From positions 1,664,001-1,728,000 of the forward strand of contig OZ245817.1 in the NCBI GenBank assembly GCA_965228475.1: a DNA stretch of 64,000 nucleotides. Direction: 5' to 3'. This document shows positions 1 to 64,000 of the stretch, piece after piece. The translations under genes were made by a program, and so were the position numbers. Position 1 is the stretch's first letter; every line of letters starts with the position of its first letter. The DNA comes from Myxococcota bacterium. Its GTDB lineage: Bacteria > Myxococcota_A > UBA9160 > JAFDDA01. Under the pieces are notes generated by a model. It saw only the letters and a list, made by a program, of their open reading frames with translations. It did no database searches and had not been told where the DNA came from.

Positions 1-1
1 G

Positions 2-289
2 ATGCGGCTCCTCCATTCGGACTACGTCGGCCCGGTGAACGTCGGGAACCCGAAGGAGATGACCCTGCTCGAGATGGCGAAGACGATCATCGAGATCACG
101 GGCAGCAAGAGCCAGATCGTCTACCGCCCGCTGCCTCCGGACGACCCGAAGGTCCGGCGCCCGGACATCACGCTGGCCCAGCGCGTGCTCGACGGCTGGG
201 GCCCGCAGGTGTCCGTCGCGGAGGGCCTGCAGCGGACGGCGGACTACTTCCGCAAGGAACTCACCGCCAAGGGAGTGATCCCCGGGTGA
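2..289 (+). CDS. UDP-glucuronate decarboxylase / NAD-dependent epimerase-dehydratase, 3' part (truncated by window start)
   Basis: [24 protein letters not shown] and GLQRT motifs typical of the UXS/RfbB C-terminus. Confidence 0.85.
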
Positions 290-2088
290 TCGATCCGTCC
301 CGCATACGGAACTTCTGCATCATCGCGCACATCGACCACGGGAAGAGCACCCTGGCCGACCGCATGCTCGACGTGACGCAGTCCCTCGCCGAGCGCGAGC
401 GGCGCGCGCAGTTCCTCGACAAGATGGACATCGAGCGCGAGCGGGGCATCACGATCAAGGCCCAGACCGTGCGCATGACGCACCGCGGGCCGGACGGCGA
501 GGACTACGTCCTCAACCTGATCGACACGCCGGGCCACGTCGACTTCTCCTACGAGGTCTCGCGCGCCCTCCAGGCCTGCGAAGGCGCCGTGCTGGTGGTG
601 GACGCGGCCCAGGGCATCGAGGCCCAGACCCTGGCGAACGCCTACCTCGCGATCGACGCGAACCTCGAGATCATCCCGGTCGTGAACAAGATCGACCTGC
701 CCGCTGCGGATCCGGACCGCGTCGCCCAGGAGGTGGAGGACGTCGTCGGCCTTCCCGCCGAAGAGGTGATCCCGATCTCCGCGAAGGAAGGGAAGGGCGT
801 CCCCGAGGTGCTCGACCGCATCGTCGAGGTCGTTCCGCCGCCGCGCGGGAACCCGGAGGGCGCCACGCGGGCCCTGGTCTTCGACGCGTGGTTCGACCCC
901 TACGTCGGCGCTGCCATGCTCGTGCGCGTCGTCGACGGCAGCCTCTCGCGCCGGGAGCGGATCCTCCTGATGGCCGAGGGCACCGAGCACGAGATCACCG
1001 AGCTCGACCTGATCGACCCGCACCCGCGCAAGGTCGAGACGCTCCATGCCGGCGACGTCGGCGTGGTGATCGCCGGGCTGAAGACCCTCGACGAGGTCAG
1101 CGTCGGCGACACGGTCACCTGCGTGGCGGAGCCCGCTGCCGAGGCGCTGCCCGGCTTCCAGGAAGTGAAGCCCATGGTGTTCTCGGGCCTCTACCCGGTG
1201 AACGCCGAGGACTACGAAGACCTGAAGACGGCGCTCGAGAAGCTCCGGCTGAACGACTCGTCCTTCGTCTGGGAGCCCGAGACCAGCGCCGCGCTCGGCT
1301 TCGGCTTCCGCTGCGGCTTCCTCGGCATGCTGCACTGCGAGATCATCCAGGAGCGTCTCGAGCGCGAGTACGACCTCGACCTCATCACGACCTCGCCGAC
1401 GGTGCGCTACCGCGTGCTGCGGAAGGAGGGAGAGGTCCTCGAGATCGAGAGCCCGGCCGCGCTGCCGCCGACCCAGGACATCGACAAGATCGAAGAGCCG
1501 ATGATCCTCGCGACGATCCACGTGCCGTCCGAGTACGTGGGGGGCGTGCTGCAGCTCTGTCAGGACCGGCGCGGCATCCAGAAGGACATGTCGGTCCACG
1601 GCGCCCGGGTCCAGGTGCGCTACGAGATCCCGCTCTCCGAGGTCGTGCTCGACTTCCACGATCGCCTGAAGACGGTGACGCGCGGCTACGGCTCCCTCGA
1701 CTACGAACTCACCGGCTACCGCGCCGCGGATCTCGTGAAGCTCGACGTGATGGTGAACGGCGATGCGGTCGACGCCCTCTCGCTGATCGTCCACCGGGAG
1801 AAGGCCCAGTACCGCGGCGCCGAGCTGGCCCGCAAGCTCAAGGAGTTCATCCCGCGCCAGATGTACGAGGTCGCGATCCAGGCGGCGATCGGGACGCGCG
1901 TGATCGCCCGAACCACGGTGAAGGCGCTGCGGAAGAACGTCACCGCCAAGTGCTACGGCGGCGACATCACCCGCAAGCGGAAGCTTCTCGAGAAGCAGAA
2001 GGAAGGCAAGCGCCGGATGAAGCGCGTCGGATCGGTCGAGATCCCCCAAGAGGCGTTCCTCGCGGCGCTCAAGCTGGGCGACGAGTGA
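286..2088 (+). CDS. lepA: Elongation factor 4 (LepA)
   Basis: [36 protein letters not shown] and C-terminal [21 protein letters not shown]. Confidence 0.98.
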
Positions 2089-2966
2089 GCGGCGAAACTC
2101 CGCCGGACGAGAGCGCTCCGAAGCCGAGCGCCGCCGCCGAGTTCTGGGATCAGTTCGGCTCGCTGCTCGTGGCCGTGGCCCTCGCCCTCGGCGTGCGGGG
2201 CTTCATCGTCGAGCCCTTCCGCATCCCCTCGGAATCCATGCTGCCGACGCTCCTGGTCGGCGACCACCTCTTCGTGAACAAGTTCGCCTACGGCCCGCGC
2301 CTGCCGTTCGCGGAATCGCGCCTGCCGGGCCTGCGCGAGCCCGAGCGCGGCGACGTCGTCGTCTTCACCGTGGCGCGTGATCCACGGGACCCGGCGCGTA
2401 TCTGCCCGGTCGACCGCTGCCCGGGCCTGCCGACCGAGGAGTTCGTGAAGCGCATCGTGGGCATGCCCGGGGACACCGTCGCCGTCGCGGCCGACGGCAC
2501 GGTCCGCATCAACGGCGAACCCTTCGAGAACGACCTGCCGGGCACGTCCTTCGAGAACGGTGCGGGGACGCCCCTGGCCCTGCGCACCGAGCGCAACGGC
2601 CGCTGCGGCTACGAAACCCTCGACGACCGCCGCATGCAGGCCTCGCCGCGCGAGTTCCGCGTCGAAGCGGGGCGCTACTTCATGATGGGCGACAACCGCG
2701 ACCACTCGAACGACTCCCGCTTCTGGGGGACGGTGCGCGCCGAGGAGTTCAAGGGCCCGGCCCTGATCCTCTACTGGTCCTGGGCCTATAACGACGGTTG
2801 GCTCCCACTGTTGAACCCGCTCACCTGGTGGAAGTCGGAGAAGCGCTGGGACCGCATGGGCGACTCGCTCCGCTGCGTCGAGGAGCCCCCCGGAACGGCC
2901 TCCGCGGCCGGGGGCGGTGCGGCGGCTCGGCCCAGCGGGAGCCCGGCCCGAGCGCCCGCAGCCTGA
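2085..2966 (+). CDS. lepB: Signal peptidase I
   Basis: GTG overlaps lepA stop (GTGA); [17 protein letters not shown] and [14 protein letters not shown] boxes. Confidence 0.95.
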
Positions 2967-2967
2967 A

Positions 2968-2995
2968 TTGACCGGGCCGCCGCCCGGGCTATGCT
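2968..2995 (+). promoter_or_regulatory. sigma70-type promoter of the pyr operon
   Basis: TTGACC-N16-TATGCT just upstream of the PyrR RNA element. Confidence 0.6.
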
Positions 2996-3014
2996 TGGCC
3001 CATCGCGAATACGC

Positions 3015-3052
3015 GTTCCTTTTAATTCCGTCCCGTGAGGCGGAGAAAGGTG
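3015..3052 (+). promoter_or_regulatory. PyrR-binding RNA stem-loop
   Basis: CCTTTTAATTCCGTCCCGTGAGGCGGAGAAAGG matches the PyrR binding loop (UCCnGnGAGG loop, UUUAA internal motif) directly before pyrR. Confidence 0.85.
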
Positions 3053-3059
3053 CGACTCC

Positions 3060-3710
3060 TTGGGCGACGACCCCCGCGGCCTCCCGGCCGACCCCGCACA
3101 CGCGGCCGAATCCAAACGAGCGGGCTCTTCTCCGCAGACGGGTTCGATCCTTCCCGACGACGAACGCATCGTCCTCGACGACGCCGCCATCCGGCGCGCG
3201 CTGACCCGCATCTCGCACGAGCTGATCGAGCGCAACCCGGACCCGAGCGCCCTCTATCTGGTGGCCGTGCCCAACGGCGGCATCCCGCTGGCCCGCCGCC
3301 TCGCCCGGAACCTCCGTGAGATCGCGGATCTCGAGGTGCCCATGGGCATCCTCGACACCACGCTCTACCGCGACGACCTCATGAGCCGCGCGGCGCGCCC
3401 GCGTCTGCGGCGCACGGAGATGCCCTCCGCCGTGGACGACCGCATCGTCGTGCTCGTCGACGACGTCGCCTTCACGGGCCGGACGGTCCGCGCAGCCATG
3501 GACGCGCTCATCGACTTCGGGCGCCCGAAGATCGTGCAGGTCGTGGCGCTCGTGGACCGCGGCCACCGCGAGCTGCCGATCAAGATCGACTACGTGGGGA
3601 AGAACATCCCCACGCAGCCCGGTGACGACGTCGAACTCGTGGGCGACGCGGACGGCAACGGGCCGCTGTGCATCGTGCACCACCCCGAGGCTCGGAGGGT
3701 TCCCGCATGA
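3060..3710 (+). CDS. pyrR: Bifunctional pyr operon regulator / uracil phosphoribosyltransferase
   Basis: RALTRISHELIERN, LDTTLYRDDL, LVDDVAFTGRTVRAA, DRGHRELPI; TTG start uncertain. Confidence 0.95.
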   Translation: MGDDPRGLPADPAHAAESKRAGSSPQTGSILPDDERIVLDDAAIRRALTRISHELIERNPDPSALYLVAVPNGGIPLARRLARNLREIADLEVPMGILDTTLYRDDLMSRAARPRLRRTEMPSAVDDRIVVLVDDVAFTGRTVRAAMDALIDFGRPKIVQVVALVDRGHRELPIKIDYVGKNIPTQPGDDVELVGDADGNGPLCIVHHPEARRVPA

Positions 3711-4651
3711 TTGGGAAAGACCTGCTCTGCATCTCGGACCTGAGCCGCGAGGAGATCGAGACGATCCTCGAAACGGCACAGCACATGAAGGAAGTGGGCG
3801 AGCGCGACGTGAAGAAGGTGCCGACCCTGCGCGGGCGCACCATCGTGAACCTCTTCTTCGAGTCCTCGACCCGCACCCTCACCAGTTTCGAGATCGCGGG
3901 AAAGCGCCTCTCGGCCGACGTCGTGAACTTCTCGCCGAAGAACTCGAGCCTCTCGAAGCGCGAGAGCATCCTCGACACCGCCCGGACGATCGATGCCATG
4001 GACCCGGACGCCGTGATCGTGCGCCACGACGTCGGCGGCGTGCCCAAGCGCATGGCCGACGTGCTCGATGCGCCGGTCTTGAACGCCGGCGACGGCGCCC
4101 ACGCCCACCCGACCCAGGCGCTCCTCGACCTCTTCACGGTGCAGGCCGAGAAGGGGCAGATCGACGGGCTCACGGTGGCGATCGTCGGCGACATCGCCCA
4201 CAGCCGGGTGGCGCGTTCGGACATCGCGGCCTTCCAGAAGATGGGGGCCGAGGTTCGCGTCGCGGCGCCCCCGACGATGATCCCGAGCCACGTCGAGACG
4301 CTTGGCGTGAAGGCCTACACCTCGCTGCGCGAAGCGATCGAGGGCGCCGACGTCGTGATGATGCTGCGCATCCAGCTCGAGCGGATGCAGGGGGCGCTCT
4401 TCCCGAGCGTGCGGGAGTACTCCGCGACCTTCGGCCTCGACCGCGAGAAGCTCCGCTACGCCAAGGACGACGCGATCGTGATGCACCCCGGGCCGGTGAA
4501 CCGCGGCGTCGAGCTCTCCCACGATCTCGCGGACGTGCGGCCCTCGGTGATCCTCGACCAGGTGCGCAACGGCGTCGCCCTGCGCATGGCGGTCCTCTAC
4601 CTGATGGCCGGGCGGGCGAGCCGGGTCGGTGCGGCTGGAGGAGCCTCGTGA
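3707..4651 (+). CDS. pyrB: Aspartate carbamoyltransferase catalytic subunit
   Basis: FFESSTRT, HPTQALLD, MHPGPVNRGVE; ATGA overlap with pyrR. Confidence 0.97.
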   Translation: MIGKDLLCISDLSREEIETILETAQHMKEVGERDVKKVPTLRGRTIVNLFFESSTRTLTSFEIAGKRLSADVVNFSPKNSSLSKRESILDTARTIDAMDPDAVIVRHDVGGVPKRMADVLDAPVLNAGDGAHAHPTQALLDLFTVQAEKGQIDGLTVAIVGDIAHSRVARSDIAAFQKMGAEVRVAAPPTMIPSHVETLGVKAYTSLREAIEGADVVMMLRIQLERMQGALFPSVREYSATFGLDREKLRYAKDDAIVMHPGPVNRGVELSHDLADVRPSVILDQVRNGVALRMAVLYLMAGRASRVGAAGGAS

Positions 4652-5952
4652 CCGGCAGCGGGAAGACGCTCCTGCGGGGCGGGCGGGTCCTCGACCCGGC
4701 CTCGGGCCACGACGCCATCGCCGACGTGCTCTTCGAGTACGGCCGCATCCTGGCCGTCGGCGACGATCTCGACGCCACGGATGCGGAGATCGTCGACGTG
4801 TCGGGCGCCTGGGTCGCGCCGGCCTTCATCGATCTGCACGTCCACTTCCGTGAGCCCGGCCAGGAGTACAAGGAAGACATCGCTTCCGGCGGCCGCGCGG
4901 CCGTTGCCGGCGGCTTCGGGACCGTGGCGTGCATGGCGAACACCGAGCCGGTGAACGACGACCCCTCGGTGACGGACTTCATCATGGATCGCGCGCGCCA
5001 GGACTCCCCGGCGCGCGTGCTCCCGATCGCCGCGGCGACCCAGGGCCTCGCCGGCGAGGTGATGACCGAGATGTCCGCGCTGATCGAGGCGGGCGCCGTC
5101 GCCTTCAGCGACGACGGCAAGACGATCATGGACAGCGGCGTGGCCCGGCGCGTGTTCGAGTACTCGACCCTCGTCGGCGCTCCGGTGATCGTCCACGCGG
5201 AGGACTGCGGGCTCGTGGGGGAGGGCGTCGTCAACGAGGGCGCCGTTTCGACCCGGCTCGGCCTCCCCGGGAACCCCGCCCTGGCCGAGGCGGTCCACGT
5301 CTCGCGCGACATCCAGCTCGCGGAGCTCACCGGGGCCCACGTGCACGTCGCCCACGTCTCGACCGCCCAGGCCGTCGAGACCATCCGCCGTGCGCGCGAG
5401 CGCGGCGTCCACGTGACGGCCGAGGTGACGCCGCACCACCTGGCGCTGACCGACGAAGCCGTCCTCGGCTACGACACGAACACGAAGATGGCGCCGCCCC
5501 TGCGCACCCAGACCGACGTCGACGCCTGCCGCGCGGGCCTGGCGGACGGGACGATCGACGCCATCGCCACGGACCACGCTCCCCACGCCCTCCACGAGAA
5601 GGAGGTCGACTTCCGCGAGGCCCCGAACGGGATCATCGGCCTCGAGACCGCACTGCCGGTGGTCCTCGATCTCGTGCGGACCGGTACGATCTCCCCGCTC
5701 GATCTCGTCGCCCGCCTGACCGTGGGCCCGGCCCGGGTCCTCGGGCGAGAGGGTGGAGCGCTGGCCGTCGGCGCCCTGGCGGACGTCGTCGTCTTCGACC
5801 CCGAACGCCGCTGGACCTATGAGCCCACCAAGGGCTGGTCGAAGAGCCGGAACTCCCCGTGGGCGGGCCAGGAACTCACGGGCCGCCCCTTGCGAACCTA
5901 CGTGGAAGGCCGTCTCGTCTACGACGTCGAGCGCGGCGTCCTGGCCCCTTGA
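4648..5952 (+). CDS. pyrC: Dihydroorotase
   Basis: DLHVHFREPG, EVTPHHL, ATDHAPH; GTGA overlap with pyrB. Confidence 0.96.
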   Translation: MTGSGKTLLRGGRVLDPASGHDAIADVLFEYGRILAVGDDLDATDAEIVDVSGAWVAPAFIDLHVHFREPGQEYKEDIASGGRAAVAGGFGTVACMANTEPVNDDPSVTDFIMDRARQDSPARVLPIAAATQGLAGEVMTEMSALIEAGAVAFSDDGKTIMDSGVARRVFEYSTLVGAPVIVHAEDCGLVGEGVVNEGAVSTRLGLPGNPALAEAVHVSRDIQLAELTGAHVHVAHVSTAQAVETIRRARERGVHVTAEVTPHHLALTDEAVLGYDTNTKMAPPLRTQTDVDACRAGLADGTIDAIATDHAPHALHEKEVDFREAPNGIIGLETALPVVLDLVRTGTISPLDLVARLTVGPARVLGREGGALAVGALADVVVFDPERRWTYEPTKGWSKSRNSPWAGQELTGRPLRTYVEGRLVYDVERGVLAP

Positions 5953-5998
5953 ACCTTGACCCTCGAACCTTTTTCCAAACCGACCGGAGCTCCCGCGC

Positions 5999-7204
5999 GT
6001 GACCTTTGACCTCTCGACCCCCAAACCCGCCGCTCTCGCGCTTGCCGACGGCACCGTCTACCGAGGCACGGCTTTCGGTGCCTCGGCCGTCGCGGCCGGC
6101 GAAGTCTGTTTCAACACGAGCCTCACCGGCTATCAGGAGATCCTCAGCGATCCGTCCTACGCCGGGCAGATCGTGACGATGACCTGCACCCAGATCGGGA
6201 ACGTCGGGACGACGCCCGAGGACGACGAGGCGGAAGCCCCGTTCCTGCGTGCCTTCATCGTGAAGGAGCACTTCGAGCCGCCTTCGAACTGGCGCTCGCG
6301 CGAGACGCTCGGTGCGTTCCTCACCCGCCACGGGATCCCCGGCCTGGCCGGCATCGACACCCGCGCACTCGTGCGTCGCATCCGCGACCACGGTTTCCAG
6401 AACGGCGTGGTCTCGACCGACCCGGCCGCCCAGGACGAGGCGGACCTCGTCGCCCGGGCGAAGGCGGCGCCGGCCCTCGACGCCCAGGACCTCGTCGCCA
6501 CCGTCACCACCGGAGAGAACTACGAGTGGAAGGACGGCCTCTGGCCCGGGATCGACGGCGGCCTCCCGCGCCCGGAGCGGCCCGGCCCCTCCCGCCGGCT
6601 GGTCGTCTACGACTTCGGCGTGAAGCGCAACATCCTCCGCCACCTGGTCGAGCAGGGCTTCGACGTCACCGTCGTGCCGGCGAAGACCTCCGCGGCGGAC
6701 GCCCTGGCCCTCGAGCCGGACGCCGTCTTCCTCTCGAACGGCCCGGGCGATCCGGCCGCCGTCGAAGGCGTGCTCGACAACGTCCGGGAGCTGGCCGAGA
6801 GCAAGCCGCTCTTCGGCATCTGCCTCGGGCACCAGATTCTCGGCCTCGCCCTCGGTGGCCGGACCACCAAGCTGAAGTTCGGCCACCACGGTGGCAATCA
6901 GCCCGGCCAGGATCTGGCGACCCGGAAGGTGGCGATCTGCGCCGAGAACCATGGCTACGCGGTCGAGGCGGAGTCCCTGCGCGAAGCCGGTCAGCCCATC
7001 GAGGTCACCCACATCAACCTGAACGACGACGTCGTCGAGGGGCTGGCCCACGCCGAGAAGCCGATCTTCAGCGTGCAGTACCACCCCGAGGCGTCCCCCG
7101 GGCCCCACGACGCGGCCTACTTCTTTTCACGCTTCCGGCGCATGGTGGACCTCCATGCCTCGGGAGAACCCGTCACCGGCGCCGCCGTGGCGAAGGGAGC
7201 CTGA
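5999..7204 (+). CDS. carA: Carbamoyl-phosphate synthase small subunit
   Basis: [40 protein letters not shown]. Confidence 0.98.
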
Positions 7205-7207
7205 CCG

Positions 7208-10422
<3,215 letters not shown>

Positions 10423-10429
<7 letters not shown>

Positions 10430-10470
10430 CGGCGGCCAGGGCTGACGGCGACCCGGGCTGACGGCGGTCG
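10423..10470. repeat. Three tandem degenerate 16-bp repeats spanning the carB stop
   Basis: GGGTTGACGGCGGCCA / GGGCTGACGGCGACCC / GGGCTGACGGCGGTCG. Confidence 0.7.
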
Positions 10471-10523
10471 CGCGGCGCAGGGCCGGGCTCTCCTTCTGTT
10501 AGGCTCTCGGCGAGGACCGTTCG

Positions 10524-12950
10524 ATGCCGCGCCAGACCGCAAAGGCTCCGAGCCCTTTCGCGCGCGCCGCGGACGCGCTCGAGCGCGCCCTGTCGGCACC
10601 CGCCGGGGACGCTGACTCCGGCCCGATCGCCGCCGCCGCGCGCGGTGCGCGCGCCCTCGCGCTCCCGGCCGACGTCAAGAAGGCGCTCCTCGCGATCCAG
10701 CGCGACTTCGAGCGCTCGCCCGAGGGCGAGGAGCGGCAAGCGGCCCTCGAGCGGGCCCGTGCCGTCGTCGAGCCCTGGCTCGATCCGGCCTTCGCCGAGG
10801 CGGCCCTCGCGCGCCCGGTCTCGACCCTGCCGGGCGTCGGCGCCAAGCGCGCCGACTCGCTCGCACGGCGGGGTCTGCGCAGCGTTGCGCACCTGCTCTT
10901 CCATCTACCGACCCGTTTCGACGATCGCCGGGCGCTCACGCGCATCGAGGAGATCGAGGTCGGCCGCCGGGCGACCTTCGTCGGCCGGGTGCTCGCGACG
11001 GAGTCCGGCGGCTCGCGGACGCGCGGCGGCCGCTACCGGCCCACGTTCAAGGCCCAGCTCGGCGACGACGAGGGTGGTCGCGTGCTGCTGCGCTGGTTCC
11101 ACAGCGTCGATCAGATGCGCGACACGGTCCGCAAGGGCGCCGTCTTCCTCGTGACGGGCGACGTGAAGCGCTACCGCTTCGACAAGGAGATCGTCCACCC
11201 CGAACTCGAGCGGCTGCCGGCGCCCGAAGCGCAGGAAGAGGGCGAGGAAGAGGGGCCCCTGGCCGTCGATCTCGACGCCCTGCGCGCCGTCGTACCGGAC
11301 TACCCCTCGCCCGACGGAATCCCGCCGCGCACGATGCGCGGGCTCGTGCAGCGGGCGGTCGATGCCTACGCGGACCTGGTCGAGAGTCACCTGCCGGAAT
11401 CGCTGACGGCGGAGCGGGAGCTGCCGAGCGTGCCCGACGCCCTCCGCGCGATCCACCAACCGGACGTCGATGCGGATCTCGACGCCCTGCGCGAGCGCGA
11501 CACGCCGGCCTTCGAGCGGCTGATCCTCGAGGAGCTCTACGGGCTCGAGCTCGGGCTGGCCTTGCGGCGGGAGGTCCACGCCCGCGAGCCCGCCCTCGCG
11601 ATTCCGGGCGACGGGCCCCGGACCGACGCCGCGGCGAAGCAGCTTCCCTTCCGGCTCACCCAGGCCCAGCGCCGCTCCTGGGGCGAGATCCGCAGGGACC
11701 TCGCGCGCTCGCATCCGATGAACCGCCTGCTCCAGGGCGACGTCGGGAGCGGCAAGACGGTCGTGGCGTTCCTCGCGGCGGTGGCCACCGCCGAGCACGG
11801 CCGCCAGACGGCGTTGATGGCCCCGACCGAGCTCCTCGCCGAACAGCACGCGCGGACCCTCACGCGGCTCGTGGAGACGTCGGAGGCGGGGTTGCGGGTC
11901 GAGCTGCTCGTCGCCTCGCGGCCGAAGCCCGAACGCCAGGATGTCCTGGCCGCGCTCGGCCGGGGGGAGGTCGACCTCGTGGTCGGCACCCACGCCCTCG
12001 TCCAGGACGCGGTCCGCATTCCGCGCCTCTCCCTGGCCATCGTCGACGAGCAGCACCGCTTCGGCGTGCTCCAGCGCAAGGCGCTGGCCGGCAAGGCCGA
12101 GGACGGCCTCGTGCCCCACACGCTCGTGATGACGGCGACCCCGATCCCCCGCACGCTCGCACTCACCCTCTACGGGGACCTCGACGTCTCGGTGATCGAC
12201 GAGCTTCCCCCGGGAAGGACCGCCGTCACGACCCACGTCCTGCGGGAAGGGGAGGGGCGCCGCGTCGTCGATCAGATCCGCGCCGCCGCCCGGCGCGGCG
12301 AGCAGATCTACGTCGTCTATCCGCTCGTCGAGGAAACGGAGAAGACCGACCTGCGCGCCGCGACCGAGTCGACCGAGAAGATCCGCCGCGCCTTCCCGGA
12401 CCTCACCGTCGACCTCGTCCACGGGCGCCTCGACGCCGCGGCGCGTGGCGAGGCCATGGCCCGCTTCGAGCGCGGCGAAACGGATCTCCTGGTCTCGACG
12501 ACGGTGATCGAGGTCGGCGTCGACGTCCCGCGCGCGACGCTCATGGTGGTCGAACACGCGGAACGCTTCGGCCTGGCGCAGCTGCACCAGCTGCGGGGCC
12601 GGGTGGGCCGGGGCGATCGGCCGGGGACGTGCCTGCTCGTGGCCCGGGGCGTCTCCGACGAGAGCGAGGCCCGCCTCGCCGCCATGCTCGCGACCACCGA
12701 CGGCTTTGCCATCGCCGATGCGGACCTGCGCATCCGCGGCCCGGGCGAGTTCCTCGGGACCCGCCAGCACGGCAAGCTCCCGGACCTCTGGGTGGCGGAT
12801 CTCCTGCGGGACGCGCGCCTGATCTCGACCGCCCGCGAGGCCGCCCTCGAGACGGTCCGCGCCGACCCGGGCCTGCGCGGCGACCCGCGCCTGCTGCGGA
12901 CGGTCGAGCGGCGCTGGGGGGAGCGGCTCTCGCTGATCCGCGTCGGCTAA
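10524..12950 (+). CDS. recG: ATP-dependent DNA helicase RecG
   Basis: RLLQGDVGSGKT, DEQHRFG, TATPIPRTL, ERFGLAQLHQLRGRVGRG. Confidence 0.97.
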   Translation: MPRQTAKAPSPFARAADALERALSAPAGDADSGPIAAAARGARALALPADVKKALLAIQRDFERSPEGEERQAALERARAVVEPWLDPAFAEAALARPVSTLPGVGAKRADSLARRGLRSVAHLLFHLPTRFDDRRALTRIEEIEVGRRATFVGRVLATESGGSRTRGGRYRPTFKAQLGDDEGGRVLLRWFHSVDQMRDTVRKGAVFLVTGDVKRYRFDKEIVHPELERLPAPEAQEEGEEEGPLAVDLDALRAVVPDYPSPDGIPPRTMRGLVQRAVDAYADLVESHLPESLTAERELPSVPDALRAIHQPDVDADLDALRERDTPAFERLILEELYGLELGLALRREVHAREPALAIPGDGPRTDAAAKQLPFRLTQAQRRSWGEIRRDLARSHPMNRLLQGDVGSGKTVVAFLAAVATAEHGRQTALMAPTELLAEQHARTLTRLVETSEAGLRVELLVASRPKPERQDVLAALGRGEVDLVVGTHALVQDAVRIPRLSLAIVDEQHRFGVLQRKALAGKAEDGLVPHTLVMTATPIPRTLALTLYGDLDVSVIDELPPGRTAVTTHVLREGEGRRVVDQIRAAARRGEQIYVVYPLVEETEKTDLRAATESTEKIRRAFPDLTVDLVHGRLDAAARGEAMARFERGETDLLVSTTVIEVGVDVPRATLMVVEHAERFGLAQLHQLRGRVGRGDRPGTCLLVARGVSDESEARLAAMLATTDGFAIADADLRIRGPGEFLGTRQHGKLPDLWVADLLRDARLISTAREAALETVRADPGLRGDPRLLRTVERRWGERLSLIRVG

Positions 12951-12965
12951 AGCGCCGGGCTCGGC

Positions 12966-12994
12966 TTGACGAAACCGGGGACGTCGCTTACACA
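12966..12994 (+). promoter_or_regulatory. sigma70-type promoter of the leu leader
   Basis: TTGACG-N17-TACACA, 10 nt before the leader ATG. Confidence 0.5.
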
Positions 12995-13004
12995 GGACCG
13001 AGTC

Positions 13005-13094
13005 ATGGTGAACCGATTCGCAGCGCAGCTTCCGGGCATGCTTCTCAGCCTGCTCCTCCTTACGGGGGCAGGAGGGGGCGTGTCCGGCCGTTAG
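13005..13094 (+). CDS. Leucine attenuator leader peptide (29 aa, MVNRFAAQLPGMLLSLLLLTGAGGGVSGR)
   Basis: Six Leu codons in seven positions; not in the ORF track; precedes a terminator and leuA. Confidence 0.85.
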   Translation: MVNRFAAQLPGMLLSLLLLTGAGGGVSGR

Positions 13095-13119
13095 CGAGCC
13101 ATCGATTTCACCGGAACCA

Positions 13120-13162
13120 CACGAAACCCTCTCCTGCCGAGCCGGCCGGAGGGGGTTTCGTG
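13120..13162 (+). terminator. Attenuator terminator hairpin (segments 3:4)
   Basis: CACGAAACCCTCTCC...GGAGGGGGTTTCGTG; the 5' arm is also complementary to leader segment GGCAGGAGGGGG (13067-13078). Confidence 0.8.
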
Positions 13163-13241
13163 CATCGGGGGTAGGACACGGCTGGGCCGCGGCTCGGCTC
13201 CTCGGCACGGCCCGACCGGAGGCTCGGCCGAGGTCGAGAAC

Positions 13242-14432
13242 ATGTCCCAGCAGACATCCGAAGTCTTGAAGTCCGTAGTCCCTCCGAGCGAACGCGTCGT
13301 CGTCTTCGACACGACCCTGCGCGACGGCGAGCAATCCGCCGGCGTCGCCTTCACGGCCGAAGAGAAGGTCGAGATTGCCCGGGCCCTCGCCGCGATGGGC
13401 GTCGACGTCATCGAAGCCGGCTTCCCCGGCGCGAGCCAGGGCGAGCTCGCTTCCGTGGAGCGCGTGGCGCGGGAGGTCCGCGACGCGACGATCTGCGGGC
13501 TCGCCCGCGCGGTTCCCGCCGACGTCGAGGCGGCCTGCGAGGCCCTCGCGGGGGCAGCCCGTCCGCGAATCCACGTCTTCGTGAACGCGAGCGACGTCCA
13601 GCTCGCCCATCAGCTGAAAAAGGGGCGGGAGGAAGTCGTCCGGCTCGCAGCGGAGAACGTGCGCCGCGCGACCTCGCTCACCCCGGACGTCGAGTTCAGC
13701 CCGATGGACGCCACGCGGGCGGACTGGGACTTCCTGACGGAGATCGTGACGGCGGCGATCGAGGCCGGCGCCACGACGGTGAATCTGCCCGATACGGTGG
13801 GCTACGCGCGGCCGGCACACGTGAGCGGACTGTTCGCGCACGTCCGCGCGACCGTCCCGAGCGTGTCGCGCGCCGTGCTCTCCTTCCACGGCCAGAACGA
13901 CCTCGGCCTCGCCACGGCCAACGCCCTGGCCGCCGTCGAGGCCGGCGCGCGTCAGGTGGAGGTCTGCGTGAACGGGATCGGGGAACGCGCGGGGAACACC
14001 TCCTTCGAGGAGGTCGTGATGGCGCTGCGCGTGCACGGGCGCGAGCTCGGCGTCCACACCGGTGTCGCCACGCGCGGGATCCACCCGCTCTCGCGCCGGG
14101 TCGAGGCGCTCAGCGGAATCGCCGTCCCCGCGAACAAGGCGATCGTCGGGGCCAATGCGTTCCGGCACGCCTCGGGCATCCATCAGGACGGCGTGCTCAA
14201 GTTTCGCGAGACCTTCGAGTGCCTCGACCCGGCGGAGATCGGCCACCCGACGGGGACCGAGATCGTGCTCGGGAAGCTCTCGGGGCGGGCGGGCTTCGAC
14301 GCGCGCATCCGGCAGCTCGGCTACCGCCTCGAGGGCCCGGCCTTCGAACGCGCCTTCGAGCGGTTCCAGCACCGGGCCGACCGCACCCGCGTGGTGGGCG
14401 ACGAGGACCTGCGCGCGATCTGTGGCGCCTGA
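13242..14432 (+). CDS. leuA: 2-isopropylmalate synthase, short form without the C-terminal regulatory domain
   Basis: FDTTLRDGEQ, PDTVGY, HGQNDLGLA, GIGERAGN, HASGIHQDG; only 396 aa; Leu attenuator upstream. Confidence 0.88.
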   Translation: MSQQTSEVLKSVVPPSERVVVFDTTLRDGEQSAGVAFTAEEKVEIARALAAMGVDVIEAGFPGASQGELASVERVAREVRDATICGLARAVPADVEAACEALAGAARPRIHVFVNASDVQLAHQLKKGREEVVRLAAENVRRATSLTPDVEFSPMDATRADWDFLTEIVTAAIEAGATTVNLPDTVGYARPAHVSGLFAHVRATVPSVSRAVLSFHGQNDLGLATANALAAVEAGARQVEVCVNGIGERAGNTSFEEVVMALRVHGRELGVHTGVATRGIHPLSRRVEALSGIAVPANKAIVGANAFRHASGIHQDGVLKFRETFECLDPAEIGHPTGTEIVLGKLSGRAGFDARIRQLGYRLEGPAFERAFERFQHRADRTRVVGDEDLRAICGA

Positions 14433-14518
14433 GGCGCTCCCGGGGCGGCCTGCGAGGGCCGCCCCGGGGCCGGCGAGAAGCACTACGGAGGAAGCGCGGG
14501 AACGACGATGAGTCCCCC

Positions 14519-14767
14519 ATGCGGATCCAGACCACGCTCGCCGCGCTGGCGCTCGCCTTCTTGCCGACGGGTTGCCTGTTCATGACGCCCCACGGCCAGC
14601 CCGTGGTGGTCGAGCGCACCACCCAGGACGACCTCTGGGACGGCAACGCGATGCTGATCGAACGCACCGCGGACGGCACCCAGTGCAAGGTGAAGGTCCG
14701 CGACAGCCTCGGCATCGTCGTCACCCGCTGGTACGACTGCAAGTACCTCCACTACCGGATGCGCTAG
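14519..14767 (+). CDS. Small lipoprotein, unknown function (82 aa)
   Basis: Signal peptide MRIQTTLAALALAFLPTG-C (lipobox), two further Cys, typical codon bias. Confidence 0.75.
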   Translation: MRIQTTLAALALAFLPTGCLFMTPHGQPVVVERTTQDDLWDGNAMLIERTADGTQCKVKVRDSLGIVVTRWYDCKYLHYRMR

Positions 14768-14800
14768 GCCGGCGGGCCTCCTGCCGCGATTCGATCGGTT

Positions 14801-16342
14801 CTACAGAACGGCCTCGATCAGGCTCGGGCCGGGCTCGGCGAGGGCGCGTTCGAAGGCGGTGCAGAAGGCGTCGGCGGTCTCGGCGCGCTCCGCGGGGACG
14901 CCCATGCCTCGCGAGAGGGCGACCCAGTCGATGACCGGGGCGGAGAGATCCGTCATGGCCCGGGCGTTGCGGCCGGGCTCGGCGACGCCGGCCTTGGCGA
15001 GTTCGATCTGCAGGATGCGGTAGGCGCGGTTCGCGCAGATGACGGTGACGACGTCGAGGCCCTCGCGCGCCTGGGTCCAGAGGGCCTGCAGGGTGTAGAG
15101 CCCGCTGCCGTCGGCCTGGACGGCGATGACCTTGCGATCGGGGCAGGCGACCGCCGCGCCGGTGGCGCAGGGCAGGCCCTGGCCGATCGCGCCGCCGGTG
15201 AGCGCGAGGTAGCTGTGGGGCGGCGCGCCGGCCGCGGAGACCCAGTGCGGGAGGCCGGAGGTCGCGCCTTCGTCCATGACGATGCAGTTCTCGGGCTGGA
15301 GCGCGGCGATGGCGGCGCCGAGGGAGACCGGATCGAGCGCGCCCGTCGGCTTTGCGGGGCGCGCGAGCGCCGTGGTCTCGCCGGATGCGGGTGCGTCGAG
15401 GGCGTCGGCGAGCGCGCGGAGTGCGGCCGTGCCGTCCTCCTCGGGCGCGGCGAAGGTCTGCGTCTCGCAGTCGGCGGGAGCGAGACGGCTCGGCGTGTCG
15501 GGGTAGCCGAAGAAGGTGATCGGCTCGGTGGCTTCGACGAGCAGCAGGGTGTCGATCCCGGCGAGGGTGGCCGCGCCCTGGTCCGGGAAGTAGCCGATGC
15601 GCTCGACGGCGGGCCGACCGGCCCCCCGCTCGACGCGTGGCAGGAAGGTGTCGCACAGCAGCCGGGCTCCGGTCGCCGCCGCGACCCGGGCCGCCGCGGC
15701 GAGGCCGTCCTCGAGGAGCGCGCTCCCGCGCAGCAGGAGCGCCGGTGCGCGGGCCGCGCGCAGCTGCTTCGCGGCGGCCTCGACGCGGCTCGCGGCGACC
15801 TCGGCCGGGGCGGGCGGGCCGCTCCACGCGGCCGTTCGCCCGCCGTCGTCCCACTGTACGTCGGCGGGGACGATCAGCGTCGAGACGCCGCCCGGCGCGT
15901 GATGGGCCGCTTCGATGGCGCGGGCGGTGTCCGCCCCGAGCTCCGCGACGGCGGTCGAGCCGTGCACGTGGCAGGAGACCGGCGACGCCAGCGAGACGAT
16001 GTCCGAGGTGAGCGGCGCGTCCGCTTCGAGGTGCCAGCTCGCGTGGTCGCCGATCACGTTGAAGACCGGGGCGGCCGCGCGGCGCGCGTTGTGGAGGTTG
16101 GCGATGCCGTTCGCGAAGCCCGGGCCGAGGTGGAGGAGCGTCATGGCCGGGCGGCGGGTCATGCGCGCGTAGCCGTCGGCGGCGCCGGTGCAGACGCCCT
16201 CGAACAGTCCGAGCACGCCGCGCATCCCCGAGACCGAGTCGAGGGCTGCGACCAGGGGCATCTCGGTCGTTCCGGGGTTCGCGAAGCAGACGTCCACGCC
16301 CGCTCCGAGAGCGGTTCGGACGAGGCTCTCGGCACCGTTCAT
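14801..16342 (-). CDS. Thiamine-diphosphate enzyme (acetolactate synthase large subunit-like family)
   Basis: FANPGTTE, LFEGVCTGAADGYAR, LHLGPG, ThDP motif ADGSGLY...N. Confidence 0.9.
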   Translation of the reverse strand: MNGAESLVRTALGAGVDVCFANPGTTEMPLVAALDSVSGMRGVLGLFEGVCTGAADGYARMTRRPAMTLLHLGPGFANGIANLHNARRAAAPVFNVIGDHASWHLEADAPLTSDIVSLASPVSCHVHGSTAVAELGADTARAIEAAHHAPGGVSTLIVPADVQWDDGGRTAAWSGPPAPAEVAASRVEAAAKQLRAARAPALLLRGSALLEDGLAAAARVAAATGARLLCDTFLPRVERGAGRPAVERIGYFPDQGAATLAGIDTLLLVEATEPITFFGYPDTPSRLAPADCETQTFAAPEEDGTAALRALADALDAPASGETTALARPAKPTGALDPVSLGAAIAALQPENCIVMDEGATSGLPHWVSAAGAPPHSYLALTGGAIGQGLPCATGAAVACPDRKVIAVQADGSGLYTLQALWTQAREGLDVVTVICANRAYRILQIELAKAGVAEPGRNARAMTDLSAPVIDWVALSRGMGVPAERAETADAFCTAFERALAEPGPSLIEAVL

Positions 16343-16387
16343 CTTCTTCTCGTTCCTCGGAGGAGGGGGTTGGCGCGAGCCCGTGGC

Positions 16388-16822
16388 TCAGTCGGCGGCC
16401 CAGCGGTGCGCGCAGTTCCGGCAGCGGGCGTCGCTGCGGGCGAAGGGTAGGGGGAGCCCGAGCCATCGCCAACGGCGCGGGGGGCCGAGGGGCTCGACCA
16501 CCCGAAGGGAGCCGCAGCGCGGGCAGCGGCTGGCCGAGAGGTCGTCGGTGAGCCAGTCGGCGGAGGAGGGCTGATGGGCCTCGGCCTCGAGCACGCGCCG
16601 GGCGGCCGGTTCCTGCCAGGCCCGTACGAAGAGCCGGACGGTGCCGCTGCCGGTCCAGGCGAGCCCTGCCGCGAACTCGCCCTCGAGCACCGCCTCGATG
16701 CCTTCGACCTCGAGGCTCAGCCGGGCCAGGTGGCCTTCGTGGGGGCGGTCGAAACGGGCCACGAGGACCGGCCGCTCGGCTTCGGCCTGAAGGGCAGCGC
16801 TCTCGAGCTGGGGGCCGTCCAT
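16388..16822 (-). CDS. DUF2007-like protein with a C-terminal Zn-ribbon
   Basis: EGHLARLSLEVEGIEA...GTVRLFV segment; CPRC...CRNC; ATG 7 nt after a TAGGCT -10 box. Confidence 0.7.
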   Translation of the reverse strand: MDGPQLESAALQAEAERPVLVARFDRPHEGHLARLSLEVEGIEAVLEGEFAAGLAWTGSGTVRLFVRAWQEPAARRVLEAEAHQPSSADWLTDDLSASRCPRCGSLRVVEPLGPPRRWRWLGLPLPFARSDARCRNCAHRWAAD

Positions 16823-17074
16823 GCCTTCTAGCCTAACCGGGGGGACCGCCTTCGGGGGGCTCGACCCGCAATCGGCGTGCAACTTTGCCCCGCGGGGCAA
16901 GGCTGGCTGCCGAGCCGTCCGGGCTCGCGGTGAGGACCAATAACCCCTCGATTTTTCAACGCTCCCAGCCTATTCTCCCGGCCGCCCGGGGCCCCGGCGC
17001 CAACACGCCGGCCCCATCCCTGCAGTTCCCGAGACTTTCGGCCGCGGCCCTCCTACCGCGGTCTGGAGAAACAA

Positions 17075-19111
17075 ATGCCCATTACCGAGATCTCTTTCGT
17101 CGCCGGCGTGCTCGCCATCGTGGTCGGCCTCGTGCTCTACCGACGCGTGCTCGCCGCGCCCACCGAGAACGCCCGCGCCCAGGAGATCGCCGCGGCGATC
17201 CAGGCCGGCGCCCAGGCCTTCCTCGCGCGCCAGTACCGCACCGTCTTCATCGTCGGCCTGCCGATTCTGGCCGCGATCGGCTTCCTTTTGAACTGGTGGT
17301 ACGCCGGCGGCTTCGTGCTCGGCGCCCTCGCCAGCGCTGCGGCGGGCTTCATCGGCATGAACGTCTCGGTCCGGGCGAACCTGCGGGTGGCGGAAGCGGC
17401 GAAGACGGGCTTCGGCCCCGCCTTCGGCCTCGCCTACCAGGGTGGCGCGGTGACGGGCCTGATGGTCGTCGGCGCGGGCCTGCTCTCGCTGGCGGTGATC
17501 GTGCTCGCCATGCACCAGCTCGGCTACGCCAAGCCGGACGCGCTGGTCGGCCTGGCCTTCGGCGGCTCGCTGATCTCGGTGTTCGCGCGCCTCGGCGGCG
17601 GCATCTTCACCAAGGGCGCCGACGTCGGCGCCGACCTCGTGGGCAAGGTCGAGGCGAACATCCCCGAGGACGATCCGCGCAACCCGGCGGTGATCGCCGA
17701 CAACGTGGGCGACAACGTCGGCGACTGCGCCGGCATGGCCGCGGACCTCTTCGAGACCTACGGCGTCACCGCGGCCGCGGTGATGCTGCTCGCGCACATT
17801 ATCTTCCCGGGCGACGAGGCGATGTTCCTCTACCCGCTCGCCGTCGGTGCCATGAGCATCGTCGGTTCGCTCGTCGCGATCCCCTTCGTTCGCATCGGTG
17901 AGCCCGCCGAGGGGCAGCAGCCGCCGGTCATGCGCGCCATGTACATCGGTCTGACGATCGCCGCGGTGATCGCCATGGGCCTCCTCGCGGCCTTCCACGG
18001 CACGATCTCGAGCTGGCCGACCTCCACGGGCGGCGTCGAGCTGACCGGCATGAACCTCTGGCTCTGCGCTGGCGCCGGCATGCTCGTGACCTTCGCCATG
18101 ATGTGGATCACGGACCTCTACACGGGCGACGGCTCGCCCTTCGTCGATCGCATCGCCAAGGCGAGCGAGGGCGGACACGCCACGAACATCATCTCCGGCC
18201 TCGCGGTCGGCATGCAGGCCACGGTGATCCCGGTGGTCGTGGTGGTCGCCGCGATGATCACCTGCTTCGAGTTGGCGGGCCTCTACGGCGTCGGCATCGC
18301 CGCCATGGCCATGCTCTCGATGGCGGGCATCGTGGTCTCGATCGACGCCTACGGCCCGATCACGGACAACGCCGGCGGCATCGCCGAGATGGCCGAGATG
18401 GGCGACGAGGTCCGCGCCGTGACCGACCCGCTCGACGCCTTCGGCAACACGACCAAGGCCGTCACCAAGGGCTACGCGATCGCCTCGGCCGGCCTGGCGG
18501 CGGTGGTGCTCTTCGCGACCTACATCGAGGACCTCCGCGCCGGCGGCGTGGAAGCCGTCTTCCAGCTCTCGGACGTGGGCGTCCTCGCGGGCCTCTTCAT
18601 CGGCGCGATGGTGCCCTTCGTGTTCGCCTCCCTCGCCATGGACGCCGTCGGCGTCGCCGGCGGGCGCGTGGTGGACGAGGTCCGGCGCCAGTTCCGGGAG
18701 ATCCCGGGCATCATGGAAGGCACGGGCAAGCCCGACTACCGCACCTGCGTCGACATCGTGACGGCCGAGGCCCTGCGCCAAATGGTGCTCCCGGCCCTCA
18801 TCCCGGCCGTGATCCCGGTGCTCGTGGGCCTCTTCATGGGCCCGGAGGCCCTGGGCGGCCTGCTGATTGGTTCGATCGTCTCGGGCCTTTGTGTGGCACT
18901 CTCGATGACGACGGGGGGCGCCGCGTGGGACAACGCCAAGAAGTACATCGAGTCCGGCTCCTACGGCGGCAAGGGCTCCGAGGCGCACAAGGCCTCGGTG
19001 ACCGGCGACACGGTCGGCGACCCCTACAAGGACACCGCCGGCCCGGCCATCAACCCGATGCTGAAGCTGGTGAACATCGTCGCGATCCTGATCATTCCCT
19101 TCCTGGGGTGA
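17075..19111 (+). CDS. hppA: Membrane pyrophosphatase, K+-independent H+-translocating type
   Basis: [37 protein letters not shown] carries the Lys diagnostic of K+ independence. Confidence 0.93.
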
Positions 19112-19157
19112 TCCCGAACGCGGGCCCGGACCGAGTCCGGGCCGCACCGAGCCACGC

Positions 19158-20549
19158 ATGACGGGGATGGCGGAAGACCGCCATCCCCGTGATCGTTTGC
19201 GCCGGGAGATCGGCGTCGGCGCTGCGGTGCTGCTCGTCGTCTCCTCGGTGGTCGGCTCGGGGATCTTCTTCACGCCGGGCCGCATCGCCGGCCTCGTGCC
19301 CGACGTCGAGTGGATGTTCGCGCTCTGGCTGGTCGGGGGCGGTCTCTCCCTGGCCGGCGCCCTCGCCAACGCCGAGCTCGGCGCCATGTACCCCCACGCC
19401 GGGGGCGACTACGTCTATCTGCGCGAGGCGTTCCATCCCGCGGCCGGGTACTTCGTCGGCTGGACCACGTTCTTCGCGATCTACGCCGGGACCCTCGCGG
19501 CCCTTGCGGCGGCCTTCGGGGAAGGGCTCGGGGCCTTCCTCGGCTGGGACACCCGGCCCGGCGCGCCCGGCGTCCTCGGCCTCGCGATCGGGGTGACCGT
19601 CGCGACCTCGGCGCTGAACTACGTCGGCGTCCGCTTCGGGGCCTGGGCGAACAACGTGACCGCCGCGCTGAAGATCTTCGCGCTGCTGGCCCTGGCGCTG
19701 GTGGCGCCCTTCACCGGGCGCGGCGACGTCGCCCACTTCACCGCCCTCGTCCCGGAGGCCTCGACGACGGTCTCCTCCTTCGCCCTGGCGCTCTCGCCCG
19801 TGCTCTTCACCTACCTCGGCTGGAACGCCACGATCTACGTCGCGAGCGAGCTGCGGGATCCGGGGCGCACCGTGCCGCGCTCCCTGTTCGGCGGCCTCGC
19901 GATCTGCACGCTGATCTACATCGTCATGAACGCCGTGTACGTCTACGCGATGCCCCTGGCCGAGCAGCGGGGCGTGGCGAACGCCGGGGAGGCCACGGCG
20001 CGCGTCCTGCTGGGCGACGTGGGGGGCACGATCGTCGGGGTCTTCGTGCTGGGCTCGATCCTCGGCACGCTCAACGCCACCGTCCTGGTCGGCCCGCGCA
20101 TCGCCTACGCCATGGCCCTCGACGGGCTCTTCTTCTCGAAGGTCGACGCCGCCCACGGCCGCTTCGGGACGCCCCACGTCGCGATCCTCCTCCAGGGCGG
20201 CGTGGCCGTGGTGCTGCTCGTGATCTTCCAGACCTTCCCGACCTCCATCTTCGCCAGCGCCCTCGACTACACGGTCTTCGCGATCGTCCTGGCCACGATG
20301 GCGGACACCGCGGCCCTCTACCGCCTCCGCTGGCTCCAGCCCGACCGTCCGCGCCCCTACCGGGCCTGGGGCTACCCCTGGGTCCCGGCGCTCTATCTCG
20401 CGGTGAACGGCTGGATCGCCTTCGAGATGCTCCGCCAGCGGCCCGGGGAGTGCGCCATCGGCCTGGCCGTGGTGGCGACGGGCTGGCCCTTCTACGCGTG
20501 GTTCCGGCGGCGTTCCGCCGGATCCGCCGGGCCGCTTGTCGGGGGCTGA
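19158..20549 (+). CDS. APC-family amino acid permease
   Basis: [35 protein letters not shown]; about 12 TM segments. Confidence 0.92.
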
Positions 20550-20604
20550 TTCCTCCAATATTCTTGGGTGGTTACGAGTTTGCCCCCGCACGAAGGTGCG
20601 ACCC

Positions 20605-21813
20605 ATGTCCCGTTTCCAGCACGACTTCAACAAGCTGAACCGGCTGCCTCCCTACATCCTGGCGGAGGTGACCGACCTGATGCGCGCCGCGCGGCGCGCC
20701 GGGGAAGACATCATCGATCTCGGGATGGGGAATCCCGATCTCGCGACGCCCGACCACGTCGTAGAGAAGATCGTCGAAGCGGCCCGCAACCCGCGCAACC
20801 ATCGCTACTCCGCATCGCGTGGCATCCCGAACCTGCGCGCGGCCATCTGCGAGTGGTACCAGCGCCGCCACGGGGTCGAGCTCGACCCGGACCGCGAGGC
20901 CGTCGCGACGATCGGTGCGAAGGAGGGCCTCTCCCACTTCGTGCTGATGACGATCGGCCCGGGCGACGTGGTGCTGTGTCAGGACCCGGCGTATCCGATC
21001 CACCCGTACTCGGTGATCATCTCCGGCGGGGATCTTCGCCAGGTGCCGCTCACCGGCGACACGGACTTCATCGAGAACCTCGAGCAGGCGGTCGCGCGGA
21101 CCTGGCCGAAGCCGAAGATGTTGATCCTCTCGTTCCCCGCGAACCCGACCACCCAGGTGGTGGACCTTGCGTTCTTCGAGCGCATCGTCGCCTTCGCCAA
21201 GGAGCACGACCTGATGGTGCTCCACGACTTCGCCTACGCGGAGATCGCCTTCGACGGCTACAGGCCGCCGAGCATCCTCGAGGTGCCGGGGGCGCGGGAC
21301 GTGGCGATCGAGTTCGTCTCGCTCTCGAAGAGCCACTCGATGGCGGGCTGGCGCGTCGGCTTCGCCTGCGGGAACCCGGAGATGATCCACGCGCTCACGC
21401 GCATCAAGAGCTACCTCGACTACGGGATGCCCCAGGCCATCCAGATCGGCGCGATCACGGCCCTGCGCGGGCCCCAGGACTGCGTCGACGAGAACGTGGC
21501 GGAGTACAAGGCGCGGCGGGACACGCTGATCGACGGGCTCGGTGCGCCCGGTCCCGGCCAGTGGAAGATCGAGAAGCCCCTGGCCACGATGTTCGTTTGG
21601 GCCCAGGTGCCCGAACCCTTCCGGGAGCTCGGCTCGCTCGAGTTCTCGAAGCTCCTGCTCAAGGAGGCGGGCGTCGCGGTCTCCGCGGGAATCGGTTTCG
21701 GCGAGACCGGCGAGGGCCATGTGCGCTTCGCCCTGATCGAGAACAATCATCGCATCCGCCAGGCCGTGCGCGGCATCCGCCGCGTGATCCGCCAGGCAGG
21801 GGAGTCCACTTGA
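20605..21813 (+). CDS. Class I/II PLP aminotransferase (AlaC-like)
   Basis: [31 protein letters not shown]; precedes hom-thrC. Confidence 0.88.
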
Positions 21814-21832
21814 AGAGCGGGGTCGAGACAGA

Positions 21833-23161
21833 ATGAACGGGCAGCAGATCGGCGTCGGGTTGATCGGCTTCGGGACGATCGGTTCGGGCGTGGCCAAGGT
21901 GTTGCGCGAGAACGCGGCGGTGATCGAGCAGCGCCTCGGTCACCCGCTCCGGCTCGTCCGGATCGCGGACCTCGACACCGAGACCGACCGCGGCGTGGAC
22001 CTCACCGGCATCCACTTCGACGACGACGCCCAGGGCCTGATCGACGACCCGGCCGTCGACATCGTGATCGAGCTGGTCGGCGGCTACGACGTCGCGCGGC
22101 GCTTCATGCTCGGCGCCATCGAGGCTGGCAAGCACGTCGTGACGGCGAACAAGGCGCTCCTCGCCCTGTACGGCGACGAGATCTTCGGCGCGGCCCACAC
22201 GAAGGGCGTGGACGTGGCCTTCGAGGCGGCCGTCGGCGGGGGCATCCCGATCCTGCGTTCCCTGCGCGAGGGGCTCTCGGCGAACCGCATCGAGAGCCTG
22301 CACGGCATCATGAACGGCACCACGAACTACGTCCTCACCGAGATGGAGAAGACCGGCGAGGACTTCGAGGTCGTTCTCAAGCGGGCCCAGGATCTCGGCT
22401 ACGCCGAGGCCGACCCGACCTTCGACGTCGACGGCATCGACGCGGCCCACAAGCTCGCGATCCTCGTCGGCATGGCGTTCGGGGCGAAGCTCACCTTCAA
22501 GGAGATCCCGACCGAGGGCATTCGCGGGCTCACGCCGGTGGACTTCGAGGCGGCCGAGGAGTTCGGCTACCGCTTCAAGCTGCTCGGCATCGCGAAATCG
22601 CGCAGCGAGGGCGGTACCGAGCACGTCGAGGCCCGCGTGCACCCGACGCTCGTGCCGACCGGCAGCCTGCTCGCCCAGGTGGACGGCGCGATGAACGCGA
22701 TCGCCGTCCACGGCAACGCCGTCGGGCCGACGCTCTTCTACGGCGCGGGCGCGGGCGAGATGCCGACGGCGAGCGCCGTCGTCGCGGACCTGATGGAGAT
22801 CGCTCGGGAGATCGGGCGGGGGCAGGCCGGGCGCGTCGCGCCGCTCTCCTATCACCCCGGCGAGCTTTCCGAGAAGCCGCTCGTCCCGCTCGGTGCGCTC
22901 ACGGGCCGCTACTTCCTGCGCTTCACCGCCGTCGACGAGCCGAACGTGCTGGCCCACATCGCGGGCTCCCTCGGCGAGCACGGCATCAGCATCGAATCGC
23001 TGCTCCAGAAGGGGCGGGCCGAAGCCGGCGCCTCGGTGCCGGTGATCGTGCTGACCCACCCGGCCCGGGAGGAGAGCGTCCGCGCCGCGATCGCGCGCAT
23101 CGACGCGCTCGAAGACGTCACCGCACCGACGCGCCTCGTGCGCATCGAGGAAGGACTCTGA
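21833..23161 (+). CDS. hom: Homoserine dehydrogenase with C-terminal ACT domain
   Basis: [32 protein letters not shown]. Confidence 0.97.
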
Positions 23162-24519
23162 TGCCGAGCAAGCCGGCCTACCGCGCCTGGTTCGAGGCCT
23201 TCGACGATCCGAGCGAGCGCTACGAGCTCGACGAGGTCGTCTACACCGCCAAGGACGGCGGCCTGCTCCAGGTCGTCCACGACATGGACGAGCTCAAGAA
23301 GACCTCCGCGGACGAGTGGAAGGCGATCTTCGAAGGCCGCGCCCACAAGACCACCTGGCCCTACGGCTCGGGGGTCTGGGGCAAGAAGGAATGGGTGCTG
23401 CCCGGCATCGACAACGACAACGTCGTCTCGATGTACGAGGGGCACACGAACCTCTTCTGGGCCGAGCGCTACGGCCGCGAGATCGGGCTCGAGGAGCTCT
23501 GGATCAAGCTTTGCGGCAACTCGCACACGGGGTCCTTCAAGGACCTCGGCATGACCGTCCTCGTCTCCCAGGTGAAGGAGATGATCGCGCGCGGCAAGGA
23601 AATCCCGGCCGTGGCCTGCGCCTCGACAGGCGACACCTCCGCGGCACTCGCGGCCTACGCGGCCGCCGCGGCGATCCCCTCGGCGGTGTTCCTGCCGCGC
23701 GGCAAGATCTCCGTCGCGCAGCTCATCCAGCCCGTGGCCAACGGCGCCATGGTCTTCGCCCTCGACACGGACTTCGACGGCTGCATGGAGATCGTGAAGG
23801 AGGTGGCCTCGAAGGACGGCATCTACCTCGCGAACTCGATGAACAGCCTGCGCGTGGAAGGCCAGAAGACGGTCGGAATCGAGGTCGTCCAGCAGTTCGA
23901 TTGGGAGGTGCCGGACTGGATCATCATCCCGGGCGGGAACCTCGGCAACGTGAGCGCCCTCGCGAAGGGCCTCGACATGCTCTACGAGCTGGGTCTCGTC
24001 TCCGGCCGGCCGCGCATCGTGTGCGCCCAGGCGGAGAACGCGAACCCGCTCTACCTGGCCTACCAGAAGGACTTCCAGGTCTTCGAGCCGATCGCCGCAC
24101 GCACGACCCTCGCCTCCGCCATCCAGATCGGGAACCCGGTCTCCTACGCGAAGGCGGTCGATGCGCTCTCGCGCTACGACGGGATCGTCGAGCAGGCGAG
24201 CGAGGCGGAGCTCGCCGAAGCCTCGGCCGAAGCGGACCGCACGGGCCTGTTCAACTGCCCGCACACCGGGGTGGCGCTGGCGGCGCTCCGCAAGCTCCAG
24301 AAGAAGGGCACGATCCGAAGCGGCGACCGCGTCGTGGTCGTCTCGACGGCCCACGGCCTGAAGTTCGTGGACTTCAAGCTCAAGTATCACGAGATGAAGC
24401 TCGCCGACGTCGTCCCGGACCATGCCAACCCGCCGATCGAGCTCGAGGCCAAGTACCAGACCGTGCGCGACGAGCTGATGCGCCAGATCGAGCAGCGGTT
24501 CGGGGCTGCTGGAGGGTAG
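23161..24519 (+). CDS. thrC: Threonine synthase
   Basis: [34 protein letters not shown]. Confidence 0.95.
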
Positions 24520-24525
24520 GGCGCG

Positions 24526-25128
24526 ATGTTCACCGGGATCATCGAGACCGTCGGGACCGTCGTCGCGCTCGATCGCAAGGGCGAGCTGGCGCGCATCGGG
24601 ATCGAGGCGCCGGCCATCCTCGAGGGCGTCCGGGTCGGCGACAGCATCGCGGTCAACGGCACCTGCCTCACGGTCACCCGCCTCGCGCCGCCGCGCGTCG
24701 ATTTCGACGCCGTCCGCGAGACGCTCGAAGTCACGGCCCTCGGCGCGCTCGAAGTCGGCTCCACGGTGAACCTCGAGCGCGCCATGCGCGCGGACGGGCG
24801 CCTCGACGGCCACATCGTCCAGGGCCACGTCGACGCGACCGGCACGGTCCGCTCCCTCGAGCGCCAGGGGGACGACGTCCGCTTCGCCGTCGAGACCGGG
24901 CCGGAGTTCGCGGACCTGCTCATCCCGAAGGGCTCGGTCACCATCGACGGTGTGTCGCTCACCGTCGTGAACGTCGAGCCCGACGGCTTCGACGTCGTGC
25001 TGATCCCGCACACCCTGAAGGAAACGACCCTCGGCCGCCGCGAGCCCGGCGACCCGGTGAACCTCGAGGGCGACGTCCTCGGGAAGTACGTGAAGCGCTA
25101 TCTCGAGCGAATCGCCCCGGGCGCCTGA
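24526..25128 (+). CDS. ribE: Riboflavin synthase (alpha chain)
   Basis: MFTGII N-terminus, GDSIAVNGTCLT, GHIVQGHVD, LIPHT. Confidence 0.97.
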   Translation: MFTGIIETVGTVVALDRKGELARIGIEAPAILEGVRVGDSIAVNGTCLTVTRLAPPRVDFDAVRETLEVTALGALEVGSTVNLERAMRADGRLDGHIVQGHVDATGTVRSLERQGDDVRFAVETGPEFADLLIPKGSVTIDGVSLTVVNVEPDGFDVVLIPHTLKETTLGRREPGDPVNLEGDVLGKYVKRYLERIAPGA

Positions 25129-25155
25129 CTCGAGCGAATCGTCCCGGGCGCCCGA
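25102..25155. repeat. 27-bp tandem duplication of the ribE 3' end
   Basis: CTCGAGCGAATCGCCCCGGGCGCCTGA followed by CTCGAGCGAATCGTCCCGGGCGCCCGA (2 mismatches). Confidence 0.85.
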
Positions 25156-25185
25156 GGCCCGCCCACCCCCGGCCCGGAGGCTCCC

Positions 25186-25881
25186 ATGTTCCGCCCCCTC
25201 GACGTCGCCAGCTCGCTCTTCGCCACCCTCGCCCGCGGCGTCGCGGGCCTCTCCGTCGGGACGCTCGGCAAGCGTCCGGAGAAGCCCCTCGAGCTCTACG
25301 AGTTCGAGTCCTGCCCGTACTGCCGGAAGGCCCGCGAGGCGCTCTCCATCCTGGATCTCGACGCCATCGTCTACCCCTGCCCGAAGGGCGGTCCGCGCTT
25401 CCGCGAGCACGTGCGGAAGGTGGGCGGCAAGGCCCAGTTCCCCTACCTGGTCGATCCGAACACCGGTAAATCGCTCTACGAGTCCGACGAGATCGTCCGC
25501 TACCTGTTCGAGACCTACGGCGACGGCAGCGTCCCGTTCTCGCTCGCTGCCGGCCCGCTGACGGACGTGAGTTCGACGATCGCTTCCGGACTCCGCCTCG
25601 GGGCCGGCACGACCTACCGGAAGGCGAAGCCGCCCGAGCGCATGCTCGAACTCTGGAGCTTCGAGGCGTCGCCTTTCTGCCGCATCGCGCGGGAGGCCCT
25701 CTGCACGCTCGAGATTCCCTACAAGCTCCACAACGTGGCGAAGGGGAGCCCGGGCCGCGCGGCCTTCGAAGAGCGCTCGGGAAAGATGATGGTGCCCTTC
25801 CTCGTGGACCCGAACACCGGCGTCGAGATGTTCGAGTCCGCCGACATCGTGGCCTACCTCGAGGCCACCTACGGGGCTTAG
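25186..25881 (+). CDS. Tandem GST-N/glutaredoxin-domain protein
   Basis: Two repeats: ELYEFESCPYCRK...PYLVDPNTG and ELWSFEASPFCR...PFLVDPNTG. Confidence 0.88.
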   Translation: MFRPLDVASSLFATLARGVAGLSVGTLGKRPEKPLELYEFESCPYCRKAREALSILDLDAIVYPCPKGGPRFREHVRKVGGKAQFPYLVDPNTGKSLYESDEIVRYLFETYGDGSVPFSLAAGPLTDVSSTIASGLRLGAGTTYRKAKPPERMLELWSFEASPFCRIAREALCTLEIPYKLHNVAKGSPGRAAFEERSGKMMVPFLVDPNTGVEMFESADIVAYLEATYGA

Positions 25882-27356
25882 CGCCTTCTTCGGCGCTCCG
25901 CGGCCAGGACGAGCGCTCCGACGATCGCCAGGAGCGCCGCGGACGGCTCGGGGACCTGGGTGAGGAAGACACCCGACGAGGAGACGAACTCGACCCCCGG
26001 GGCGAGACCGATTTCCAGCGTCGCGGTGTTCGACGCATCGATCGAGGCCGTCGTGACTTCGGTGAACAACAGATGGGTGAGCGTCAGGACGGGATTGCTG
26101 CCCGGGATGACGACGGTACCGCTCTCCTCGAACCCGGTGACGTAGAAGGGTGGTGCGCAGAAGGGGTCGGAAGGATTGTCGAAGGTCGGGCAGGTCTCGA
26201 AGAGTTCGCCGCCGATGGTCCGGAGGTCGAGATCCGAGAAGCTCGTGTCCGCGGGGACGACTTCGAGATCGGTGAAGGCCTGGGCGCGCCAGCGCTCCGT
26301 GGGAAAGACCGTCAGCTGTTCGTCCTGGGCGGTGAAGGGATCCAGCCGGGTCGTGAACGTGATTTCGTAGTTCCCGTCCGGGTTCGTCGGCCCACTGAAT
26401 TCGAGGGTCTCGGTGTACAGGGCCCCGACGAAGAGGGGGAAGTTGACGGCTTCGGCGTTCAGCAGGTCCCGGGCGAGGGCCTCGACCCGTAGCGAGCCCG
26501 AGGCGAGACTGGCGGACGCTTCGATGTCGATCTCCCAATCCGACGTGGGCGAGCCGACGAGGGGTCCCCTCCCGTTGAAGATCTCGTGGAAATCCACCCC
26601 GGTGAACGGTACCGGTCCGCCCTCGTCCAGGAACACGAAGTTCGAGCCGACGAGGGTGTCACGGCTTCCATCTTCCGTCGGCATCATCGGGAAATCGACG
26701 GTGGTGCGAGCGGATACCCGCGTCGAGTAGTCGAGCGTGACCTGGGCGTTCGCGCTCGGTGCGACCCACAGCGCCGCACTGGCGAAGGCCAGCCCGAAGG
26801 CCGTCGGGATCCGGCGCCGGCGGGTCAGGAGGGCGACGGTCCCCACGAGGGCGAGTAGCACGCTCGAGGGCTCCGGGACGCGCTGGATCGTGAAGGTGCT
26901 CTGCGAGCCGTTGATGACGAAGAAGTCGTCGAGTACGTCGTAGCTCCCGCCTCCCATTCCGTTCGTGAGCGAGGTCGCGAAGAGGCGGATCCCGTCACCT
27001 TCGGCGTCGAACAGGTTGAACTGGAGCTGGCTCAGGTCGTTGGCCGACCAGGCGATCGTCTGGTTGATGCCGACGCGGAGGGTGTCGCTCGCGTCGAGGT
27101 CCACGCCGTTCACCGTGCCGACGAAGGCGATGAGCACCGAGAACGCTGGCGGGGAGTCGCAGCCGGGCGACGAGGCGCAGACGTCGGACCCGGGCGTACC
27201 CGGCAGATCGACGGTCAAGATCCCGCTGCCGCCGGTGGCCGTGCCCGAGCCGGCGAAGTCGAGTTCGTACTCGACGGGGATCGCCGACGCCGGCGCGGCG
27301 AGAGCGGCGAGCAGGGTGGTCAGGAGCCAGGTTCGAAGTCGACGAGCCAAGCGCAT
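25878..27356 (-). CDS. Secreted protein with two PEP-CTERM sorting signals and an internal signal peptide
   Basis: N-terminal signal peptide; internal VPEP-TM-RRRR then h-region and ANA-Q; terminal VPEP-TM-RRRRR. Confidence 0.85.
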   Translation of the reverse strand: MRLARRLRTWLLTTLLAALAAPASAIPVEYELDFAGSGTATGGSGILTVDLPGTPGSDVCASSPGCDSPPAFSVLIAFVGTVNGVDLDASDTLRVGINQTIAWSANDLSQLQFNLFDAEGDGIRLFATSLTNGMGGGSYDVLDDFFVINGSQSTFTIQRVPEPSSVLLALVGTVALLTRRRRIPTAFGLAFASAALWVAPSANAQVTLDYSTRVSARTTVDFPMMPTEDGSRDTLVGSNFVFLDEGGPVPFTGVDFHEIFNGRGPLVGSPTSDWEIDIEASASLASGSLRVEALARDLLNAEAVNFPLFVGALYTETLEFSGPTNPDGNYEITFTTRLDPFTAQDEQLTVFPTERWRAQAFTDLEVVPADTSFSDLDLRTIGGELFETCPTFDNPSDPFCAPPFYVTGFEESGTVVIPGSNPVLTLTHLLFTEVTTASIDASNTATLEIGLAPGVEFVSSSGVFLTQVPEPSAALLAIVGALVLAAERRRRR

Positions 27357-27428
27357 GCATCCTCCTGGGCTACACGCTTGGGTGGCAGGCGGAATGCAAT
27401 TGTGGCGGCTCGCCCCCTGGGGGCCGGC

Positions 27429-28781
27429 TCAGGCGAGCCGGTCGAGCAGCGCGGTGCCGAGGCCGAGGAAGGTCAGCAGGCCGACCACGTCGGTCAGGGT
27501 CGTCACGATCACGCCCGAACCGAGGGCCGGGTCCTGGCGAAGCGCCTTCAGCAGGAGCGGGACGGCCGCACCGAGCATGCCCGCCACGCCGACCGTCACG
27601 AACATGGCCGCGAACAGGACGCCGCCGAGCCACGGGTTCCCCTGCCAGAGGGTGGCCATGCCGGCCGCCACGCCGCCGGCGATGAGCCCGATCGTGAGGG
27701 CGACACCGAGCTCCTTCGCGACGAGCCGGAGCCCGCTCGAGAACTCGATCTCCCCGAGCGCGATGCCGCGCGTGATCACCGTGAGCGACTGGATGCCGCT
27801 GTTCCCGCCCATGCCCGCGACGACGGGCAGGAAGAAGGCGAGGGCGACGAGCTCCTCGAGCGTCCGCTCGAAGCGGCCGATCACCCAGGCCGCCACGAAC
27901 AGCGCGCCGAGATTCAGGAGCATCCAGGGCAGGCGCCGCCGTACGGACTGGAGCGGCGTGCTGAACACGCGGTCCTCTTCGTGGAGGCCCGCCATGTAGT
28001 AGATGTCCTCGGTTGCCTCTTCGTTGATGACCTCGATCACGTCGTCGACGGTGATCACGCCGAGGATGCGGTTCTCGTCGTCGACGACGGGCATCGCGAG
28101 CAGGTTGTACCGGGAGACGGCCTGGGCGGCTTCCTCTTGGTCCGCGTCGGCGCGGATGCTCACGGGGTCGCGGATCATCAGCTCGCCGAGCTGCCGGTCC
28201 GGTGCGGCGGCGACCAGACGGCGGATCGGCACGACGCCCGAGAGCCCGCCCTTCTCGTCGACGACGTAGAGGTAGAGGATCGCCTCGGTGGCCTCGCCCT
28301 CGGCGCGGATGCGGTCGATCGCACCCTGCGCCGTCGTGCCCTGTTCGAGCGCGACGAAGCCCGTCGTCATGGCACGGCCCGCGCTCTCGGCGGGGTAGAG
28401 CTCGGCCTTGCGAAGCTCCGCGGCCTTGTCCTCGGGCAGGCGCGCGATCACCGGGGCGCGCCGTTCCTCGGGCAGCCTCTCGACCATCTCGAGCATGTCG
28501 TCGATCTCGAGGCGCGCGAGGATCTCGGCCAGCCGGGCGTCGCCGAGGGCGTCGAAGATCTGCGGGAAGAGTTCCGGCGGCAGCTCGCGCAGGGTCGGCG
28601 CGGCGCGATGCTGGCGGTAGAGCACGTCGACGACGGTACGGATCTCGTCGGGTTGCAGATCGCCGAGCACCGGGGCCAGATCCGCGGGGCGGGAGCGCGC
28701 CAGCAGCCGTTCCGCGCGGGTCACCAGCCCGGACGCGAGCAGGCGTCGCAGGACGCGGACGGTCAGCTGGGGATCGGCCAT
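27429..28781 (-). CDS. mgtE: Magnesium transporter MgtE
   Basis: N-domain, two CBS domains, RRRLPWM, MGGNSGIQ, DPALGSG..TTLTD. Confidence 0.95.
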   Translation of the reverse strand: MADPQLTVRVLRRLLASGLVTRAERLLARSRPADLAPVLGDLQPDEIRTVVDVLYRQHRAAPTLRELPPELFPQIFDALGDARLAEILARLEIDDMLEMVERLPEERRAPVIARLPEDKAAELRKAELYPAESAGRAMTTGFVALEQGTTAQGAIDRIRAEGEATEAILYLYVVDEKGGLSGVVPIRRLVAAAPDRQLGELMIRDPVSIRADADQEEAAQAVSRYNLLAMPVVDDENRILGVITVDDVIEVINEEATEDIYYMAGLHEEDRVFSTPLQSVRRRLPWMLLNLGALFVAAWVIGRFERTLEELVALAFFLPVVAGMGGNSGIQSLTVITRGIALGEIEFSSGLRLVAKELGVALTIGLIAGGVAAGMATLWQGNPWLGGVLFAAMFVTVGVAGMLGAAVPLLLKALRQDPALGSGVIVTTLTDVVGLLTFLGLGTALLDRLA

Positions 28782-29247
28782 GGCAGGCTCCCGTGCGTCC
28801 GAGACGCCGGGAGCCTCCGGGGAGGCGCCTAGTGGGCGCGCGGGACGCGAGTGGTCGGCGGTTGGCGCTGTGGCCAGGTCGCGGTGCGTGAACTCATCGA
28901 CTGGCGCGGACGATACCGAAGGGCGCTGGCCGGGTCATCGAAGGAACCGCCTATCGAGGGAACCGCGGGATGGCCGCGGAAGGAACGGTCTGAACGAGGG
29001 GTAAAGGCCACGGCGATGCGACCGGAATCGGCAACCCCGTGCTCTTCCTCCGCGAAACCGTTTGATTTTTTCTCTCCGCGGAATCCCCGCAGGGCGCAGT
29101 TTCCTCGTGTGTTCGCGAAAGCGGCAGCGTAGTATTGAGCCGTCTGGAATTCGCTCGTCGGCCGGGAAAGCTCCGGGCGACTCACGTTTCCGGACAGCTG
29201 CGGCAACTCGGCGTGGCACGGCTGCGAGGCTCTGGGGAGGGGCGGGG

Positions 29248-29481
29248 ATGAAGGATCTGATCACGGCGATCGTGCAAGCGCTCGTGGACAAGCCCGATGA
29301 AGTGCAGATCAAAGAGGTCCAGGGCGACCATGCTCACGTTTTGGAGCTGGTCGTTGCCAAGGAAGATCTTGGCAAGGTGATCGGGAAGGGCGGGGCCCAC
29401 GCCTCGGCCATCCGCACCTTGATGGCCGCCGCCAGCGGCAAGGAAAAGAAGCGGTACATCCTCGAGATCATCGAGAACTAG
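29248..29481 (+). CDS. khpA: KH-domain RNA-binding protein (KhpA family)
   Basis: MKDLI..IVQALVDKPDEV, DLGKVIGKGG (GxxG loop), LEI C-terminus; GGAGG RBS. Confidence 0.88.
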   Translation: MKDLITAIVQALVDKPDEVQIKEVQGDHAHVLELVVAKEDLGKVIGKGGAHASAIRTLMAAASGKEKKRYILEIIEN

Positions 29482-29646
29482 GCCGCTCGCCCACATCGCG
29501 CCCTCCGGGCGCCCCCGGGCAGGAAGCCCGCCGCACGGCTCAGGGACGCAGCGCGTAGTTCTGGACGGGACGCGCCGCCCAGGGACGCAGCCATCGGTCT
29601 GATAGACTCGGCCGCTCGCTCTCCCCTCGTCCCGAAAGGAGCCCCC

Positions 29647-31479
29647 GTGTCGAGCGCCGCCCCGCCGTCCATCCCCACCTTCGAGGCTCCGCTGACGCTC
29701 GGCGCGCAGATCGAGGACCGCGCCCGCCACGAGCAGGTCGGGTCGCGGCCCTTCCTTCGCCACGACGAGCGCGTCTGGACCTACCGTCAGTACCGCGACG
29801 AGTGCGTCCGCCTCGCCCACTTCCTGCTCGAGCGCATGGGTCCGATCGACGATGCCCGCCCGGGCCACGTCGCCATGCTGATGGAGAATCAGCTCGAGCT
29901 GCTCTCGCTCTACGGGGCCTGCGGCTACGCCGGGCTGACCCTCTTCGGCGTCAACACGGGCCTGCGCGGCGAGGTGCTGGCCGGCGTGCTGAACCAGAGC
30001 AAGGCGCGGCTGCTGGTCGTCGACGAGCGGCTCCTGCCCCAGGTCCTCGCGGTGCGCGGCCAGCTCGAGCACGTGGCCCCGGACGGTCTGCTCGTGGTGC
30101 CGACGGAGGGTGGCTCCTTCGATGCGCCGACCCTCGCCGCGGAGGTCGACGCCGTCGTCCGTTCGACGGGATCGGAGCTCGAGGCGCCCGCCGTCGAGGT
30201 CACCCCGGAGACGAACCTGATCGTCATCTACACGTCGGGCACGACCGGGCTGCCCAAGGGCATCAACAACAACCATTTCAAGCTGTTGGCCATCGGGATG
30301 GTGGTGTCCGGGAACCTCGGCCTCGACCCCGACGCCGTCGGCTATGCCTGCATGCCGCTCTTCCACTCCAACGCCCTGTTCCTCGGCGTGATGCCGGCCT
30401 TCCAGGTGGGCGGGAGCCTCGGCCTGCGCGAGCGCTTCAGCGCCAGCCGCTTCCTGCCGGACGTGCTCGACTACGGCGTCAGCTACTGGAACTACGTGGG
30501 CGAGCCCGTGCACTACGTGCTCGGCGCCGTCGAGAAGGCCTTCGACGGGGACGAAGCCCGGATCCTGGCCGAGGTCGCCGGGAACGAGCGCAACCGTCTG
30601 GCCTACGCGATCGGCAACGGCGCCTCGCCGCCGGACATCGACCGCTTCATGCGCTGGTTCGCCCTCGAGGACATGTTCGAGCTCTACGGGTCCACCGAGG
30701 CGGCCATCAGCACGTTCCGCAAGAAGGGCGACCCGCGCGGAAGCGTCGGCGAGGTGACCGACGAGGCCGTGCAGATCCTGAACGAGAAGGGGCAGCCCTG
30801 CGCACCCGCCGAGCTCGACGCCGACGGCAAGATCGCCAACTACGCCGAGGCCGTCGGGGAGATCTGCCGCGTCGCCGCGGATACCTCGCTCTTCCAGGGC
30901 TACTTCGAGAACGAGGACGCCAACTCCTCGAAGTACCGCGACGGCGTCTACCACTCGGGCGACCTCGGTCACATCCTCGTGCGGGACGGGCGCCGCTACC
31001 TCTTCTTCGACGGCCGCACGGACGATTGGATCCGGAAGGACGGCGAGAACTTCTCCGCCGCCCAGGTCGGCCGCTTCCTCCAGGACCACCCCGCCGTGGA
31101 CATGGCCGCCGCGTACGGGGTCCCCTGCGCGGTCTCGGACGAGCTCGTGATGGGCGCCCTGAAGCTGGCCCCGGGAGCGAGCTTCGACCCGAAGGACTTC
31201 TTCGACTACTGCGAGACCCAGGTCCGCGAGGGCGGCATGGACCGCAAGTGGTTCCCGGACTTCATCCGGCTGGTGGACGACTTCGAGTTCACCCGCACCC
31301 AGAAGATCCTGGTGCGGAACCTGAAGGCCGTGCACTTCGACCGCAACCGGCTCCCGGAGGCGCCGCTCTTCTGGCGGCAGCGGGGCGACACGACCTTCAA
31401 GCCCTTCGGCCCGGACGACTACGAAGGGGTTCGCGAGGAGTTCGAGCGGGCCGAACGGGTCGAACTGCTCGACCGGTAG
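29647..31479 (+). CDS. AMP-dependent acyl-CoA synthetase
   Basis: YTSGTTGLPKG, PLFHSN, YGSTE, YHSGDLG, GRTDDWIRKDGEN. Confidence 0.92.
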   Translation: MSSAAPPSIPTFEAPLTLGAQIEDRARHEQVGSRPFLRHDERVWTYRQYRDECVRLAHFLLERMGPIDDARPGHVAMLMENQLELLSLYGACGYAGLTLFGVNTGLRGEVLAGVLNQSKARLLVVDERLLPQVLAVRGQLEHVAPDGLLVVPTEGGSFDAPTLAAEVDAVVRSTGSELEAPAVEVTPETNLIVIYTSGTTGLPKGINNNHFKLLAIGMVVSGNLGLDPDAVGYACMPLFHSNALFLGVMPAFQVGGSLGLRERFSASRFLPDVLDYGVSYWNYVGEPVHYVLGAVEKAFDGDEARILAEVAGNERNRLAYAIGNGASPPDIDRFMRWFALEDMFELYGSTEAAISTFRKKGDPRGSVGEVTDEAVQILNEKGQPCAPAELDADGKIANYAEAVGEICRVAADTSLFQGYFENEDANSSKYRDGVYHSGDLGHILVRDGRRYLFFDGRTDDWIRKDGENFSAAQVGRFLQDHPAVDMAAAYGVPCAVSDELVMGALKLAPGASFDPKDFFDYCETQVREGGMDRKWFPDFIRLVDDFEFTRTQKILVRNLKAVHFDRNRLPEAPLFWRQRGDTTFKPFGPDDYEGVREEFERAERVELLDR

Positions 31480-31521
31480 CGCCCCGCGGCTCCGCCGAGC
31501 CCGGCTGGCCGAGGCCTCCGC

Positions 31522-31550
31522 TTGACGCGGGGGGCCAGGGCAGGTATCAA
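31522..31550 (+). promoter_or_regulatory. sigma70-type promoter of the bS22 gene
   Basis: TTGACG-N17-TATCAA. Confidence 0.55.
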
Positions 31551-31583
31551 ACGGCCCGCGAACCCCAAGTGAGAGGCCCCATC

Positions 31584-31676
31584 GTGGGAAGCGTCATCAA
31601 GAAGCGCCGCAAGAAGATGCGGAAGCACAAGAAGCGGAAGCTGCTCCGCCGCGCGCGCCACAAGCGCAAGCGCTAG
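31584..31676 (+). CDS. 30S ribosomal protein bS22 (AURKAIP1/COX24 family), 30 aa
   Basis: MGSVIKKRRKKMRKHKKRKLLRRARHKRKR; GAGAGG RBS. Confidence 0.9.
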   Translation: MGSVIKKRRKKMRKHKKRKLLRRARHKRKR

Positions 31677-31926
31677 CGCCTGCTCGGGTTTTTCGGCCCG
31701 AGGCCACTTCGTCCCCGCCCCTGAACCACTGAACGATTGCCGGAAACCGCGTCGCGACGGCGCGGTGCGTCCGCGCCTGGCCGGCGTCCGCCGCCGCCGG
31801 GATCGAGGCCGTGCGCCTGCTCGGAACGCTCGGGTTTCGCCGCGCTGCGTTGCATTCGCGAACTCAAAACCGTTTCAATGCCCGCAGTTAACGGCGGCAT
31901 CCCGTTGTTTTTTTTGGGCTTCTCTA

Positions 31927-31956
31927 TTGACGCTCTGAAAAACGGGTTGTTAGTCT
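31927..31956 (+). promoter_or_regulatory. sigma70-type promoter (extended -10, AT-rich upstream tract) of the histone-like gene
   Basis: TTGACG-N18-TAGTCT with TGn; poly-T tract upstream. Confidence 0.55.
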
Positions 31957-32014
31957 GGCGCGCAACAGTGGCCGTAGTGCCTCGTTCTTTGGATGAAAAC
32001 GGGGAAGAATGCCG

Positions 32015-32042
32015 TCAAGTTCGGTGAAACGGGTTCCGATGG
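32015..32042 (+). promoter_or_regulatory. sigma28-type promoter of the histone-like gene
   Basis: TCAAG-N15-TCCGATGG. Confidence 0.55.
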
Positions 32043-32156
32043 TTGGCGCAAGCGCCGTGTTCGCGAAAGCGGGCGGGGCGTGTGTCGTTGGTCTGTCGGG
32101 TCCGTTCCCCGTTGGGCGCGGTACTCGGAGCCACACAACATGGGGGAAACCCAAAC

Positions 32157-32558
32157 ATGGCCGCTCGTAAGCGGAAGGCCAAGAAGAAGGCCACAAAGAA
32201 GGCCACGCGACGTCGGAAGACGACGCGGAAGAAGGCCACCAAGCGCAAGACCAAGAAGAAGGCCGCCAAGAAGAAGGCGACCAAGAAGAAGGCCAAGCGG
32301 AAGGCCGCCAAGAAGAAGGCGACCAAGAAGAAGGCCAAGCGGAAGACCGCAAAGCGGAAGGCCGCGAAGCGCAAGACCAAGAAGAAGGCCAAGCGCAAGA
32401 CCGCCAAGCGCAAGACCAAGAAGAAGGCCAAGCGCAAGACGGCGAAGCGCAAGACCAAGAAGAAGGCCAAGCGCAAGACTGCCAAGCGCAAGACCAAGCG
32501 CAAGGCCAAGAAGAAGGCCACGAAGAAGGCTACGCGGCGCCGCCGCAAGAAGGCCTGA
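32157..32558 (+). CDS. Histone H1/protamine-like basic protein (133 aa)
   Basis: Only K, R, A and T after the Met; KRKTAKRKTKKKA repeats; followed by a terminator. Confidence 0.85.
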   Translation: MAARKRKAKKKATKKATRRRKTTRKKATKRKTKKKAAKKKATKKKAKRKAAKKKATKKKAKRKTAKRKAAKRKTKKKAKRKTAKRKTKKKAKRKTAKRKTKKKAKRKTAKRKTKRKAKKKATKKATRRRRKKA

Positions 32559-32605
32559 TTCGGGTCGAAGCTTCAGCTCGCCCCACAAGGGTGGGCAGGC
32601 TGCGG

Positions 32606-32636
32606 ACCCCGGCCGACGCAAGTCGGCCGGGGTTTC
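32606..32636 (+). terminator. Intrinsic terminator between convergent genes
   Basis: ACCCCGGCCGAC-GCAA-GTCGGCCGGGGT then TTC. Confidence 0.8.
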
Positions 32637-32708
32637 GTCCGTCTGGGGCTCGGTGGCGTTTGGAGCGGTTGGAGGGCTGGGCCGGGCCGCGGAGGCGCCC
32701 CGGCGGGT

Positions 32709-33998
32709 TCAGCCGACGACGTCGATCGGGATCTCGATGTCGACCGTCGTGCCCTGGCCGATCTCGCTGCGGAGAGCGAGGGTTCCTTCGAGCAGGGTGA
32801 TCAGGTCCTGGACGAGGGAGAGGCCGAGGCCCGCCCCGCGGAAGCGGTTCGAGCCCGTGTCGTCGACCTGGTAGAACTCGTCGAACACGGATTCCTGGTC
32901 GTCCGGCGCGATGCCGATGCCGGTGTCCCGGATCGAGCAGCAGAGCCGGTCGTTCTCGACCCGCGCCGAGACCTCGATCGTGCCCTGGGGCGTGAACTTG
33001 GCGGCGTTGTCGAGCAGCAGGTAGAGCACCTGGTGGAGCTTCGCGAGGTCCGTGCGGATCTTCGGGAACGGTTCCTGGAGGCTCCGTTCGACGACCACGG
33101 GCTTGCCCTCGAAGGCGTCCTGGATGCTGAAGGTGACCTCCTCGACCACCTCGCGGAAGTTCACGTCCTGGACTTCCACGGGCAGCTCGCCCTGCTTGAT
33201 GCGCCAGAGGTCGAGGATGTTCTGGAGCGTGCGCAGGAAGCTCGTGCCCTCGTCGAGCGCGCCGCGCAGGCCGCTGCGGCTCTCCTCGGACAGGCCGTCG
33301 GTGTCGCTCGCCAGCACCGAGATGATCGCCTCGATGATGTTGTTGAGCGGCGCCCGCAGCTCGCGGGACATCTTCTCGATGAAGTCCTTCTTGAGCTTCT
33401 CGATCTTTCCGAGCTGCTCGTTGCTGCGGCGGAGCTCGATGTCCTGGGCGAAGAGCGCTTCGGAGAGCTTCAGGATCTCTTCCGCATCCTCTTCCGGGGG
33501 CGCGCCGCCGGCGGCGTCGGCCTTGCCCGCCGCGAGGAGGGCATGATCCAGCCGGATGGCGACGATCTCGGAGACGTGGGAGAGCGCCTGCCGGGCCGCA
33601 TCGGAAACCGTATTGGGTGCCGCGACGAGCAGGACGCCGTGCCAGCGGCTCCCGACGCACAGCGGAACCCCGACGAGGCCGCCGGCGCCGCGCACGCCGA
33701 GCGAGTCGAGCGGCGCGTAGGGCGTCGGCTCGGTGCGCTCGCGCAGATCCCGGAGGACGGGGAGCAGGGCCTCGGAGGCCTGGCGGGCCGCCGTCGGCGT
33801 CGCGAAGCCGGCTGCGGCGCGCAGCTGGGGCGCCGCGTCGCTCGGCGTCTCTTCGACGGAGGCGAACAGGAGAGCGAGACCGCCGCCGACGATCTCGACC
33901 GAGCGCGAGGTCGCCGCGCGGGCTGCCTGGGCGATGCCCTGGGTCAGGTCCGGGCCGGTGCTCGCCTCCGAGGCGCCGGTTTGCGTGGGATCGTTCAT
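32709..33998 (-). CDS. Histidine kinase-like protein (GAF-like + HisKA + HATPase) lacking the phosphoacceptor His
   Basis: H box reads MSRELRAPL; intact LLDNAAKFT, DTGIGI, FDEFYQ and GAGLGL boxes. Confidence 0.88.
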   Translation of the reverse strand: MNDPTQTGASEASTGPDLTQGIAQAARAATSRSVEIVGGGLALLFASVEETPSDAAPQLRAAAGFATPTAARQASEALLPVLRDLRERTEPTPYAPLDSLGVRGAGGLVGVPLCVGSRWHGVLLVAAPNTVSDAARQALSHVSEIVAIRLDHALLAAGKADAAGGAPPEEDAEEILKLSEALFAQDIELRRSNEQLGKIEKLKKDFIEKMSRELRAPLNNIIEAIISVLASDTDGLSEESRSGLRGALDEGTSFLRTLQNILDLWRIKQGELPVEVQDVNFREVVEEVTFSIQDAFEGKPVVVERSLQEPFPKIRTDLAKLHQVLYLLLDNAAKFTPQGTIEVSARVENDRLCCSIRDTGIGIAPDDQESVFDEFYQVDDTGSNRFRGAGLGLSLVQDLITLLEGTLALRSEIGQGTTVDIEIPIDVVG

Positions 33999-34007
33999 CG
34001 CCCCACC

Positions 34008-35144
34008 TCAGTCCGTCTCGATCTCGAGGATCTCGGTGCGGCCGGGTTCCTCGTCCCGCTCGCTGGCGGCGGCGCCTTCGAGGGAGAGCTTCGTCTGGAA
34101 GTCCGTCGGGTTGGTGGCGGCGTTCAGCGCCGTCTCCACCGAGATCTTGTTGGCGGTCACGAGGTCGAGCAGATGCTGGTCGAAGGTCTGCATCTTCTCG
34201 GTCTTGCCCTTGGCCATGAACTCGGTGATCGCCTCGTTCTTGGACGGATCCTTGATGCACTCGCGGATGCTGCGCGTGCTGCGCATGATCTCGACCGCGG
34301 GCACCCGCCCGGTCTTCTTCTTGTTGAGCAGCAGACGGAGCGAAACGACGGCCTTCAGGTTGTCCGCGAGCCGCGCCCGCACCTGGTTCTGCTCCTCGCT
34401 CGGGAAGAAGGAGACGAGCCGGTTGATCGTGCTGGCGACGTCGTTCGTGTGGATCGTCGAGAAGACCAGGTGGCCCGTCTCGGCGGCCTTGAGCGAGGTG
34501 TCGACCGTTTCGAGGTCGCGCATCTCGCCCACCATGATGACGTCCGGGTCCTGGCGCAGGGCGGCGCGCAGCGCGTCCGGGAAGCTCCCGGTGTCGGTTC
34601 CGATCTCGCGCTGGGTGACGATCGCCTTGTCCGGCTGGAACACGAACTCGATCGGGTCCTCGACGGTGACGATCTTGGCCTTGCGCGTGTGGTTGATCTC
34701 GTTGATCACCGTCGCGAGCGTGGTCGACTTGCCCATGCCGGTGGCACCGGTGACGAGCACGTAGCCGCGCCGGAGCGCGGCGAGGTCGGCGACGGAGGCG
34801 GGCAGGTTCAGCTCGTCCGCGCCCTGGACCTCGAGCGGGATCACGCGCAGGACGATGTTGTAGAAGCGGCGCTGGCGCGAGATGTTGACGCGGAAGCGGC
34901 CTTCGCCGGGCAGCTCGAAGGCGAGGTCGCGCTCGTTGAAGTCGAGGCCGAGGTCGCGCGGGTCGGACTCGACGAGAAGCTGGGCGATGCACTCCGTGTC
35001 TTCGGGGGTCAGCACCTTGTACCGCAGCTCGACCAGTTCGCCGTGGAAGCGGTAGAGCGGCAGATAGCCGACCTGGAAGTGGATGTCGGAGGCGCCCTTC
35101 TCGATCCCGAGACGCAGCAGCCGGAACAGTTTTTCGCGATCCAT
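34008..35144 (-). CDS. pilT: Type IV pilus retraction ATPase, PilT/PilU family
   Basis: ASDIH, GATGMGKST, TVEDPIE, LRQDPDVIMVGEMRD, STIHT, MQTFDQ. Confidence 0.92.
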   Translation of the reverse strand: MDREKLFRLLRLGIEKGASDIHFQVGYLPLYRFHGELVELRYKVLTPEDTECIAQLLVESDPRDLGLDFNERDLAFELPGEGRFRVNISRQRRFYNIVLRVIPLEVQGADELNLPASVADLAALRRGYVLVTGATGMGKSTTLATVINEINHTRKAKIVTVEDPIEFVFQPDKAIVTQREIGTDTGSFPDALRAALRQDPDVIMVGEMRDLETVDTSLKAAETGHLVFSTIHTNDVASTINRLVSFFPSEEQNQVRARLADNLKAVVSLRLLLNKKKTGRVPAVEIMRSTRSIRECIKDPSKNEAITEFMAKGKTEKMQTFDQHLLDLVTANKISVETALNAATNPTDFQTKLSLEGAAASERDEEPGRTEILEIETD

Positions 35145-35214
35145 CGAGGATCCCCTGGTGGAGGCTCTCGGGCCTCCTTGCGGAAGACATCGGATGGGAA
35201 CGTGCCCTGCTTGC

Positions 35215-35241
35215 GTATCGGCCTTTCGCCCCACGCCTTGA
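35215..35241 (-). promoter_or_regulatory. sigma28-type promoter of the pilT operon
   Basis: Minus strand TCAAG-N14-GCCGATAC, near consensus. Confidence 0.75.
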
Positions 35242-35331
35242 CTTCTTCTCCGTCCGCGGCCTGAGGCTTCGTCGCCCGCCGCGGCGGGGCGGATCCCGGG
35301 CGGGCGTGGGGTGGACGCTATACTCCCGCCC

Positions 35332-35853
35332 GTGCGCACGACCTTCTCGTGGATAACCCTGGCCTGGCTCGTCGCGGCGGCGCCCGTGGTGCTCGCGGAC
35401 GAGCCGCCCGCGGCCCCGCTGGGCGCCGGGGCAGCCGAGGCCGACGCGCCGGCCTCGAAGCCCGTCGTGCCCCTCGAGCGCCTCTTCGAGCTGCCGAGCG
35501 GCTTCGAGACCCGGCCCGTGGAGAGGCGGTCCGGGAAGGACGAGGCCACCTGGCGCCGCCGCTTCGCCGACGCCCGCTCGGCCATCTCCTCCTCCGAGTC
35601 CGCCCTGGCGGCCTCGAAACGGGAACTCGCCGATCTCGCCGAGGACTCCAATGCCTGGACCCTCGCTCCGCCCGTGGGTGTTCCCGCCCAGAGCCACGAT
35701 GCGCCTCTTTCCTACCAGCTCCGCCAGAAGATCCGGCGCCAGGAGGGAGAGGTGGCTTCGGCGAAGGAGCAGCTGCTGAACCTCGAGGTGGAGGCCAACC
35801 TGAAGGGCGTCCCCGACGAGTGGCGGAGCGTGGAAGCTGCTTCCCGAAACTGA
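35332..35853 (+). CDS. Secreted coiled-coil protein, unknown function
   Basis: Signal peptide; coiled coil; ends GVPDEWR; GTG 7 nt after TATACT. Confidence 0.7.
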   Translation: MRTTFSWITLAWLVAAAPVVLADEPPAAPLGAGAAEADAPASKPVVPLERLFELPSGFETRPVERRSGKDEATWRRRFADARSAISSSESALAASKRELADLAEDSNAWTLAPPVGVPAQSHDAPLSYQLRQKIRRQEGEVASAKEQLLNLEVEANLKGVPDEWRSVEAASRN

Positions 35854-36640
35854 CGAGGCCCTCCTGGCCTACGCCCAACCCGCCGGGCCGGCGCCCGGCG
35901 CGAAGGGTCTCTTCCCCGACGAGAGCTGGCTACGCCGTGTCTCCGGCTCACCCGTTGCGATCTTCGGAGGTGGTCGAGCACTCCTGCTCGAGGTGGCCCA
36001 TCCCTTCGTGGCGGCCGGCGTGGCGGAACACTCGGCGTATCGCACGGACCCCTTCGGCCGATTGCAACGCACCCTCGCGGCCATGTCGGCGATCACCTTC
36101 GGCACCGTCCCGGCGGCCCTGGCGGCAGCGCGCGGCGTCGAGCGTGCCCACGCGCACGTCGTCGGGACGCTCCCGGAGACGGTGGGGCGCTACCGGGCCG
36201 GAACTCCCTACAGCGGCCGCGATCCCGAAGCCGTGCGCTGGGTGTGGGCGACCCTCGCCGACACGGCCTGGTGCATCTACGAACGCTTCGTCGAGCCCCT
36301 CGACGCCGAGGCGTGCGAAGCCTACTACGCGGACCATCGGGTCCTGGCGCGGCTTCTCGGGGTTCCGGCCGAGATCGTGCCCGAAGACTGGCCGGGCTTC
36401 CGGGCCTACTTCGACGGCATGCTCGAGGGCGATGCCCTTGCGGTTTCGGCCCAGGCGCGGGACATCGCGCGCCACGTGCTCGCCGCGCCGGACCCGGTGA
36501 CGGGAGCGAAGGCCCGGACGATCACCGCCGGCCTGCTGCCCGAGGCCTACCGCACGGCCTTCGAGCTGCCGTGGGACGCCGCCGAAGCCGCGCGCTTCGA
36601 GGAGCTCATCGCTTCGGTCCGGCGCCTCCGGGCGGGCTAG
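35837..36640 (+). CDS. Oxygenase MpaB / DUF2236 family protein
   Basis: GLFPDESWLRRV..GGGRALLLEVAHP, DPFGRLQRT, WVWATL; probable CTG start after GGAG. Confidence 0.8.
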   Translation: MLPETDEALLAYAQPAGPAPGAKGLFPDESWLRRVSGSPVAIFGGGRALLLEVAHPFVAAGVAEHSAYRTDPFGRLQRTLAAMSAITFGTVPAALAAARGVERAHAHVVGTLPETVGRYRAGTPYSGRDPEAVRWVWATLADTAWCIYERFVEPLDAEACEAYYADHRVLARLLGVPAEIVPEDWPGFRAYFDGMLEGDALAVSAQARDIARHVLAAPDPVTGAKARTITAGLLPEAYRTAFELPWDAAEAARFEELIASVRRLRAG

Positions 36641-36710
36641 GGCGGGGGAGGGCGCTTGCGGGGCGCCCGGGGATCGGGCACCCTGCCGCCGCCGCAACCG
36701 AGGAGCACCC

Positions 36711-36854
36711 ATGGCCGACCCGCAGAACGAAGAAGAGAACGAGGGCGTCGTCGACACGACCGCGATCCTCTACATCGTGGGCGGAATCCCGGCCATGGTC
36801 GCCTACTTCGTGATCCTGTTCCTGCTGGCGCGCTGGTTCAACGTCGCCGCCTAA
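36711..36854 (+). CDS. 47-aa single-TM membrane protein
   Basis: GAGGAG RBS; MADPQNEEENEGVVDTTAILYIVGGIPAMVAYFVILFLLARWFNVAA; typical codon bias; not in the ORF track. Confidence 0.75.
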   Translation: MADPQNEEENEGVVDTTAILYIVGGIPAMVAYFVILFLLARWFNVAA

Positions 36855-37076
36855 CTAAGGGCGCCTCCGGCCCCGGCTCCCGCCTCTCCTGGGCCCGCTC
36901 TTGCCGGTTCATTTTCCCCTCATTTCAGTTGCCTTCGTCCCGCCGCCCGTCGATGGCGCAGGCGGCGCTGCAACGTGTGGGCCGTGAAGGGCTTTTCGTT
37001 TCTCCAGAGATCTTGACCTCGCGAGACCAGGCGCAGGCTAAACCCCACACTCCCGATTTCCGAAACCGCCTCTGTC

Positions 37077-37817
37077 ATGAGTGCGGTACTTCCCCAACAC
37101 CCCATTCGCCTGTGCAGCCTTCTGGTGGCCCTCTGGGCCCTTGCCGGTGGGGCGACCCCCCTGGCTCCGGTCAGCGCCGGCCAGGCCAACTCCTACGACT
37201 ACTTCGAGAAGCCGAGCGCCCTCGACCCGTGGACGCCGAAGATCCGCGGCTGGCAGCTCCGGGAGCGGGCCCAGCCCGAGATCACCGAGCTGGCCGACCC
37301 GCCGCCGGCCGTCTCGACCAGCGGGCGCCCGACCGTGAAGGTCCGCGGCGAGAGCCTGCGCGACCGCTACTTCCGCTACCGAAGCGACACGAAGCGCGAG
37401 ATGGCCCGGGAGCTCGTCGGCTGGATGCAGAAGATCGCGAAGCGTCACTACGTCGCCGACGGTCTGGTCGATCACTGGGCGACGCTCCAGGAAACCCTCG
37501 ACCGCAACGGCGACGACTGCGACGGCCTCGAGCTGCTCGCCTACCACTTCCTGCGCGACCACGGCTTCTCCGAGGATGAGGTGTTCCGCGCGATCGTCTA
37601 CCGCCCCGACGACGGGCAACACCACATGGTGACGCTCTGGTTCGAGGACGCGCGCGACCCCTGGGTCCTCGATCCGACGGGCGCCATGACGAGCGGCATG
37701 CCCCGGCTCTCGGAGCGGCCGAAGTGGGTTCCCCTGAAGGTCTTCACCGAGACCGAGCAGTTCACCGTCCGCGAAGGCAGCGGGCTCGATACGAACCGCT
37801 ACGCCCACCGCCGCTAG
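37077..37817 (+). CDS. Periplasmic transglutaminase-like cysteine peptidase (C93/LapG-like)
   Basis: Signal peptide; DHWAT..ETL...GDDCDG...HMV...VLD (Cys-His-Asp). Confidence 0.78.
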   Translation: MSAVLPQHPIRLCSLLVALWALAGGATPLAPVSAGQANSYDYFEKPSALDPWTPKIRGWQLRERAQPEITELADPPPAVSTSGRPTVKVRGESLRDRYFRYRSDTKREMARELVGWMQKIAKRHYVADGLVDHWATLQETLDRNGDDCDGLELLAYHFLRDHGFSEDEVFRAIVYRPDDGQHHMVTLWFEDARDPWVLDPTGAMTSGMPRLSERPKWVPLKVFTETEQFTVREGSGLDTNRYAHRR

Positions 37818-37892
37818 GTTCCCGGGCCGAGGCATCGAGCCCCCGGCCGGACCGTTGGCCCCCGCCGGAACCCTCGGTTAGCGTCCGACTCC

Positions 37893-38717
37893 GTGTCCGA
37901 CCTGCCGCCCATCGACCCCGAACGCCTGCGCGAGCGGCGCGAGCGCGTCTTCCTGATCCTGGCCGGGATCTTCCTCGGGACCCTGGCCCTGCTGAACGTG
38001 CTCGGGATCAGCCGCTTCCTGCGCCTCGGCCAGATCGGCGAGGGGCCCGACGCCTGGGTCTTCGCCGTGGCCGTCGGTGTCCTGCCCTATCCCGTGACGT
38101 TCCTCTGCACGGACTTCATCTGCGAGCTCTACGGGCGCCGGCGGGCCAACTTCGTCGTGTTCGTCGGCCTGATCCTGAACCTCTGGGTCGTCGCCCTGCT
38201 CTGGCTCGGCGGAGAGCTGCCGGGCTTCTCGGTGATCGACCCGGCGACGGGCATGCCGCCCCGGGACGCCGACGACTGGGCCTTCTTCCGCATCCGCGAG
38301 CTGACCTTCGGCGCCGTGGCCGCCTCGATGTTCGCCTACCTGGCGGCGCAGTTCTGCGACGTCCAGCTCTTCCATTTCTGGAAGCGGCTCACGAAGGGCC
38401 GCCACCTCTGGCTGAGAAACAACGGCTCGACCGTCGTGAGCCAGATCGTCGATACCACCGCCGTCATCCTGATCACCCACTACTACGCGAACGCGCTGCC
38501 GATCAACGAGGACGCCCCGTTGGCGCGCCAGCTCGCGACGTTCATCGCGACCGGCTACGCGTTCAAGCTCGTCGTGGCGCTGCTCGACACGGTTCCGTTC
38601 TACATCGGCGTCCACTATCTCTCGCGCTACCTGCGGCTCGAGCCCGGTGAGGAGAAGACGGGGCTCGAGCTCGGCATGTTCGGCGCCGAGGGCGAAGGCA
38701 AGGGGGACCCCCGCTGA
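37893..38717 (+). CDS. Queuosine precursor transporter (YhhQ/Vut family)
   Basis: YPVTFLCTDFICELYG, AYLAAQFCDV, LWLRNNGSTVVSQIVDT. Confidence 0.9.
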   Translation: MSDLPPIDPERLRERRERVFLILAGIFLGTLALLNVLGISRFLRLGQIGEGPDAWVFAVAVGVLPYPVTFLCTDFICELYGRRRANFVVFVGLILNLWVVALLWLGGELPGFSVIDPATGMPPRDADDWAFFRIRELTFGAVAASMFAYLAAQFCDVQLFHFWKRLTKGRHLWLRNNGSTVVSQIVDTTAVILITHYYANALPINEDAPLARQLATFIATGYAFKLVVALLDTVPFYIGVHYLSRYLRLEPGEEKTGLELGMFGAEGEGKGDPR

Positions 38718-39106
38718 GCGCCGCCGGGGAGCCCGGTCGACTGTTCGTCTACGGCACCCTGCGCCGGGGGCTCGCGCCGGCGCAGCTGGCCTGGCTCGAC
38801 GGCGTCGAACGCGAGCCGGCCGAGGTCGCGGGCCTGCTCCTCGACCTCGGCGACTACCCGGGCTTCCTGCCCGATCCCGGGGGCTCCGGCCGCGTGCGCG
38901 GGGAGCTCCTGGTCGTGACCGGAGAGCAGTGGGAGCCGCTCGATCGGTACGAGGGGTTCCATCCCGAGGATCCTGCGCGAAGCCTCTTCGTGCGCGAGCG
39001 GACGGTCGCCCGCGCGCCGTCGGGAGAGCATCCGTGCTGGATCTACCGGTACGCGGGCCCGCGTGCGGGGCACGACGTCGTGGCCTCGGGCGACTGGCTG
39101 GCCTAG
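38714..39106 (+). CDS. Gamma-glutamylcyclotransferase (AIG2-like)
   Basis: LFVYGTLRRG, DLGDYPG, VRGEL, LDRYEG, SGDW; CTG start overlapping the upstream TGA. Confidence 0.85.
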   Translation: MSAAGEPGRLFVYGTLRRGLAPAQLAWLDGVEREPAEVAGLLLDLGDYPGFLPDPGGSGRVRGELLVVTGEQWEPLDRYEGFHPEDPARSLFVRERTVARAPSGEHPCWIYRYAGPRAGHDVVASGDWLA

Positions 39107-39113
39107 GCCGGCC

Positions 39114-41306
39114 CTAGGGTGCGCCTTCCACGTCGAGCTCGAGCTCCTTGCGCTGGCGCTCGGCCTCGGCCGCGGCCTTGGCGCGCTCGCGCTGGATCTC
39201 GACGAGGAGTTCCTTGCGCGCGGCCTCGGCGGCCTCGCGCTCCACGGCGATGCGGCCCCGCCGCAGTTCGAGCAGCTTGCGCTCGAGGAGCCGGTTCTTC
39301 TTGCTCACGAGTTCGCGCGGCACTTCGGGGTCCGCCTCGCCGGGCGCGTGCTGCAGGGTGACCTTCTGGCGCGCGACGCGGCCGTCGTCGGCGCGGGCGG
39401 TGACCTCGATCTCGTTGCGGCCGACCTCGAGCGGAACGAGCGCCGTCCAAGAGCCGTCGACGTTCAGCTGGACCTGCTCCGCCACGTCCCCGGTCGTTCG
39501 GTTCGTGAGCTCGACGCTCTCGATCTCCGTGAACTTCACGACCTCGACGACCTGGACGAGGTCGCCCGGGTCGCGCACCGGGGTGAAGAAGCCGTCGGTG
39601 CGCTCGGCCATCTCGACGACGGCGACCGGGCCGGCCAGGGCCTCCTGGCCGAGGGCGAAGGAGTGGATGCGCAGGCCGCCGCGGCGCGCGCGCTCCGCGG
39701 CCCGGAAGACGGCTTCGACGTTCGCCCGTTCGAGGTGGTCGTAGGGGAGGGTGGGCTGCCCGTCCGTGAAGAAGAGCACGATCTTCTCCGCCTCGGGGTC
39801 GACCTCGGAGAGCGAGCCCTGAAGGCCGAGGAGCTCGATCGTGGCCTGGTCGACGCCCGCGGCCATGTGGGTGAGCCCGCTCGGGCCCCGTTGGAAGACG
39901 CGCTTCAGGGCGGCGTCGACGAGCTCGTAGTCGCGCGTCAGCGGCTCCTCGGTGATGGCGGGCTGCCGCCGTCCGCCGCCGATGCGGAAGACGCCGGGCT
40001 GCGGGTCGTGGGCCGACTCCCCGGCGAAGGTCACGAGGCCGACCCGGGTGCTGCGCGGATCGAGCCCGAGCAGGAGCTGTCGCGCCGCGAGGATCTCGGC
40101 GGCCAGCACGGAGTCGCCCGGGTCCGTCATGCCGAGCCCGAAGATCCCGCCGACCGGGCCGAGAGGGAGCTTCCCGACCCTGCCGTCCCCGTCGACGTCG
40201 TGGCCCGTCGGCTCGTGGGTCGAGCCCGAGGTGTCGATCACGAAGATCACGTCGAACTTCTTGAACTCGCCGTGGACGGCCATCGCGCGGCCGGCCAGGA
40301 AGGCGCCGGCCCGGTTGCCGACGACGGCTTCTTCGCCGGGATACTCGACGGCCAGGCGCAGCTCGCTCTCGCCGACGCCCTGGTCGACGTAGCGGCGCGG
40401 CGGGGACGGGCGCGAAGCCGCAGCGGTCGTGGTCCGGTTGCTCGAGGCGACGGGGACCGGCCGCATGCGCTTCGGGTCGGGGACGCCGTCGTCCTCCTCG
40501 GCCTCGCGGTCGAAGGGGTTGCCCTTGGGCGGCGTGAGCTCCCAGGCGTAGTTCTCGTAGTGGGAGAACGGCTGGCCGAGCCCCTTGGCCAGCGGCGTCT
40601 TCAAGGCGTCGAGGACGCCGTCGATCGGTGCGATGCCGAGGCGGTAGGTTCCGCCGATGGGCCACGCGCCCTCGAGAATGCCGAGCACCCGGCCCGACCC
40701 CTCGGCCACGACCGGCGCTCCGCCCCAGCCGCGCAGGTCCTCCGGCGCGTCGAGGTCCACCTCGATCCGTTCGTTGCTGACCTCGACGAGCGTCCCGCGC
40801 AGCTCGGTCTGGTCGCTGCGCCCGACGTTCGGAATGCCGAGGATGCGGACCCGCTCTCCGGCGCGCGGAAGCTTCCCGACCGCCGGGTCGAGGATGCGCA
40901 CGCCGCTCGGCGCGAGGTCGAGGGCGAAGACGATGAAGTCGCCGCGGAGCGTGCCGCCCGGGAGTCGGAAGGGTTTGCCCGGCTTGGCGAGGTAGCGGCT
41001 GGCGACCGAGACCTGGGTTCCGGAGCCCGGCAGCATGAAACGGACCTCGCCGGCCTGCCCGAGCTTCTCGAGGTCGAAGGAGTGGGCGGCCCCGACGGCC
41101 ACGAAGCCGACGTCGTCGGCCGGGACGTCCTGGGGAAGCGCCAGGAAGAAGACCGTGCTGTGGGATTGGAGCTCTCCCCCGTGGTGGTAGGTCGGGCGCG
41201 CTACGGCGGGGGCGCTCTGGGAGCCAGGCTGGGCGGCCGCCGGCGCCGCCGCGGCCAGGACGAAACAGAGGGCCAGCGCGGAGCGGAGTGCGGGGCAGCT
41301 CGTCAT
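39114..41306 (-). CDS. Secreted protein: degenerate trypsin-like domain + vWA (MIDAS) + Ig-like strands + coiled coil
   Basis: Signal peptide; IDTSGST, T and FFTDG MIDAS residues; LVPLEVGRNEIEV; charged helical tail. Confidence 0.82.
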   Translation of the reverse strand: MTSCPALRSALALCFVLAAAAPAAAQPGSQSAPAVARPTYHHGGELQSHSTVFFLALPQDVPADDVGFVAVGAAHSFDLEKLGQAGEVRFMLPGSGTQVSVASRYLAKPGKPFRLPGGTLRGDFIVFALDLAPSGVRILDPAVGKLPRAGERVRILGIPNVGRSDQTELRGTLVEVSNERIEVDLDAPEDLRGWGGAPVVAEGSGRVLGILEGAWPIGGTYRLGIAPIDGVLDALKTPLAKGLGQPFSHYENYAWELTPPKGNPFDREAEEDDGVPDPKRMRPVPVASSNRTTTAAASRPSPPRRYVDQGVGESELRLAVEYPGEEAVVGNRAGAFLAGRAMAVHGEFKKFDVIFVIDTSGSTHEPTGHDVDGDGRVGKLPLGPVGGIFGLGMTDPGDSVLAAEILAARQLLLGLDPRSTRVGLVTFAGESAHDPQPGVFRIGGGRRQPAITEEPLTRDYELVDAALKRVFQRGPSGLTHMAAGVDQATIELLGLQGSLSEVDPEAEKIVLFFTDGQPTLPYDHLERANVEAVFRAAERARRGGLRIHSFALGQEALAGPVAVVEMAERTDGFFTPVRDPGDLVQVVEVVKFTEIESVELTNRTTGDVAEQVQLNVDGSWTALVPLEVGRNEIEVTARADDGRVARQKVTLQHAPGEADPEVPRELVSKKNRLLERKLLELRRGRIAVEREAAEAARKELLVEIQRERAKAAAEAERQRKELELDVEGAP

Positions 41307-41426
41307 GCCCGGCAATCTAGCGCGCCTGCTTGGCGGAGCGTCTGCGGGCCGTGCGCTGGCTTGACGCGCAGGGGGTGTGCCATACCGTAGAGGTCCCTCC
41401 TCCTGATCCTCCAGGAGCGCTGTCGC

Positions 41427-42326
41427 CTGTCTGTTTCAGACTCCGCCTCGAACGCGATATTCGAGTCGATCCTTGCGGAACTGCGCCGAAAGGATGGGGG
41501 ACTTCCCGTGGCCCACGTCGCGCGGGCCCTGCTCGCGGCCTCGAGCGCGCCCCCCGAGCCGCTGGCCCGCCAGATCGTGGGAGCCGCTCTGGGACGCCCG
41601 CCCTCGGCGGTGCCGGCCTGGCTCCAGGCGGAAGACCTCACCGTCGAATCGCCCGAGCCCGACTGGAGATCGACCCCGCTCGCCCGGGCGGAGTTCCATG
41701 TCGTCGATCTGGAAACGACGGGGCTCTCGCGCCAGTGCGACATCCTCGAGATCGGGGCCGTCCACCTCGCGGCCGGGCGCCGGGTCTCGCAGTTCTTCAG
41801 CCTGGTGCGTCCGGCCTCGGGGCGGGTCCCGGTGAAGATCACGGCCCTGACCGGCATCGACGATTCGCTGGTTCGCGATGCGCCGCCCCAGGGCGACTGC
41901 CTGCGCCGCTTCCGCGCCTGGCTCGACCGCTCGCCCGGCGCGGTGTTCGTCGCCCACAACGCGCCCTTCGATTCGGGCTTCGTTCGCCGCGGCTTCGCTC
42001 GCTACGGGCTCCCGACCCTCGCCGCCCCCGTCCTCTGCACCCGAAAGCTCGGCCGCCGGGCCGTGCCCGAACTGCTCCGCTACGACCTCGACCGCCTCTG
42101 CGGCCACTTCGGAATCGACAACGGCGCCCGCCACCGCGCGACCGGCGACGCCTCGGCGACGGCGGATCTCCTGCTGGCGATGCTCGAGCGGCTCCCGGGC
42201 GAGGTCGCGACCCTCGGCGATCTGTTCGACCGCCTCGCCGCGCCGCCGCCTCCGCGCCCGGGCGCGAAGCGCAGCCGGAACCGCCGGTCTCGGGCGAAAC
42301 CCCGTCCGCCGGCCCCGAACGCCTAG
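41427..42326 (+). CDS. DEDDh 3'-5' exonuclease (DnaQ/PolC-like)
   Basis: VDLETTG, VAHNAPFD, HRATGDA; start is CTG 41427 (after AGGAG) or GTG 41508. Confidence 0.88.
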   Translation: MSVSDSASNAIFESILAELRRKDGGLPVAHVARALLAASSAPPEPLARQIVGAALGRPPSAVPAWLQAEDLTVESPEPDWRSTPLARAEFHVVDLETTGLSRQCDILEIGAVHLAAGRRVSQFFSLVRPASGRVPVKITALTGIDDSLVRDAPPQGDCLRRFRAWLDRSPGAVFVAHNAPFDSGFVRRGFARYGLPTLAAPVLCTRKLGRRAVPELLRYDLDRLCGHFGIDNGARHRATGDASATADLLLAMLERLPGEVATLGDLFDRLAAPPPPRPGAKRSRNRRSRAKPRPPAPNA

Positions 42327-42339
42327 GGGCAAGGGCCCA

Positions 42340-42367
42340 TCCAGCGGCGGCGGAAGGGCGCCGATGT
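42340..42367 (+). promoter_or_regulatory. sigma28-type promoter of motAB
   Basis: TCCAG-N15-GCCGATGT. Confidence 0.5.
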
Positions 42368-42433
42368 AGCACTCGTACCTGACCCGGTTCCGGCCACGCT
42401 GGCCCGGAACGGAGCGCGACGAGGCGGTTCGAA

Positions 42434-43192
42434 TTGGACCTCGCAACCATTATCGGCCTGATCACGGCCTTCGCGTTGATCATCGGCTCGATGCTGCTCG
42501 GTGGCTCGCTCTCGGCCTTCGCCAACGCTCCCGGTCTGTTGATCGTGGTCGGCGGCACGTTCGCAGCGGCCTTCATCAACCAGCGCATGACCCACGTGCT
42601 CGGGGCGTTCAAGGTCATGCTGCAGGCGTTCTTCGACAAGACCACGCCCCTCGACGAGCAGATCCCGATCATCATCGGACTGGCCCAGAAGGCGCGGAAG
42701 GAAGGTCTCGTCGCGCTCGAAGGCGAAGAGATCTCGGACGAGTTCCTCGCGCGGGGCGTGCGCCTCGGTGTCGACGGCCTCTCGCCGGAGATGATCCGCG
42801 CCACGCTCACGAGCGAGCTCGCCGCGGTGAAGCGCCGGCACGAGCGCGGCCAGAAGCTCTTCAAGTTCATGGAGGCGACGGCGCCGGCCATGGGCATGAT
42901 CGGCACCCTGATCGGCCTGGTGCAGATGCTCCAGACCCTCTCGGACCCGTCCGCGATCGGCCCCGCCATGGCGGTCGCGCTCCTCACCACTCTCTACGGC
43001 GCGATCCTCGCCTTCGTGATCTTCGGGCCCATCGCCTCGAAGCTCGAGGGGCGCACCAACGACGAGGTCGCGGCCAAGAGCCTCGCGATCGCCGGCGTCG
43101 AGTCGATCCTCAAGGGCGACAACACGATGCTCATCCAGTCGAAGCTCGAGGCCTACCTCTCGCCCATCGAGCGCGAAAAGAACGCCGAGTAG
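42434..43192 (+). CDS. motA: Flagellar stator A subunit (PomA-like)
   Basis: MDLATIIG, ARKEGLVALE, APAMGMIGTLIGL, GPAMAVALLTTLYG. Confidence 0.95.
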   Translation: MDLATIIGLITAFALIIGSMLLGGSLSAFANAPGLLIVVGGTFAAAFINQRMTHVLGAFKVMLQAFFDKTTPLDEQIPIIIGLAQKARKEGLVALEGEEISDEFLARGVRLGVDGLSPEMIRATLTSELAAVKRRHERGQKLFKFMEATAPAMGMIGTLIGLVQMLQTLSDPSAIGPAMAVALLTTLYGAILAFVIFGPIASKLEGRTNDEVAAKSLAIAGVESILKGDNTMLIQSKLEAYLSPIEREKNAE

Positions 43193-43198
43193 CCGGCG

Positions 43199-44017
43199 GT
43201 GTCCGACGAGATCGAAGAGGGTGGCGGCGGCGACGGCGGTTCCCCGGCATGGATGGCGACCTTCGGCGACCTGATGAGTCTCCTGCTCTGCTTCTTCGTC
43301 CTCCTGCTCTCCTTCGCGACCATGGACATCATCAAGTTCACCCAGATGGTGGGGTCGCTGCAGAGCGCCTTCGGCGTCCAGCAGGAGATCGTCGCCGATT
43401 TCCGGTCGCTCTCGACGTCGCCCATCGAGTTCTCGGCGACGCCGTCCTCGCCCCAGCTCGACATCCTCGAGACGCCGACCACGGGCCACAGCCAGAGCGA
43501 CGAGTCGCGCCGGCTCGTGACCGAGATCGAGCGCGTGGTCCGGGAGCTCCAGCTCGAAGACGCCGTCGAGGTCGAGAACGAGCAGCGCGGCGTCGTCCTG
43601 CGCGTGAGCGGGAAGCTCCTGTTCGGCTCCGGCGGGACGGAGATCAGCGAGGAGTCCGCGCCGCTGCTCGAGCGGATCTCGGAGATCGCGGGCAAGGTCT
43701 CCAACCAGATCAGCATCGAGGGGCACAGCGACGACCAGCACATCGAGAGCGAGCGTTATCCGAGCAACTGGCACCTGGCGGCCGGCCGTGCGATCTCGAC
43801 CCTCGACCACCTCTCCGAGGAGAACGGCCTCGACCGCTCGCGCATGAGCGCCACCTCTTATGGGGAGACCCGCCCGCTCGTCCCCAACGATTCCGAGGGC
43901 GGCCGCTCGACGAACCGCCGCGTGGAGTTCGTCTTCCTGCGCGATTCCCACGCGACCTCGCGCTACGCGCCCGGTTCCCCGGCCCGGGTCCTCGAAGAGG
44001 CGGGGATTTTCGACTGA
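43199..44017 (+). CDS. motB: Flagellar stator B subunit (PomB-like)
   Basis: WMATFGDLMSLLLCFFVLL TM; OmpA-like domain with EGHSD, SNWHL, NRRVE. Confidence 0.95.
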   Translation: MSDEIEEGGGGDGGSPAWMATFGDLMSLLLCFFVLLLSFATMDIIKFTQMVGSLQSAFGVQQEIVADFRSLSTSPIEFSATPSSPQLDILETPTTGHSQSDESRRLVTEIERVVRELQLEDAVEVENEQRGVVLRVSGKLLFGSGGTEISEESAPLLERISEIAGKVSNQISIEGHSDDQHIESERYPSNWHLAAGRAISTLDHLSEENGLDRSRMSATSYGETRPLVPNDSEGGRSTNRRVEFVFLRDSHATSRYAPGSPARVLEEAGIFD

Positions 44018-44144
44018 CGAGGCCGCCCGAACCGTTCGCCGTGAAACGCTTGCAACATCCCGTTTCAACAAGGATTTCAAGCTGAGCGGCGGCCCCCTCG
44101 ATTCCCCCGGCGCGGTTTTTCGCATGGAATCGCGGAGTTGGAGC

Positions 44145-44171
44145 TAAAGACCGCGTGTGACTCGCCGATCC
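44145..44171 (+). promoter_or_regulatory. sigma28-type promoter of the kinase/response regulator genes
   Basis: TAAAG-N14-GCCGATCC. Confidence 0.7.
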
Positions 44172-44209
44172 CTGGGCCTGTAGGTGGCTCAAAATGAGGG
44201 GGATCGAAA

Positions 44210-45013
44210 GTGAGTCAGCGGAAGGCATCGCGGCCTGAAAGGCCGGACGCTTCAGATCGCACGGCACGGGCCCCCGAGGCGCCGGCCTGCGAGCCGCCCT
44301 CCGAGATCCGGCTGCCCGCCTCCGTCGCCCACGAACTCGCGAACCCGCTCGTCGCGATGACCCAGGCCGTTTCGGTCCTGCGCGGAAGCCTCGAGGATCC
44401 CGACGACGTCGAGCTCGCCGACTGCGTCCTCACCGAAGGGCGCCGCCTCCGCCGCCTGATCCAACGCTCCGCGGCGGCGGGGTGGCGGCCGGTTCGCGCC
44501 GTCGACGCCACCGCCATCGAAGAGTTGATCCACGCCGTGGTCGCCCTGGTCCGACTCGACCCGCGCGCGCCCGCCGACGTCCGCTTCCACCTGCGCCTCG
44601 AGCCCGGCCTCGAACCCATCCCGATGGACCGCGACGCCGTGACCCAGGTGCTCTGGAACCTCGTGTTGAACGCCGTCCAGGCGGTGGACCGGGAGGGCAA
44701 CGTGACGGTCCTCGCCGAGCGGGCCACCGGCGGAGGCCTGCGCGTGGAGGTCCGGGACGACGGCCCGGGGGTTCCGGCGGGCGACGTCGAGGGTCTCTTC
44801 GCGACCGGCGTGAGCCTTCGCGCGGAAGGAACCGGCCACGGGCTCGCCGTCTCGCGGGAGATCGTCGAGGCCCACGGCGGGGCGCTGACCTTCGAACCCT
44901 CGGAGTCGGGCGGCGCCCGGGTCCGCTTCTTGCTCCCCCGCAACGGCCCTCCCTCGCACGCAGGAACCTCGGAAACCCAAACGGACCCCACGGGCTCGCG
45001 CCCGACGAACTGA
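44210..45013 (+). CDS. Cytoplasmic histidine kinase without a sensor domain
   Basis: AHELANPL, NLVLNAVQA, DDGPG, GTGHGL. Confidence 0.85.
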   Translation: MSQRKASRPERPDASDRTARAPEAPACEPPSEIRLPASVAHELANPLVAMTQAVSVLRGSLEDPDDVELADCVLTEGRRLRRLIQRSAAAGWRPVRAVDATAIEELIHAVVALVRLDPRAPADVRFHLRLEPGLEPIPMDRDAVTQVLWNLVLNAVQAVDREGNVTVLAERATGGGLRVEVRDDGPGVPAGDVEGLFATGVSLRAEGTGHGLAVSREIVEAHGGALTFEPSESGGARVRFLLPRNGPPSHAGTSETQTDPTGSRPTN

Positions 45014-45029
45014 GCAAGGAGCACGAGAC

Positions 45030-46418
45030 GTGTCCCAGATTCTCGTCGTCGACGACGAAAAGACGATCCGCATGGCCCAGGCCACGGCCCTGCGGCGAGC
45101 GGGTTTCGACGTAGAAACCGCCGCCACGGGGGAAGAGGCCGTGGCGATGGTGCGCGACACCCCCTTCGGCCTGGTCCTGAGCGACGTTCGGCTCCAGGGG
45201 ATGGACGGGATGGAGGTGCTGCGCGCCGTCCGCGCGGCGAGCCCGGGCACCCAGGTGATCCTGATGACGAGCTTCGGCACCGTCGAGGACGCCGTCGAGG
45301 CGATGCAGCTCGGCGCCCACAGCTACGTCCGCAAGCCCATCGAGATGGCCGACCTCGAGCCGATCGTCCGCGAATGCCTCGCGGCGGGCGGCAGCGGGGC
45401 GGAGTCCGCGGCGGCCCCGCCGAGCCAGCGCGCCGACGCCGGGCGCGATTCCTTCGCCGGCATCATCGGCGACTCCCGCAAGATGCGGGAGCTGCTCGAG
45501 CTCGTCGGCAAGGTCGCCGACACGGACAGCACCGTCCTGATCACCGGGGAGACGGGCACCGGCAAGGAGCTCGTCGGGCGCGCGATCCACAACGCGAGCC
45601 GGCGCCGCGAGCGCGTCTTCAGCGCAGTGAACTCGGCGGCCTTCCCCGAGACGCTCCTCGAAAGCGAGCTGTTCGGGCATCGCCGCGGAGCCTTCACCGG
45701 AGCGAGCAGCAACAAGAAGGGGCTGTTCGAGCACGCCCACCAGGGCACGGTGTTCCTCGACGAGGTCGCCGAGATGCCGCTCTCGATGCAGGCGAAGCTG
45801 CTGCGCTTCCTGCAGACCGGCGAGATCCGCCCCGTGGGCGGGGAGGCCACGCGTCTCGTCGACGTCCGCCTCGTCACCGCCACCAACAAGAATCTCGAGG
45901 ACGAGGTCGCCCGCCGAACGTTCCGGGAAGACCTGTACTACCGGCTGGCGGTGATCCCGGTGCACGTGCCGCCGCTGCGCGACCGCATCGAGGACGTCCC
46001 GCTCCTGGCGCGCCACTTCCTGCGCGGCTTTGCTGCGAAGATCGGGAAGGACGTCGGCGAAGTGAGCGACGAGGCCATGCAGGCCCTGCTCGCCTACGAC
46101 TGGCCCGGCAACGTGCGCGAGCTCGAGAACTCGATCGAGCGCGCCGTGGCCCTCTGCCGCACCGATCGCGTCCTGCGCGACGACCTGCCCGGGCGCATCC
46201 TCGAGCGCCGCGTCGCCCTGCCGTCGAACGGCATCCAGAGCCTTCAGACCCTCGAGCGCGCCCACATCATCGACACGCTCGAGAAGGTCGGCTGGAGCCG
46301 CAAGCGCGCGGCCGAGCTGTTGAACATCTCCACCACCACGCTCTGGCGCCGGCTCAAGGAGTTCGGGATCGACGCGTCCGCATCGCGCCCGCCCGAGTCC
46401 GTCCAGCCGCAGCCCTAG
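45030..46418 (+). CDS. sigma54-dependent response regulator (NtrC/AtoC family)
   Basis: Receiver domain; GETGTGKE, ESELFGH..GAFTGA, WPGNVRELEN; Fis-type HTH. Confidence 0.95.
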   Translation: MSQILVVDDEKTIRMAQATALRRAGFDVETAATGEEAVAMVRDTPFGLVLSDVRLQGMDGMEVLRAVRAASPGTQVILMTSFGTVEDAVEAMQLGAHSYVRKPIEMADLEPIVRECLAAGGSGAESAAAPPSQRADAGRDSFAGIIGDSRKMRELLELVGKVADTDSTVLITGETGTGKELVGRAIHNASRRRERVFSAVNSAAFPETLLESELFGHRRGAFTGASSNKKGLFEHAHQGTVFLDEVAEMPLSMQAKLLRFLQTGEIRPVGGEATRLVDVRLVTATNKNLEDEVARRTFREDLYYRLAVIPVHVPPLRDRIEDVPLLARHFLRGFAAKIGKDVGEVSDEAMQALLAYDWPGNVRELENSIERAVALCRTDRVLRDDLPGRILERRVALPSNGIQSLQTLERAHIIDTLEKVGWSRKRAAELLNISTTTLWRRLKEFGIDASASRPPESVQPQP

Positions 46419-46472
46419 CCACGCCCGGTCGGCGCTAGCCACGGCTAGTCACCAGGTTCGGAGGATCCATCC

Positions 46473-47048
46473 ATGGCCGAAGAAGAGACCACCGAAAGCA
46501 CCGAGGAAGAAGCCGCCGCCGAAGGCGGAGGCAAGAGCTCGCTCATCATGATGATCGGCGCTGCGGTCGCGGCGCTCGGCGTCGGGGCGGGCGCGGCCTA
46601 CGTGGCGATCAAACCCGATGCGGACCGGCTCGCCGAGCTCGAGGCCCAGGTGGCCGCGGAGGGCGAGATCGAAGCCGGCGACGCCGCGACGATGGAGGAG
46701 GGCGCCGAGGCGACGGGAGACGTCGCCGCCGGCGGCGAAGCCTTCGCCGAGCGCGTGCTGGCCCTCGAGCCCTTCGTCGTGAACATCACGGGCCACGACT
46801 ACGCCCGCTACCTGAAGGTGAAGATCGAGCTCGAGGCCGAATCGCCCACCGTGCGAACGGAGCTCGAGGAACGCCTGCCCCAGGTGCGCGACGGCGTGAT
46901 CGTCCTGCTTTCCTCTCGCCGCCTCTCGGACGTGACGGACTTCGAGGGGAAGGTGCTGCTCAAGGAGGCCATCGCCGAGCGCATCAACGGGATGCTCGAG
47001 TCGGGCGCGGTCCGGCAGGTGATGTTCACGGAGTTCGTCGTCCAGTGA
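46473..47048 (+). CDS. fliL: Flagellar basal body-associated protein FliL
   Basis: N-terminal TM; LEPFVVN, RYLKV, PQVRD, FTEFVVQ. Confidence 0.92.
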   Translation: MAEEETTESTEEEAAAEGGGKSSLIMMIGAAVAALGVGAGAAYVAIKPDADRLAELEAQVAAEGEIEAGDAATMEEGAEATGDVAAGGEAFAERVLALEPFVVNITGHDYARYLKVKIELEAESPTVRTELEERLPQVRDGVIVLLSSRRLSDVTDFEGKVLLKEAIAERINGMLESGAVRQVMFTEFVVQ

Positions 47049-47977
47049 GTGAAGGGGCCGTCCGCGGAGACGTCCTCTCGCGGGACGAGCTCGATGCGCT
47101 CCTGGCCACCCTGGCCGACGAGCGCAGCGAGAAGGATGGCGAGCGCGCGGGCGCCGGCCGCGAGGGCGGACGCGCGCGCGCCTCTGCGCCGACCGCACTG
47201 GGACGCCACCTCGAACACTGGGCCCACGAGCAGGCCCGCCGCCTTTCCTCGGTCCATCAGACGACCGTCCAGTTTCCGCTCTCCCGTTGGGAGACCATGT
47301 CCTCCGGCGAGCTCGCCGAGGCCATTCCTCCCTCGGACCTCCTGACGGTCGTCGAGTTCTCGCCGAACAACGCCGTCGGCTACCTGTGGCTCGGCCGTCC
47401 GCTGCTCTTCTCGATGATGGCGCTCTCCTACGGCGCACCGAGCGTCAAGGCTGCCGCGCCGGTGGCGCGCCCGTACACGCGGATCGAGAAGCGCTACTAC
47501 CGCCACTTCTCGAGCGAGCTGCTCTCGACCCTCGATGCCGCCTGGCAGGATCTGGTGGAGCTTCGCTCCCGCGTCCTCACCGTGGACGGTCTCGACCGCC
47601 TCTACGAGGACGCCCACGACCCGATGCTCGTCGCCACCTTCGAGGTGGAGGGCCTTTCGGACTTCGGGCGGATGCGTCTGGCGCTGCCGGCGGGGCCCTT
47701 CGAATCCCTGGCGGGCAGCCCCGCGCGGGTCGCACCCACGCGGCGCTGCGAGCTCGAGGACGCCGTGCTCGACACCGCGGTTTCCCTGCGAGTCGAAGCC
47801 GGGGGACTCGACCTGACCCTGCGTGCCCTCGCCGGGCTCGAGGTCGGCCAGGTGCTTCCGCTCGACACCGAGCGGGATGGCGAATTCGTGGTCCGGATCG
47901 AAGGGCGCCCGAAGTTCCGGGGGCTGCGGGGGGCCGTGGGCAACCGGCTCGCGATCCAGATCACCGAACGGCTCTAG
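47045..47977 (+). CDS. fliM: Flagellar motor switch protein FliM (divergent)
   Basis: LSRDELDALL CheY-binding-like motif, RPYTRIE, C-terminal SpoA domain; synteny. Confidence 0.85.
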   Translation: MSEGAVRGDVLSRDELDALLATLADERSEKDGERAGAGREGGRARASAPTALGRHLEHWAHEQARRLSSVHQTTVQFPLSRWETMSSGELAEAIPPSDLLTVVEFSPNNAVGYLWLGRPLLFSMMALSYGAPSVKAAAPVARPYTRIEKRYYRHFSSELLSTLDAAWQDLVELRSRVLTVDGLDRLYEDAHDPMLVATFEVEGLSDFGRMRLALPAGPFESLAGSPARVAPTRRCELEDAVLDTAVSLRVEAGGLDLTLRALAGLEVGQVLPLDTERDGEFVVRIEGRPKFRGLRGAVGNRLAIQITERL

Positions 47978-48007
47978 GCCTCGCGAGTTCGCGAGGGGAG
48001 AAGAGAG

Positions 48008-48346
48008 ATGTCCGAAGAAGCGACCGTCGAGAACGCAGAAGAGATCCCGCAGGAGGCTGCGCCCGCCGCCGCAGGCATGGAGGCGCAGAAGGCCGGCGAC
48101 GGCCTCGATCTCGTCCTCGACGTCCCGTTGCACGTGACCGTCGAGGTCGGCGGCGCCCGCATGAACGTCCGCGAGATCCTCCAGCTCGCGAAGGGCTCGG
48201 TGGTCGAGCTGGATCGCTCCTCGGGCGAACCCGCCGACGTGCTCGTCAACGGGCGCGTGGTGGCGCGGGGAGAACTGACGGTCGTCGACGACCAGGTCGC
48301 GGTGCGGATCGTCGAAGTGGTCGGAACCGCGGGCGCCGGGCACTAG
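48008..48346 (+). CDS. fliN: Flagellar motor switch protein FliN
   Basis: LDVPLHVTVEVG, GSVVELDR..GEP, ARGE. Confidence 0.95.
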   Translation: MSEEATVENAEEIPQEAAPAAAGMEAQKAGDGLDLVLDVPLHVTVEVGGARMNVREILQLAKGSVVELDRSSGEPADVLVNGRVVARGELTVVDDQVAVRIVEVVGTAGAGH

Positions 48347-48381
48347 GCCGGCGTCCGGGGAAGGAAAGGGGGCACCGGGGG

Positions 48382-49449
48382 GTGTGGCTCGAATCCGTAT
48401 CGGCTCTGCTCATGGTCCTGGGCGTCTTGATCGCCCTGCGGCTCGCCTTGCGCGGCGTTCTGCCCCGGGTCTCGGCCCGTCGGAGCGTCCGCGTGACGGA
48501 GTCCTGTGCGCTCGGTGGGAAGCAGCGTCTCCTGGTCGTCGAGGTGGACGGGGAGCGGCTCCTGCTTGGGGCCGGGGAAGGCTCGATCGAACTCCTTCGC
48601 GAGCTCCCGCCGGCGCCGGCCAAGGAATCGGAAGAAGCGAGCGACGGGCCGGACGTGGAGGGCTGGTGGCAGACCGTGCGCCAGGTGCTCCGCACGGCGG
48701 GGATCGGCGCGGCCCTGGCGCTGTGTCTGGGGGCCGCGGAGCCGGCCTTCGCCCAGACCGTCTCGACCGCGGGCGACGGCTCCTCCGTGACCCTCTCCCT
48801 CGAGGGCGCCACCGCGCCGGATCGAATTTCGTCGACGCTGCAGATCGTCCTGCTGATGACGCTGCTCTCCGTCGCACCCTCCCTGCTCCTGGTCGCGACG
48901 TCCTTCACGCGCATCGTCATCGTGCTGTCGCTGTTGCGGCAGGCCATGGGCATCCACCAGCTCCCGCCGAACCAGATCATCGTCGGTCTCGCGCTCTTCA
49001 CCACCTTCTACGTGATGGCGCCGGTCGGAGCCGAGATGAAGGAGACGGCCTACGACCCCTACGTCGCCGGGGAGATCGGGGAGGAGGAGCTTCTCGAGCG
49101 CGGCGTGAAGCCCGTGCACACCTTCATGACCCAACACACGCGGGAGTCGGACCTGGCGCTGTTCGCCGACCTCGCGGGCAAGACCCTGCCCGAGGATCCG
49201 GCCGACATCCGCTTCTCGAACCTGCTCCCGGCGTTCCTGATCAGCGAGATCCGCACGGCCTTCGAGATCGGCTTCATGGTCTATCTGCCGTTCCTGATCG
49301 TGGACCTCGTCATCGCGAGCATGCTGATCTCGATGGGCATGATCGTCCTGCCCCCGATCATCATCTCCCTTCCGTTCAAGATCATGCTGTTCGTCCTGCT
49401 CGACGGCTGGAACCTGATCATCAAGGCCCTGGTCTCGGGATTGCTGTAG
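48382..49449 (+). CDS. fliP: FliO-FliP fusion protein
   Basis: FliO part (LGGKQRLLVVEVDGERLLLG) is in frame, with no stop, with a signal peptide and FliP (TSFTRIVIVL, PPNQ, ISLPFKIMLFVLLDGW). Confidence 0.9.
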   Translation: MWLESVSALLMVLGVLIALRLALRGVLPRVSARRSVRVTESCALGGKQRLLVVEVDGERLLLGAGEGSIELLRELPPAPAKESEEASDGPDVEGWWQTVRQVLRTAGIGAALALCLGAAEPAFAQTVSTAGDGSSVTLSLEGATAPDRISSTLQIVLLMTLLSVAPSLLLVATSFTRIVIVLSLLRQAMGIHQLPPNQIIVGLALFTTFYVMAPVGAEMKETAYDPYVAGEIGEEELLERGVKPVHTFMTQHTRESDLALFADLAGKTLPEDPADIRFSNLLPAFLISEIRTAFEIGFMVYLPFLIVDLVIASMLISMGMIVLPPIIISLPFKIMLFVLLDGWNLIIKALVSGLL

Positions 49450-49451
49450 GC

Positions 49452-49721
49452 ATGGAGATGGAGCAGATCACGACGCTCTTGCGCTCGACGATCTTCACGG
49501 CGCTGCTGGTCTCCTCGCCGGTGCTGATGGCGGCGCTGTCCGTCGGTCTCATCATCTCGATCCTGCAGGCCGCAACGCAGGTGAACGAGCAGACCCTCAC
49601 CTTCGTGCCGAAGATCGTCGCCGTGCTGGGCACCTTCGCGCTGCTCTTCCCGTGGATCTTCGGGACGGTCCGCGACTACGGCATCTACCTGATGGAATAC
49701 GCCGTGAAGGTCGCGCCATGA
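49452..49721 (+). CDS. fliQ: Flagellar export protein FliQ
   Basis: VGLIISILQAATQVNEQTLTFVPK. Confidence 0.96.
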   Translation: MEMEQITTLLRSTIFTALLVSSPVLMAALSVGLIISILQAATQVNEQTLTFVPKIVAVLGTFALLFPWIFGTVRDYGIYLMEYAVKVAP

Positions 49722-49737
49722 GCAGCGGAGCTCCTTC

Positions 49738-50511
49738 ATGAGCGTCCACTTCGCGATGGACGAGGTCGTGCTGCTGATGCTCGGCGCCATCCGAATGGCG
49801 GCGTTGCTGCTCTCGGCACCGATCTTCGGTCACATGGCCGTTTCGGCACGGGTGCGCGTGATGATCGCGCTCTCGGTGGTCCTGGCGCTGCCGCTCGAGC
49901 CGGCCCCCGGATTCGACCCGAGGGAACTCTCGGCGATCGTCCTGCTCGCGGCGGGCGGCCGGGAGGTCCTGATCGGCGTGATGATCGGCTTCGGGACCCG
50001 GCTTCTGTTCGCGGCGTTCAGCCTCTTCGGCGAGATCCTCTCGATCGAATCGGGTCTTTCCCACGCCCGCGTCCTCGACCCGAACACCGGCGGGACCTCG
50101 GTGGCGCTCGCCTCGTTGTTCGACCTCTTCGTGATCGGCGTCTTCTTCGCGGTGGGCGGCCATCACTGGATGATCGAGACCTTCGCGCTCTCCTTCCAGA
50201 CCTGGCCGATCGGAGGAGGGGCCCCCGCTGCCGGGTTCTTCTTCGAGATCGCGAGCATGGGCGGAAAGCTCTTCAGCATGGCGCTCCAGCTCGCCATGCC
50301 CGTGGTCGTCGCGATGACCCTTTCGAACCTGGGGCTCGGCATCCTCGCGCGCGCGGTGCCCCAGCTCAACTTGATGATGCTGCAGCTCCCGGCCCACGTG
50401 GTCATGGGGCTCGCCATGTTGAGCTTCGGCTCGGGCGCGCTGATCCGCGCTTCCGGGCGGGAGATCCTCGCGTGGAGCGAGATGCTCGCTCGGCTGGTCG
50501 GAGGGGTCTAG
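49738..50511 (+). CDS. fliR: Flagellar export protein FliR
   Basis: APIFG, GGHHW, LARAVPQLN; synteny. Confidence 0.93.
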   Translation: MSVHFAMDEVVLLMLGAIRMAALLLSAPIFGHMAVSARVRVMIALSVVLALPLEPAPGFDPRELSAIVLLAAGGREVLIGVMIGFGTRLLFAAFSLFGEILSIESGLSHARVLDPNTGGTSVALASLFDLFVIGVFFAVGGHHWMIETFALSFQTWPIGGGAPAAGFFFEIASMGGKLFSMALQLAMPVVVAMTLSNLGLGILARAVPQLNLMMLQLPAHVVMGLAMLSFGSGALIRASGREILAWSEMLARLVGGV

Positions 50512-50514
50512 TCC

Positions 50515-51603
50515 ATGGCCGAAGGCGAAAAGACCGAGCCGGCCACCGCGAAGAAGCGGCAGGACGCCCGCGACCAGGGCGACGTCGCGACCTCGCGTGA
50601 GGTGCCGTCCGTGCTCGTACTGCTCGTGGTGCTGATCGGCCTCCTCGCCGGCATCGGCACGTCGGTGGTGTCGACCGTCGGCACGCAGTCCTACGACGTC
50701 TGGAGCGGCAAGGAGATCCACCCGACGACGATGGCGGACTTCCACGCCGTCCTGATCCACCACGGCCAGCGCACCATGATCGCCCTCACGCCCATCCTCG
50801 GCCTGATCATGCTGGCGGGACTCGCGAGCTACTGGCTCCAGACCGGACCCATGTGGGCGAGCAAGGCGCTCGGCTGGAAGTGGAGCCGCGTCAGCTTCTT
50901 CAAGGGCATGAAGCGGCTGGTGGACAAGAACAAGATCTTCGAGCTGGCGAAGGCGCCGGTCAAGATCGCGATCATCGTCGTGGCCGCATGGTTCACCATC
51001 GCCGACGACCTCGAGCAGGTCTACGTCCTGGTCGACGCCTCGATCTGGACGGCGATGACCGAGATGGGCCGCATGGCGGTCGAGATGTGCATCCTCGCGA
51101 TCATCATGCTCACCTTCCTGGCGATCGCCGACGTCTTCTGGACGCGGTATCGCCACGAAGAGAAGCTCAAGATGACCAAGCAGGAGGTCCGCGACGAGCA
51201 CAAGCAGCGCGACGGCGACCCGCAGATCAAGAGCCGCATGCGCCAGATGCAGCGGGAGCTCACGCGACAGCGCATGATCCGCGACGTCGCGGAGGCCGAC
51301 GTCGTGGTGACCAACCCGACGCACTTCTCCGTGGCCCTCTCCTACAAGCAGGCGGCCGCCGGCGCACCGAAGGTGATCGCCAAGGGGCGCGGATACGTCG
51401 CGCTCCGCATCCGGGAGGAGGCGCGAAAGCACGGCATCCCCCTGGTCGAGAACCGGCCCCTGGCCCAGGTCCTCTACAAGACCGTCGAGGTCGGGCGCGA
51501 GGTGCCCGAGAACCTCTATCAGGCCGTGGCCGAGGTGCTGGCCTACGTCTACCGCCTGCGCGGGGGCCGCCCGGCGCCCGCCGCCGCGGCCGGGGTGGCC
51601 TGA
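50515..51603 (+). CDS. flhB: Flagellar export switch protein FlhB
   Basis: EKTEPAT, KMTKQEVRDE, NPTH autocleavage motif. Confidence 0.97.
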   Translation: MAEGEKTEPATAKKRQDARDQGDVATSREVPSVLVLLVVLIGLLAGIGTSVVSTVGTQSYDVWSGKEIHPTTMADFHAVLIHHGQRTMIALTPILGLIMLAGLASYWLQTGPMWASKALGWKWSRVSFFKGMKRLVDKNKIFELAKAPVKIAIIVVAAWFTIADDLEQVYVLVDASIWTAMTEMGRMAVEMCILAIIMLTFLAIADVFWTRYRHEEKLKMTKQEVRDEHKQRDGDPQIKSRMRQMQRELTRQRMIRDVAEADVVVTNPTHFSVALSYKQAAAGAPKVIAKGRGYVALRIREEARKHGIPLVENRPLAQVLYKTVEVGREVPENLYQAVAEVLAYVYRLRGGRPAPAAAAGVA

Positions 51604-53681
51604 TGGACGGCGGACGCAAGGAAATCGCGATCGGCGCGGCGTTCTTCTTCATCCTCGCGCTGCTGATCGTCCCGGTGCCGCCGGCGCTGCTGGACCTGCT
51701 GGTCTCGGTCTCGCTCACCCTCGGCCTGATCACCCTGCTGCTCGCGCTCTACGCCGAGCGGCCCCTCGAGTTCTCCGTCTTCCCGTCGCTCCTGCTGATG
51801 CTGACGCTCTTCCGGCTCGGACTGAACGTCGCGAGCACGCGTTTGATCCTCCTGCGCGGTGGCGACGGGGCGAGCGCCGCGGGCCACGTGATCGAGGCGT
51901 TCGGGAACTTCACCGTCGGCGGCAACTACGTCGTCGGTCTCGTGATCTTCTTCATCTTCGTGATCATCAACTTCATGGTCATCACGAAGGGCGCCGGGCG
52001 CATCGCCGAGGTGGCCGCGCGCTTCACCCTCGACGCCATGCCCGGCAAGCAGATGGCCATCGATGCGGACCTGAACCAGGGCGTGATCGACGACCAGGAG
52101 GCGGTGCAGCGCCGCTCGGACATCCAGCGTGAGGCGGACTTCTACGGCGCGATGGACGGCGCCAGCAAGTTCGTCAAGGGCGACGCGATGGCGGGCATCG
52201 TGATCATGCTGATCAACGTGATCGGCGGCCTCGTGATCGGCGTGGCCCAGCTCGGCCTGGGCTTCGAGGACGCGCTCGAGACCTACACGCTCCTGACCGT
52301 CGGGGACGGCCTCGTCTCCCAGGTCCCGGCGCTGGTGATCTCGACCGCCGCCGGTGTGATCGTGGCGCGGGCCGCGGCCGGGGCCCCCCTGGCCGAAGAG
52401 GTCCGCCAGCAGGTCTTCCTGCAGCCGCGCGCGCTCGGCGTCGCCTCGGTGATGCTCGGGGCGATGGCGCTCACGCCGGGTCTTCCCTTCGTGCCGTTCG
52501 CCGCGCTGGCCGCCGGTGCGGGCATCCTCGCGCGGACCGTCTCGAAACCCGAGGAGGAATCGGCCGCCGTCCCGGAGGAGGGAACGGAGGCCCCCGACCC
52601 GGAGGCCCAGGCCGCCGCCCAGGAGGCGGAGGTCAAGGGAGCCCTCGCGCTCGACGAGCTCGAACTGGAGATCGGCTACGGGCTCGTCGGCCTCGTGGAC
52701 CCCGAACGCGGGGGCGAGCTGCTGACACGCATCCGCGGCATCCGCAAACAGCTGGCTTCGGAGCTCGGGTTCGTCGTGCCCCTGGTCCACATCCGCGACA
52801 ACCTGCAGCTCGAACCGAACACGTATTCGATCCTGGTCCGCGGCAACCCGGTCGCGAAGGGCGAGGTTCCGCCCGGGCGCTGGCTCGCCCTGAAGGGCGA
52901 CCCGAACGCGCCGAAGGTTCCGGGCATCAAGACGAAGGATCCGGCCTTCGGCCTGCCGGCCGTCTGGGTGCAGGAGCGCGATCGCGAGCGCGCCTCGGCG
53001 TCCGGCTACGCCGTGGTCGACGCGTCGACCTCCGTGGCGACCCACCTCTCCGAGGTCATCCGGGGCCACGCTCCGGACCTGCTTTCGCGCCAACAGGTCC
53101 GCGAGCTGCTCGACCAGCTGGCGGAGACGGCGCCGAAGGTGGTCGAGGAGATCGTGCCGAACATCGTGCACGTCTCGGTCCTGCACCGGACGCTTCGCAG
53201 CCTGCTCGCCGAACGGGTCTCCGTGCGCGACCTGCCGACCATCCTCGAGACCCTGGCCGAGTACGCGCCGCGGATCCAGGATCCGGACCTGTTGACGGAC
53301 CTCGTGCGCGAGCGCCTCGGGCGGACCATCACGCGCCGCTACCAGACGCCGGAGGGCGCGCTGCGGGTGATCACCCTGGCGCCCGAAGTCGAAGACACCC
53401 TCCGGCAGGGCGTGCAGCGCTCGGACAGCGGTTCGTACCTCTCGGTCGACCCCCAGACCCTCGACCGGCTCGTGAAGGGGATCGAGGCCACCGTCGAACA
53501 GATCGGCGGGGTCTCGGACGGGCGCGGCCCGGTTCTCCTCTCGTCGCAGACGGTTCGCTCCCCGCTCCGGCAGATCCTCGGGCGCGTGCTCCCGCGGCTC
53601 GCCGTGGTTTCCCACAACGAACTCCCCTCGGACGTCCAGATCGTGGGCGACGGGATCGTGAGGCTCGCCGATGCACATTAA
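51603..53681 (+). CDS. flhA: Flagellar export gate protein FlhA
   Basis: RIAEVAARFTLDAMPGKQMAIDADL, FYGAMDGASKFVKGDA. Confidence 0.97.
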   Translation: MDGGRKEIAIGAAFFFILALLIVPVPPALLDLLVSVSLTLGLITLLLALYAERPLEFSVFPSLLLMLTLFRLGLNVASTRLILLRGGDGASAAGHVIEAFGNFTVGGNYVVGLVIFFIFVIINFMVITKGAGRIAEVAARFTLDAMPGKQMAIDADLNQGVIDDQEAVQRRSDIQREADFYGAMDGASKFVKGDAMAGIVIMLINVIGGLVIGVAQLGLGFEDALETYTLLTVGDGLVSQVPALVISTAAGVIVARAAAGAPLAEEVRQQVFLQPRALGVASVMLGAMALTPGLPFVPFAALAAGAGILARTVSKPEEESAAVPEEGTEAPDPEAQAAAQEAEVKGALALDELELEIGYGLVGLVDPERGGELLTRIRGIRKQLASELGFVVPLVHIRDNLQLEPNTYSILVRGNPVAKGEVPPGRWLALKGDPNAPKVPGIKTKDPAFGLPAVWVQERDRERASASGYAVVDASTSVATHLSEVIRGHAPDLLSRQQVRELLDQLAETAPKVVEEIVPNIVHVSVLHRTLRSLLAERVSVRDLPTILETLAEYAPRIQDPDLLTDLVRERLGRTITRRYQTPEGALRVITLAPEVEDTLRQGVQRSDSGSYLSVDPQTLDRLVKGIEATVEQIGGVSDGRGPVLLSSQTVRSPLRQILGRVLPRLAVVSHNELPSDVQIVGDGIVRLADAH

Positions 53682-54849
53682 ACGTTTCTCGGCGCCGACC
53701 ATGCTCGAGGCCGTGCAGCAGGTGAAGGCCGCGCTCGGGCCGGATGCGCTCGTGCTCGACACGCGAACGGTCCGGAAGGGGCAGGGGCCCTTCGGCCTGC
53801 TCGGCCGAACGTGGGTCGAGGTCACGGCCGCGGCCGAGCGGAGCGAAGCGACGACGGACTCCCCCGAGTCACGAAGGTCCACGAGAGCGGCCGCGCCGCA
53901 CGAAGGGGAGGGCCGCGTCGACGCGAACGTCGCGCGCGAACTCCGCGCCCTGCGCGAACGGATCGACGGTCTGGACCGCGCCGGCGCGAACCAGGACGAA
54001 GCGCTCCAGGAACTCGCGGAGCTCCGGGCCTGGACGGCCGAGCTCGCCCGCGGACGAAGGCCGGAAGGCGAGGGGCCCATCGAAACCCGGCTCGCTGGTC
54101 ACCTGCTCGCCGGTGGGCTCGCCCCGCGCCATGCGTGGGTCCTCGGGCGCGCGGCTGCGGCCCGGCCCGAGGTCGGCCAGGACGAGCGCGCCGCCCTGGC
54201 GGCCGCGCTGCGGGCGGAACTCGACGATCGCATGCTCCCGCCCCGGGCCGACGACGGCATCGAGGTCGAGTTCTTCGTCGGCCCGACCGGCGCCGGCAAG
54301 ACCACGACCCTGGCCAAGCTGGCGGCGCGCGGGAGGGAGGAGCCTGGCGGCGTCGCGCTGGTCACCACCGACGTCCATCGTCTGGGCGCGGTCGAGCAGC
54401 TCGAACGCTACGCCGGGAGCCTCGGCGTCCCCTTTGCGACGGCCGGCGACGCCGAAGCGCTCGGGGAGCGCATCCGGGCACGGCCCGCGCGACGGGTGCT
54501 CGTCGACACGGCGGGCCGCAGTGCCGATCCCGAAGCCCTCGCCGGCCTACGCCGCCTGCGCGATGCGGCGGGCGGCCCCACGCGAGTGAGTCTGGTGCTC
54601 TCGGCCACGGCCGGCGCCGAGCAGCTCGCGCACGAACGCGAGCGCTACGCACCGCTCGGACCGGAGGCGCTCGTGCTGACGAAACTCGACGAGTGCGTCT
54701 CCTTCGCACCCGCCGCGAATCTGCTCCTCGACGAGACCACGCCTCCGCTGTCCTGGACGGCGACGGGACAGCGCGTCCCGGAGGACCTCCGCGTCGCCGA
54801 GCCCGAACCGTTCGCGCACGCGCTGCTCGGCGTGGAGGGCCGCCCGTGA
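53671..54849 (+). CDS. flhF: SRP-family GTPase FlhF
   Basis: LGPDALVL, GPTGAGKTTTLAKLA, DTAGRS, TKLDE, GQRVPEDL. Confidence 0.93.
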   Translation: MHIKRFSAPTMLEAVQQVKAALGPDALVLDTRTVRKGQGPFGLLGRTWVEVTAAAERSEATTDSPESRRSTRAAAPHEGEGRVDANVARELRALRERIDGLDRAGANQDEALQELAELRAWTAELARGRRPEGEGPIETRLAGHLLAGGLAPRHAWVLGRAAAARPEVGQDERAALAAALRAELDDRMLPPRADDGIEVEFFVGPTGAGKTTTLAKLAARGREEPGGVALVTTDVHRLGAVEQLERYAGSLGVPFATAGDAEALGERIRARPARRVLVDTAGRSADPEALAGLRRLRDAAGGPTRVSLVLSATAGAEQLAHERERYAPLGPEALVLTKLDECVSFAPAANLLLDETTPPLSWTATGQRVPEDLRVAEPEPFAHALLGVEGRP

Positions 54850-55661
54850 GCGCGCCGCGGCCGGTGGCCGTCGTCAGTGGGAAGGGTGGCGTCGGGAAGA
54901 CGCACCTGGTCGTGAACCTCGGCGTGGCCGCGGCTGCGCGGGGCACGCGCGTGCTGGTCGTGGACGGGGATCTCGGTCTGGCGAACATCGACGTCCTGCT
55001 CGGCCTCGTCCCCGAGCGCTCGATCGCGGACGTGGTCGCCGGCGAATGCAGCCTCTCCGAGGCCCTGCTGCCCGGCCCGGGCGGGATCCACGTGCTGCCC
55101 GCGGCGTCGGGGCGGAGCGAGCTCGCCGCCCTCGGCGGGAACCGTCTCACGCGTCTGGTCGCCGAGCTCTGGAACGCGGCGCGGGAGTTCGACCTGGTCT
55201 TGATCGACGCCGGCGCCGGCATCGGCTCCTCCGTCGTCGGGCTCGCAGCGGCGTGCACGCGCGGCCTGCTCGTCACGACCCCCGAGCCGACCAGCCTGGC
55301 GGACGCGTACGCGACCCGGAAGGTGCTGCGTCACTATGCCCCGGCCCTGGATCTCTCCCTCGTCGTGAACCACGCCAAGAGCGAGCTCGAGGCCCATCGC
55401 ACCCACACCCAGCTCGATCGACTCTCACGCCGGTTTCTCTCGGCGCCGATCGCGCTCTCCGGGTTCCTTCCGCGCGACCCCAAGGTCGGGGAAGCCGCCC
55501 GTCTGCAGCAGCCGGTGTCGCTGGCCTTCCCGCAGTCGCCCTTCGCGCGCCGTCTCCTGCCCCTCGCCGACGCCCTCGTCACCGTCGCCCGGAAACCCGG
55601 ATCGAAGCCCGCGCCCCAACCCATCCCACGCCGCAACCCAGCCGGAGTCACCCCATCATGA
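54846..55661 (+). CDS. flhG: MinD-like ATPase FlhG/FleN
   Basis: SGKGGVGKT, DGDLGLANIDVLLG, TPEPTSLADAY. Confidence 0.93.
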   Translation: MSAPRPVAVVSGKGGVGKTHLVVNLGVAAAARGTRVLVVDGDLGLANIDVLLGLVPERSIADVVAGECSLSEALLPGPGGIHVLPAASGRSELAALGGNRLTRLVAELWNAAREFDLVLIDAGAGIGSSVVGLAAACTRGLLVTTPEPTSLADAYATRKVLRHYAPALDLSLVVNHAKSELEAHRTHTQLDRLSRRFLSAPIALSGFLPRDPKVGEAARLQQPVSLAFPQSPFARRLLPLADALVTVARKPGSKPAPQPIPRRNPAGVTPS

Positions 55662-56512
55662 ACACCAAACTGAGCCGCTACCTGAACAAGGTCGGAGACC
55701 TCCCGACCGTGCCGATGGTCGCGCAGAAGGTCATGCAGCTCGTCGAGAACCCCGAGACGAGCGTCGACGACCTGAAGCGGGTGATCGAGACCGATCCGGC
55801 GATCGCGAGCCGCATCCTGAAGGTGGCGAACTCGTCGCTCTACGGGTTCTCACGTTCGATCGAGACCCTCGCCCACGCGATTTCGCTGCTCGGTTTCCGG
55901 ACCGTGCGCAGCCTGGTGATGGCCGCCTCCCTGAATCAGTCGTTCCGCCACTTCGGCCTGACGGAGAAGCTCCTCTGGGAGCACGCGATCGTCGCGAGCA
56001 CGGTCTCCGGCGCGCTCGGCGAGTACGGCGGCATCGGCATCCCGCGCGAGGAAGCCTTCACCGTGGGCCTCTTGCACGACCTCGGCAAGATCGCGCTCTC
56101 GAACTGCTCCCACGACGAATACGACGACGTGATCCGCACGACCTACAACGACGGCCGCAGCTTCGCCGACGTCGAACGGGAGGTCTTCGGCTTCGACCAT
56201 GCGGAGATCGGCGCCCAGGTCGCCCGGAAGTGGAAGCTCCCCGGGAACCTCGAGGCGGCCATCCGGTACCACCACGAGCCGGAGAGCCTGGCGAAGCTCA
56301 CGCCCGAGGAAGGCCGCATGACGGCGCTCGCCACCGTGACCACGAGCCTGTGCACGCGGCTCGGCGTGGGCCGCCGGGGCCCCATCGAGGAGATCGACGT
56401 CCCGGCGATGCCGGCGTGGTCCTACCTCGGCTTGAAGGATTCGGACTGGGAAGAGGTCTGGGCCTTGACCCAGGAGCAACACGAACACTCCGCGGGGTTC
56501 ACATCGCCCTAG
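55658..56512 (+). CDS. HDOD-domain protein
   Basis: LPTVP, DPAIASRILKVANSSLYG, GLLHDLGK, FDHAEIG, W.LP, YHH; ATGA overlap with flhG. Confidence 0.92.
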   Translation: MNTKLSRYLNKVGDLPTVPMVAQKVMQLVENPETSVDDLKRVIETDPAIASRILKVANSSLYGFSRSIETLAHAISLLGFRTVRSLVMAASLNQSFRHFGLTEKLLWEHAIVASTVSGALGEYGGIGIPREEAFTVGLLHDLGKIALSNCSHDEYDDVIRTTYNDGRSFADVEREVFGFDHAEIGAQVARKWKLPGNLEAAIRYHHEPESLAKLTPEEGRMTALATVTTSLCTRLGVGRRGPIEEIDVPAMPAWSYLGLKDSDWEEVWALTQEQHEHSAGFTSP

Positions 56513-56537
56513 CGGAAGGTGATTCGGAGGACGCGCC

Positions 56538-56732
56538 ATGGCTGGAGGAGACGGAGTCACCCTCCCCCCGATCGAGCGCCCGGCGGTACCGGAGCCCGTC
56601 GCGGAAGTGGACCGCGACCGGCAGCGCCGGCGCCAGGAGCGGGAGAAGCGCAAGAAGAAGCCGTCCGGGAAGTCCGACGACGACAAGCCGGTCGAGGACG
56701 GCAAGGGCGAACGCGTCGACATCCGCGCCTAG
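56538..56732 (+). CDS. 64-aa charged protein, unknown function
   Basis: GGAGG RBS; ends KGERVDIRA. Confidence 0.65.
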   Translation: MAGGDGVTLPPIERPAVPEPVAEVDRDRQRRRQEREKRKKKPSGKSDDDKPVEDGKGERVDIRA

Positions 56733-56762
56733 CGCGGAGCGGGTCCCGGCTCGAGACCGGCG

Positions 56763-58130
56763 TTAGTCGCTCGGCGGCGGCGATGCGACGTCGACGGTCA
56801 GCTCGCGAAGCTGTCGTGCCGCGTCGGCTTCGATTCGCTCCCGGTCGGCCTCGATCGACCGGCGGATCGCAGCGTCCTCGCCGGCCGCGACCTCGAGCTC
56901 GCGCCCACCCTTGCGGGAGAGGCGGCTCCGCCGCTCCTCGAGTTCCGCCGGAATGAACGCCCGCGCGGACCCGGGCGCGTAGTGCACCTCGCGCTCGACG
57001 GCGACCGGAATGCCGGCCACGACCGCACGAACCCGGAGCCGGTTGCGTCCGGGCACGAGCGGAACGAGCGCGTCGAAGCGGCCGTCCCGGGAGAGGTGCA
57101 TGCGGTGGGCGCCGCGTTGACGCGTCAGGTTCTCGATCGCGAACTCTTCCAGCCCGCGCAGGGGAAGGGATTGCACGGCGACGTTCAGGTCCTGGGCCCG
57201 CCGCACGGGCGTGAAGACGCCCCCCGTCCGCCGGGCCATCTCGACGGTGGCGAGGGGGCGCGCCAGGGCTTCGGGCCCCACGGCGAAGCTGAAGACGCGG
57301 ACCCCGTGCGCCGCCGCGCGCTCGGCGGCGTGCAACACGGCGATCTCGTTGTCGCGTTCCTCGGCGTGGGGGTGGGTCGGCGTGCCGTCGGTGAAGAACA
57401 CGACGACGGGCTGCGCTTCCGGGTCCGGCTTCGACCAGCCCCGGCCCACGAGCTCGTCGACGGCGCGGTCGAGCGCCCCGGCCATGTTGGTGCTCCCGCC
57501 GGCTCCCTCGCGCTCGATGCGATCGAGGCCTTCCGCCAGGACGTCGGTGTCGCGGGTCAGGGTGACCTCGGTCCAGGCGCCGTGTCCGGGCCGGGGCGGG
57601 TCGAAACGGTCGCCCGCCGAAAAGGCGATCAGCCCGATCCGGGTATCGCGCGGATCGACGTCCGAGAGCAGGATGCGCGCGGATTCGAGTTCGGTCCGCA
57701 GGATGCTGACGTCGCGCTCCCGGGGTGTCCCTCGGACGCGCTCCCGGACGCGGTCGACGTTCGGACGGGTCGGGCGCTCGGTCGAACCCGACACGTCGAG
57801 GACGAAGATGGCGTCGACGCGGCCGGGCGTCCCGAAGGGCGCGTCGATCCGGCCCGCGAGGTAGGCCTCGCCTCCGAAGCTGAAGACGGTCCCATCGTCC
57901 GGATACTCGAGGCCGAGGTCCACGCGCGTCGGCGGCCCGGGGCGCCGCGGTGCGATCGCGAGGCGCGCGGCCTCGGCGGGAGCGAGCTCCCTCAGCGGCG
58001 GCGCGGAAGACTTCGAGAGCGCCTCTTCGGGAATGCGCAGGGGATCGAGGTCGTCGGCCCGAGCCGGACCCGGCGCCGTCGGCGCGAAACCCAGGGCAGC
58101 GAGAACGGCGATGCAGAGCAGCAGGCGCAT
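56763..58130 (-). CDS. Secreted vWA-domain protein, paralog of 39114-41306
   Basis: Signal peptide; LDVSGST, GSTN, FFTDG; LVPLVPGRNRL; helical tail. Confidence 0.85.
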   Translation of the reverse strand: MRLLLCIAVLAALGFAPTAPGPARADDLDPLRIPEEALSKSSAPPLRELAPAEAARLAIAPRRPGPPTRVDLGLEYPDDGTVFSFGGEAYLAGRIDAPFGTPGRVDAIFVLDVSGSTERPTRPNVDRVRERVRGTPRERDVSILRTELESARILLSDVDPRDTRIGLIAFSAGDRFDPPRPGHGAWTEVTLTRDTDVLAEGLDRIEREGAGGSTNMAGALDRAVDELVGRGWSKPDPEAQPVVVFFTDGTPTHPHAEERDNEIAVLHAAERAAAHGVRVFSFAVGPEALARPLATVEMARRTGGVFTPVRRAQDLNVAVQSLPLRGLEEFAIENLTRQRGAHRMHLSRDGRFDALVPLVPGRNRLRVRAVVAGIPVAVEREVHYAPGSARAFIPAELEERRSRLSRKGGRELEVAAGEDAAIRRSIEADRERIEADAARQLRELTVDVASPPPSD

Positions 58131-58185
58131 CGCTCGAAGCTAGCGATTCGCGCCCGGCCCGCGCGGTTTCCCGCTGAAACCCGCC

Positions 58186-58200
58186 CGGCAAGAGTTGCCG
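58186..58200. promoter_or_regulatory. Putative enhancer (sigma54 activator site)
   Basis: Perfect inverted repeat CGGCAA-GAG-TTGCCG about 80-90 bp upstream of the -24/-12 promoter. Confidence 0.6.
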
Positions 58201-58276
58201 AGGGCCGCTCCCCCCGAGCGGGCCCGATCAGGCAAAAAGCGAAGCGATTTCAGAGGTTTTCCGCGCCACCCGCCGG

Positions 58277-58292
58277 TGGCACGCGCCTTGCT
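58277..58292 (+). promoter_or_regulatory. sigma54 (-24/-12) promoter of the flgF operon
   Basis: TGGCAC-GCGCC-TTGCT, a full consensus match. Confidence 0.9.
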
Positions 58293-58315
58293 CTAAGGGA
58301 GGCCGGGAGGTTCCC

Positions 58316-59050
58316 ATGCCCGACGAACTGTTCGTCTCCGCAAGCGGTGCGAAGGCTCGGCTGCGCCAGCTCGAGGTCGTCTCGAACAACCTCGCGAACG
58401 CCAACACGGTGGGGTTCCGGCGGGATCAGACGGCTTTCTCCGCGACGCTGAACGCCCAGATTCGCTTCGAGGACGGCCCCGCGCGGGGCGCCGATGCCAT
58501 GTCCTTCGTCGAGATCGACGGCGCGAGCATCGACACGCGGCCCGGCACGATCACCCGGACGGGCTCGCCGCTCGACGTCGCGATCCAGGGCGAAGGCTAC
58601 TTCGAACTGTTGAGTCCCGAGGGCCCGCGCTACACGCGCGCCGGGGATTTCTCGATCGGCGCCAACCGGCAGCTCTCGACGAAGCAGGGGATCCCGGTGG
58701 CCGGAGACGGTGGACCGATCGAACTCGGGGACCGGCCCGTGGAGATCGTCGCGAGCGGTGAGATCGTCGACGATCAGGGCCAGACGCTCGGCCGCCTGAA
58801 GGTGGTGGAGATCGACGCGGCCGACCTCGTGAAGGAAGGCTCGAACCGCTTCACGCTCGCCGAGGGCGCCGTCGTGCGCCCGCTCGCGAACGTCCAGCTC
58901 GCCGAACGCTCCGTGGAAGGCTCGAACGTCCAGACCGTTCGCGCCCTGGCGGAGCTGATGATGATTCAACGCTCCTTCGAGGCCAGTCTGCAGACGCTAC
59001 AGGCCAGCGACGGCGCGACCCAAGCATTGTTGAGGGAGATCTCGCAGTAA
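58316..59050 (+). CDS. flgF: Flagellar basal-body rod protein FlgF
   Basis: SNNLANANTVGF, TGSPLDVAI, YTRAG, EGSNV; precedes flgG. Confidence 0.9.
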   Translation: MPDELFVSASGAKARLRQLEVVSNNLANANTVGFRRDQTAFSATLNAQIRFEDGPARGADAMSFVEIDGASIDTRPGTITRTGSPLDVAIQGEGYFELLSPEGPRYTRAGDFSIGANRQLSTKQGIPVAGDGGPIELGDRPVEIVASGEIVDDQGQTLGRLKVVEIDAADLVKEGSNRFTLAEGAVVRPLANVQLAERSVEGSNVQTVRALAELMMIQRSFEASLQTLQASDGATQALLREISQ

Positions 59051-59835
59051 TGAGAGCACTGTTCACGGCGGCCACGGGCATGGAGGCGCAGCAGCTGCGC
59101 ATCGACAACATCGCCAACAACCTGGCCAACATCGGGACCACTGGCTTCAAGAAGACGCGCGCGGAGTTCCAGGACCTCTTCTACGAGATCCTGCAGACGC
59201 CGGGCGCGACCTCCTCGACGGGCGAACAGCTCCCGACGGGCGTGCAGATCGGCCACGGCGTGAAGGTCTCGGGCACCCAGCGCATCTTCACCCAGGGCGA
59301 CCGCACCCAGACCGGCCGGGACCTCGACTTCACCGTCGACGGGGACGGCTTCTTCCAGGTGCAGCGCAGCGGCGGTGAGACCGTCTACACCCGCGACGGC
59401 TCCTTCAAGCTCGACAGCCAGGGCAACCTCGTCACCGCCCAGGGCTACCCAATGATCCCGGGCATCCAGATTCCGACGGACACGATCGCCCTGACCGTGC
59501 TCGACGATGGGACGGTCTCGGGCCTGATCGCCGGCGATACGGACGCGACGAACCTCGGCCAGATCGAGCTCGCGCGCTTCGCGAACCCGTCGGGCCTGCG
59601 CGCCCTGGGCAACAACTTCTTCGTGCCGACCGAGGCCTCGGGGAACCCGGAGACGGGCACCCCGGGCGCCGATGGCTACGGCTCGATCACCCAGGGGATG
59701 CTCGAGGCCTCGAACGTGAACGTCGCCGAGGAGCTCGTCCAGATGATCCTCGCGCAGCGGGCGTTCGAGCTGAACTCGCGCGTCATCCAGACCGGCGACC
59801 AGATGCTCCAGGCCGCTGCGGCGCTCTCGCGCTGA
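59050..59835 (+). CDS. flgG: Flagellar distal rod protein FlgG
   Basis: ANNLAN..TTGFKK.RAEFQDL, YTRDGSF, LEASNVN. Confidence 0.96.
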   Translation: MRALFTAATGMEAQQLRIDNIANNLANIGTTGFKKTRAEFQDLFYEILQTPGATSSTGEQLPTGVQIGHGVKVSGTQRIFTQGDRTQTGRDLDFTVDGDGFFQVQRSGGETVYTRDGSFKLDSQGNLVTAQGYPMIPGIQIPTDTIALTVLDDGTVSGLIAGDTDATNLGQIELARFANPSGLRALGNNFFVPTEASGNPETGTPGADGYGSITQGMLEASNVNVAEELVQMILAQRAFELNSRVIQTGDQMLQAAAALSR

Positions 59836-60566
59836 TGCGTAGCCATCGCCCGGCCAGGCTCTGGGTTTCGTTCCGCGCAGCGCTCGCCGCTTCGCTGGCG
59901 CTGGCGTCGGCCGTGGTGGGTGCCCCGGCGTCCGCGGCGCCCGAGGACGCCCTCCGCCGCCAGCTCGAGCGCTACGTCGAAGAGCGCGCGCCGGTGCCGC
60001 CCACCTCGATCGAGATTCCGTCGCTCACGGACTTCGCCATTGCGTGGGAAGCGCCCGGCGAGGTTCGCGTCGTCTTCACGACGGCCCCGCAGCGTTTCCT
60101 CGGGAGCGTGCCGGTCACGATCACGGTCTACGTCGAGGGGGAGGCGGTGAAGCGCGGCGTGGTGACCACCCGCGTGCGAGCGGAGCAGACGATCTACCTG
60201 ACGGCCCGGGCGCTCGAACGGGGCGCGCTGGTGCATCGTCAGGATCTGCGGGAGGAGCGCCGCGACGTCTCGAACATCCCGACCGGTGCCCTCGCCGACC
60301 CGGGCGAGATCGTCGGCAAGCGAACGACCCGGGCGCTGCCTTCGGGCTCGGTCTGGCTGCCCAGCCACCTGAGAACGCCCCAGATCGTCACCCGCGGTCA
60401 GGTCGTGCGGCTGAACTTCCGCAGCGGGGCCCTCGCCATCGAGGGGCTCGGCAAGGCACGCCAGGACGGCCGGCCCGGCGAACGCATTCGCGTGATCAAC
60501 GTGGACACGCGCCGCGAGGTCGTCGGCATCGTCACGCCGGCTGGGGAGGTGGACGTTGCGCTCTAG
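59835..60566 (+). CDS. flgA: P-ring assembly chaperone FlgA
   Basis: Signal peptide, SAF domain, GKARQDGRPGERIRVIN. Confidence 0.9.
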   Translation: MRSHRPARLWVSFRAALAASLALASAVVGAPASAAPEDALRRQLERYVEERAPVPPTSIEIPSLTDFAIAWEAPGEVRVVFTTAPQRFLGSVPVTITVYVEGEAVKRGVVTTRVRAEQTIYLTARALERGALVHRQDLREERRDVSNIPTGALADPGEIVGKRTTRALPSGSVWLPSHLRTPQIVTRGQVVRLNFRSGALAIEGLGKARQDGRPGERIRVINVDTRREVVGIVTPAGEVDVAL

Positions 60567-61311
60567 GCTCGTGACCCTCGCGACGGTGCTCGCCTCCGCG
60601 CTGACGCTCGGCTGTGTCGAGAACGCGATCATGCAGCAGCGCGTGCCCTTCGAGTACGGTGCGCTCCCGGCGCCGGAGCCTCCGGGCCCGAGCGAGGGCG
60701 CCATCTGGCCCGGGGATACCCGGGGCGGCTCGTTCCTTTTCTTCGACTCGAAGGCTCGCGCGATCGGCGACCTCGTCACGATCCGCATCAACGAGGACCT
60801 CGAGGCCGACAGCGAGGCCAACACCGACGTCGGGCGAAGTGCGAGCCACGGGCTCTCGCTCTCCTCGGACGTGGGCTTCCAGGCGCTGGCCGAGAAGGGC
60901 GCCGAGAAGCTCCTGGCCCTGCTCGGGATCGGCAACGACCGCAGCTCCCCGGAGACCGCGAGCGGCACCAGCCTGAACGTGCTGACGACCTCGACCTCGA
61001 GCGACTTCTCGGGCGACGGCGCGACGGACCGCAAGGGCAGCTTCACCGGCATGATGACCTGCCGCGTCGTGAACGTGCTGCCGAGCGGCGTCTATCACAT
61101 CCAGGGCCGCCGCCAGATCATCGTCAACCACGAAGCGCAGTGGATCACGCTCGAAGCGCTCGTCCGCCAGGAAGACATCGGGATCGACAACATGGTCGAC
61201 TCGACCAAGCTCGCCGAGGCGCGCCTCTCCTTCGATGGGATCGGCGTGATCGACGACAAGCAGCGGCCCGGCTGGGTCGCGAGGGTGCTCGATTGGGTGT
61301 ATCCGTTCTGA
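60556..61311 (+). CDS. flgH: L-ring lipoprotein FlgH
   Basis: Lipobox LTLGC; FFDSKARAIGDLVTI..E; C-terminal PGW...YPF. Confidence 0.93.
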   Translation: MRSRLVTLATVLASALTLGCVENAIMQQRVPFEYGALPAPEPPGPSEGAIWPGDTRGGSFLFFDSKARAIGDLVTIRINEDLEADSEANTDVGRSASHGLSLSSDVGFQALAEKGAEKLLALLGIGNDRSSPETASGTSLNVLTTSTSSDFSGDGATDRKGSFTGMMTCRVVNVLPSGVYHIQGRRQIIVNHEAQWITLEALVRQEDIGIDNMVDSTKLAEARLSFDGIGVIDDKQRPGWVARVLDWVYPF

Positions 61312-62399
61312 CGAGACTGGCACTCGGCCTCCTGCTCCTCGTCCTGCCGCTTCCGGCGGACGCGGCGCGCGTGAAGGACTTCGCCTCGGTGAAGGGCGTC
61401 CGCCCGAACCAGATCATCGGCTACGGCCTGGTGGTCGGGCTCGCGGGCACCGGTGACAAGCCCCAGACCGAGTTCACCGTGCAGTCGCTCTCGAGCATGC
61501 TCTCGAAGATGGGCGTCGGCGTGGACCCCGACCTCGTGAAGGTCAAGAACGTCGCGGCCGTGATGGTGACGGGGCATCTGCCCGCCTTTTCGCGCACCGG
61601 CTCGAAGATCGACGTGATGGTTTCCTCCCTCGGCGATGCGACGAGCCTCGAGGGCGGCACCCTCCTGATGACGCCGATGCTCGGCACCGATGGCAACGTC
61701 TACGCCCTGGCCCAGGGCGCGCTCTCCGTGAACGGCTTCGCGGTCAGCGGCGGAGGCGGGAGCTCGGTGCAGAAGAACCACCCCACGGTGGGCCGGATCC
61801 CGAACGGCGCCAGCGTCGAGCGCGAGGTGCCGTACTGGATCGACGGCAAGCGCGAGTTCGAACTCGCCCTCGGCGCGCCGGACTTCACCACGGCCCTGCG
61901 CACGGTCGAAGCCATCAACCGCTACTTCAAGACGCCGGTGGCCGCGGCACGCGATGCCGGGACCCTGGCCCTGGCCGTTCCCGAGATCTACGCCGACGAC
62001 GTCGTGGGTTTCATGGCCGCCGTCGAAGGAATCGAGGTCGAGCCCGACGTTCGTGCGCGTGTGGTCTTGAACGAGCGGACCGGCACGGTCGTGATGGGCT
62101 CGAAGGTCCGCATCGACACCGTGGCCGTCTCCCACGGGAGCCTCTCGGTCACGATCAGCGCGACCAACACCGTCTCTCAGCCGCTCCCGTTCTCGGACGG
62201 CGTCACCACGCCCGTCGTGAACGACGACGTCTCCGCGGTCGAGGAGCCCTCGGCGCTCGTCGTGATCGACGGCCCGGTCACGATCGGGGAGCTCGTCCGT
62301 GGCCTGAACGCGATGGGCGTCACGCCCCGCGACCTGATCGCCATTCTGCAAGCCGTGAAAACCGCCGGAGCGCTCTCGGCGGATCTGGAGATCATGTGA
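61293..62399 (+). CDS. flgI: P-ring protein FlgI
   Basis: ARVKD, GVRPNQIIGYGLVVGLAGTGD, KNVAAVMVT, NERTGTVV; start TTG 61293 or CTG 61308. Confidence 0.95.
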   Translation: MGVSVLTRLALGLLLLVLPLPADAARVKDFASVKGVRPNQIIGYGLVVGLAGTGDKPQTEFTVQSLSSMLSKMGVGVDPDLVKVKNVAAVMVTGHLPAFSRTGSKIDVMVSSLGDATSLEGGTLLMTPMLGTDGNVYALAQGALSVNGFAVSGGGGSSVQKNHPTVGRIPNGASVEREVPYWIDGKREFELALGAPDFTTALRTVEAINRYFKTPVAAARDAGTLALAVPEIYADDVVGFMAAVEGIEVEPDVRARVVLNERTGTVVMGSKVRIDTVAVSHGSLSVTISATNTVSQPLPFSDGVTTPVVNDDVSAVEEPSALVVIDGPVTIGELVRGLNAMGVTPRDLIAILQAVKTAGALSADLEIM

Positions 62400-62731
62400 G
62401 TGACCTCGCGGCCCTTGCGGCCACCTCCTTCCGCTCGCCCCACGACGTGAAGGCGACGCCCGACCTCGAGACCGCGGCCAGCGAGTTCGAGGCCTACCTG
62501 ATCGGCGAGCTGCTGCGGCTCTCGGAGGCTTCGGCGCTCCACGAGGGGCCCCTGGCCGGTGGGCACGGCGGCAAGATGATGAAGAGTCTCTTCCACGAGG
62601 AGATCGCCCGGACGGTCGCTGCCAACGGCGGCCTCGGCGTCGCCCGGATGCTGACGACCCAGCTCGAGCCCGCGGATCCCGCGGACCCCAACGCTTCGCG
62701 CGAGGGTGATGACGAGGAGCTGGGCCGATGA
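62396..62731 (+). CDS. flgJ: Short FlgJ (rod-binding domain only, no muramidase)
   Basis: AASEFEA, GGLGVARML..QL; follows flgI. Confidence 0.82.
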   Translation: MSDLAALAATSFRSPHDVKATPDLETAASEFEAYLIGELLRLSEASALHEGPLAGGHGGKMMKSLFHEEIARTVAANGGLGVARMLTTQLEPADPADPNASREGDDEELGR

Positions 62732-63237
62732 GCCTCGCCACTCCGTCCCCGAACGAACTGCTCGACGTGCTCGAATCCGAGGAGCGCCTCTACCAGGAGC
62801 TCCGCGGCGTTCTCCAGGAAGAGCGGGAGCGCATCGTGAACCTGGATGCCGGCGGGCTCGAGGAGGTCGTCCAGCGCAAGGAGGCCCTCGCCGCCGAAGG
62901 CAAGCTGCTCGAGGAAGGCCGCATCGAGGCCGCGCGCCGCCTGGCGACCGGGCTCGGCCTTTCCGGGGAGCGCCCGACGCTCTCGGCCCTGTGCGATGCC
63001 CTCGGCGATGGGGCGAAGGAGCTCCGCGAGGCCCACAGCCGGATGGTCGCGCTCGTCGGTGCGGTCCGCGAGCTGCTCGATGCGAACGCGGGTTTCGCGG
63101 GGGAATCCCTCGGGCAGGTGCGCGGAACGCTGACGCTGCTCGGCCGACTCCTGCCGGTGAACGCGAGCTATGGGCCGGTCGTGACCGCCGCTCCGGCCGG
63201 GCCGTCGAGCGGCTCGCTCGTGCGGCGATCGGCGTAG
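62728..63237 (+). CDS. flgN: Flagellar export chaperone FlgN
   Basis: Helical protein with PTLSAL and C-terminal Y; directly before flgK. Confidence 0.8.
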   Translation: MSLATPSPNELLDVLESEERLYQELRGVLQEERERIVNLDAGGLEEVVQRKEALAAEGKLLEEGRIEAARRLATGLGLSGERPTLSALCDALGDGAKELREAHSRMVALVGAVRELLDANAGFAGESLGQVRGTLTLLGRLLPVNASYGPVVTAAPAGPSSGSLVRRSA

Positions 63238-63249
63238 GGGGCAGGGCGC

Positions 63250-64000
63250 GTGGCGAATCTCTTCGGTGTGCTCGACACGGCTTCGCGTGGGTTGTTGATC
63301 AACCAGCGCGGAATCGGCGTGACGGGCCACAACATCGCCAACGCCGGGAACACGGACTACTCGCGCCAGCGGCAGGTGCTCGAAGCGGCGCGGCCGATGC
63401 AGAGCCCGGAAGGCGCGATCGGCCTCGGCGTACGCCAGGTCGCGATCGAACGCATCACGGATCAGTTCCTCGCGCGGGCGCTGGTCGAGGAGCGCAGCGC
63501 GAACGGCTCGATCCAGGTGCAGTCGGACGCCCTGAACGCCCTCGAGACGATCTTCAACGAGCAGCAGGGCCCCGGTCTGACGGCGGCGCTCTCGGACTTC
63601 TACAACGCCTTCGAAGAGCTCACGGCTTCGACGGACCCGACGGGCGGGACCGAGCGAGCGCTCGTGGTCTCGCGCGCGGAGGCCGTCGCGGCCGAGTTCC
63701 AGCGCATGGACGCCCAGATCCGGGACCAGCAGCGGGCCGCCGACCGCGGCATCCGCGGCACCGTCGACCAGATCAACGGCCTGACGGCGCGCATCCAGGA
63801 GCTGAACGACGAGATCGTCCGGGCTGAGGTCACGGCCCCCGCGAACGACCTGCGCGACCTGCGTGACGCGGCTCTGCGGGAGCTCGCGTCGCTCGTCGAC
63901 GTCCAGACCTTCGAGCAGGCCGAGGGCGATCTCGTCGTGATGATGGGCAGCAACGGCCTTCCGCTCGTCGAAGGCCAGACCGCCCGGCAGCTCGTGGCCA
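63250..64000 (+). CDS. flgK: Hook-associated protein FlgK, 5' part (truncated by window end)
   Basis: VTGHNIANAGNTDYSRQR, GLGV, NDLRDLRD; not in the ORF track because it has no stop in the window. Confidence 0.93.
   Translation, partial: MANLFGVLDTASRGLLINQRGIGVTGHNIANAGNTDYSRQRQVLEAARPMQSPEGAIGLGVRQVAIERITDQFLARALVEERSANGSIQVQSDALNALETIFNEQQGPGLTAALSDFYNAFEELTASTDPTGGTERALVVSRAEAVAAEFQRMDAQIRDQQRAADRGIRGTVDQINGLTARIQELNDEIVRAEVTAPANDLRDLRDAALRELASLVDVQTFEQAEGDLVVMMGSNGLPLVEGQTARQLVA

Follow-up and report, generated by a model that had tools for sequence, protein, structure and literature searches.

A putative Sec-exported PEP-CTERM polyprotein with an internal tag and signal peptide, and a class of multi-tag proteins that shares its layout

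Envelope polyproteins of flavi-, pesti- and bunyaviruses are organised around junctions in which a stop-transfer anchor is followed by a short basic loop and by the next signal, which is cut by the host signalase. In bacteria, FbcH of Bradyrhizobium japonicum, connected with the 1991 work of Thöny-Meyer, is said to give rise from one gene to both cytochrome b and cytochrome c1, through an internal linker that resembles a signal peptide. PEP-CTERM proteins are sorted by a tag that, in the consulted part of Haft 2006 (PMC1569441), lies near the extreme C-terminus, with no transmembrane (TM) segment between signal and tag; the same part mentions very few long-tailed tags, which are considered possibly non-functional, and describes the cargo as extracellular and probably glycosylated. 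The working model in the available text of PMC12188702 proposes that PEP-CTERM proteins are either anchored or released. Related tags have been described at internal positions. According to the available part of PMC7157517, the central tag of HVO_0405 from Haloferax volcanii was found by experiment to be cleaved in an ArtA-dependent manner, and the sections of PMC11980579 at hand state that such tags work mid-protein and propose processing for MXAN_5598. No description of multi-tag PEP-CTERM polyproteins was found in the literature searched, which consisted of main texts and few subscription papers.

The window, that is, the whole 64,000-nucleotide stretch of DNA that was analysed, contains an open reading frame (ORF), P0001, that is likely to encode a Sec-exported polyprotein made of two PEP-CTERM cargo proteins and cut by signal peptidase I (SPase I) and exosortase (Table 1). 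A first-pass annotation had reported a single frame of 492 residues without naming its strand; the frame is as described and lies on the minus strand, from an ATG at 27356 to a TAA at 25880-25878, and the plus strand over the same stretch is interrupted by stops. The codon of the predicted mature Q205 begins at 26744, where that annotation had approximately placed it. Its statement that neither stop nor start codon separates the first TM helix (TM1) from the second h-region is correct downstream of the Arg cluster, where no stop and no ATG, GTG or TTG occurs, and has to be amended within TM1 itself, which holds two GTGs.

Table 1. Features of P0001 (positions in the window) and ORFs of the source genome that carry an additional internal tag
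Feature	Position	Strand	Remarks
Double PEP-CTERM ORF P0001	25878..27356	minus	492 aa; between GST-like gene and mgtE
Shine-Dalgarno AGGAGG ahead of the P0001 ATG	27361..27366	minus	anti-SD duplex -9.7 kcal/mol
N-terminal Sec signal peptide, residues 1-25	27282..27356	minus	by inspection; predicted cut A-S-A↓I26
Mature domain 1, residues 26-159	26880..27281	minus	acidic, Ser/Thr/Gly-rich, 2 Cys
Internal PEP-CTERM tag, residues 160-182 (VPEP, TM helix, RRRR)	26811..26879	minus	TIGR02595, PF07589
Internal signal peptide, residues 179-204	26745..26822	minus	strict match in rule-based scan; predicted cleavage
Two in-frame GTGs (V166, V171) in TM1	26844..26861	minus	possible secondary start; V166 with weak GGAG
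Mature domain 2, residues 205-467	25956..26744	minus	acidic, Ser/Thr-rich
Terminal PEP-CTERM tag, residues 468-492 (VPEP, TM, RRRRR)	25881..25955	minus	PF07589 second stretch
ORFs with additional internal tag, source genome	P0001; C1:4197019-4198845; C1:1532823-1533959

Both tags contain a PEP motif, a TM helix and a basic cluster, and both are recognised by PEP-CTERM profiles, as had been expected: PF07589 matches P0001 in two stretches and is above cut-off overall, TIGR02595 reaches 26.2 bits on the internal tag (cut-off 16), and a terminal-tag profile trained on the source genome gives 20.7 bits for the internal tag and 28.4 bits for the terminal one. The segment that follows the internal tag has all the elements of a Sec/SPase I signal, namely an n-region, an h-region, a helix breaker and an A-x-A motif: RRRR is shared with the tag as n-region, the h-region extends over about residues 186-199 (~14 aa), a Pro stands at -5, and the predicted cut is A-N-A↓Q205. 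Tat signals are marked by S/T-R-R-x-F-L-K, lipoprotein signals by a lipobox Cys and prepilin signals by G↓F-x-x-x-E. Inspection of residues 178-210 for these three types gave no F-L-K after RR, no Cys and no prepilin motif, and the RR pair at the junction is not conserved as a Tat motif (alignment A4). Neither a sigma-70 promoter nor a terminator was found for P0001, the upstream region holds no canonical sigma-54 -24/-12 match, and Rfam at the gathering threshold gave nothing in five loci.

The proposed mechanism takes its topology from the positive-inside rule. The N-terminal signal peptide would export domain 1 until TM1 stops transfer, RRRR-IPT would form a short cytoplasmic turn, and the second h-region would re-start export for domain 2, which TM2 would stop in turn; the chain would thus be arranged like any four-helix membrane protein that has two large loops in the periplasm. 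SPase I would cut after A25 and after A204, and exosortase would process each PEP tag. One translation event is predicted to yield two mature proteins of ~134 and ~263 aa, both acidic, rich in Ser/Thr and destined for the surface or matrix, and a helical hairpin of roughly 45 aa would remain in the inner membrane. The layout is proposed to have arisen when tandem PEP-CTERM genes were fused in frame and the stop, the spacer and the start codon of the second gene disappeared, a fusion that would be easy because the Arg tail of the tag is already a valid n-region. As a separate observation, a weak internal start within TM1 could skew the ratio of the two products.

The source genome consists of a single contig of 5.0 Mb with 70% GC. 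The genome-trained profile finds a terminal tag in 90 of its frames and an additional internal tag in three (Table 1). In all three, the internal tag leads into a basic cluster, after which come a hydrophobic stretch and a small-x-Ala motif, and their cargo is unrelated; a signal after every internal tag of the genome is more than chance would give. The third of these ORFs (C1:1532823-1533959) is a tandem duplication with units 31% identical and a longer linker. The exosortase gene that had been sought is present: two exosortases score above the TIGR02602 cut-off, neither at a subfamily cut-off (fragments scanned), and SPase I has three matches.

P0001 itself appears to be a lineage-specific insertion without an orthologue. 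In G001, a genome of the same genus, the GST-like gene and mgtE abut and P0001 is absent at the syntenic site, which points either to an insertion of ~1.55 kb here or to a loss in G001; this instance may therefore be young. A full-length search returned only P0001 itself among 8000 candidates, domain 1 had no homologue among 105 shorter candidates, 30 relatives yielded one weak match confined to the tag region, plasmids gave no match, and the matches listed for G001 and G002 include no stop-free junction that is accompanied by a second tag. Domain 2 has a sole homologue, P0158 (56% identity, with terminal tag), in which a lyase fragment stands where the signal would be and no signal is present at the lyase/domain-2 join. 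P0158 is probably chimeric; consisting of a truncated lyase and an attached homologue of domain 2, it is uninformative about the junction, and a metagenome scan with it returned lyase loci only.

The two cargo domains show no similarity to each other. Atlas feature matches for domain 1 (0.90-0.92) are unnamed hypothetical clusters only. Among the named NCBIfam PEP-CTERM subfamilies (NF038129, NF038120, XDP1, PepA and others) the best score is 50 bits against a cut-off of 65, and the subfamily matches of P0001 are mostly confined to its tags. Domain 2 is probably beta-rich; the single-sequence AlphaFold models are of low confidence (pLDDT 34.8 and 32.3). Both domains are acidic and Ser/Thr-rich with few basic residues, and they are taken to be putative EPS-associated surface proteins because this composition fits the cargo described in the consulted part of Haft 2006 (PMC1569441).

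The layout recurs, with up to ten units, in more than 100 other protein families, and is far more general than the first-pass annotation had guessed; that annotation had suggested looking for the same architecture elsewhere, and it is present in related genomes and in other phyla. A tag-only profile, built from 22 tags of the source genome with nothing downstream of the Arg cluster, was used to search 1.84 billion cluster representatives. Such a search brings up multi-tag proteins because HMMER sums domain scores, and as the profile covers the tag only, the signal part was not selected for. Rescanning of the best 150 matches revealed at least 117 multi-tag proteins, P0001 included, with 2-10 tags each (117/150 being a lower bound from the best 150 matches and not a rate); 1, 2, 3, 4, 5 and 9 internal tags occur in 66, 31, 12, 5, 2 and 1 of these 117 proteins, respectively. 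Several of the top multi-tag matches share one MAG series and are not independent.

Signals were called by a rule of our own with controls: a window of 10 residues that holds no charge and averages 1.8 or more in hydropathy, followed by a small-x-Ala/Gly site. A signal-like segment follows 196 of the 203 internal tags (177 by the strict form). Under the same rule, windows from mature domains are called in 38 of 579 cases (9 strict) and true N-termini in 81 of 100; frames read past 90 real stops are signal-like in 27 of 270 cases, several of which are the true signals of neighbouring genes. Three of the seven internal tags that fail the rule are terminal tags with long tails. The median distance from the basic cluster to the h-region is 12 aa, and 145 of the 196 linkers contain no Met (72 have no M, V or L at all). 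About a quarter of linkers retain Met and often resemble read-through intergenic DNA, and the longer, spacer-like ones are probably younger fusions.

Source labels exist for few members of the class, and those that do exist are Planctomycetales (P0002, P0003, P0005), Acidobacteriota (P0088) and bin BH09VER1 (P0024); no isolate accession was present among the 30 members looked up. The longest array, P0002, has ten tags in 2500 aa and is one table-11 frame in its contig. In its planctomycete genome, 58 of the 88 listed matches to a junction profile are stop-free over at least 45 of 51 positions, a count obtained with a profile partly trained on that genome and with 150 of 282 candidates scored. 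Across 301 genomes, the junction profile matches P0001 best, though P0001 is itself one of its training rows; in this phylum search 22 candidates were scored per genome, so that its matches are examples and not a rate.

Conservation of the junction can be followed in other families. G008, of the same order, has a clean double-tag ORF. In two families of the order, a further arrangement is found in which domain A, a tag and a signal precede an FG-GAP/TSP3 protein that has no terminal tag. The internal tag is followed by a second signal-like segment in 24 of the 30 loci fetched for this FG-GAP family; of the other six, three carry a usual terminal tag behind domain A, one ends at a contig edge and two match the FG-GAP part only. 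Tag, Arg cluster, h-region and A-x-A are retained in all 15 loci whose match spans both sides of the junction, these loci being kin and not independent. Members with ~33% identity both keep the junction, a retention that seems hard to explain by accident. In other families, selection maintains this class of junction, and selection on the junction of P0001 is likely, inferred from the class since no full-length orthologue was found.

The alternative that survives best, although it is unlikely, is a recent neutral or mildly harmful stop-loss fusion, whose product is processed by luck or misfolded and has no meaning here. It would agree with the lineage-specific character of P0001, with the tandem PEP-CTERM pairs of the source genome that share a frame and have just one stop and a short spacer between them, with the fast turnover of PEP-CTERM genes noted in the consulted part of Haft 2006 (PMC1569441), and with the description of HVO_0405 as a strain-specific fusion in the available text of PMC7157517. 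A simple stop loss, however, would leave a spacer, a Shine-Dalgarno sequence (SD) and a Met, whereas I-P-T is all that separates the RRRR of tag 1 from the second h-region, and GC3 is normal through the junction. The junction is also identical in three sequencing runs, and against an isolated accident stand the three independent cases in one genome and the conservation of the layout elsewhere.

Somewhat less probable still is that the second hydrophobic stretch stays uncleaved as a signal-anchor, so that the TM1-RRRR-h hairpin keeps domain 2 attached to the inner membrane (in which form exosortase may still free domain 1) or the whole chain is polytopic. A-x-A is common in Ala-rich, GC-rich proteins, and a small integral membrane PEP-CTERM family appears in the part of Haft 2006 (PMC1569441) consulted. 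The short h-region, with Pro at -5 and A-N-A, is nevertheless unlike a full TM helix, and the terminal tag of domain 2 is best understood if the N-terminus of this domain is free. Further evidence against an uncut helix comes from multi-tag members of the repeat type, in which first and internal units are homologous. The small-x-Ala motif of the internal signal is in register with that of the N-terminal signal in 23 of the 31 pairs of this kind that 20 proteins provided (129 pairs were tested), and a looser window places 27 of the 31 in register, against 3-12 at shifted registers. The h-regions of the same pairs diverge, so the motif keeps the register of true N-terminal sites while the h-region drifts, and it is also kept at 33% identity. 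By the rule and the register test together, the internal signals of multi-tag proteins behave statistically like Sec/SPase I signals.

It is much less probable that domain 2 is also, or mainly, translated from GTG166 or GTG171, which would abolish the 1:1 ratio and leave the polyprotein as a minor product. A GGAG lies 9 nt upstream of GTG166, and a start at V171 would give a plausible 34-aa signal. This GGAG is, however, a product of the Pro-Glu codons of the tag itself, with an SD energy of -5.8 kcal/mol versus -9.7 at the real start; the long chain would be produced in any case, as domain 1 lacks a stop; and start codons are not positionally conserved over 28 junctions, 7 of which have an ATG, GTG or TTG 0-8 residues after the first basic residue.

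The stretch is contained in three runs of two studies (X1, X2, X3), examined as Logan contigs and not raw reads, one of which may be the source of the window; no RNA run containing it was listed. The X1 contig (depth 32) and the X2 contig (depth 164, from another study) match the ORF from end to end without a difference or a gap, and the X3 contig, which spans 26062-27020, has a single substitution, Pro422His, at a distance from the junction. A stop or frameshift at this point, named in the first-pass annotation as the result that would speak against it, is absent. An artefact of assembly or gene calling, be it a missed stop, an indel or an alternative genetic code, is thus largely refuted for P0001 and has a negligible probability, even if most class members are single-contig metagenome proteins and chimeric records such as P0158 occur, as the three runs cross the junction without indel or stop, table 11 gives open frames both in the window and in L089, no Trp/Gln peak follows the Arg cluster, and many genomes conserve the layout.

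If the polyprotein reading of P0001 is extended to the class, the balance tips slightly in favour of a general, virus-like polyprotein strategy in PEP-CTERM-rich bacteria, among them Planctomycetota, Acidobacteriota, Verrucomicrobiota-labelled bins and the order of the source genome. A portable tag-Arg-signal hairpin of 45 residues would turn an operon into one translation unit, from which SPase I and exosortase would release up to ten proteins in fixed stoichiometry; the same joint reading, held with the same slight preference, makes the stop-free-junction form the majority of PEP-CTERM genes in at least one planctomycete genome, as judged from the 58 of 88 matches listed. If cutting takes place as predicted, 'CTERM' tags would be position-independent, polyproteins would be routine in bacteria and not curiosities, and many annotated giant PEP-CTERM proteins would be several proteins. 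Current annotation treats multi-tag PEP-CTERM ORFs as single giant proteins. The cleavage site, chemistry and timing of exosortase are difficult to observe at a terminal tag, since no more than ~25 residues are lost with it; processing at an internal tag would cause a large gel shift, as with HVO_0405 for archaeosortase, and could serve as an exosortase assay. For co-secretion of proteins in a fixed ratio, the 45-residue junction offers a candidate natural linker.

Compared with the canonical PEP-CTERM/exosortase substrates (EpsH, Xrt) in the consulted part of PMC1569441, P0001 shares the N-terminal signal, the VPEP-TM-Arg tag, an exosortase in the genome, unalignable, acidic, Ser/Thr-rich cargo and the occurrence of dozens of such substrates per genome, and differs in its second complete tag, which stands mid-chain and has another signal peptide and another cargo behind it. 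Tag 2 is terminal, whereas 310 residues follow tag 1, and two internal hydrophobic segments precede tag 2. P0001 is not filed as an ordinary PEP-CTERM member because the whole chain departs from both the terminal position and the lack of internal TM segments; it would rather work like two canonical substrates in series. Tag 1 would become terminal after an SPase I cut at A204. The layout is real and is a variant within a known sorting system, with wide reach.

HVO_0405 resembles P0001 in that a gene fusion places a normally terminal tag mid-chain, where a sortase-family enzyme still cleaves it; unlike P0001, it is a Tat substrate from an archaeon and a single, strain-specific case, and in the available text no second export signal or tag is described and its C-terminal part is not a second exported cargo (PMC7157517). 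MXAN_5598 of Myxococcus xanthus likewise has an internal tripartite tag, which is ascribed to fusion of genes for TraA-like and TraB-like exported proteins, but the tag is of the MYXO-CTERM type, for a myxosortase of the CPBP family; in the sections of PMC11980579 at hand it is rare and atypical, has no repeated arrays, its processing is a proposal and no internal signal peptide is discussed. Internal tags of other sorting systems are thus known as rare single fusions, and the PEP-CTERM polyprotein class is apparently undescribed in the literature searched, which included few subscription papers.

A single ORF with an anchor-loop-signal junction, as in polyproteins punctuated by signal peptidase, is present in P0001. 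FbcH reportedly shares with it the encoding of two membrane or exported proteins by one bacterial gene with an internal signal-peptide-like linker, but it concerns a single respiratory complex and has no sorting tag, whereas the PEP-CTERM class uses a reusable junction module with arbitrary cargo and up to ten units. The likeness to viral polyproteins is one of analogy without homology: theirs are handled at the eukaryotic ER, and in P0001 the first helix is also a sortase tag.

The source genome carries two further double-tag ORFs besides the polyprotein ORF. The one on L005 forms part of a tandem run of PEP-CTERM genes, the next of which shares an ATGA overlap with it. The one on L004, a tandem duplication, has a Pro/Arg linker of greater length. 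Elsewhere on the contig of the window, tandem PEP-CTERM genes lie in the same frame (G000:C1:966937-968439 and 3241470-3243338) and have between them a single stop and a short open spacer, so that their fusion is one substitution away. Such same-frame tandem genes are likely to be the raw material for fusions. What looks like a younger stop-loss fusion is found in another genome (G021, L088:86-1531), where the internal tag is followed by a Met-containing signal and then by a weak Peptidase_C39-like domain, which scores below the cut-off.

Features in the source genome and in the window
Feature	Location	Strand	Remark
Double-tag ORF	L005:5020-6657	-	same genome as the polyprotein ORF
Double-tag ORF	L004:3851-4960	+	same genome as the polyprotein ORF
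Protein with two GST-N/glutaredoxin-like domains	window 25186-25881	+	stop overlaps that of the polyprotein ORF
Signal peptidase I gene	window about 2160-2783	+	one of several in the genome; no link to the polyprotein ORF implied
171-aa frame	window 32043-32558	+	Lys/Ala/Arg repeats; resembles a histone-like DNA-binding protein

Two long linkers, at junction 8 of the 10-tag protein P0002 (L089:~6000-6060) and at junction 2 of P0015, have the motif WWTxHxKxEAAEGRD in common, which may be a non-coding element that became trapped in the fusion and is now translated; an Rfam scan of L089 gave nothing at the gathering threshold. P0158, in which a truncated fumarate-lyase-family protein is joined to a domain-2 homologue and a terminal tag with no signal at the join, is probably a chimeric contig or a broken fusion. 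The L124 frame was left out of the counts because its final stretch, at the contig end, looks like translated sequencing adapter.

A conserved family (L094-L096, L101-L116), from the same order as the source genome, is arranged as domain A, internal PEP-CTERM, signal and an FG-GAP/TSP3 protein that lacks a terminal tag. Domain A also occurs by itself or joined to different partners. The C-termini of L095 and L096, which have no Pfam match, look dockerin-like, and if they are, the freed protein could dock on its anchored partner.

Follow-up and report, generated by a model that had tools for sequence, protein, structure and literature searches.

Five motifs in the window, the 64,000-nucleotide stretch of DNA analysed here, are probably promoters read by a single sigma factor of the FliA/WhiG family. 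They would form part of a regulon with some 130-170 promoters, about thirty times the number of these window sites. The first-pass annotation had proposed one sigma-28-type regulon joining a histone-like gene, pilT, a LapG-like protease gene, motAB and a histidine kinase/sigma-54 activator pair. This proposal survived checks of the genes, of motif enrichment and of conservation.

All five sites were present at the positions and on the strands first reported. They are intergenic and oriented to the named genes, as judged from our own gene calls and Pfam matches. Each was scored with a matrix built on its own genome and cross-validated with a matrix trained only on the other genome half (2.5-5.0 Mb). 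For the histone-like gene, the promoter (32013..32044, plus strand; motif 32015-32042) consists of TCAAG (-35 box, 32015-32019), N15 and TCCGATGG (-10 box, 32035-42), and it scored 18.1 bits with the own-genome matrix and 15.8 bits with the matrix from the other genome half. The promoter of the pilT-kinase unit (35213..35243, minus strand; motif 35215-35241; TCAAG-N14-GCCGATAC) reached 18.4 and 17.6 bits, respectively. Upstream of the LapG-like gene, TAAAC-N15-TCCGAAAC (37037..37068, plus strand; motif 37039-37066) scored 17.3 and 15.4 bits. The motAB promoter (42338..42369, plus strand; motif 42340-42367; TCCAG-N15-GCCGATGT) has a poor -35 box and scored 17.3 bits, with 13.8 bits upon cross-validation. 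The promoter of the kinase/sigma-54 activator pair (44143..44173, plus strand; motif 44145-44171; TAAAG-N14-GCCGATCC) scored 16.1 and 16.9 bits. The full matrix gave 18.1 bits for a sixth candidate site in the window (12946-12977, plus strand), which fell to only 12.3 bits when cross-validated.

The genes behind these sites were then compared with curated families. The histone-H1-like gene (32157..32558, plus strand) encodes 133 residues (K 65, A 27, R 22, T 18). The label "histone-like" stands by composition, as the translation is 65% Lys+Arg with KKAT-type repeats, but not by curated family, since searches of Pfam (E 0.01) and NCBIfam (E 0.001) both gave no match. Of 19 loci from relatives, at least 17 have a syntenic KR-rich open reading frame starting MAARK.... 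PilT was identified above the curated cut-off as a PilT/PilU-family type IVa pilus ATPase (34008..35144, minus strand; TIGR01420, 408.3 bits vs 319.1), and orthologues with 68-90% identity were found in 27/30 relatives. A histidine kinase gene (32709..33998, minus strand; HisKA, HATPase_c) starts 9 nt after the pilT stop and is syntenic in 23 relatives; the two genes probably form one transcription unit.

The product of the gene at 37077..37817 (plus strand) is a candidate secreted LapG-like (transglutaminase-like) cysteine protease. Its identity as LapG-like held by fold but not by sequence family: it had no Pfam match, and against NCBIfam LapG (NF045674) it scored 21.6 bits vs a cut-off of 320 (E 1e-4, residues 131-223 only). 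The six best Foldseek matches of its AlphaFold model (pLDDT 75.6) were Legionella LapG chains, with TM by target of 0.48-0.59 and E values from 9.5e-7 to 4.3e-6, and C148, H182/H183 and D199, a putative Cys-His-Asp triad, were invariant in 16 sequences. Neither a LapD receptor nor a LapA-type adhesin was found among the neighbouring genes. A role in adhesin release, as first suggested, would lean on this distant fold. Pfam confirmed the stator genes motA (42434-43192) and motB (43199-44017), together spanning 42434..44017 on the plus strand (MotA_ExbB, MotB_plug, OmpA), as well as FliL. The sigma-54 two-component system was likewise confirmed by Pfam (44210..46418, plus strand); it comprises a histidine kinase (44210-45013; HisKA, HATPase_c) and a sigma-54 enhancer-binding response regulator (45030-46418; Response_reg, Sigma54_activat, HTH_8). 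Within the window, the sigma-54 pattern is matched only once, by TGGCACGCGCCTTGCT (58277..58292, plus strand), which is intergenic before flgF and is followed by flgF-flgG-flgA-flgH-flgI. This sigma-54-type promoter is a candidate target of the sigma-28-driven activator.

Across the genome, the promoter class was defined as cTCAAG-N15-GCCGA(T/A), and all five window sites fit it. The boxes correspond to those of sigma-28, with a -10 box like GCCGATAA and a -35 box like TAAA/TCAA about 15-16 nt apart; the classical FliA consensus is TAAA-N15-GCCGATAA (as quoted in PMC8325347). Strong enrichment over shuffled DNA, together with strand bias, was found as the first-pass annotation had anticipated. 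A best match of at least 14 bits occurred in 174 of 2891 upstream regions vs 10.6 in shuffles, so that about 6% of the promoters listed at this threshold are expected to be false. Raising the threshold to 16 bits left 134/2891, vs an average of 4.0 over five dinucleotide shuffles. In same-direction gaps (1605 regions), the sense:antisense ratio at 14 bits or more was 96:3. Refinement of the matrix drew on the genome being scanned, an effect that cross-validation offsets in part only; held-out genome halves gave ratios of 44:2 (858 regions) and 32:3 (747 regions). A whole-genome scan placed 150 of 214 hits of at least 16 bits in non-coding DNA. The heptamer GCCGATA has 170 genomic copies, of which 55 lie in the non-coding ~9%, and 47 of these 55 point to the next gene. 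Base counts in the 174 sites were T 164, C 144, A 145, A 165 and G 134 for the -35 box and G 128, C 151, C 174, G 174, A 171 and T/A 115/55 for the -10 box; 144 sites have the modal spacer. The -10 octamer ends exactly 7 nt 5' of the predicted start codon in 29/174 promoters, and the gene caller is blind to the motif. This distance and the "leaderless" figures depend on that caller, a crude one of our own that supplied the gene calls and start codons.

Conservation before orthologues, which had also been expected, held for four of the five promoters (pilT, LapG-like, histone-like and kinase) but not for motA, which was weakly conserved. These counts overstate independence, as the relatives are kin. 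Among relatives of the order, the pilT-family promoter was kept in 27/27 loci at 14.5-21.4 bits; its short spacer was constant in length, while the spacer sequence had diverged. The LapG-like promoter reached at least 13 bits in 27/28 loci and at least 14 bits in 23/28; the best antisense score never reached 13, and the spacers had diverged. Before the histone-like gene, a site of 16.8-21.8 bits was present in all 19 loci with a full 1500-nt flank, again with diverged spacers. The kinase-pair promoter appeared as a 16.9-22.0-bit site in the same place after motB in five of seven flagellated relatives. The motA promoter was the least conserved of the five; its -10 CCGAT occurred in 6/7 flagellated relatives, with totals of 6.6-14.6 bits. 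In one relative (G022), a search for orthologues of FlhA, flagellin, FliG_C and MotA gave none; in a 400 kb sample of it, sites of at least 14 bits occurred in 7/228 upstream regions vs 0.2 in shuffles. The genes behind these seven sites encode an MCP, a GGDEF protein, two PilZ proteins, an SH3-domain protein, a polyphosphate kinase and one protein of no family.

The regulon is rich in c-di-GMP genes, as 21 of 39 PilZ/GGDEF/EAL genes have their own site (hypergeometric P 4e-20). Four promoters cover all six T2SSE-type (pilus-type) ATPase genes, and other members are chemosensory and single-domain response regulators, sulfatases and sulfotransferases. In flagellated members of the group, the stator and the kinase/sigma-54 activator pair are part of the regulon. 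Sites of at least 14 bits precede only 1/5 flagellin genes and 1/3 MCP genes, unlike textbook FliA regulons, and one flagellin has a sigma-54-type promoter. Among the relatives with FliA and these promoters, most showed no flagellar genes. Swimming, which the first-pass annotation had counted among the functions of the programme, is therefore not its centre, since the motA promoter is the least conserved, few flagellins carry the motif and FliA-keeping relatives are mostly unflagellated. The proposed dispersal or attack-phase label, drawn from gene content, is putative.

A sigma-28-family gene was indeed found. A single sigma gene of the FliA/WhiG family exceeds the curated cut-off in this genome (TIGR02479, 278.1 bits vs 189.6; G000:C1:2162464-2163228, minus strand) and lies about 434 kb past the window end; the match spans model positions 2-224 and contains no stop codons. 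The best solved relatives of the protein are the sigma chains of 6pfv (236 bits) and 6pfj (232 bits), which we take to be WhiG-RsiG complexes, and FliA of 6pmi; E. coli FliA scored 191 bits. FliA occurs in 77/81 near-complete genomes of the order and FlhA in 26/81. In 51 of the 77 FliA-carrying genomes there is no FlhA match, and FliA is intact and above cut-off. This retention indicates that FliA is needed for a non-flagellar job. The fliA gene is preceded by a conserved sigma-54-type promoter and adjoins a sigma-54 activator gene, so the likely wiring runs from a signal through the activator to FliA and then to the regulon. No cognate anti-sigma factor was identified, because neither signature was found: FlgM (PF04316), which is short and divergent and might escape such a search, gave no match at E 0.01 or better in this genome and four relatives, and the RsiG motif E-x3-S-x2-R-x3-Q-x3-D had 0 matches in 4353 called proteins (1.2 expected by chance).

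FliA as the reader is suggested by motif likeness and by co-occurrence, although co-occurrence cannot tell sigma factors apart because nearly all genomes have both FliA and the motif. We consider it unlikely that the promoter class is real but read by another sigma-70-family factor, for example one of five group 1-3 paralogues. On the FliA/WhiG model, five further sigma genes do reach 83-109 bits; the motif is present at few classical flagellar late genes and persists in relatives in which flagellar genes were not found. However, the boxes and their spacing fit the FliA/WhiG consensus of E. coli-type promoters, Bdellovibrio and Rubrobacter as given in PMC3627812 and PMC8325347, FliA stays intact in genomes without an FlhA match, and one flagellin, motAB and an MCP do have the motif.

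An ordinary small flagellar class-III regulon, with real sites confined to the motA, flagellin and MCP genes and with the non-flagellar hits, among them pilT, the histone-like gene and the LapG-like gene, being driven by composition, appears very improbable. Composition-only false positives are contradicted by the shuffles (10.6 vs 174), the antisense counts (3 vs 96), the held-out data and the enrichment of c-di-GMP genes. The non-flagellar promoters are also the best conserved, with diverged spacers, and persist in genomes in which flagellar genes were not found. These observations have to be set against the refinement of the matrix on its own hits and against the intergenic enrichment that is expected to some extent, since AT-containing words are rare in the coding DNA of a 70% G+C genome. 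Operator half-sites, too, can take the form of conserved bipartite boxes separated by a variable spacer. That the motif is the site of a transcription factor, whether activator or repressor, rather than a promoter is nevertheless extremely improbable in our judgement. The boxes are neither palindromic nor repeated, and the strict orientation towards the gene and the sharp peak at 7 nt before the start codon fit a transcription start, not an operator.

FliA of E. coli and Salmonella controls class-III flagellar regulons with FlgM export control, and its classic members are stator genes, flagellin, MCP, a PilZ brake-type protein and an EAL phosphodiesterase. The present regulon has the same promoter architecture, and each kind of classic member is represented. 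It differs in that FlgM was not found, most flagellins are without the motif, one flagellin having a sigma-54-type promoter instead, and the regulon is kept in relatives that show no flagellar genes. The kinase/sigma-54 activator pair is here under sigma-28, unlike in Vibrio or Campylobacter, where the order is the reverse.

Chlamydia trachomatis has no flagellum. Its sigma-28 is described as driving hctB, for a histone-H1-like nucleoid protein, and the protease gene tsp in late development (PMC12282069). This pair parallels the histone-like and protease genes reported here, although the likeness to HctB is one of composition only, because no Pfam or NCBIfam family links the proteins, and the chlamydial regulon consists of two promoters, as described there, vs ~130-170 here. 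In Rubrobacter, the (RsiG)2-(c-di-GMP)2-WhiG system likewise involves a sigma-28-family factor with non-flagellar roles in a unicellular bacterium; of the 12 mapped WhiG promoters there, 3 drive type IV pilus genes and 5 drive DGC/PDE genes (Schumacher et al. 2021, PMC8325347). According to the same account, the Rubrobacter regulon is small, with 12 confirmed promoters, and gated by the anti-sigma factor RsiG, reported only in Actinobacteria, whose motif was not found in the present genome.

The box spacing is identical to that of Bdellovibrio bacteriovorus (TTAAG-N16-CCGATA there vs TCAAG-N16-CCGAT here); the FliA consensus was reported in 92/140 mapped attack-phase promoters (Karunker et al. 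2013, PMC3627812). In both genomes, a FliA-type motif precedes about a hundred or more promoters, mostly of non-flagellar genes. The Bdellovibrio targets, as described there, are surface proteins, proteases, chemotaxis genes and many unknowns, and FliA acts there as a lifestyle regulator, not a flagellar late-gene factor (PMC3627812). It would have such a role here too. Bdellovibrio is flagellated, and its regulon comes from mapped starts and phase-specific expression (PMC3627812), whereas the present one is predicted from sequence. The present organism also differs as an uncultured member of the Myxococcota in which c-di-GMP and pilus-motor genes dominate the regulon, fliA has a sigma-54-type promoter and most relatives show no flagellar genes.

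In the proposed mechanism, a signal would act through the sigma-54 activator on FliA. Sigma region 4.2 would read the -35 box c-TCAAG and region 2.4 the -10 box GCCGA-T/A, and transcription would start about 7 nt past the -10 octamer. As this predicted start point coincides with the start codon in about a fifth of promoters, leaderless mRNAs are implied. The regulon would switch on pilus motors, c-di-GMP signalling genes and the histone-like protein in this organism and in its relatives, the majority of which lack flagella. We tentatively suggest, as a reading we do not yet favour outright, that throughout this order of uncultured Myxococcota FliA may be a flagellum-independent master switch. 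It would be turned on by the sigma-54 activator encoded beside it and would fire about 150 promoters, a fifth of them yielding leaderless mRNAs. Under their control would be one half of the c-di-GMP network, all the motor ATPases of the pili, the LapG-like protease and the histone-H1-like nucleoid protein. Flagella would then be an optional module beneath it, reached via the sigma-28-driven kinase/sigma-54 activator pair, which would invert the usual sigma-54-before-sigma-28 order. If true, this would be the third independent case of sigma-28 outliving the flagellum, after Chlamydia and actinobacterial WhiG, and by far the largest regulon among such systems.

The window (G000:C1:1664001-1728000) belongs to a 5.0-Mb single-contig genome (G000, about 70% G+C), which was annotated with a home-made caller based on codon usage and GC3, a crude tool whose 4353 genes cover 91% of the genome and whose start codons are uncertain. 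Families in the window region were assigned by Pfam and NCBIfam. The region of the five putative sigma-28 promoters holds an AMP-ligase gene, a Lys/Arg-rich gene of 133 residues (32157-32558, +; histone-like), a histidine kinase gene (32709-33998, -), a PilT/PilU-family ATPase gene (34008-35144, -), a gene without family (35332-35853, +), an MpaB-family gene (35993-36640, +), and the LapG-like gene (37077-37817, +). The same region carries genes for a Vut_1 transporter, a VWA protein, an RNase T-like exonuclease, MotA, MotB, a histidine kinase, and a sigma-54 activator response regulator. A flagellar run contains fliL, fliM, fliN, fliOP, fliQ, fliR, flhB, flhA, flhF, a MinD-type flhG, an HDIG protein gene, and flgF-G-A-H-I-J. 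Pfam and NCBIfam searches returned no sequence family for the histone-like protein or for the product of 35332-35853.

The first-pass annotation had described sigma-28-like promoters before five genes in this region. All five were present, intergenic, and directed at the named genes: histone-like (32015-32042, +), pilT (35215-35241, -), LapG-like (37039-37066, +), motA (42340-42367, +), and the kinase/sigma-54 activator pair (44145-44171, +). Under a two-box position matrix learnt from G000 upstream regions they scored 16.1-18.4 bits, and 13.8-17.6 bits under a matrix trained on the other half of the genome. We also observed a sixth sigma-28-type candidate, GCTAAAGC-N13-TGACGAAACCG (12946-12977, +), 266 nt upstream of a homocitrate-synthase-like gene. 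This site scored 18.1 bits with the full matrix and 12.3 when cross-validated, and its target could be a small unannotated gene or RNA.

The two strands of G000 together hold 170 copies of the heptamer GCCGATA; 55 copies fall in the approximately 9% of non-coding DNA, and 47 of these are aimed at a downstream gene. Flagellin promoters were a poor seed for the motif (a GCCGA-type -10 by eye in 2 of 5 genes, at least 14 bits in 1, sigma-54-type in one), and the motif was therefore derived genome-wide. Eleven strict seed sites were extended by two-box refinement with a flexible spacer of 12-14 nt over 2891 upstream regions. The resulting consensus was c-T-C-A-A-G, 15 nt, G-C-C-G-A-(T/A), in which CCGA is almost invariant, and the modal spacer was found in 144 of 174 sites.

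We weighed three other origins of this motif. The enrichment asked for in the first-pass annotation was found: taking the best score per region, 174 of the 2891 upstream regions reached at least 14 bits, compared with 10.6 in five dinucleotide shuffles, under a matrix learnt in the same genome on which it was scored. At thresholds of at least 16 and at least 18 bits, the counts were 134 against 4.0 and 81 against 1.0. Among 1605 same-direction gaps, matches of at least 14 bits numbered 96 in sense and 3 in antisense orientation. When one half of the genome was used for training and the other for testing, the sense:antisense ratios were 44:2 (n=858) and 32:3 (n=747). A whole-genome scan at 16 bits or more placed 150 of 214 matches in non-coding DNA. 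A chance origin was rejected on the shuffles, antisense controls, and cross-validation. A repeat or mobile element was rejected because the spacer sequence is different at each site. The motif might also have been a housekeeping promoter; this was rejected, because when the 80 top-scoring genes were matched to Pfam, families of ribosomal proteins, tRNA synthetases, or other parts of the translation machinery did not appear.

Conservation of the five promoters was examined in 30 relatives from 12 families of the same order, which are kin, so that counts across them overstate independence. In 27 relatives the PilT-family gene has an orthologue with 68-90% identity. The pilT promoter was conserved at 27 of 27 loci including G000 (14.5-21.4 bits), after one locus without upstream DNA (L117) and two paralogues with 47% identity (L123 and L124) were left out. 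These promoters share an unusual short spacer length, and their spacer sequence has diverged. The LapG-like promoter scored at least 13 bits at 27 of 28 loci including G000 and at least 14 bits at 23 of 28, with the best antisense score always below 13 bits; a partial match (L161) and a second copy (L162) were left out. The histone-like promoter was retained at all 19 loci with full flanks (16.8-21.8 bits; four loci with short flanks are omitted from this count) as CTTCAAGT/CGTCAAGT-N13-(C/T)TCCGATAGGG-like sites, and a KR-rich MAARK... ORF lies downstream in at least 17 of the 19. Seven relatives have this motA, and in 5 of them the kinase/activator promoter follows motB (16.9-22.0 bits). At motA the -10 sequence CCGAT is kept in 6 of these 7, but the -35 box is poor and the scores range from 6.6 to 14.6 bits; this site is the weakest of the five.

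Just 5' of the histone-like gene we observed a small conserved ORF (~31570-31676, +) ending ...GSVIKKRRKKMRKHKKRKLLRRARHKRKR, which is likewise present at four loci of relatives (L206, L208, L210, and L215) and which may resemble the tiny ribosomal protein bS22 family.

The LapG-like identity, also proposed in the first-pass annotation, did not hold at the level of sequence family (21.6 bits against a cut-off of 320), but the six best Foldseek matches were all Legionella LapG (E ~1e-6). The AlphaFold model had a mean pLDDT of 75.6 (16 orthologues), and Cys148, His182/183, and Asp199 were invariant in the 16 orthologues. The product is probably a periplasmic transglutaminase-like cysteine protease. 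Its paralogue (G000:C1:3699058-3699939) has a site of 18.2 bits.

The 80 best sites all scored at least 18.1 bits, and the genes that they precede were searched with Pfam. These genes included eight with GGDEF and/or EAL domains, six with PilZ, and two with HDOD, of which one also has GGDEF. Four T2SSE ATPases were found, namely a PilB/MshE-like one, the PilT of the window, and two more. The others included one MCP, several receiver-domain proteins, two cNMP-binding proteins, three sulfatases, two sulfotransferases, a bactofilin, Lon, a Roadblock/LC7 protein, two DUF4388 proteins, and the PP2C phosphatase beside fliA; 18 genes had no family. Across the whole genome, a site of at least 14 bits of their own was found for 11 of 20 PilZ, 9 of 17 GGDEF, and 4 of 8 EAL genes. 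With each gene counted once, these are 21 of 39, compared with a genome-wide background of 174 of 4353 (P 4e-20). All six pilus-type ATPase genes lie under four promoters. Flagellar-type targets at this threshold included only 1 of 5 flagellins and only 1 of 3 MCP genes. One flagellin, at G000:C1:3744956 (locus L010), has a clear sigma-54-type promoter upstream, TGGCACTCGTCTTGCT, and not a sigma-28 one; the flagellins thus appear to be split between two sigma factors.

A sigma-28-family gene is present in the genome. One gene, fliA (G000:C1:2162464-2163228, minus strand, outside the window), reached 278 bits on the FliA/WhiG model, whose cut-off is 189.6; the five other sigma genes scored 83-109 bits. 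Its best solved relatives were the sigma chains of 6pfv (236 bits) and 6pfj (232 bits), which we take to be WhiG-RsiG complexes; E. coli FliA (6pmi) scored 191 bits. FliA is assigned by likeness as the putative reader of the motif. We also observed that the HDIG-domain gene (55658-56512, +) comes after flhA-flhF-flhG, the place where fliA sits in many bacteria; fliA itself is about 434 kb away.

In 23 of 28 genomes, some of them without an FlhA match, a sigma-54-type box, TTGGCA(C/T)-N5-GTGCT, precedes the FliA model match by approximately 140-205 nt; in G000 it is TTGGCATGAGCCGTGCT (in the region G000:C1:2163229-2163593, outside the window; loci L001 and L316). The next gene upstream of fliA, also on its strand, encodes a sigma-54 activator response regulator and is syntenic in 24 of 29 fliA loci, and both the box and this synteny include relatives without an FlhA match. 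In 24 of these loci a PP2C phosphatase gene is convergent with fliA, and the one in G000 has its own 21.0-bit sigma-28 site, which hints at partner-switching control. Searches of G000 and four relatives did not detect FlgM, and a motif scan of G000 gave 0 matches to the RsiG-type anti-sigma motif. In the window, the sole match to the sigma-54-type pattern is TGGCACGCGCCTTGCT (58277-58292, +), before flgF. Because of this position, the sigma-28-driven activator (45030-46418) may feed back into sigma-54-dependent flagellar genes, with the flgF promoter as a possible target.

Among the 30 relatives, FliA was above the cut-off in 27, while FlhA was found in 11 and this motA in 7. Five relatives (G008, G017, G029, and G010, 97-99% complete, and G022, 84%) had no match to FlhA, flagellin, or FliG_C and none to this MotA at E 1e-60 or better. 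All five had FliA, and in all five the promoters of pilT and the LapG-like gene were conserved. Across 81 evenly sampled genomes of the order, at least 90% complete and including G000, FliA was found in 77 and FlhA in 26; 51 had FliA without FlhA and none had FlhA without FliA, a consistent pattern in which absence from a draft genome means 'not found' and is not proof. When the G000 matrix was applied to 400 kb of G022, 7 of 228 upstream regions reached at least 14 bits, compared with 0.2 in shuffles, and same-direction gaps gave a sense:antisense ratio of 5:0. The genes behind these sites encode an MCP, a GGDEF protein, two PilZ proteins, an SH3-domain protein, polyphosphate kinase, and one protein without family. 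Flagellar genes are patchy in the order, even inside genera, with FlhA in 26 of 81 near-complete genomes and 16 of 47 genera (G005-G090 sample); this distribution points to repeated loss or gain of flagellar genes.

The expected distance from a sigma-28 -10 box to the transcription start is 7 nt. In 29 of 174 promoters, exactly 7 nt separate the end of the -10 octamer from the predicted start codon, and in 12 more the distance is 8-10 nt; the site before G000:C1:1248532 is an example of a promoter near a start codon. The 7-nt signal could not be created by the gene caller. From this spacing we infer that about one-fifth of the regulon is leaderless, which suggests that leaderless mRNAs from sigma-28-type promoters form a sizeable class.

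Sigma-28 is the textbook late flagellar sigma factor, with known exceptions in Bdellovibrio, where it is a global regulator of the attack phase, in Chlamydia, where it serves two genes, and in Actinobacteria, where WhiG acts in sporulation or on pili. Classical class-III flagellar regulons are one of four close precedents for the G000 regulon. The other three are the global FliA regulon of Bdellovibrio, whose consensus TTAAG-N16-CCGATA has spacing identical to the G000 motif (PMC3627812); the WhiG regulon of Rubrobacter, which contains pilus and DGC/PDE genes (PMC8325347); and chlamydial sigma-28, with the H1-like hctB and the protease tsp as its targets (PMC12282069). The G000 regulon combines features of all four, and it differs from all of them in its scale, in its persistence in a clade mostly without flagellar-gene matches, in having no known anti-sigma factor, and in its sigma-54-type input. 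In the literature searched, only a single paper, on a Peredibacter genome, mentioned both FliA and Myxococcota.

These comparative results point to a sigma-28 regulon that is large and conserved in a widespread uncultured branch of Myxococcota, in which about two-thirds of the near-complete genomes sampled keep FliA and lack any match to FlhA, the flagellar export gate. For organisms known from metagenomes only, the analysis provides a regulatory map of about 170 candidate promoters, a consensus, and a candidate upstream sigma-54 step. The flagellated and non-flagellated relatives form a natural series on the re-purposing of a regulon after loss of its original machine, and an evolutionary link that recurs, joining sigma-28 with type IV pili, c-di-GMP turnover, and an H1-like nucleoid protein, is now testable.
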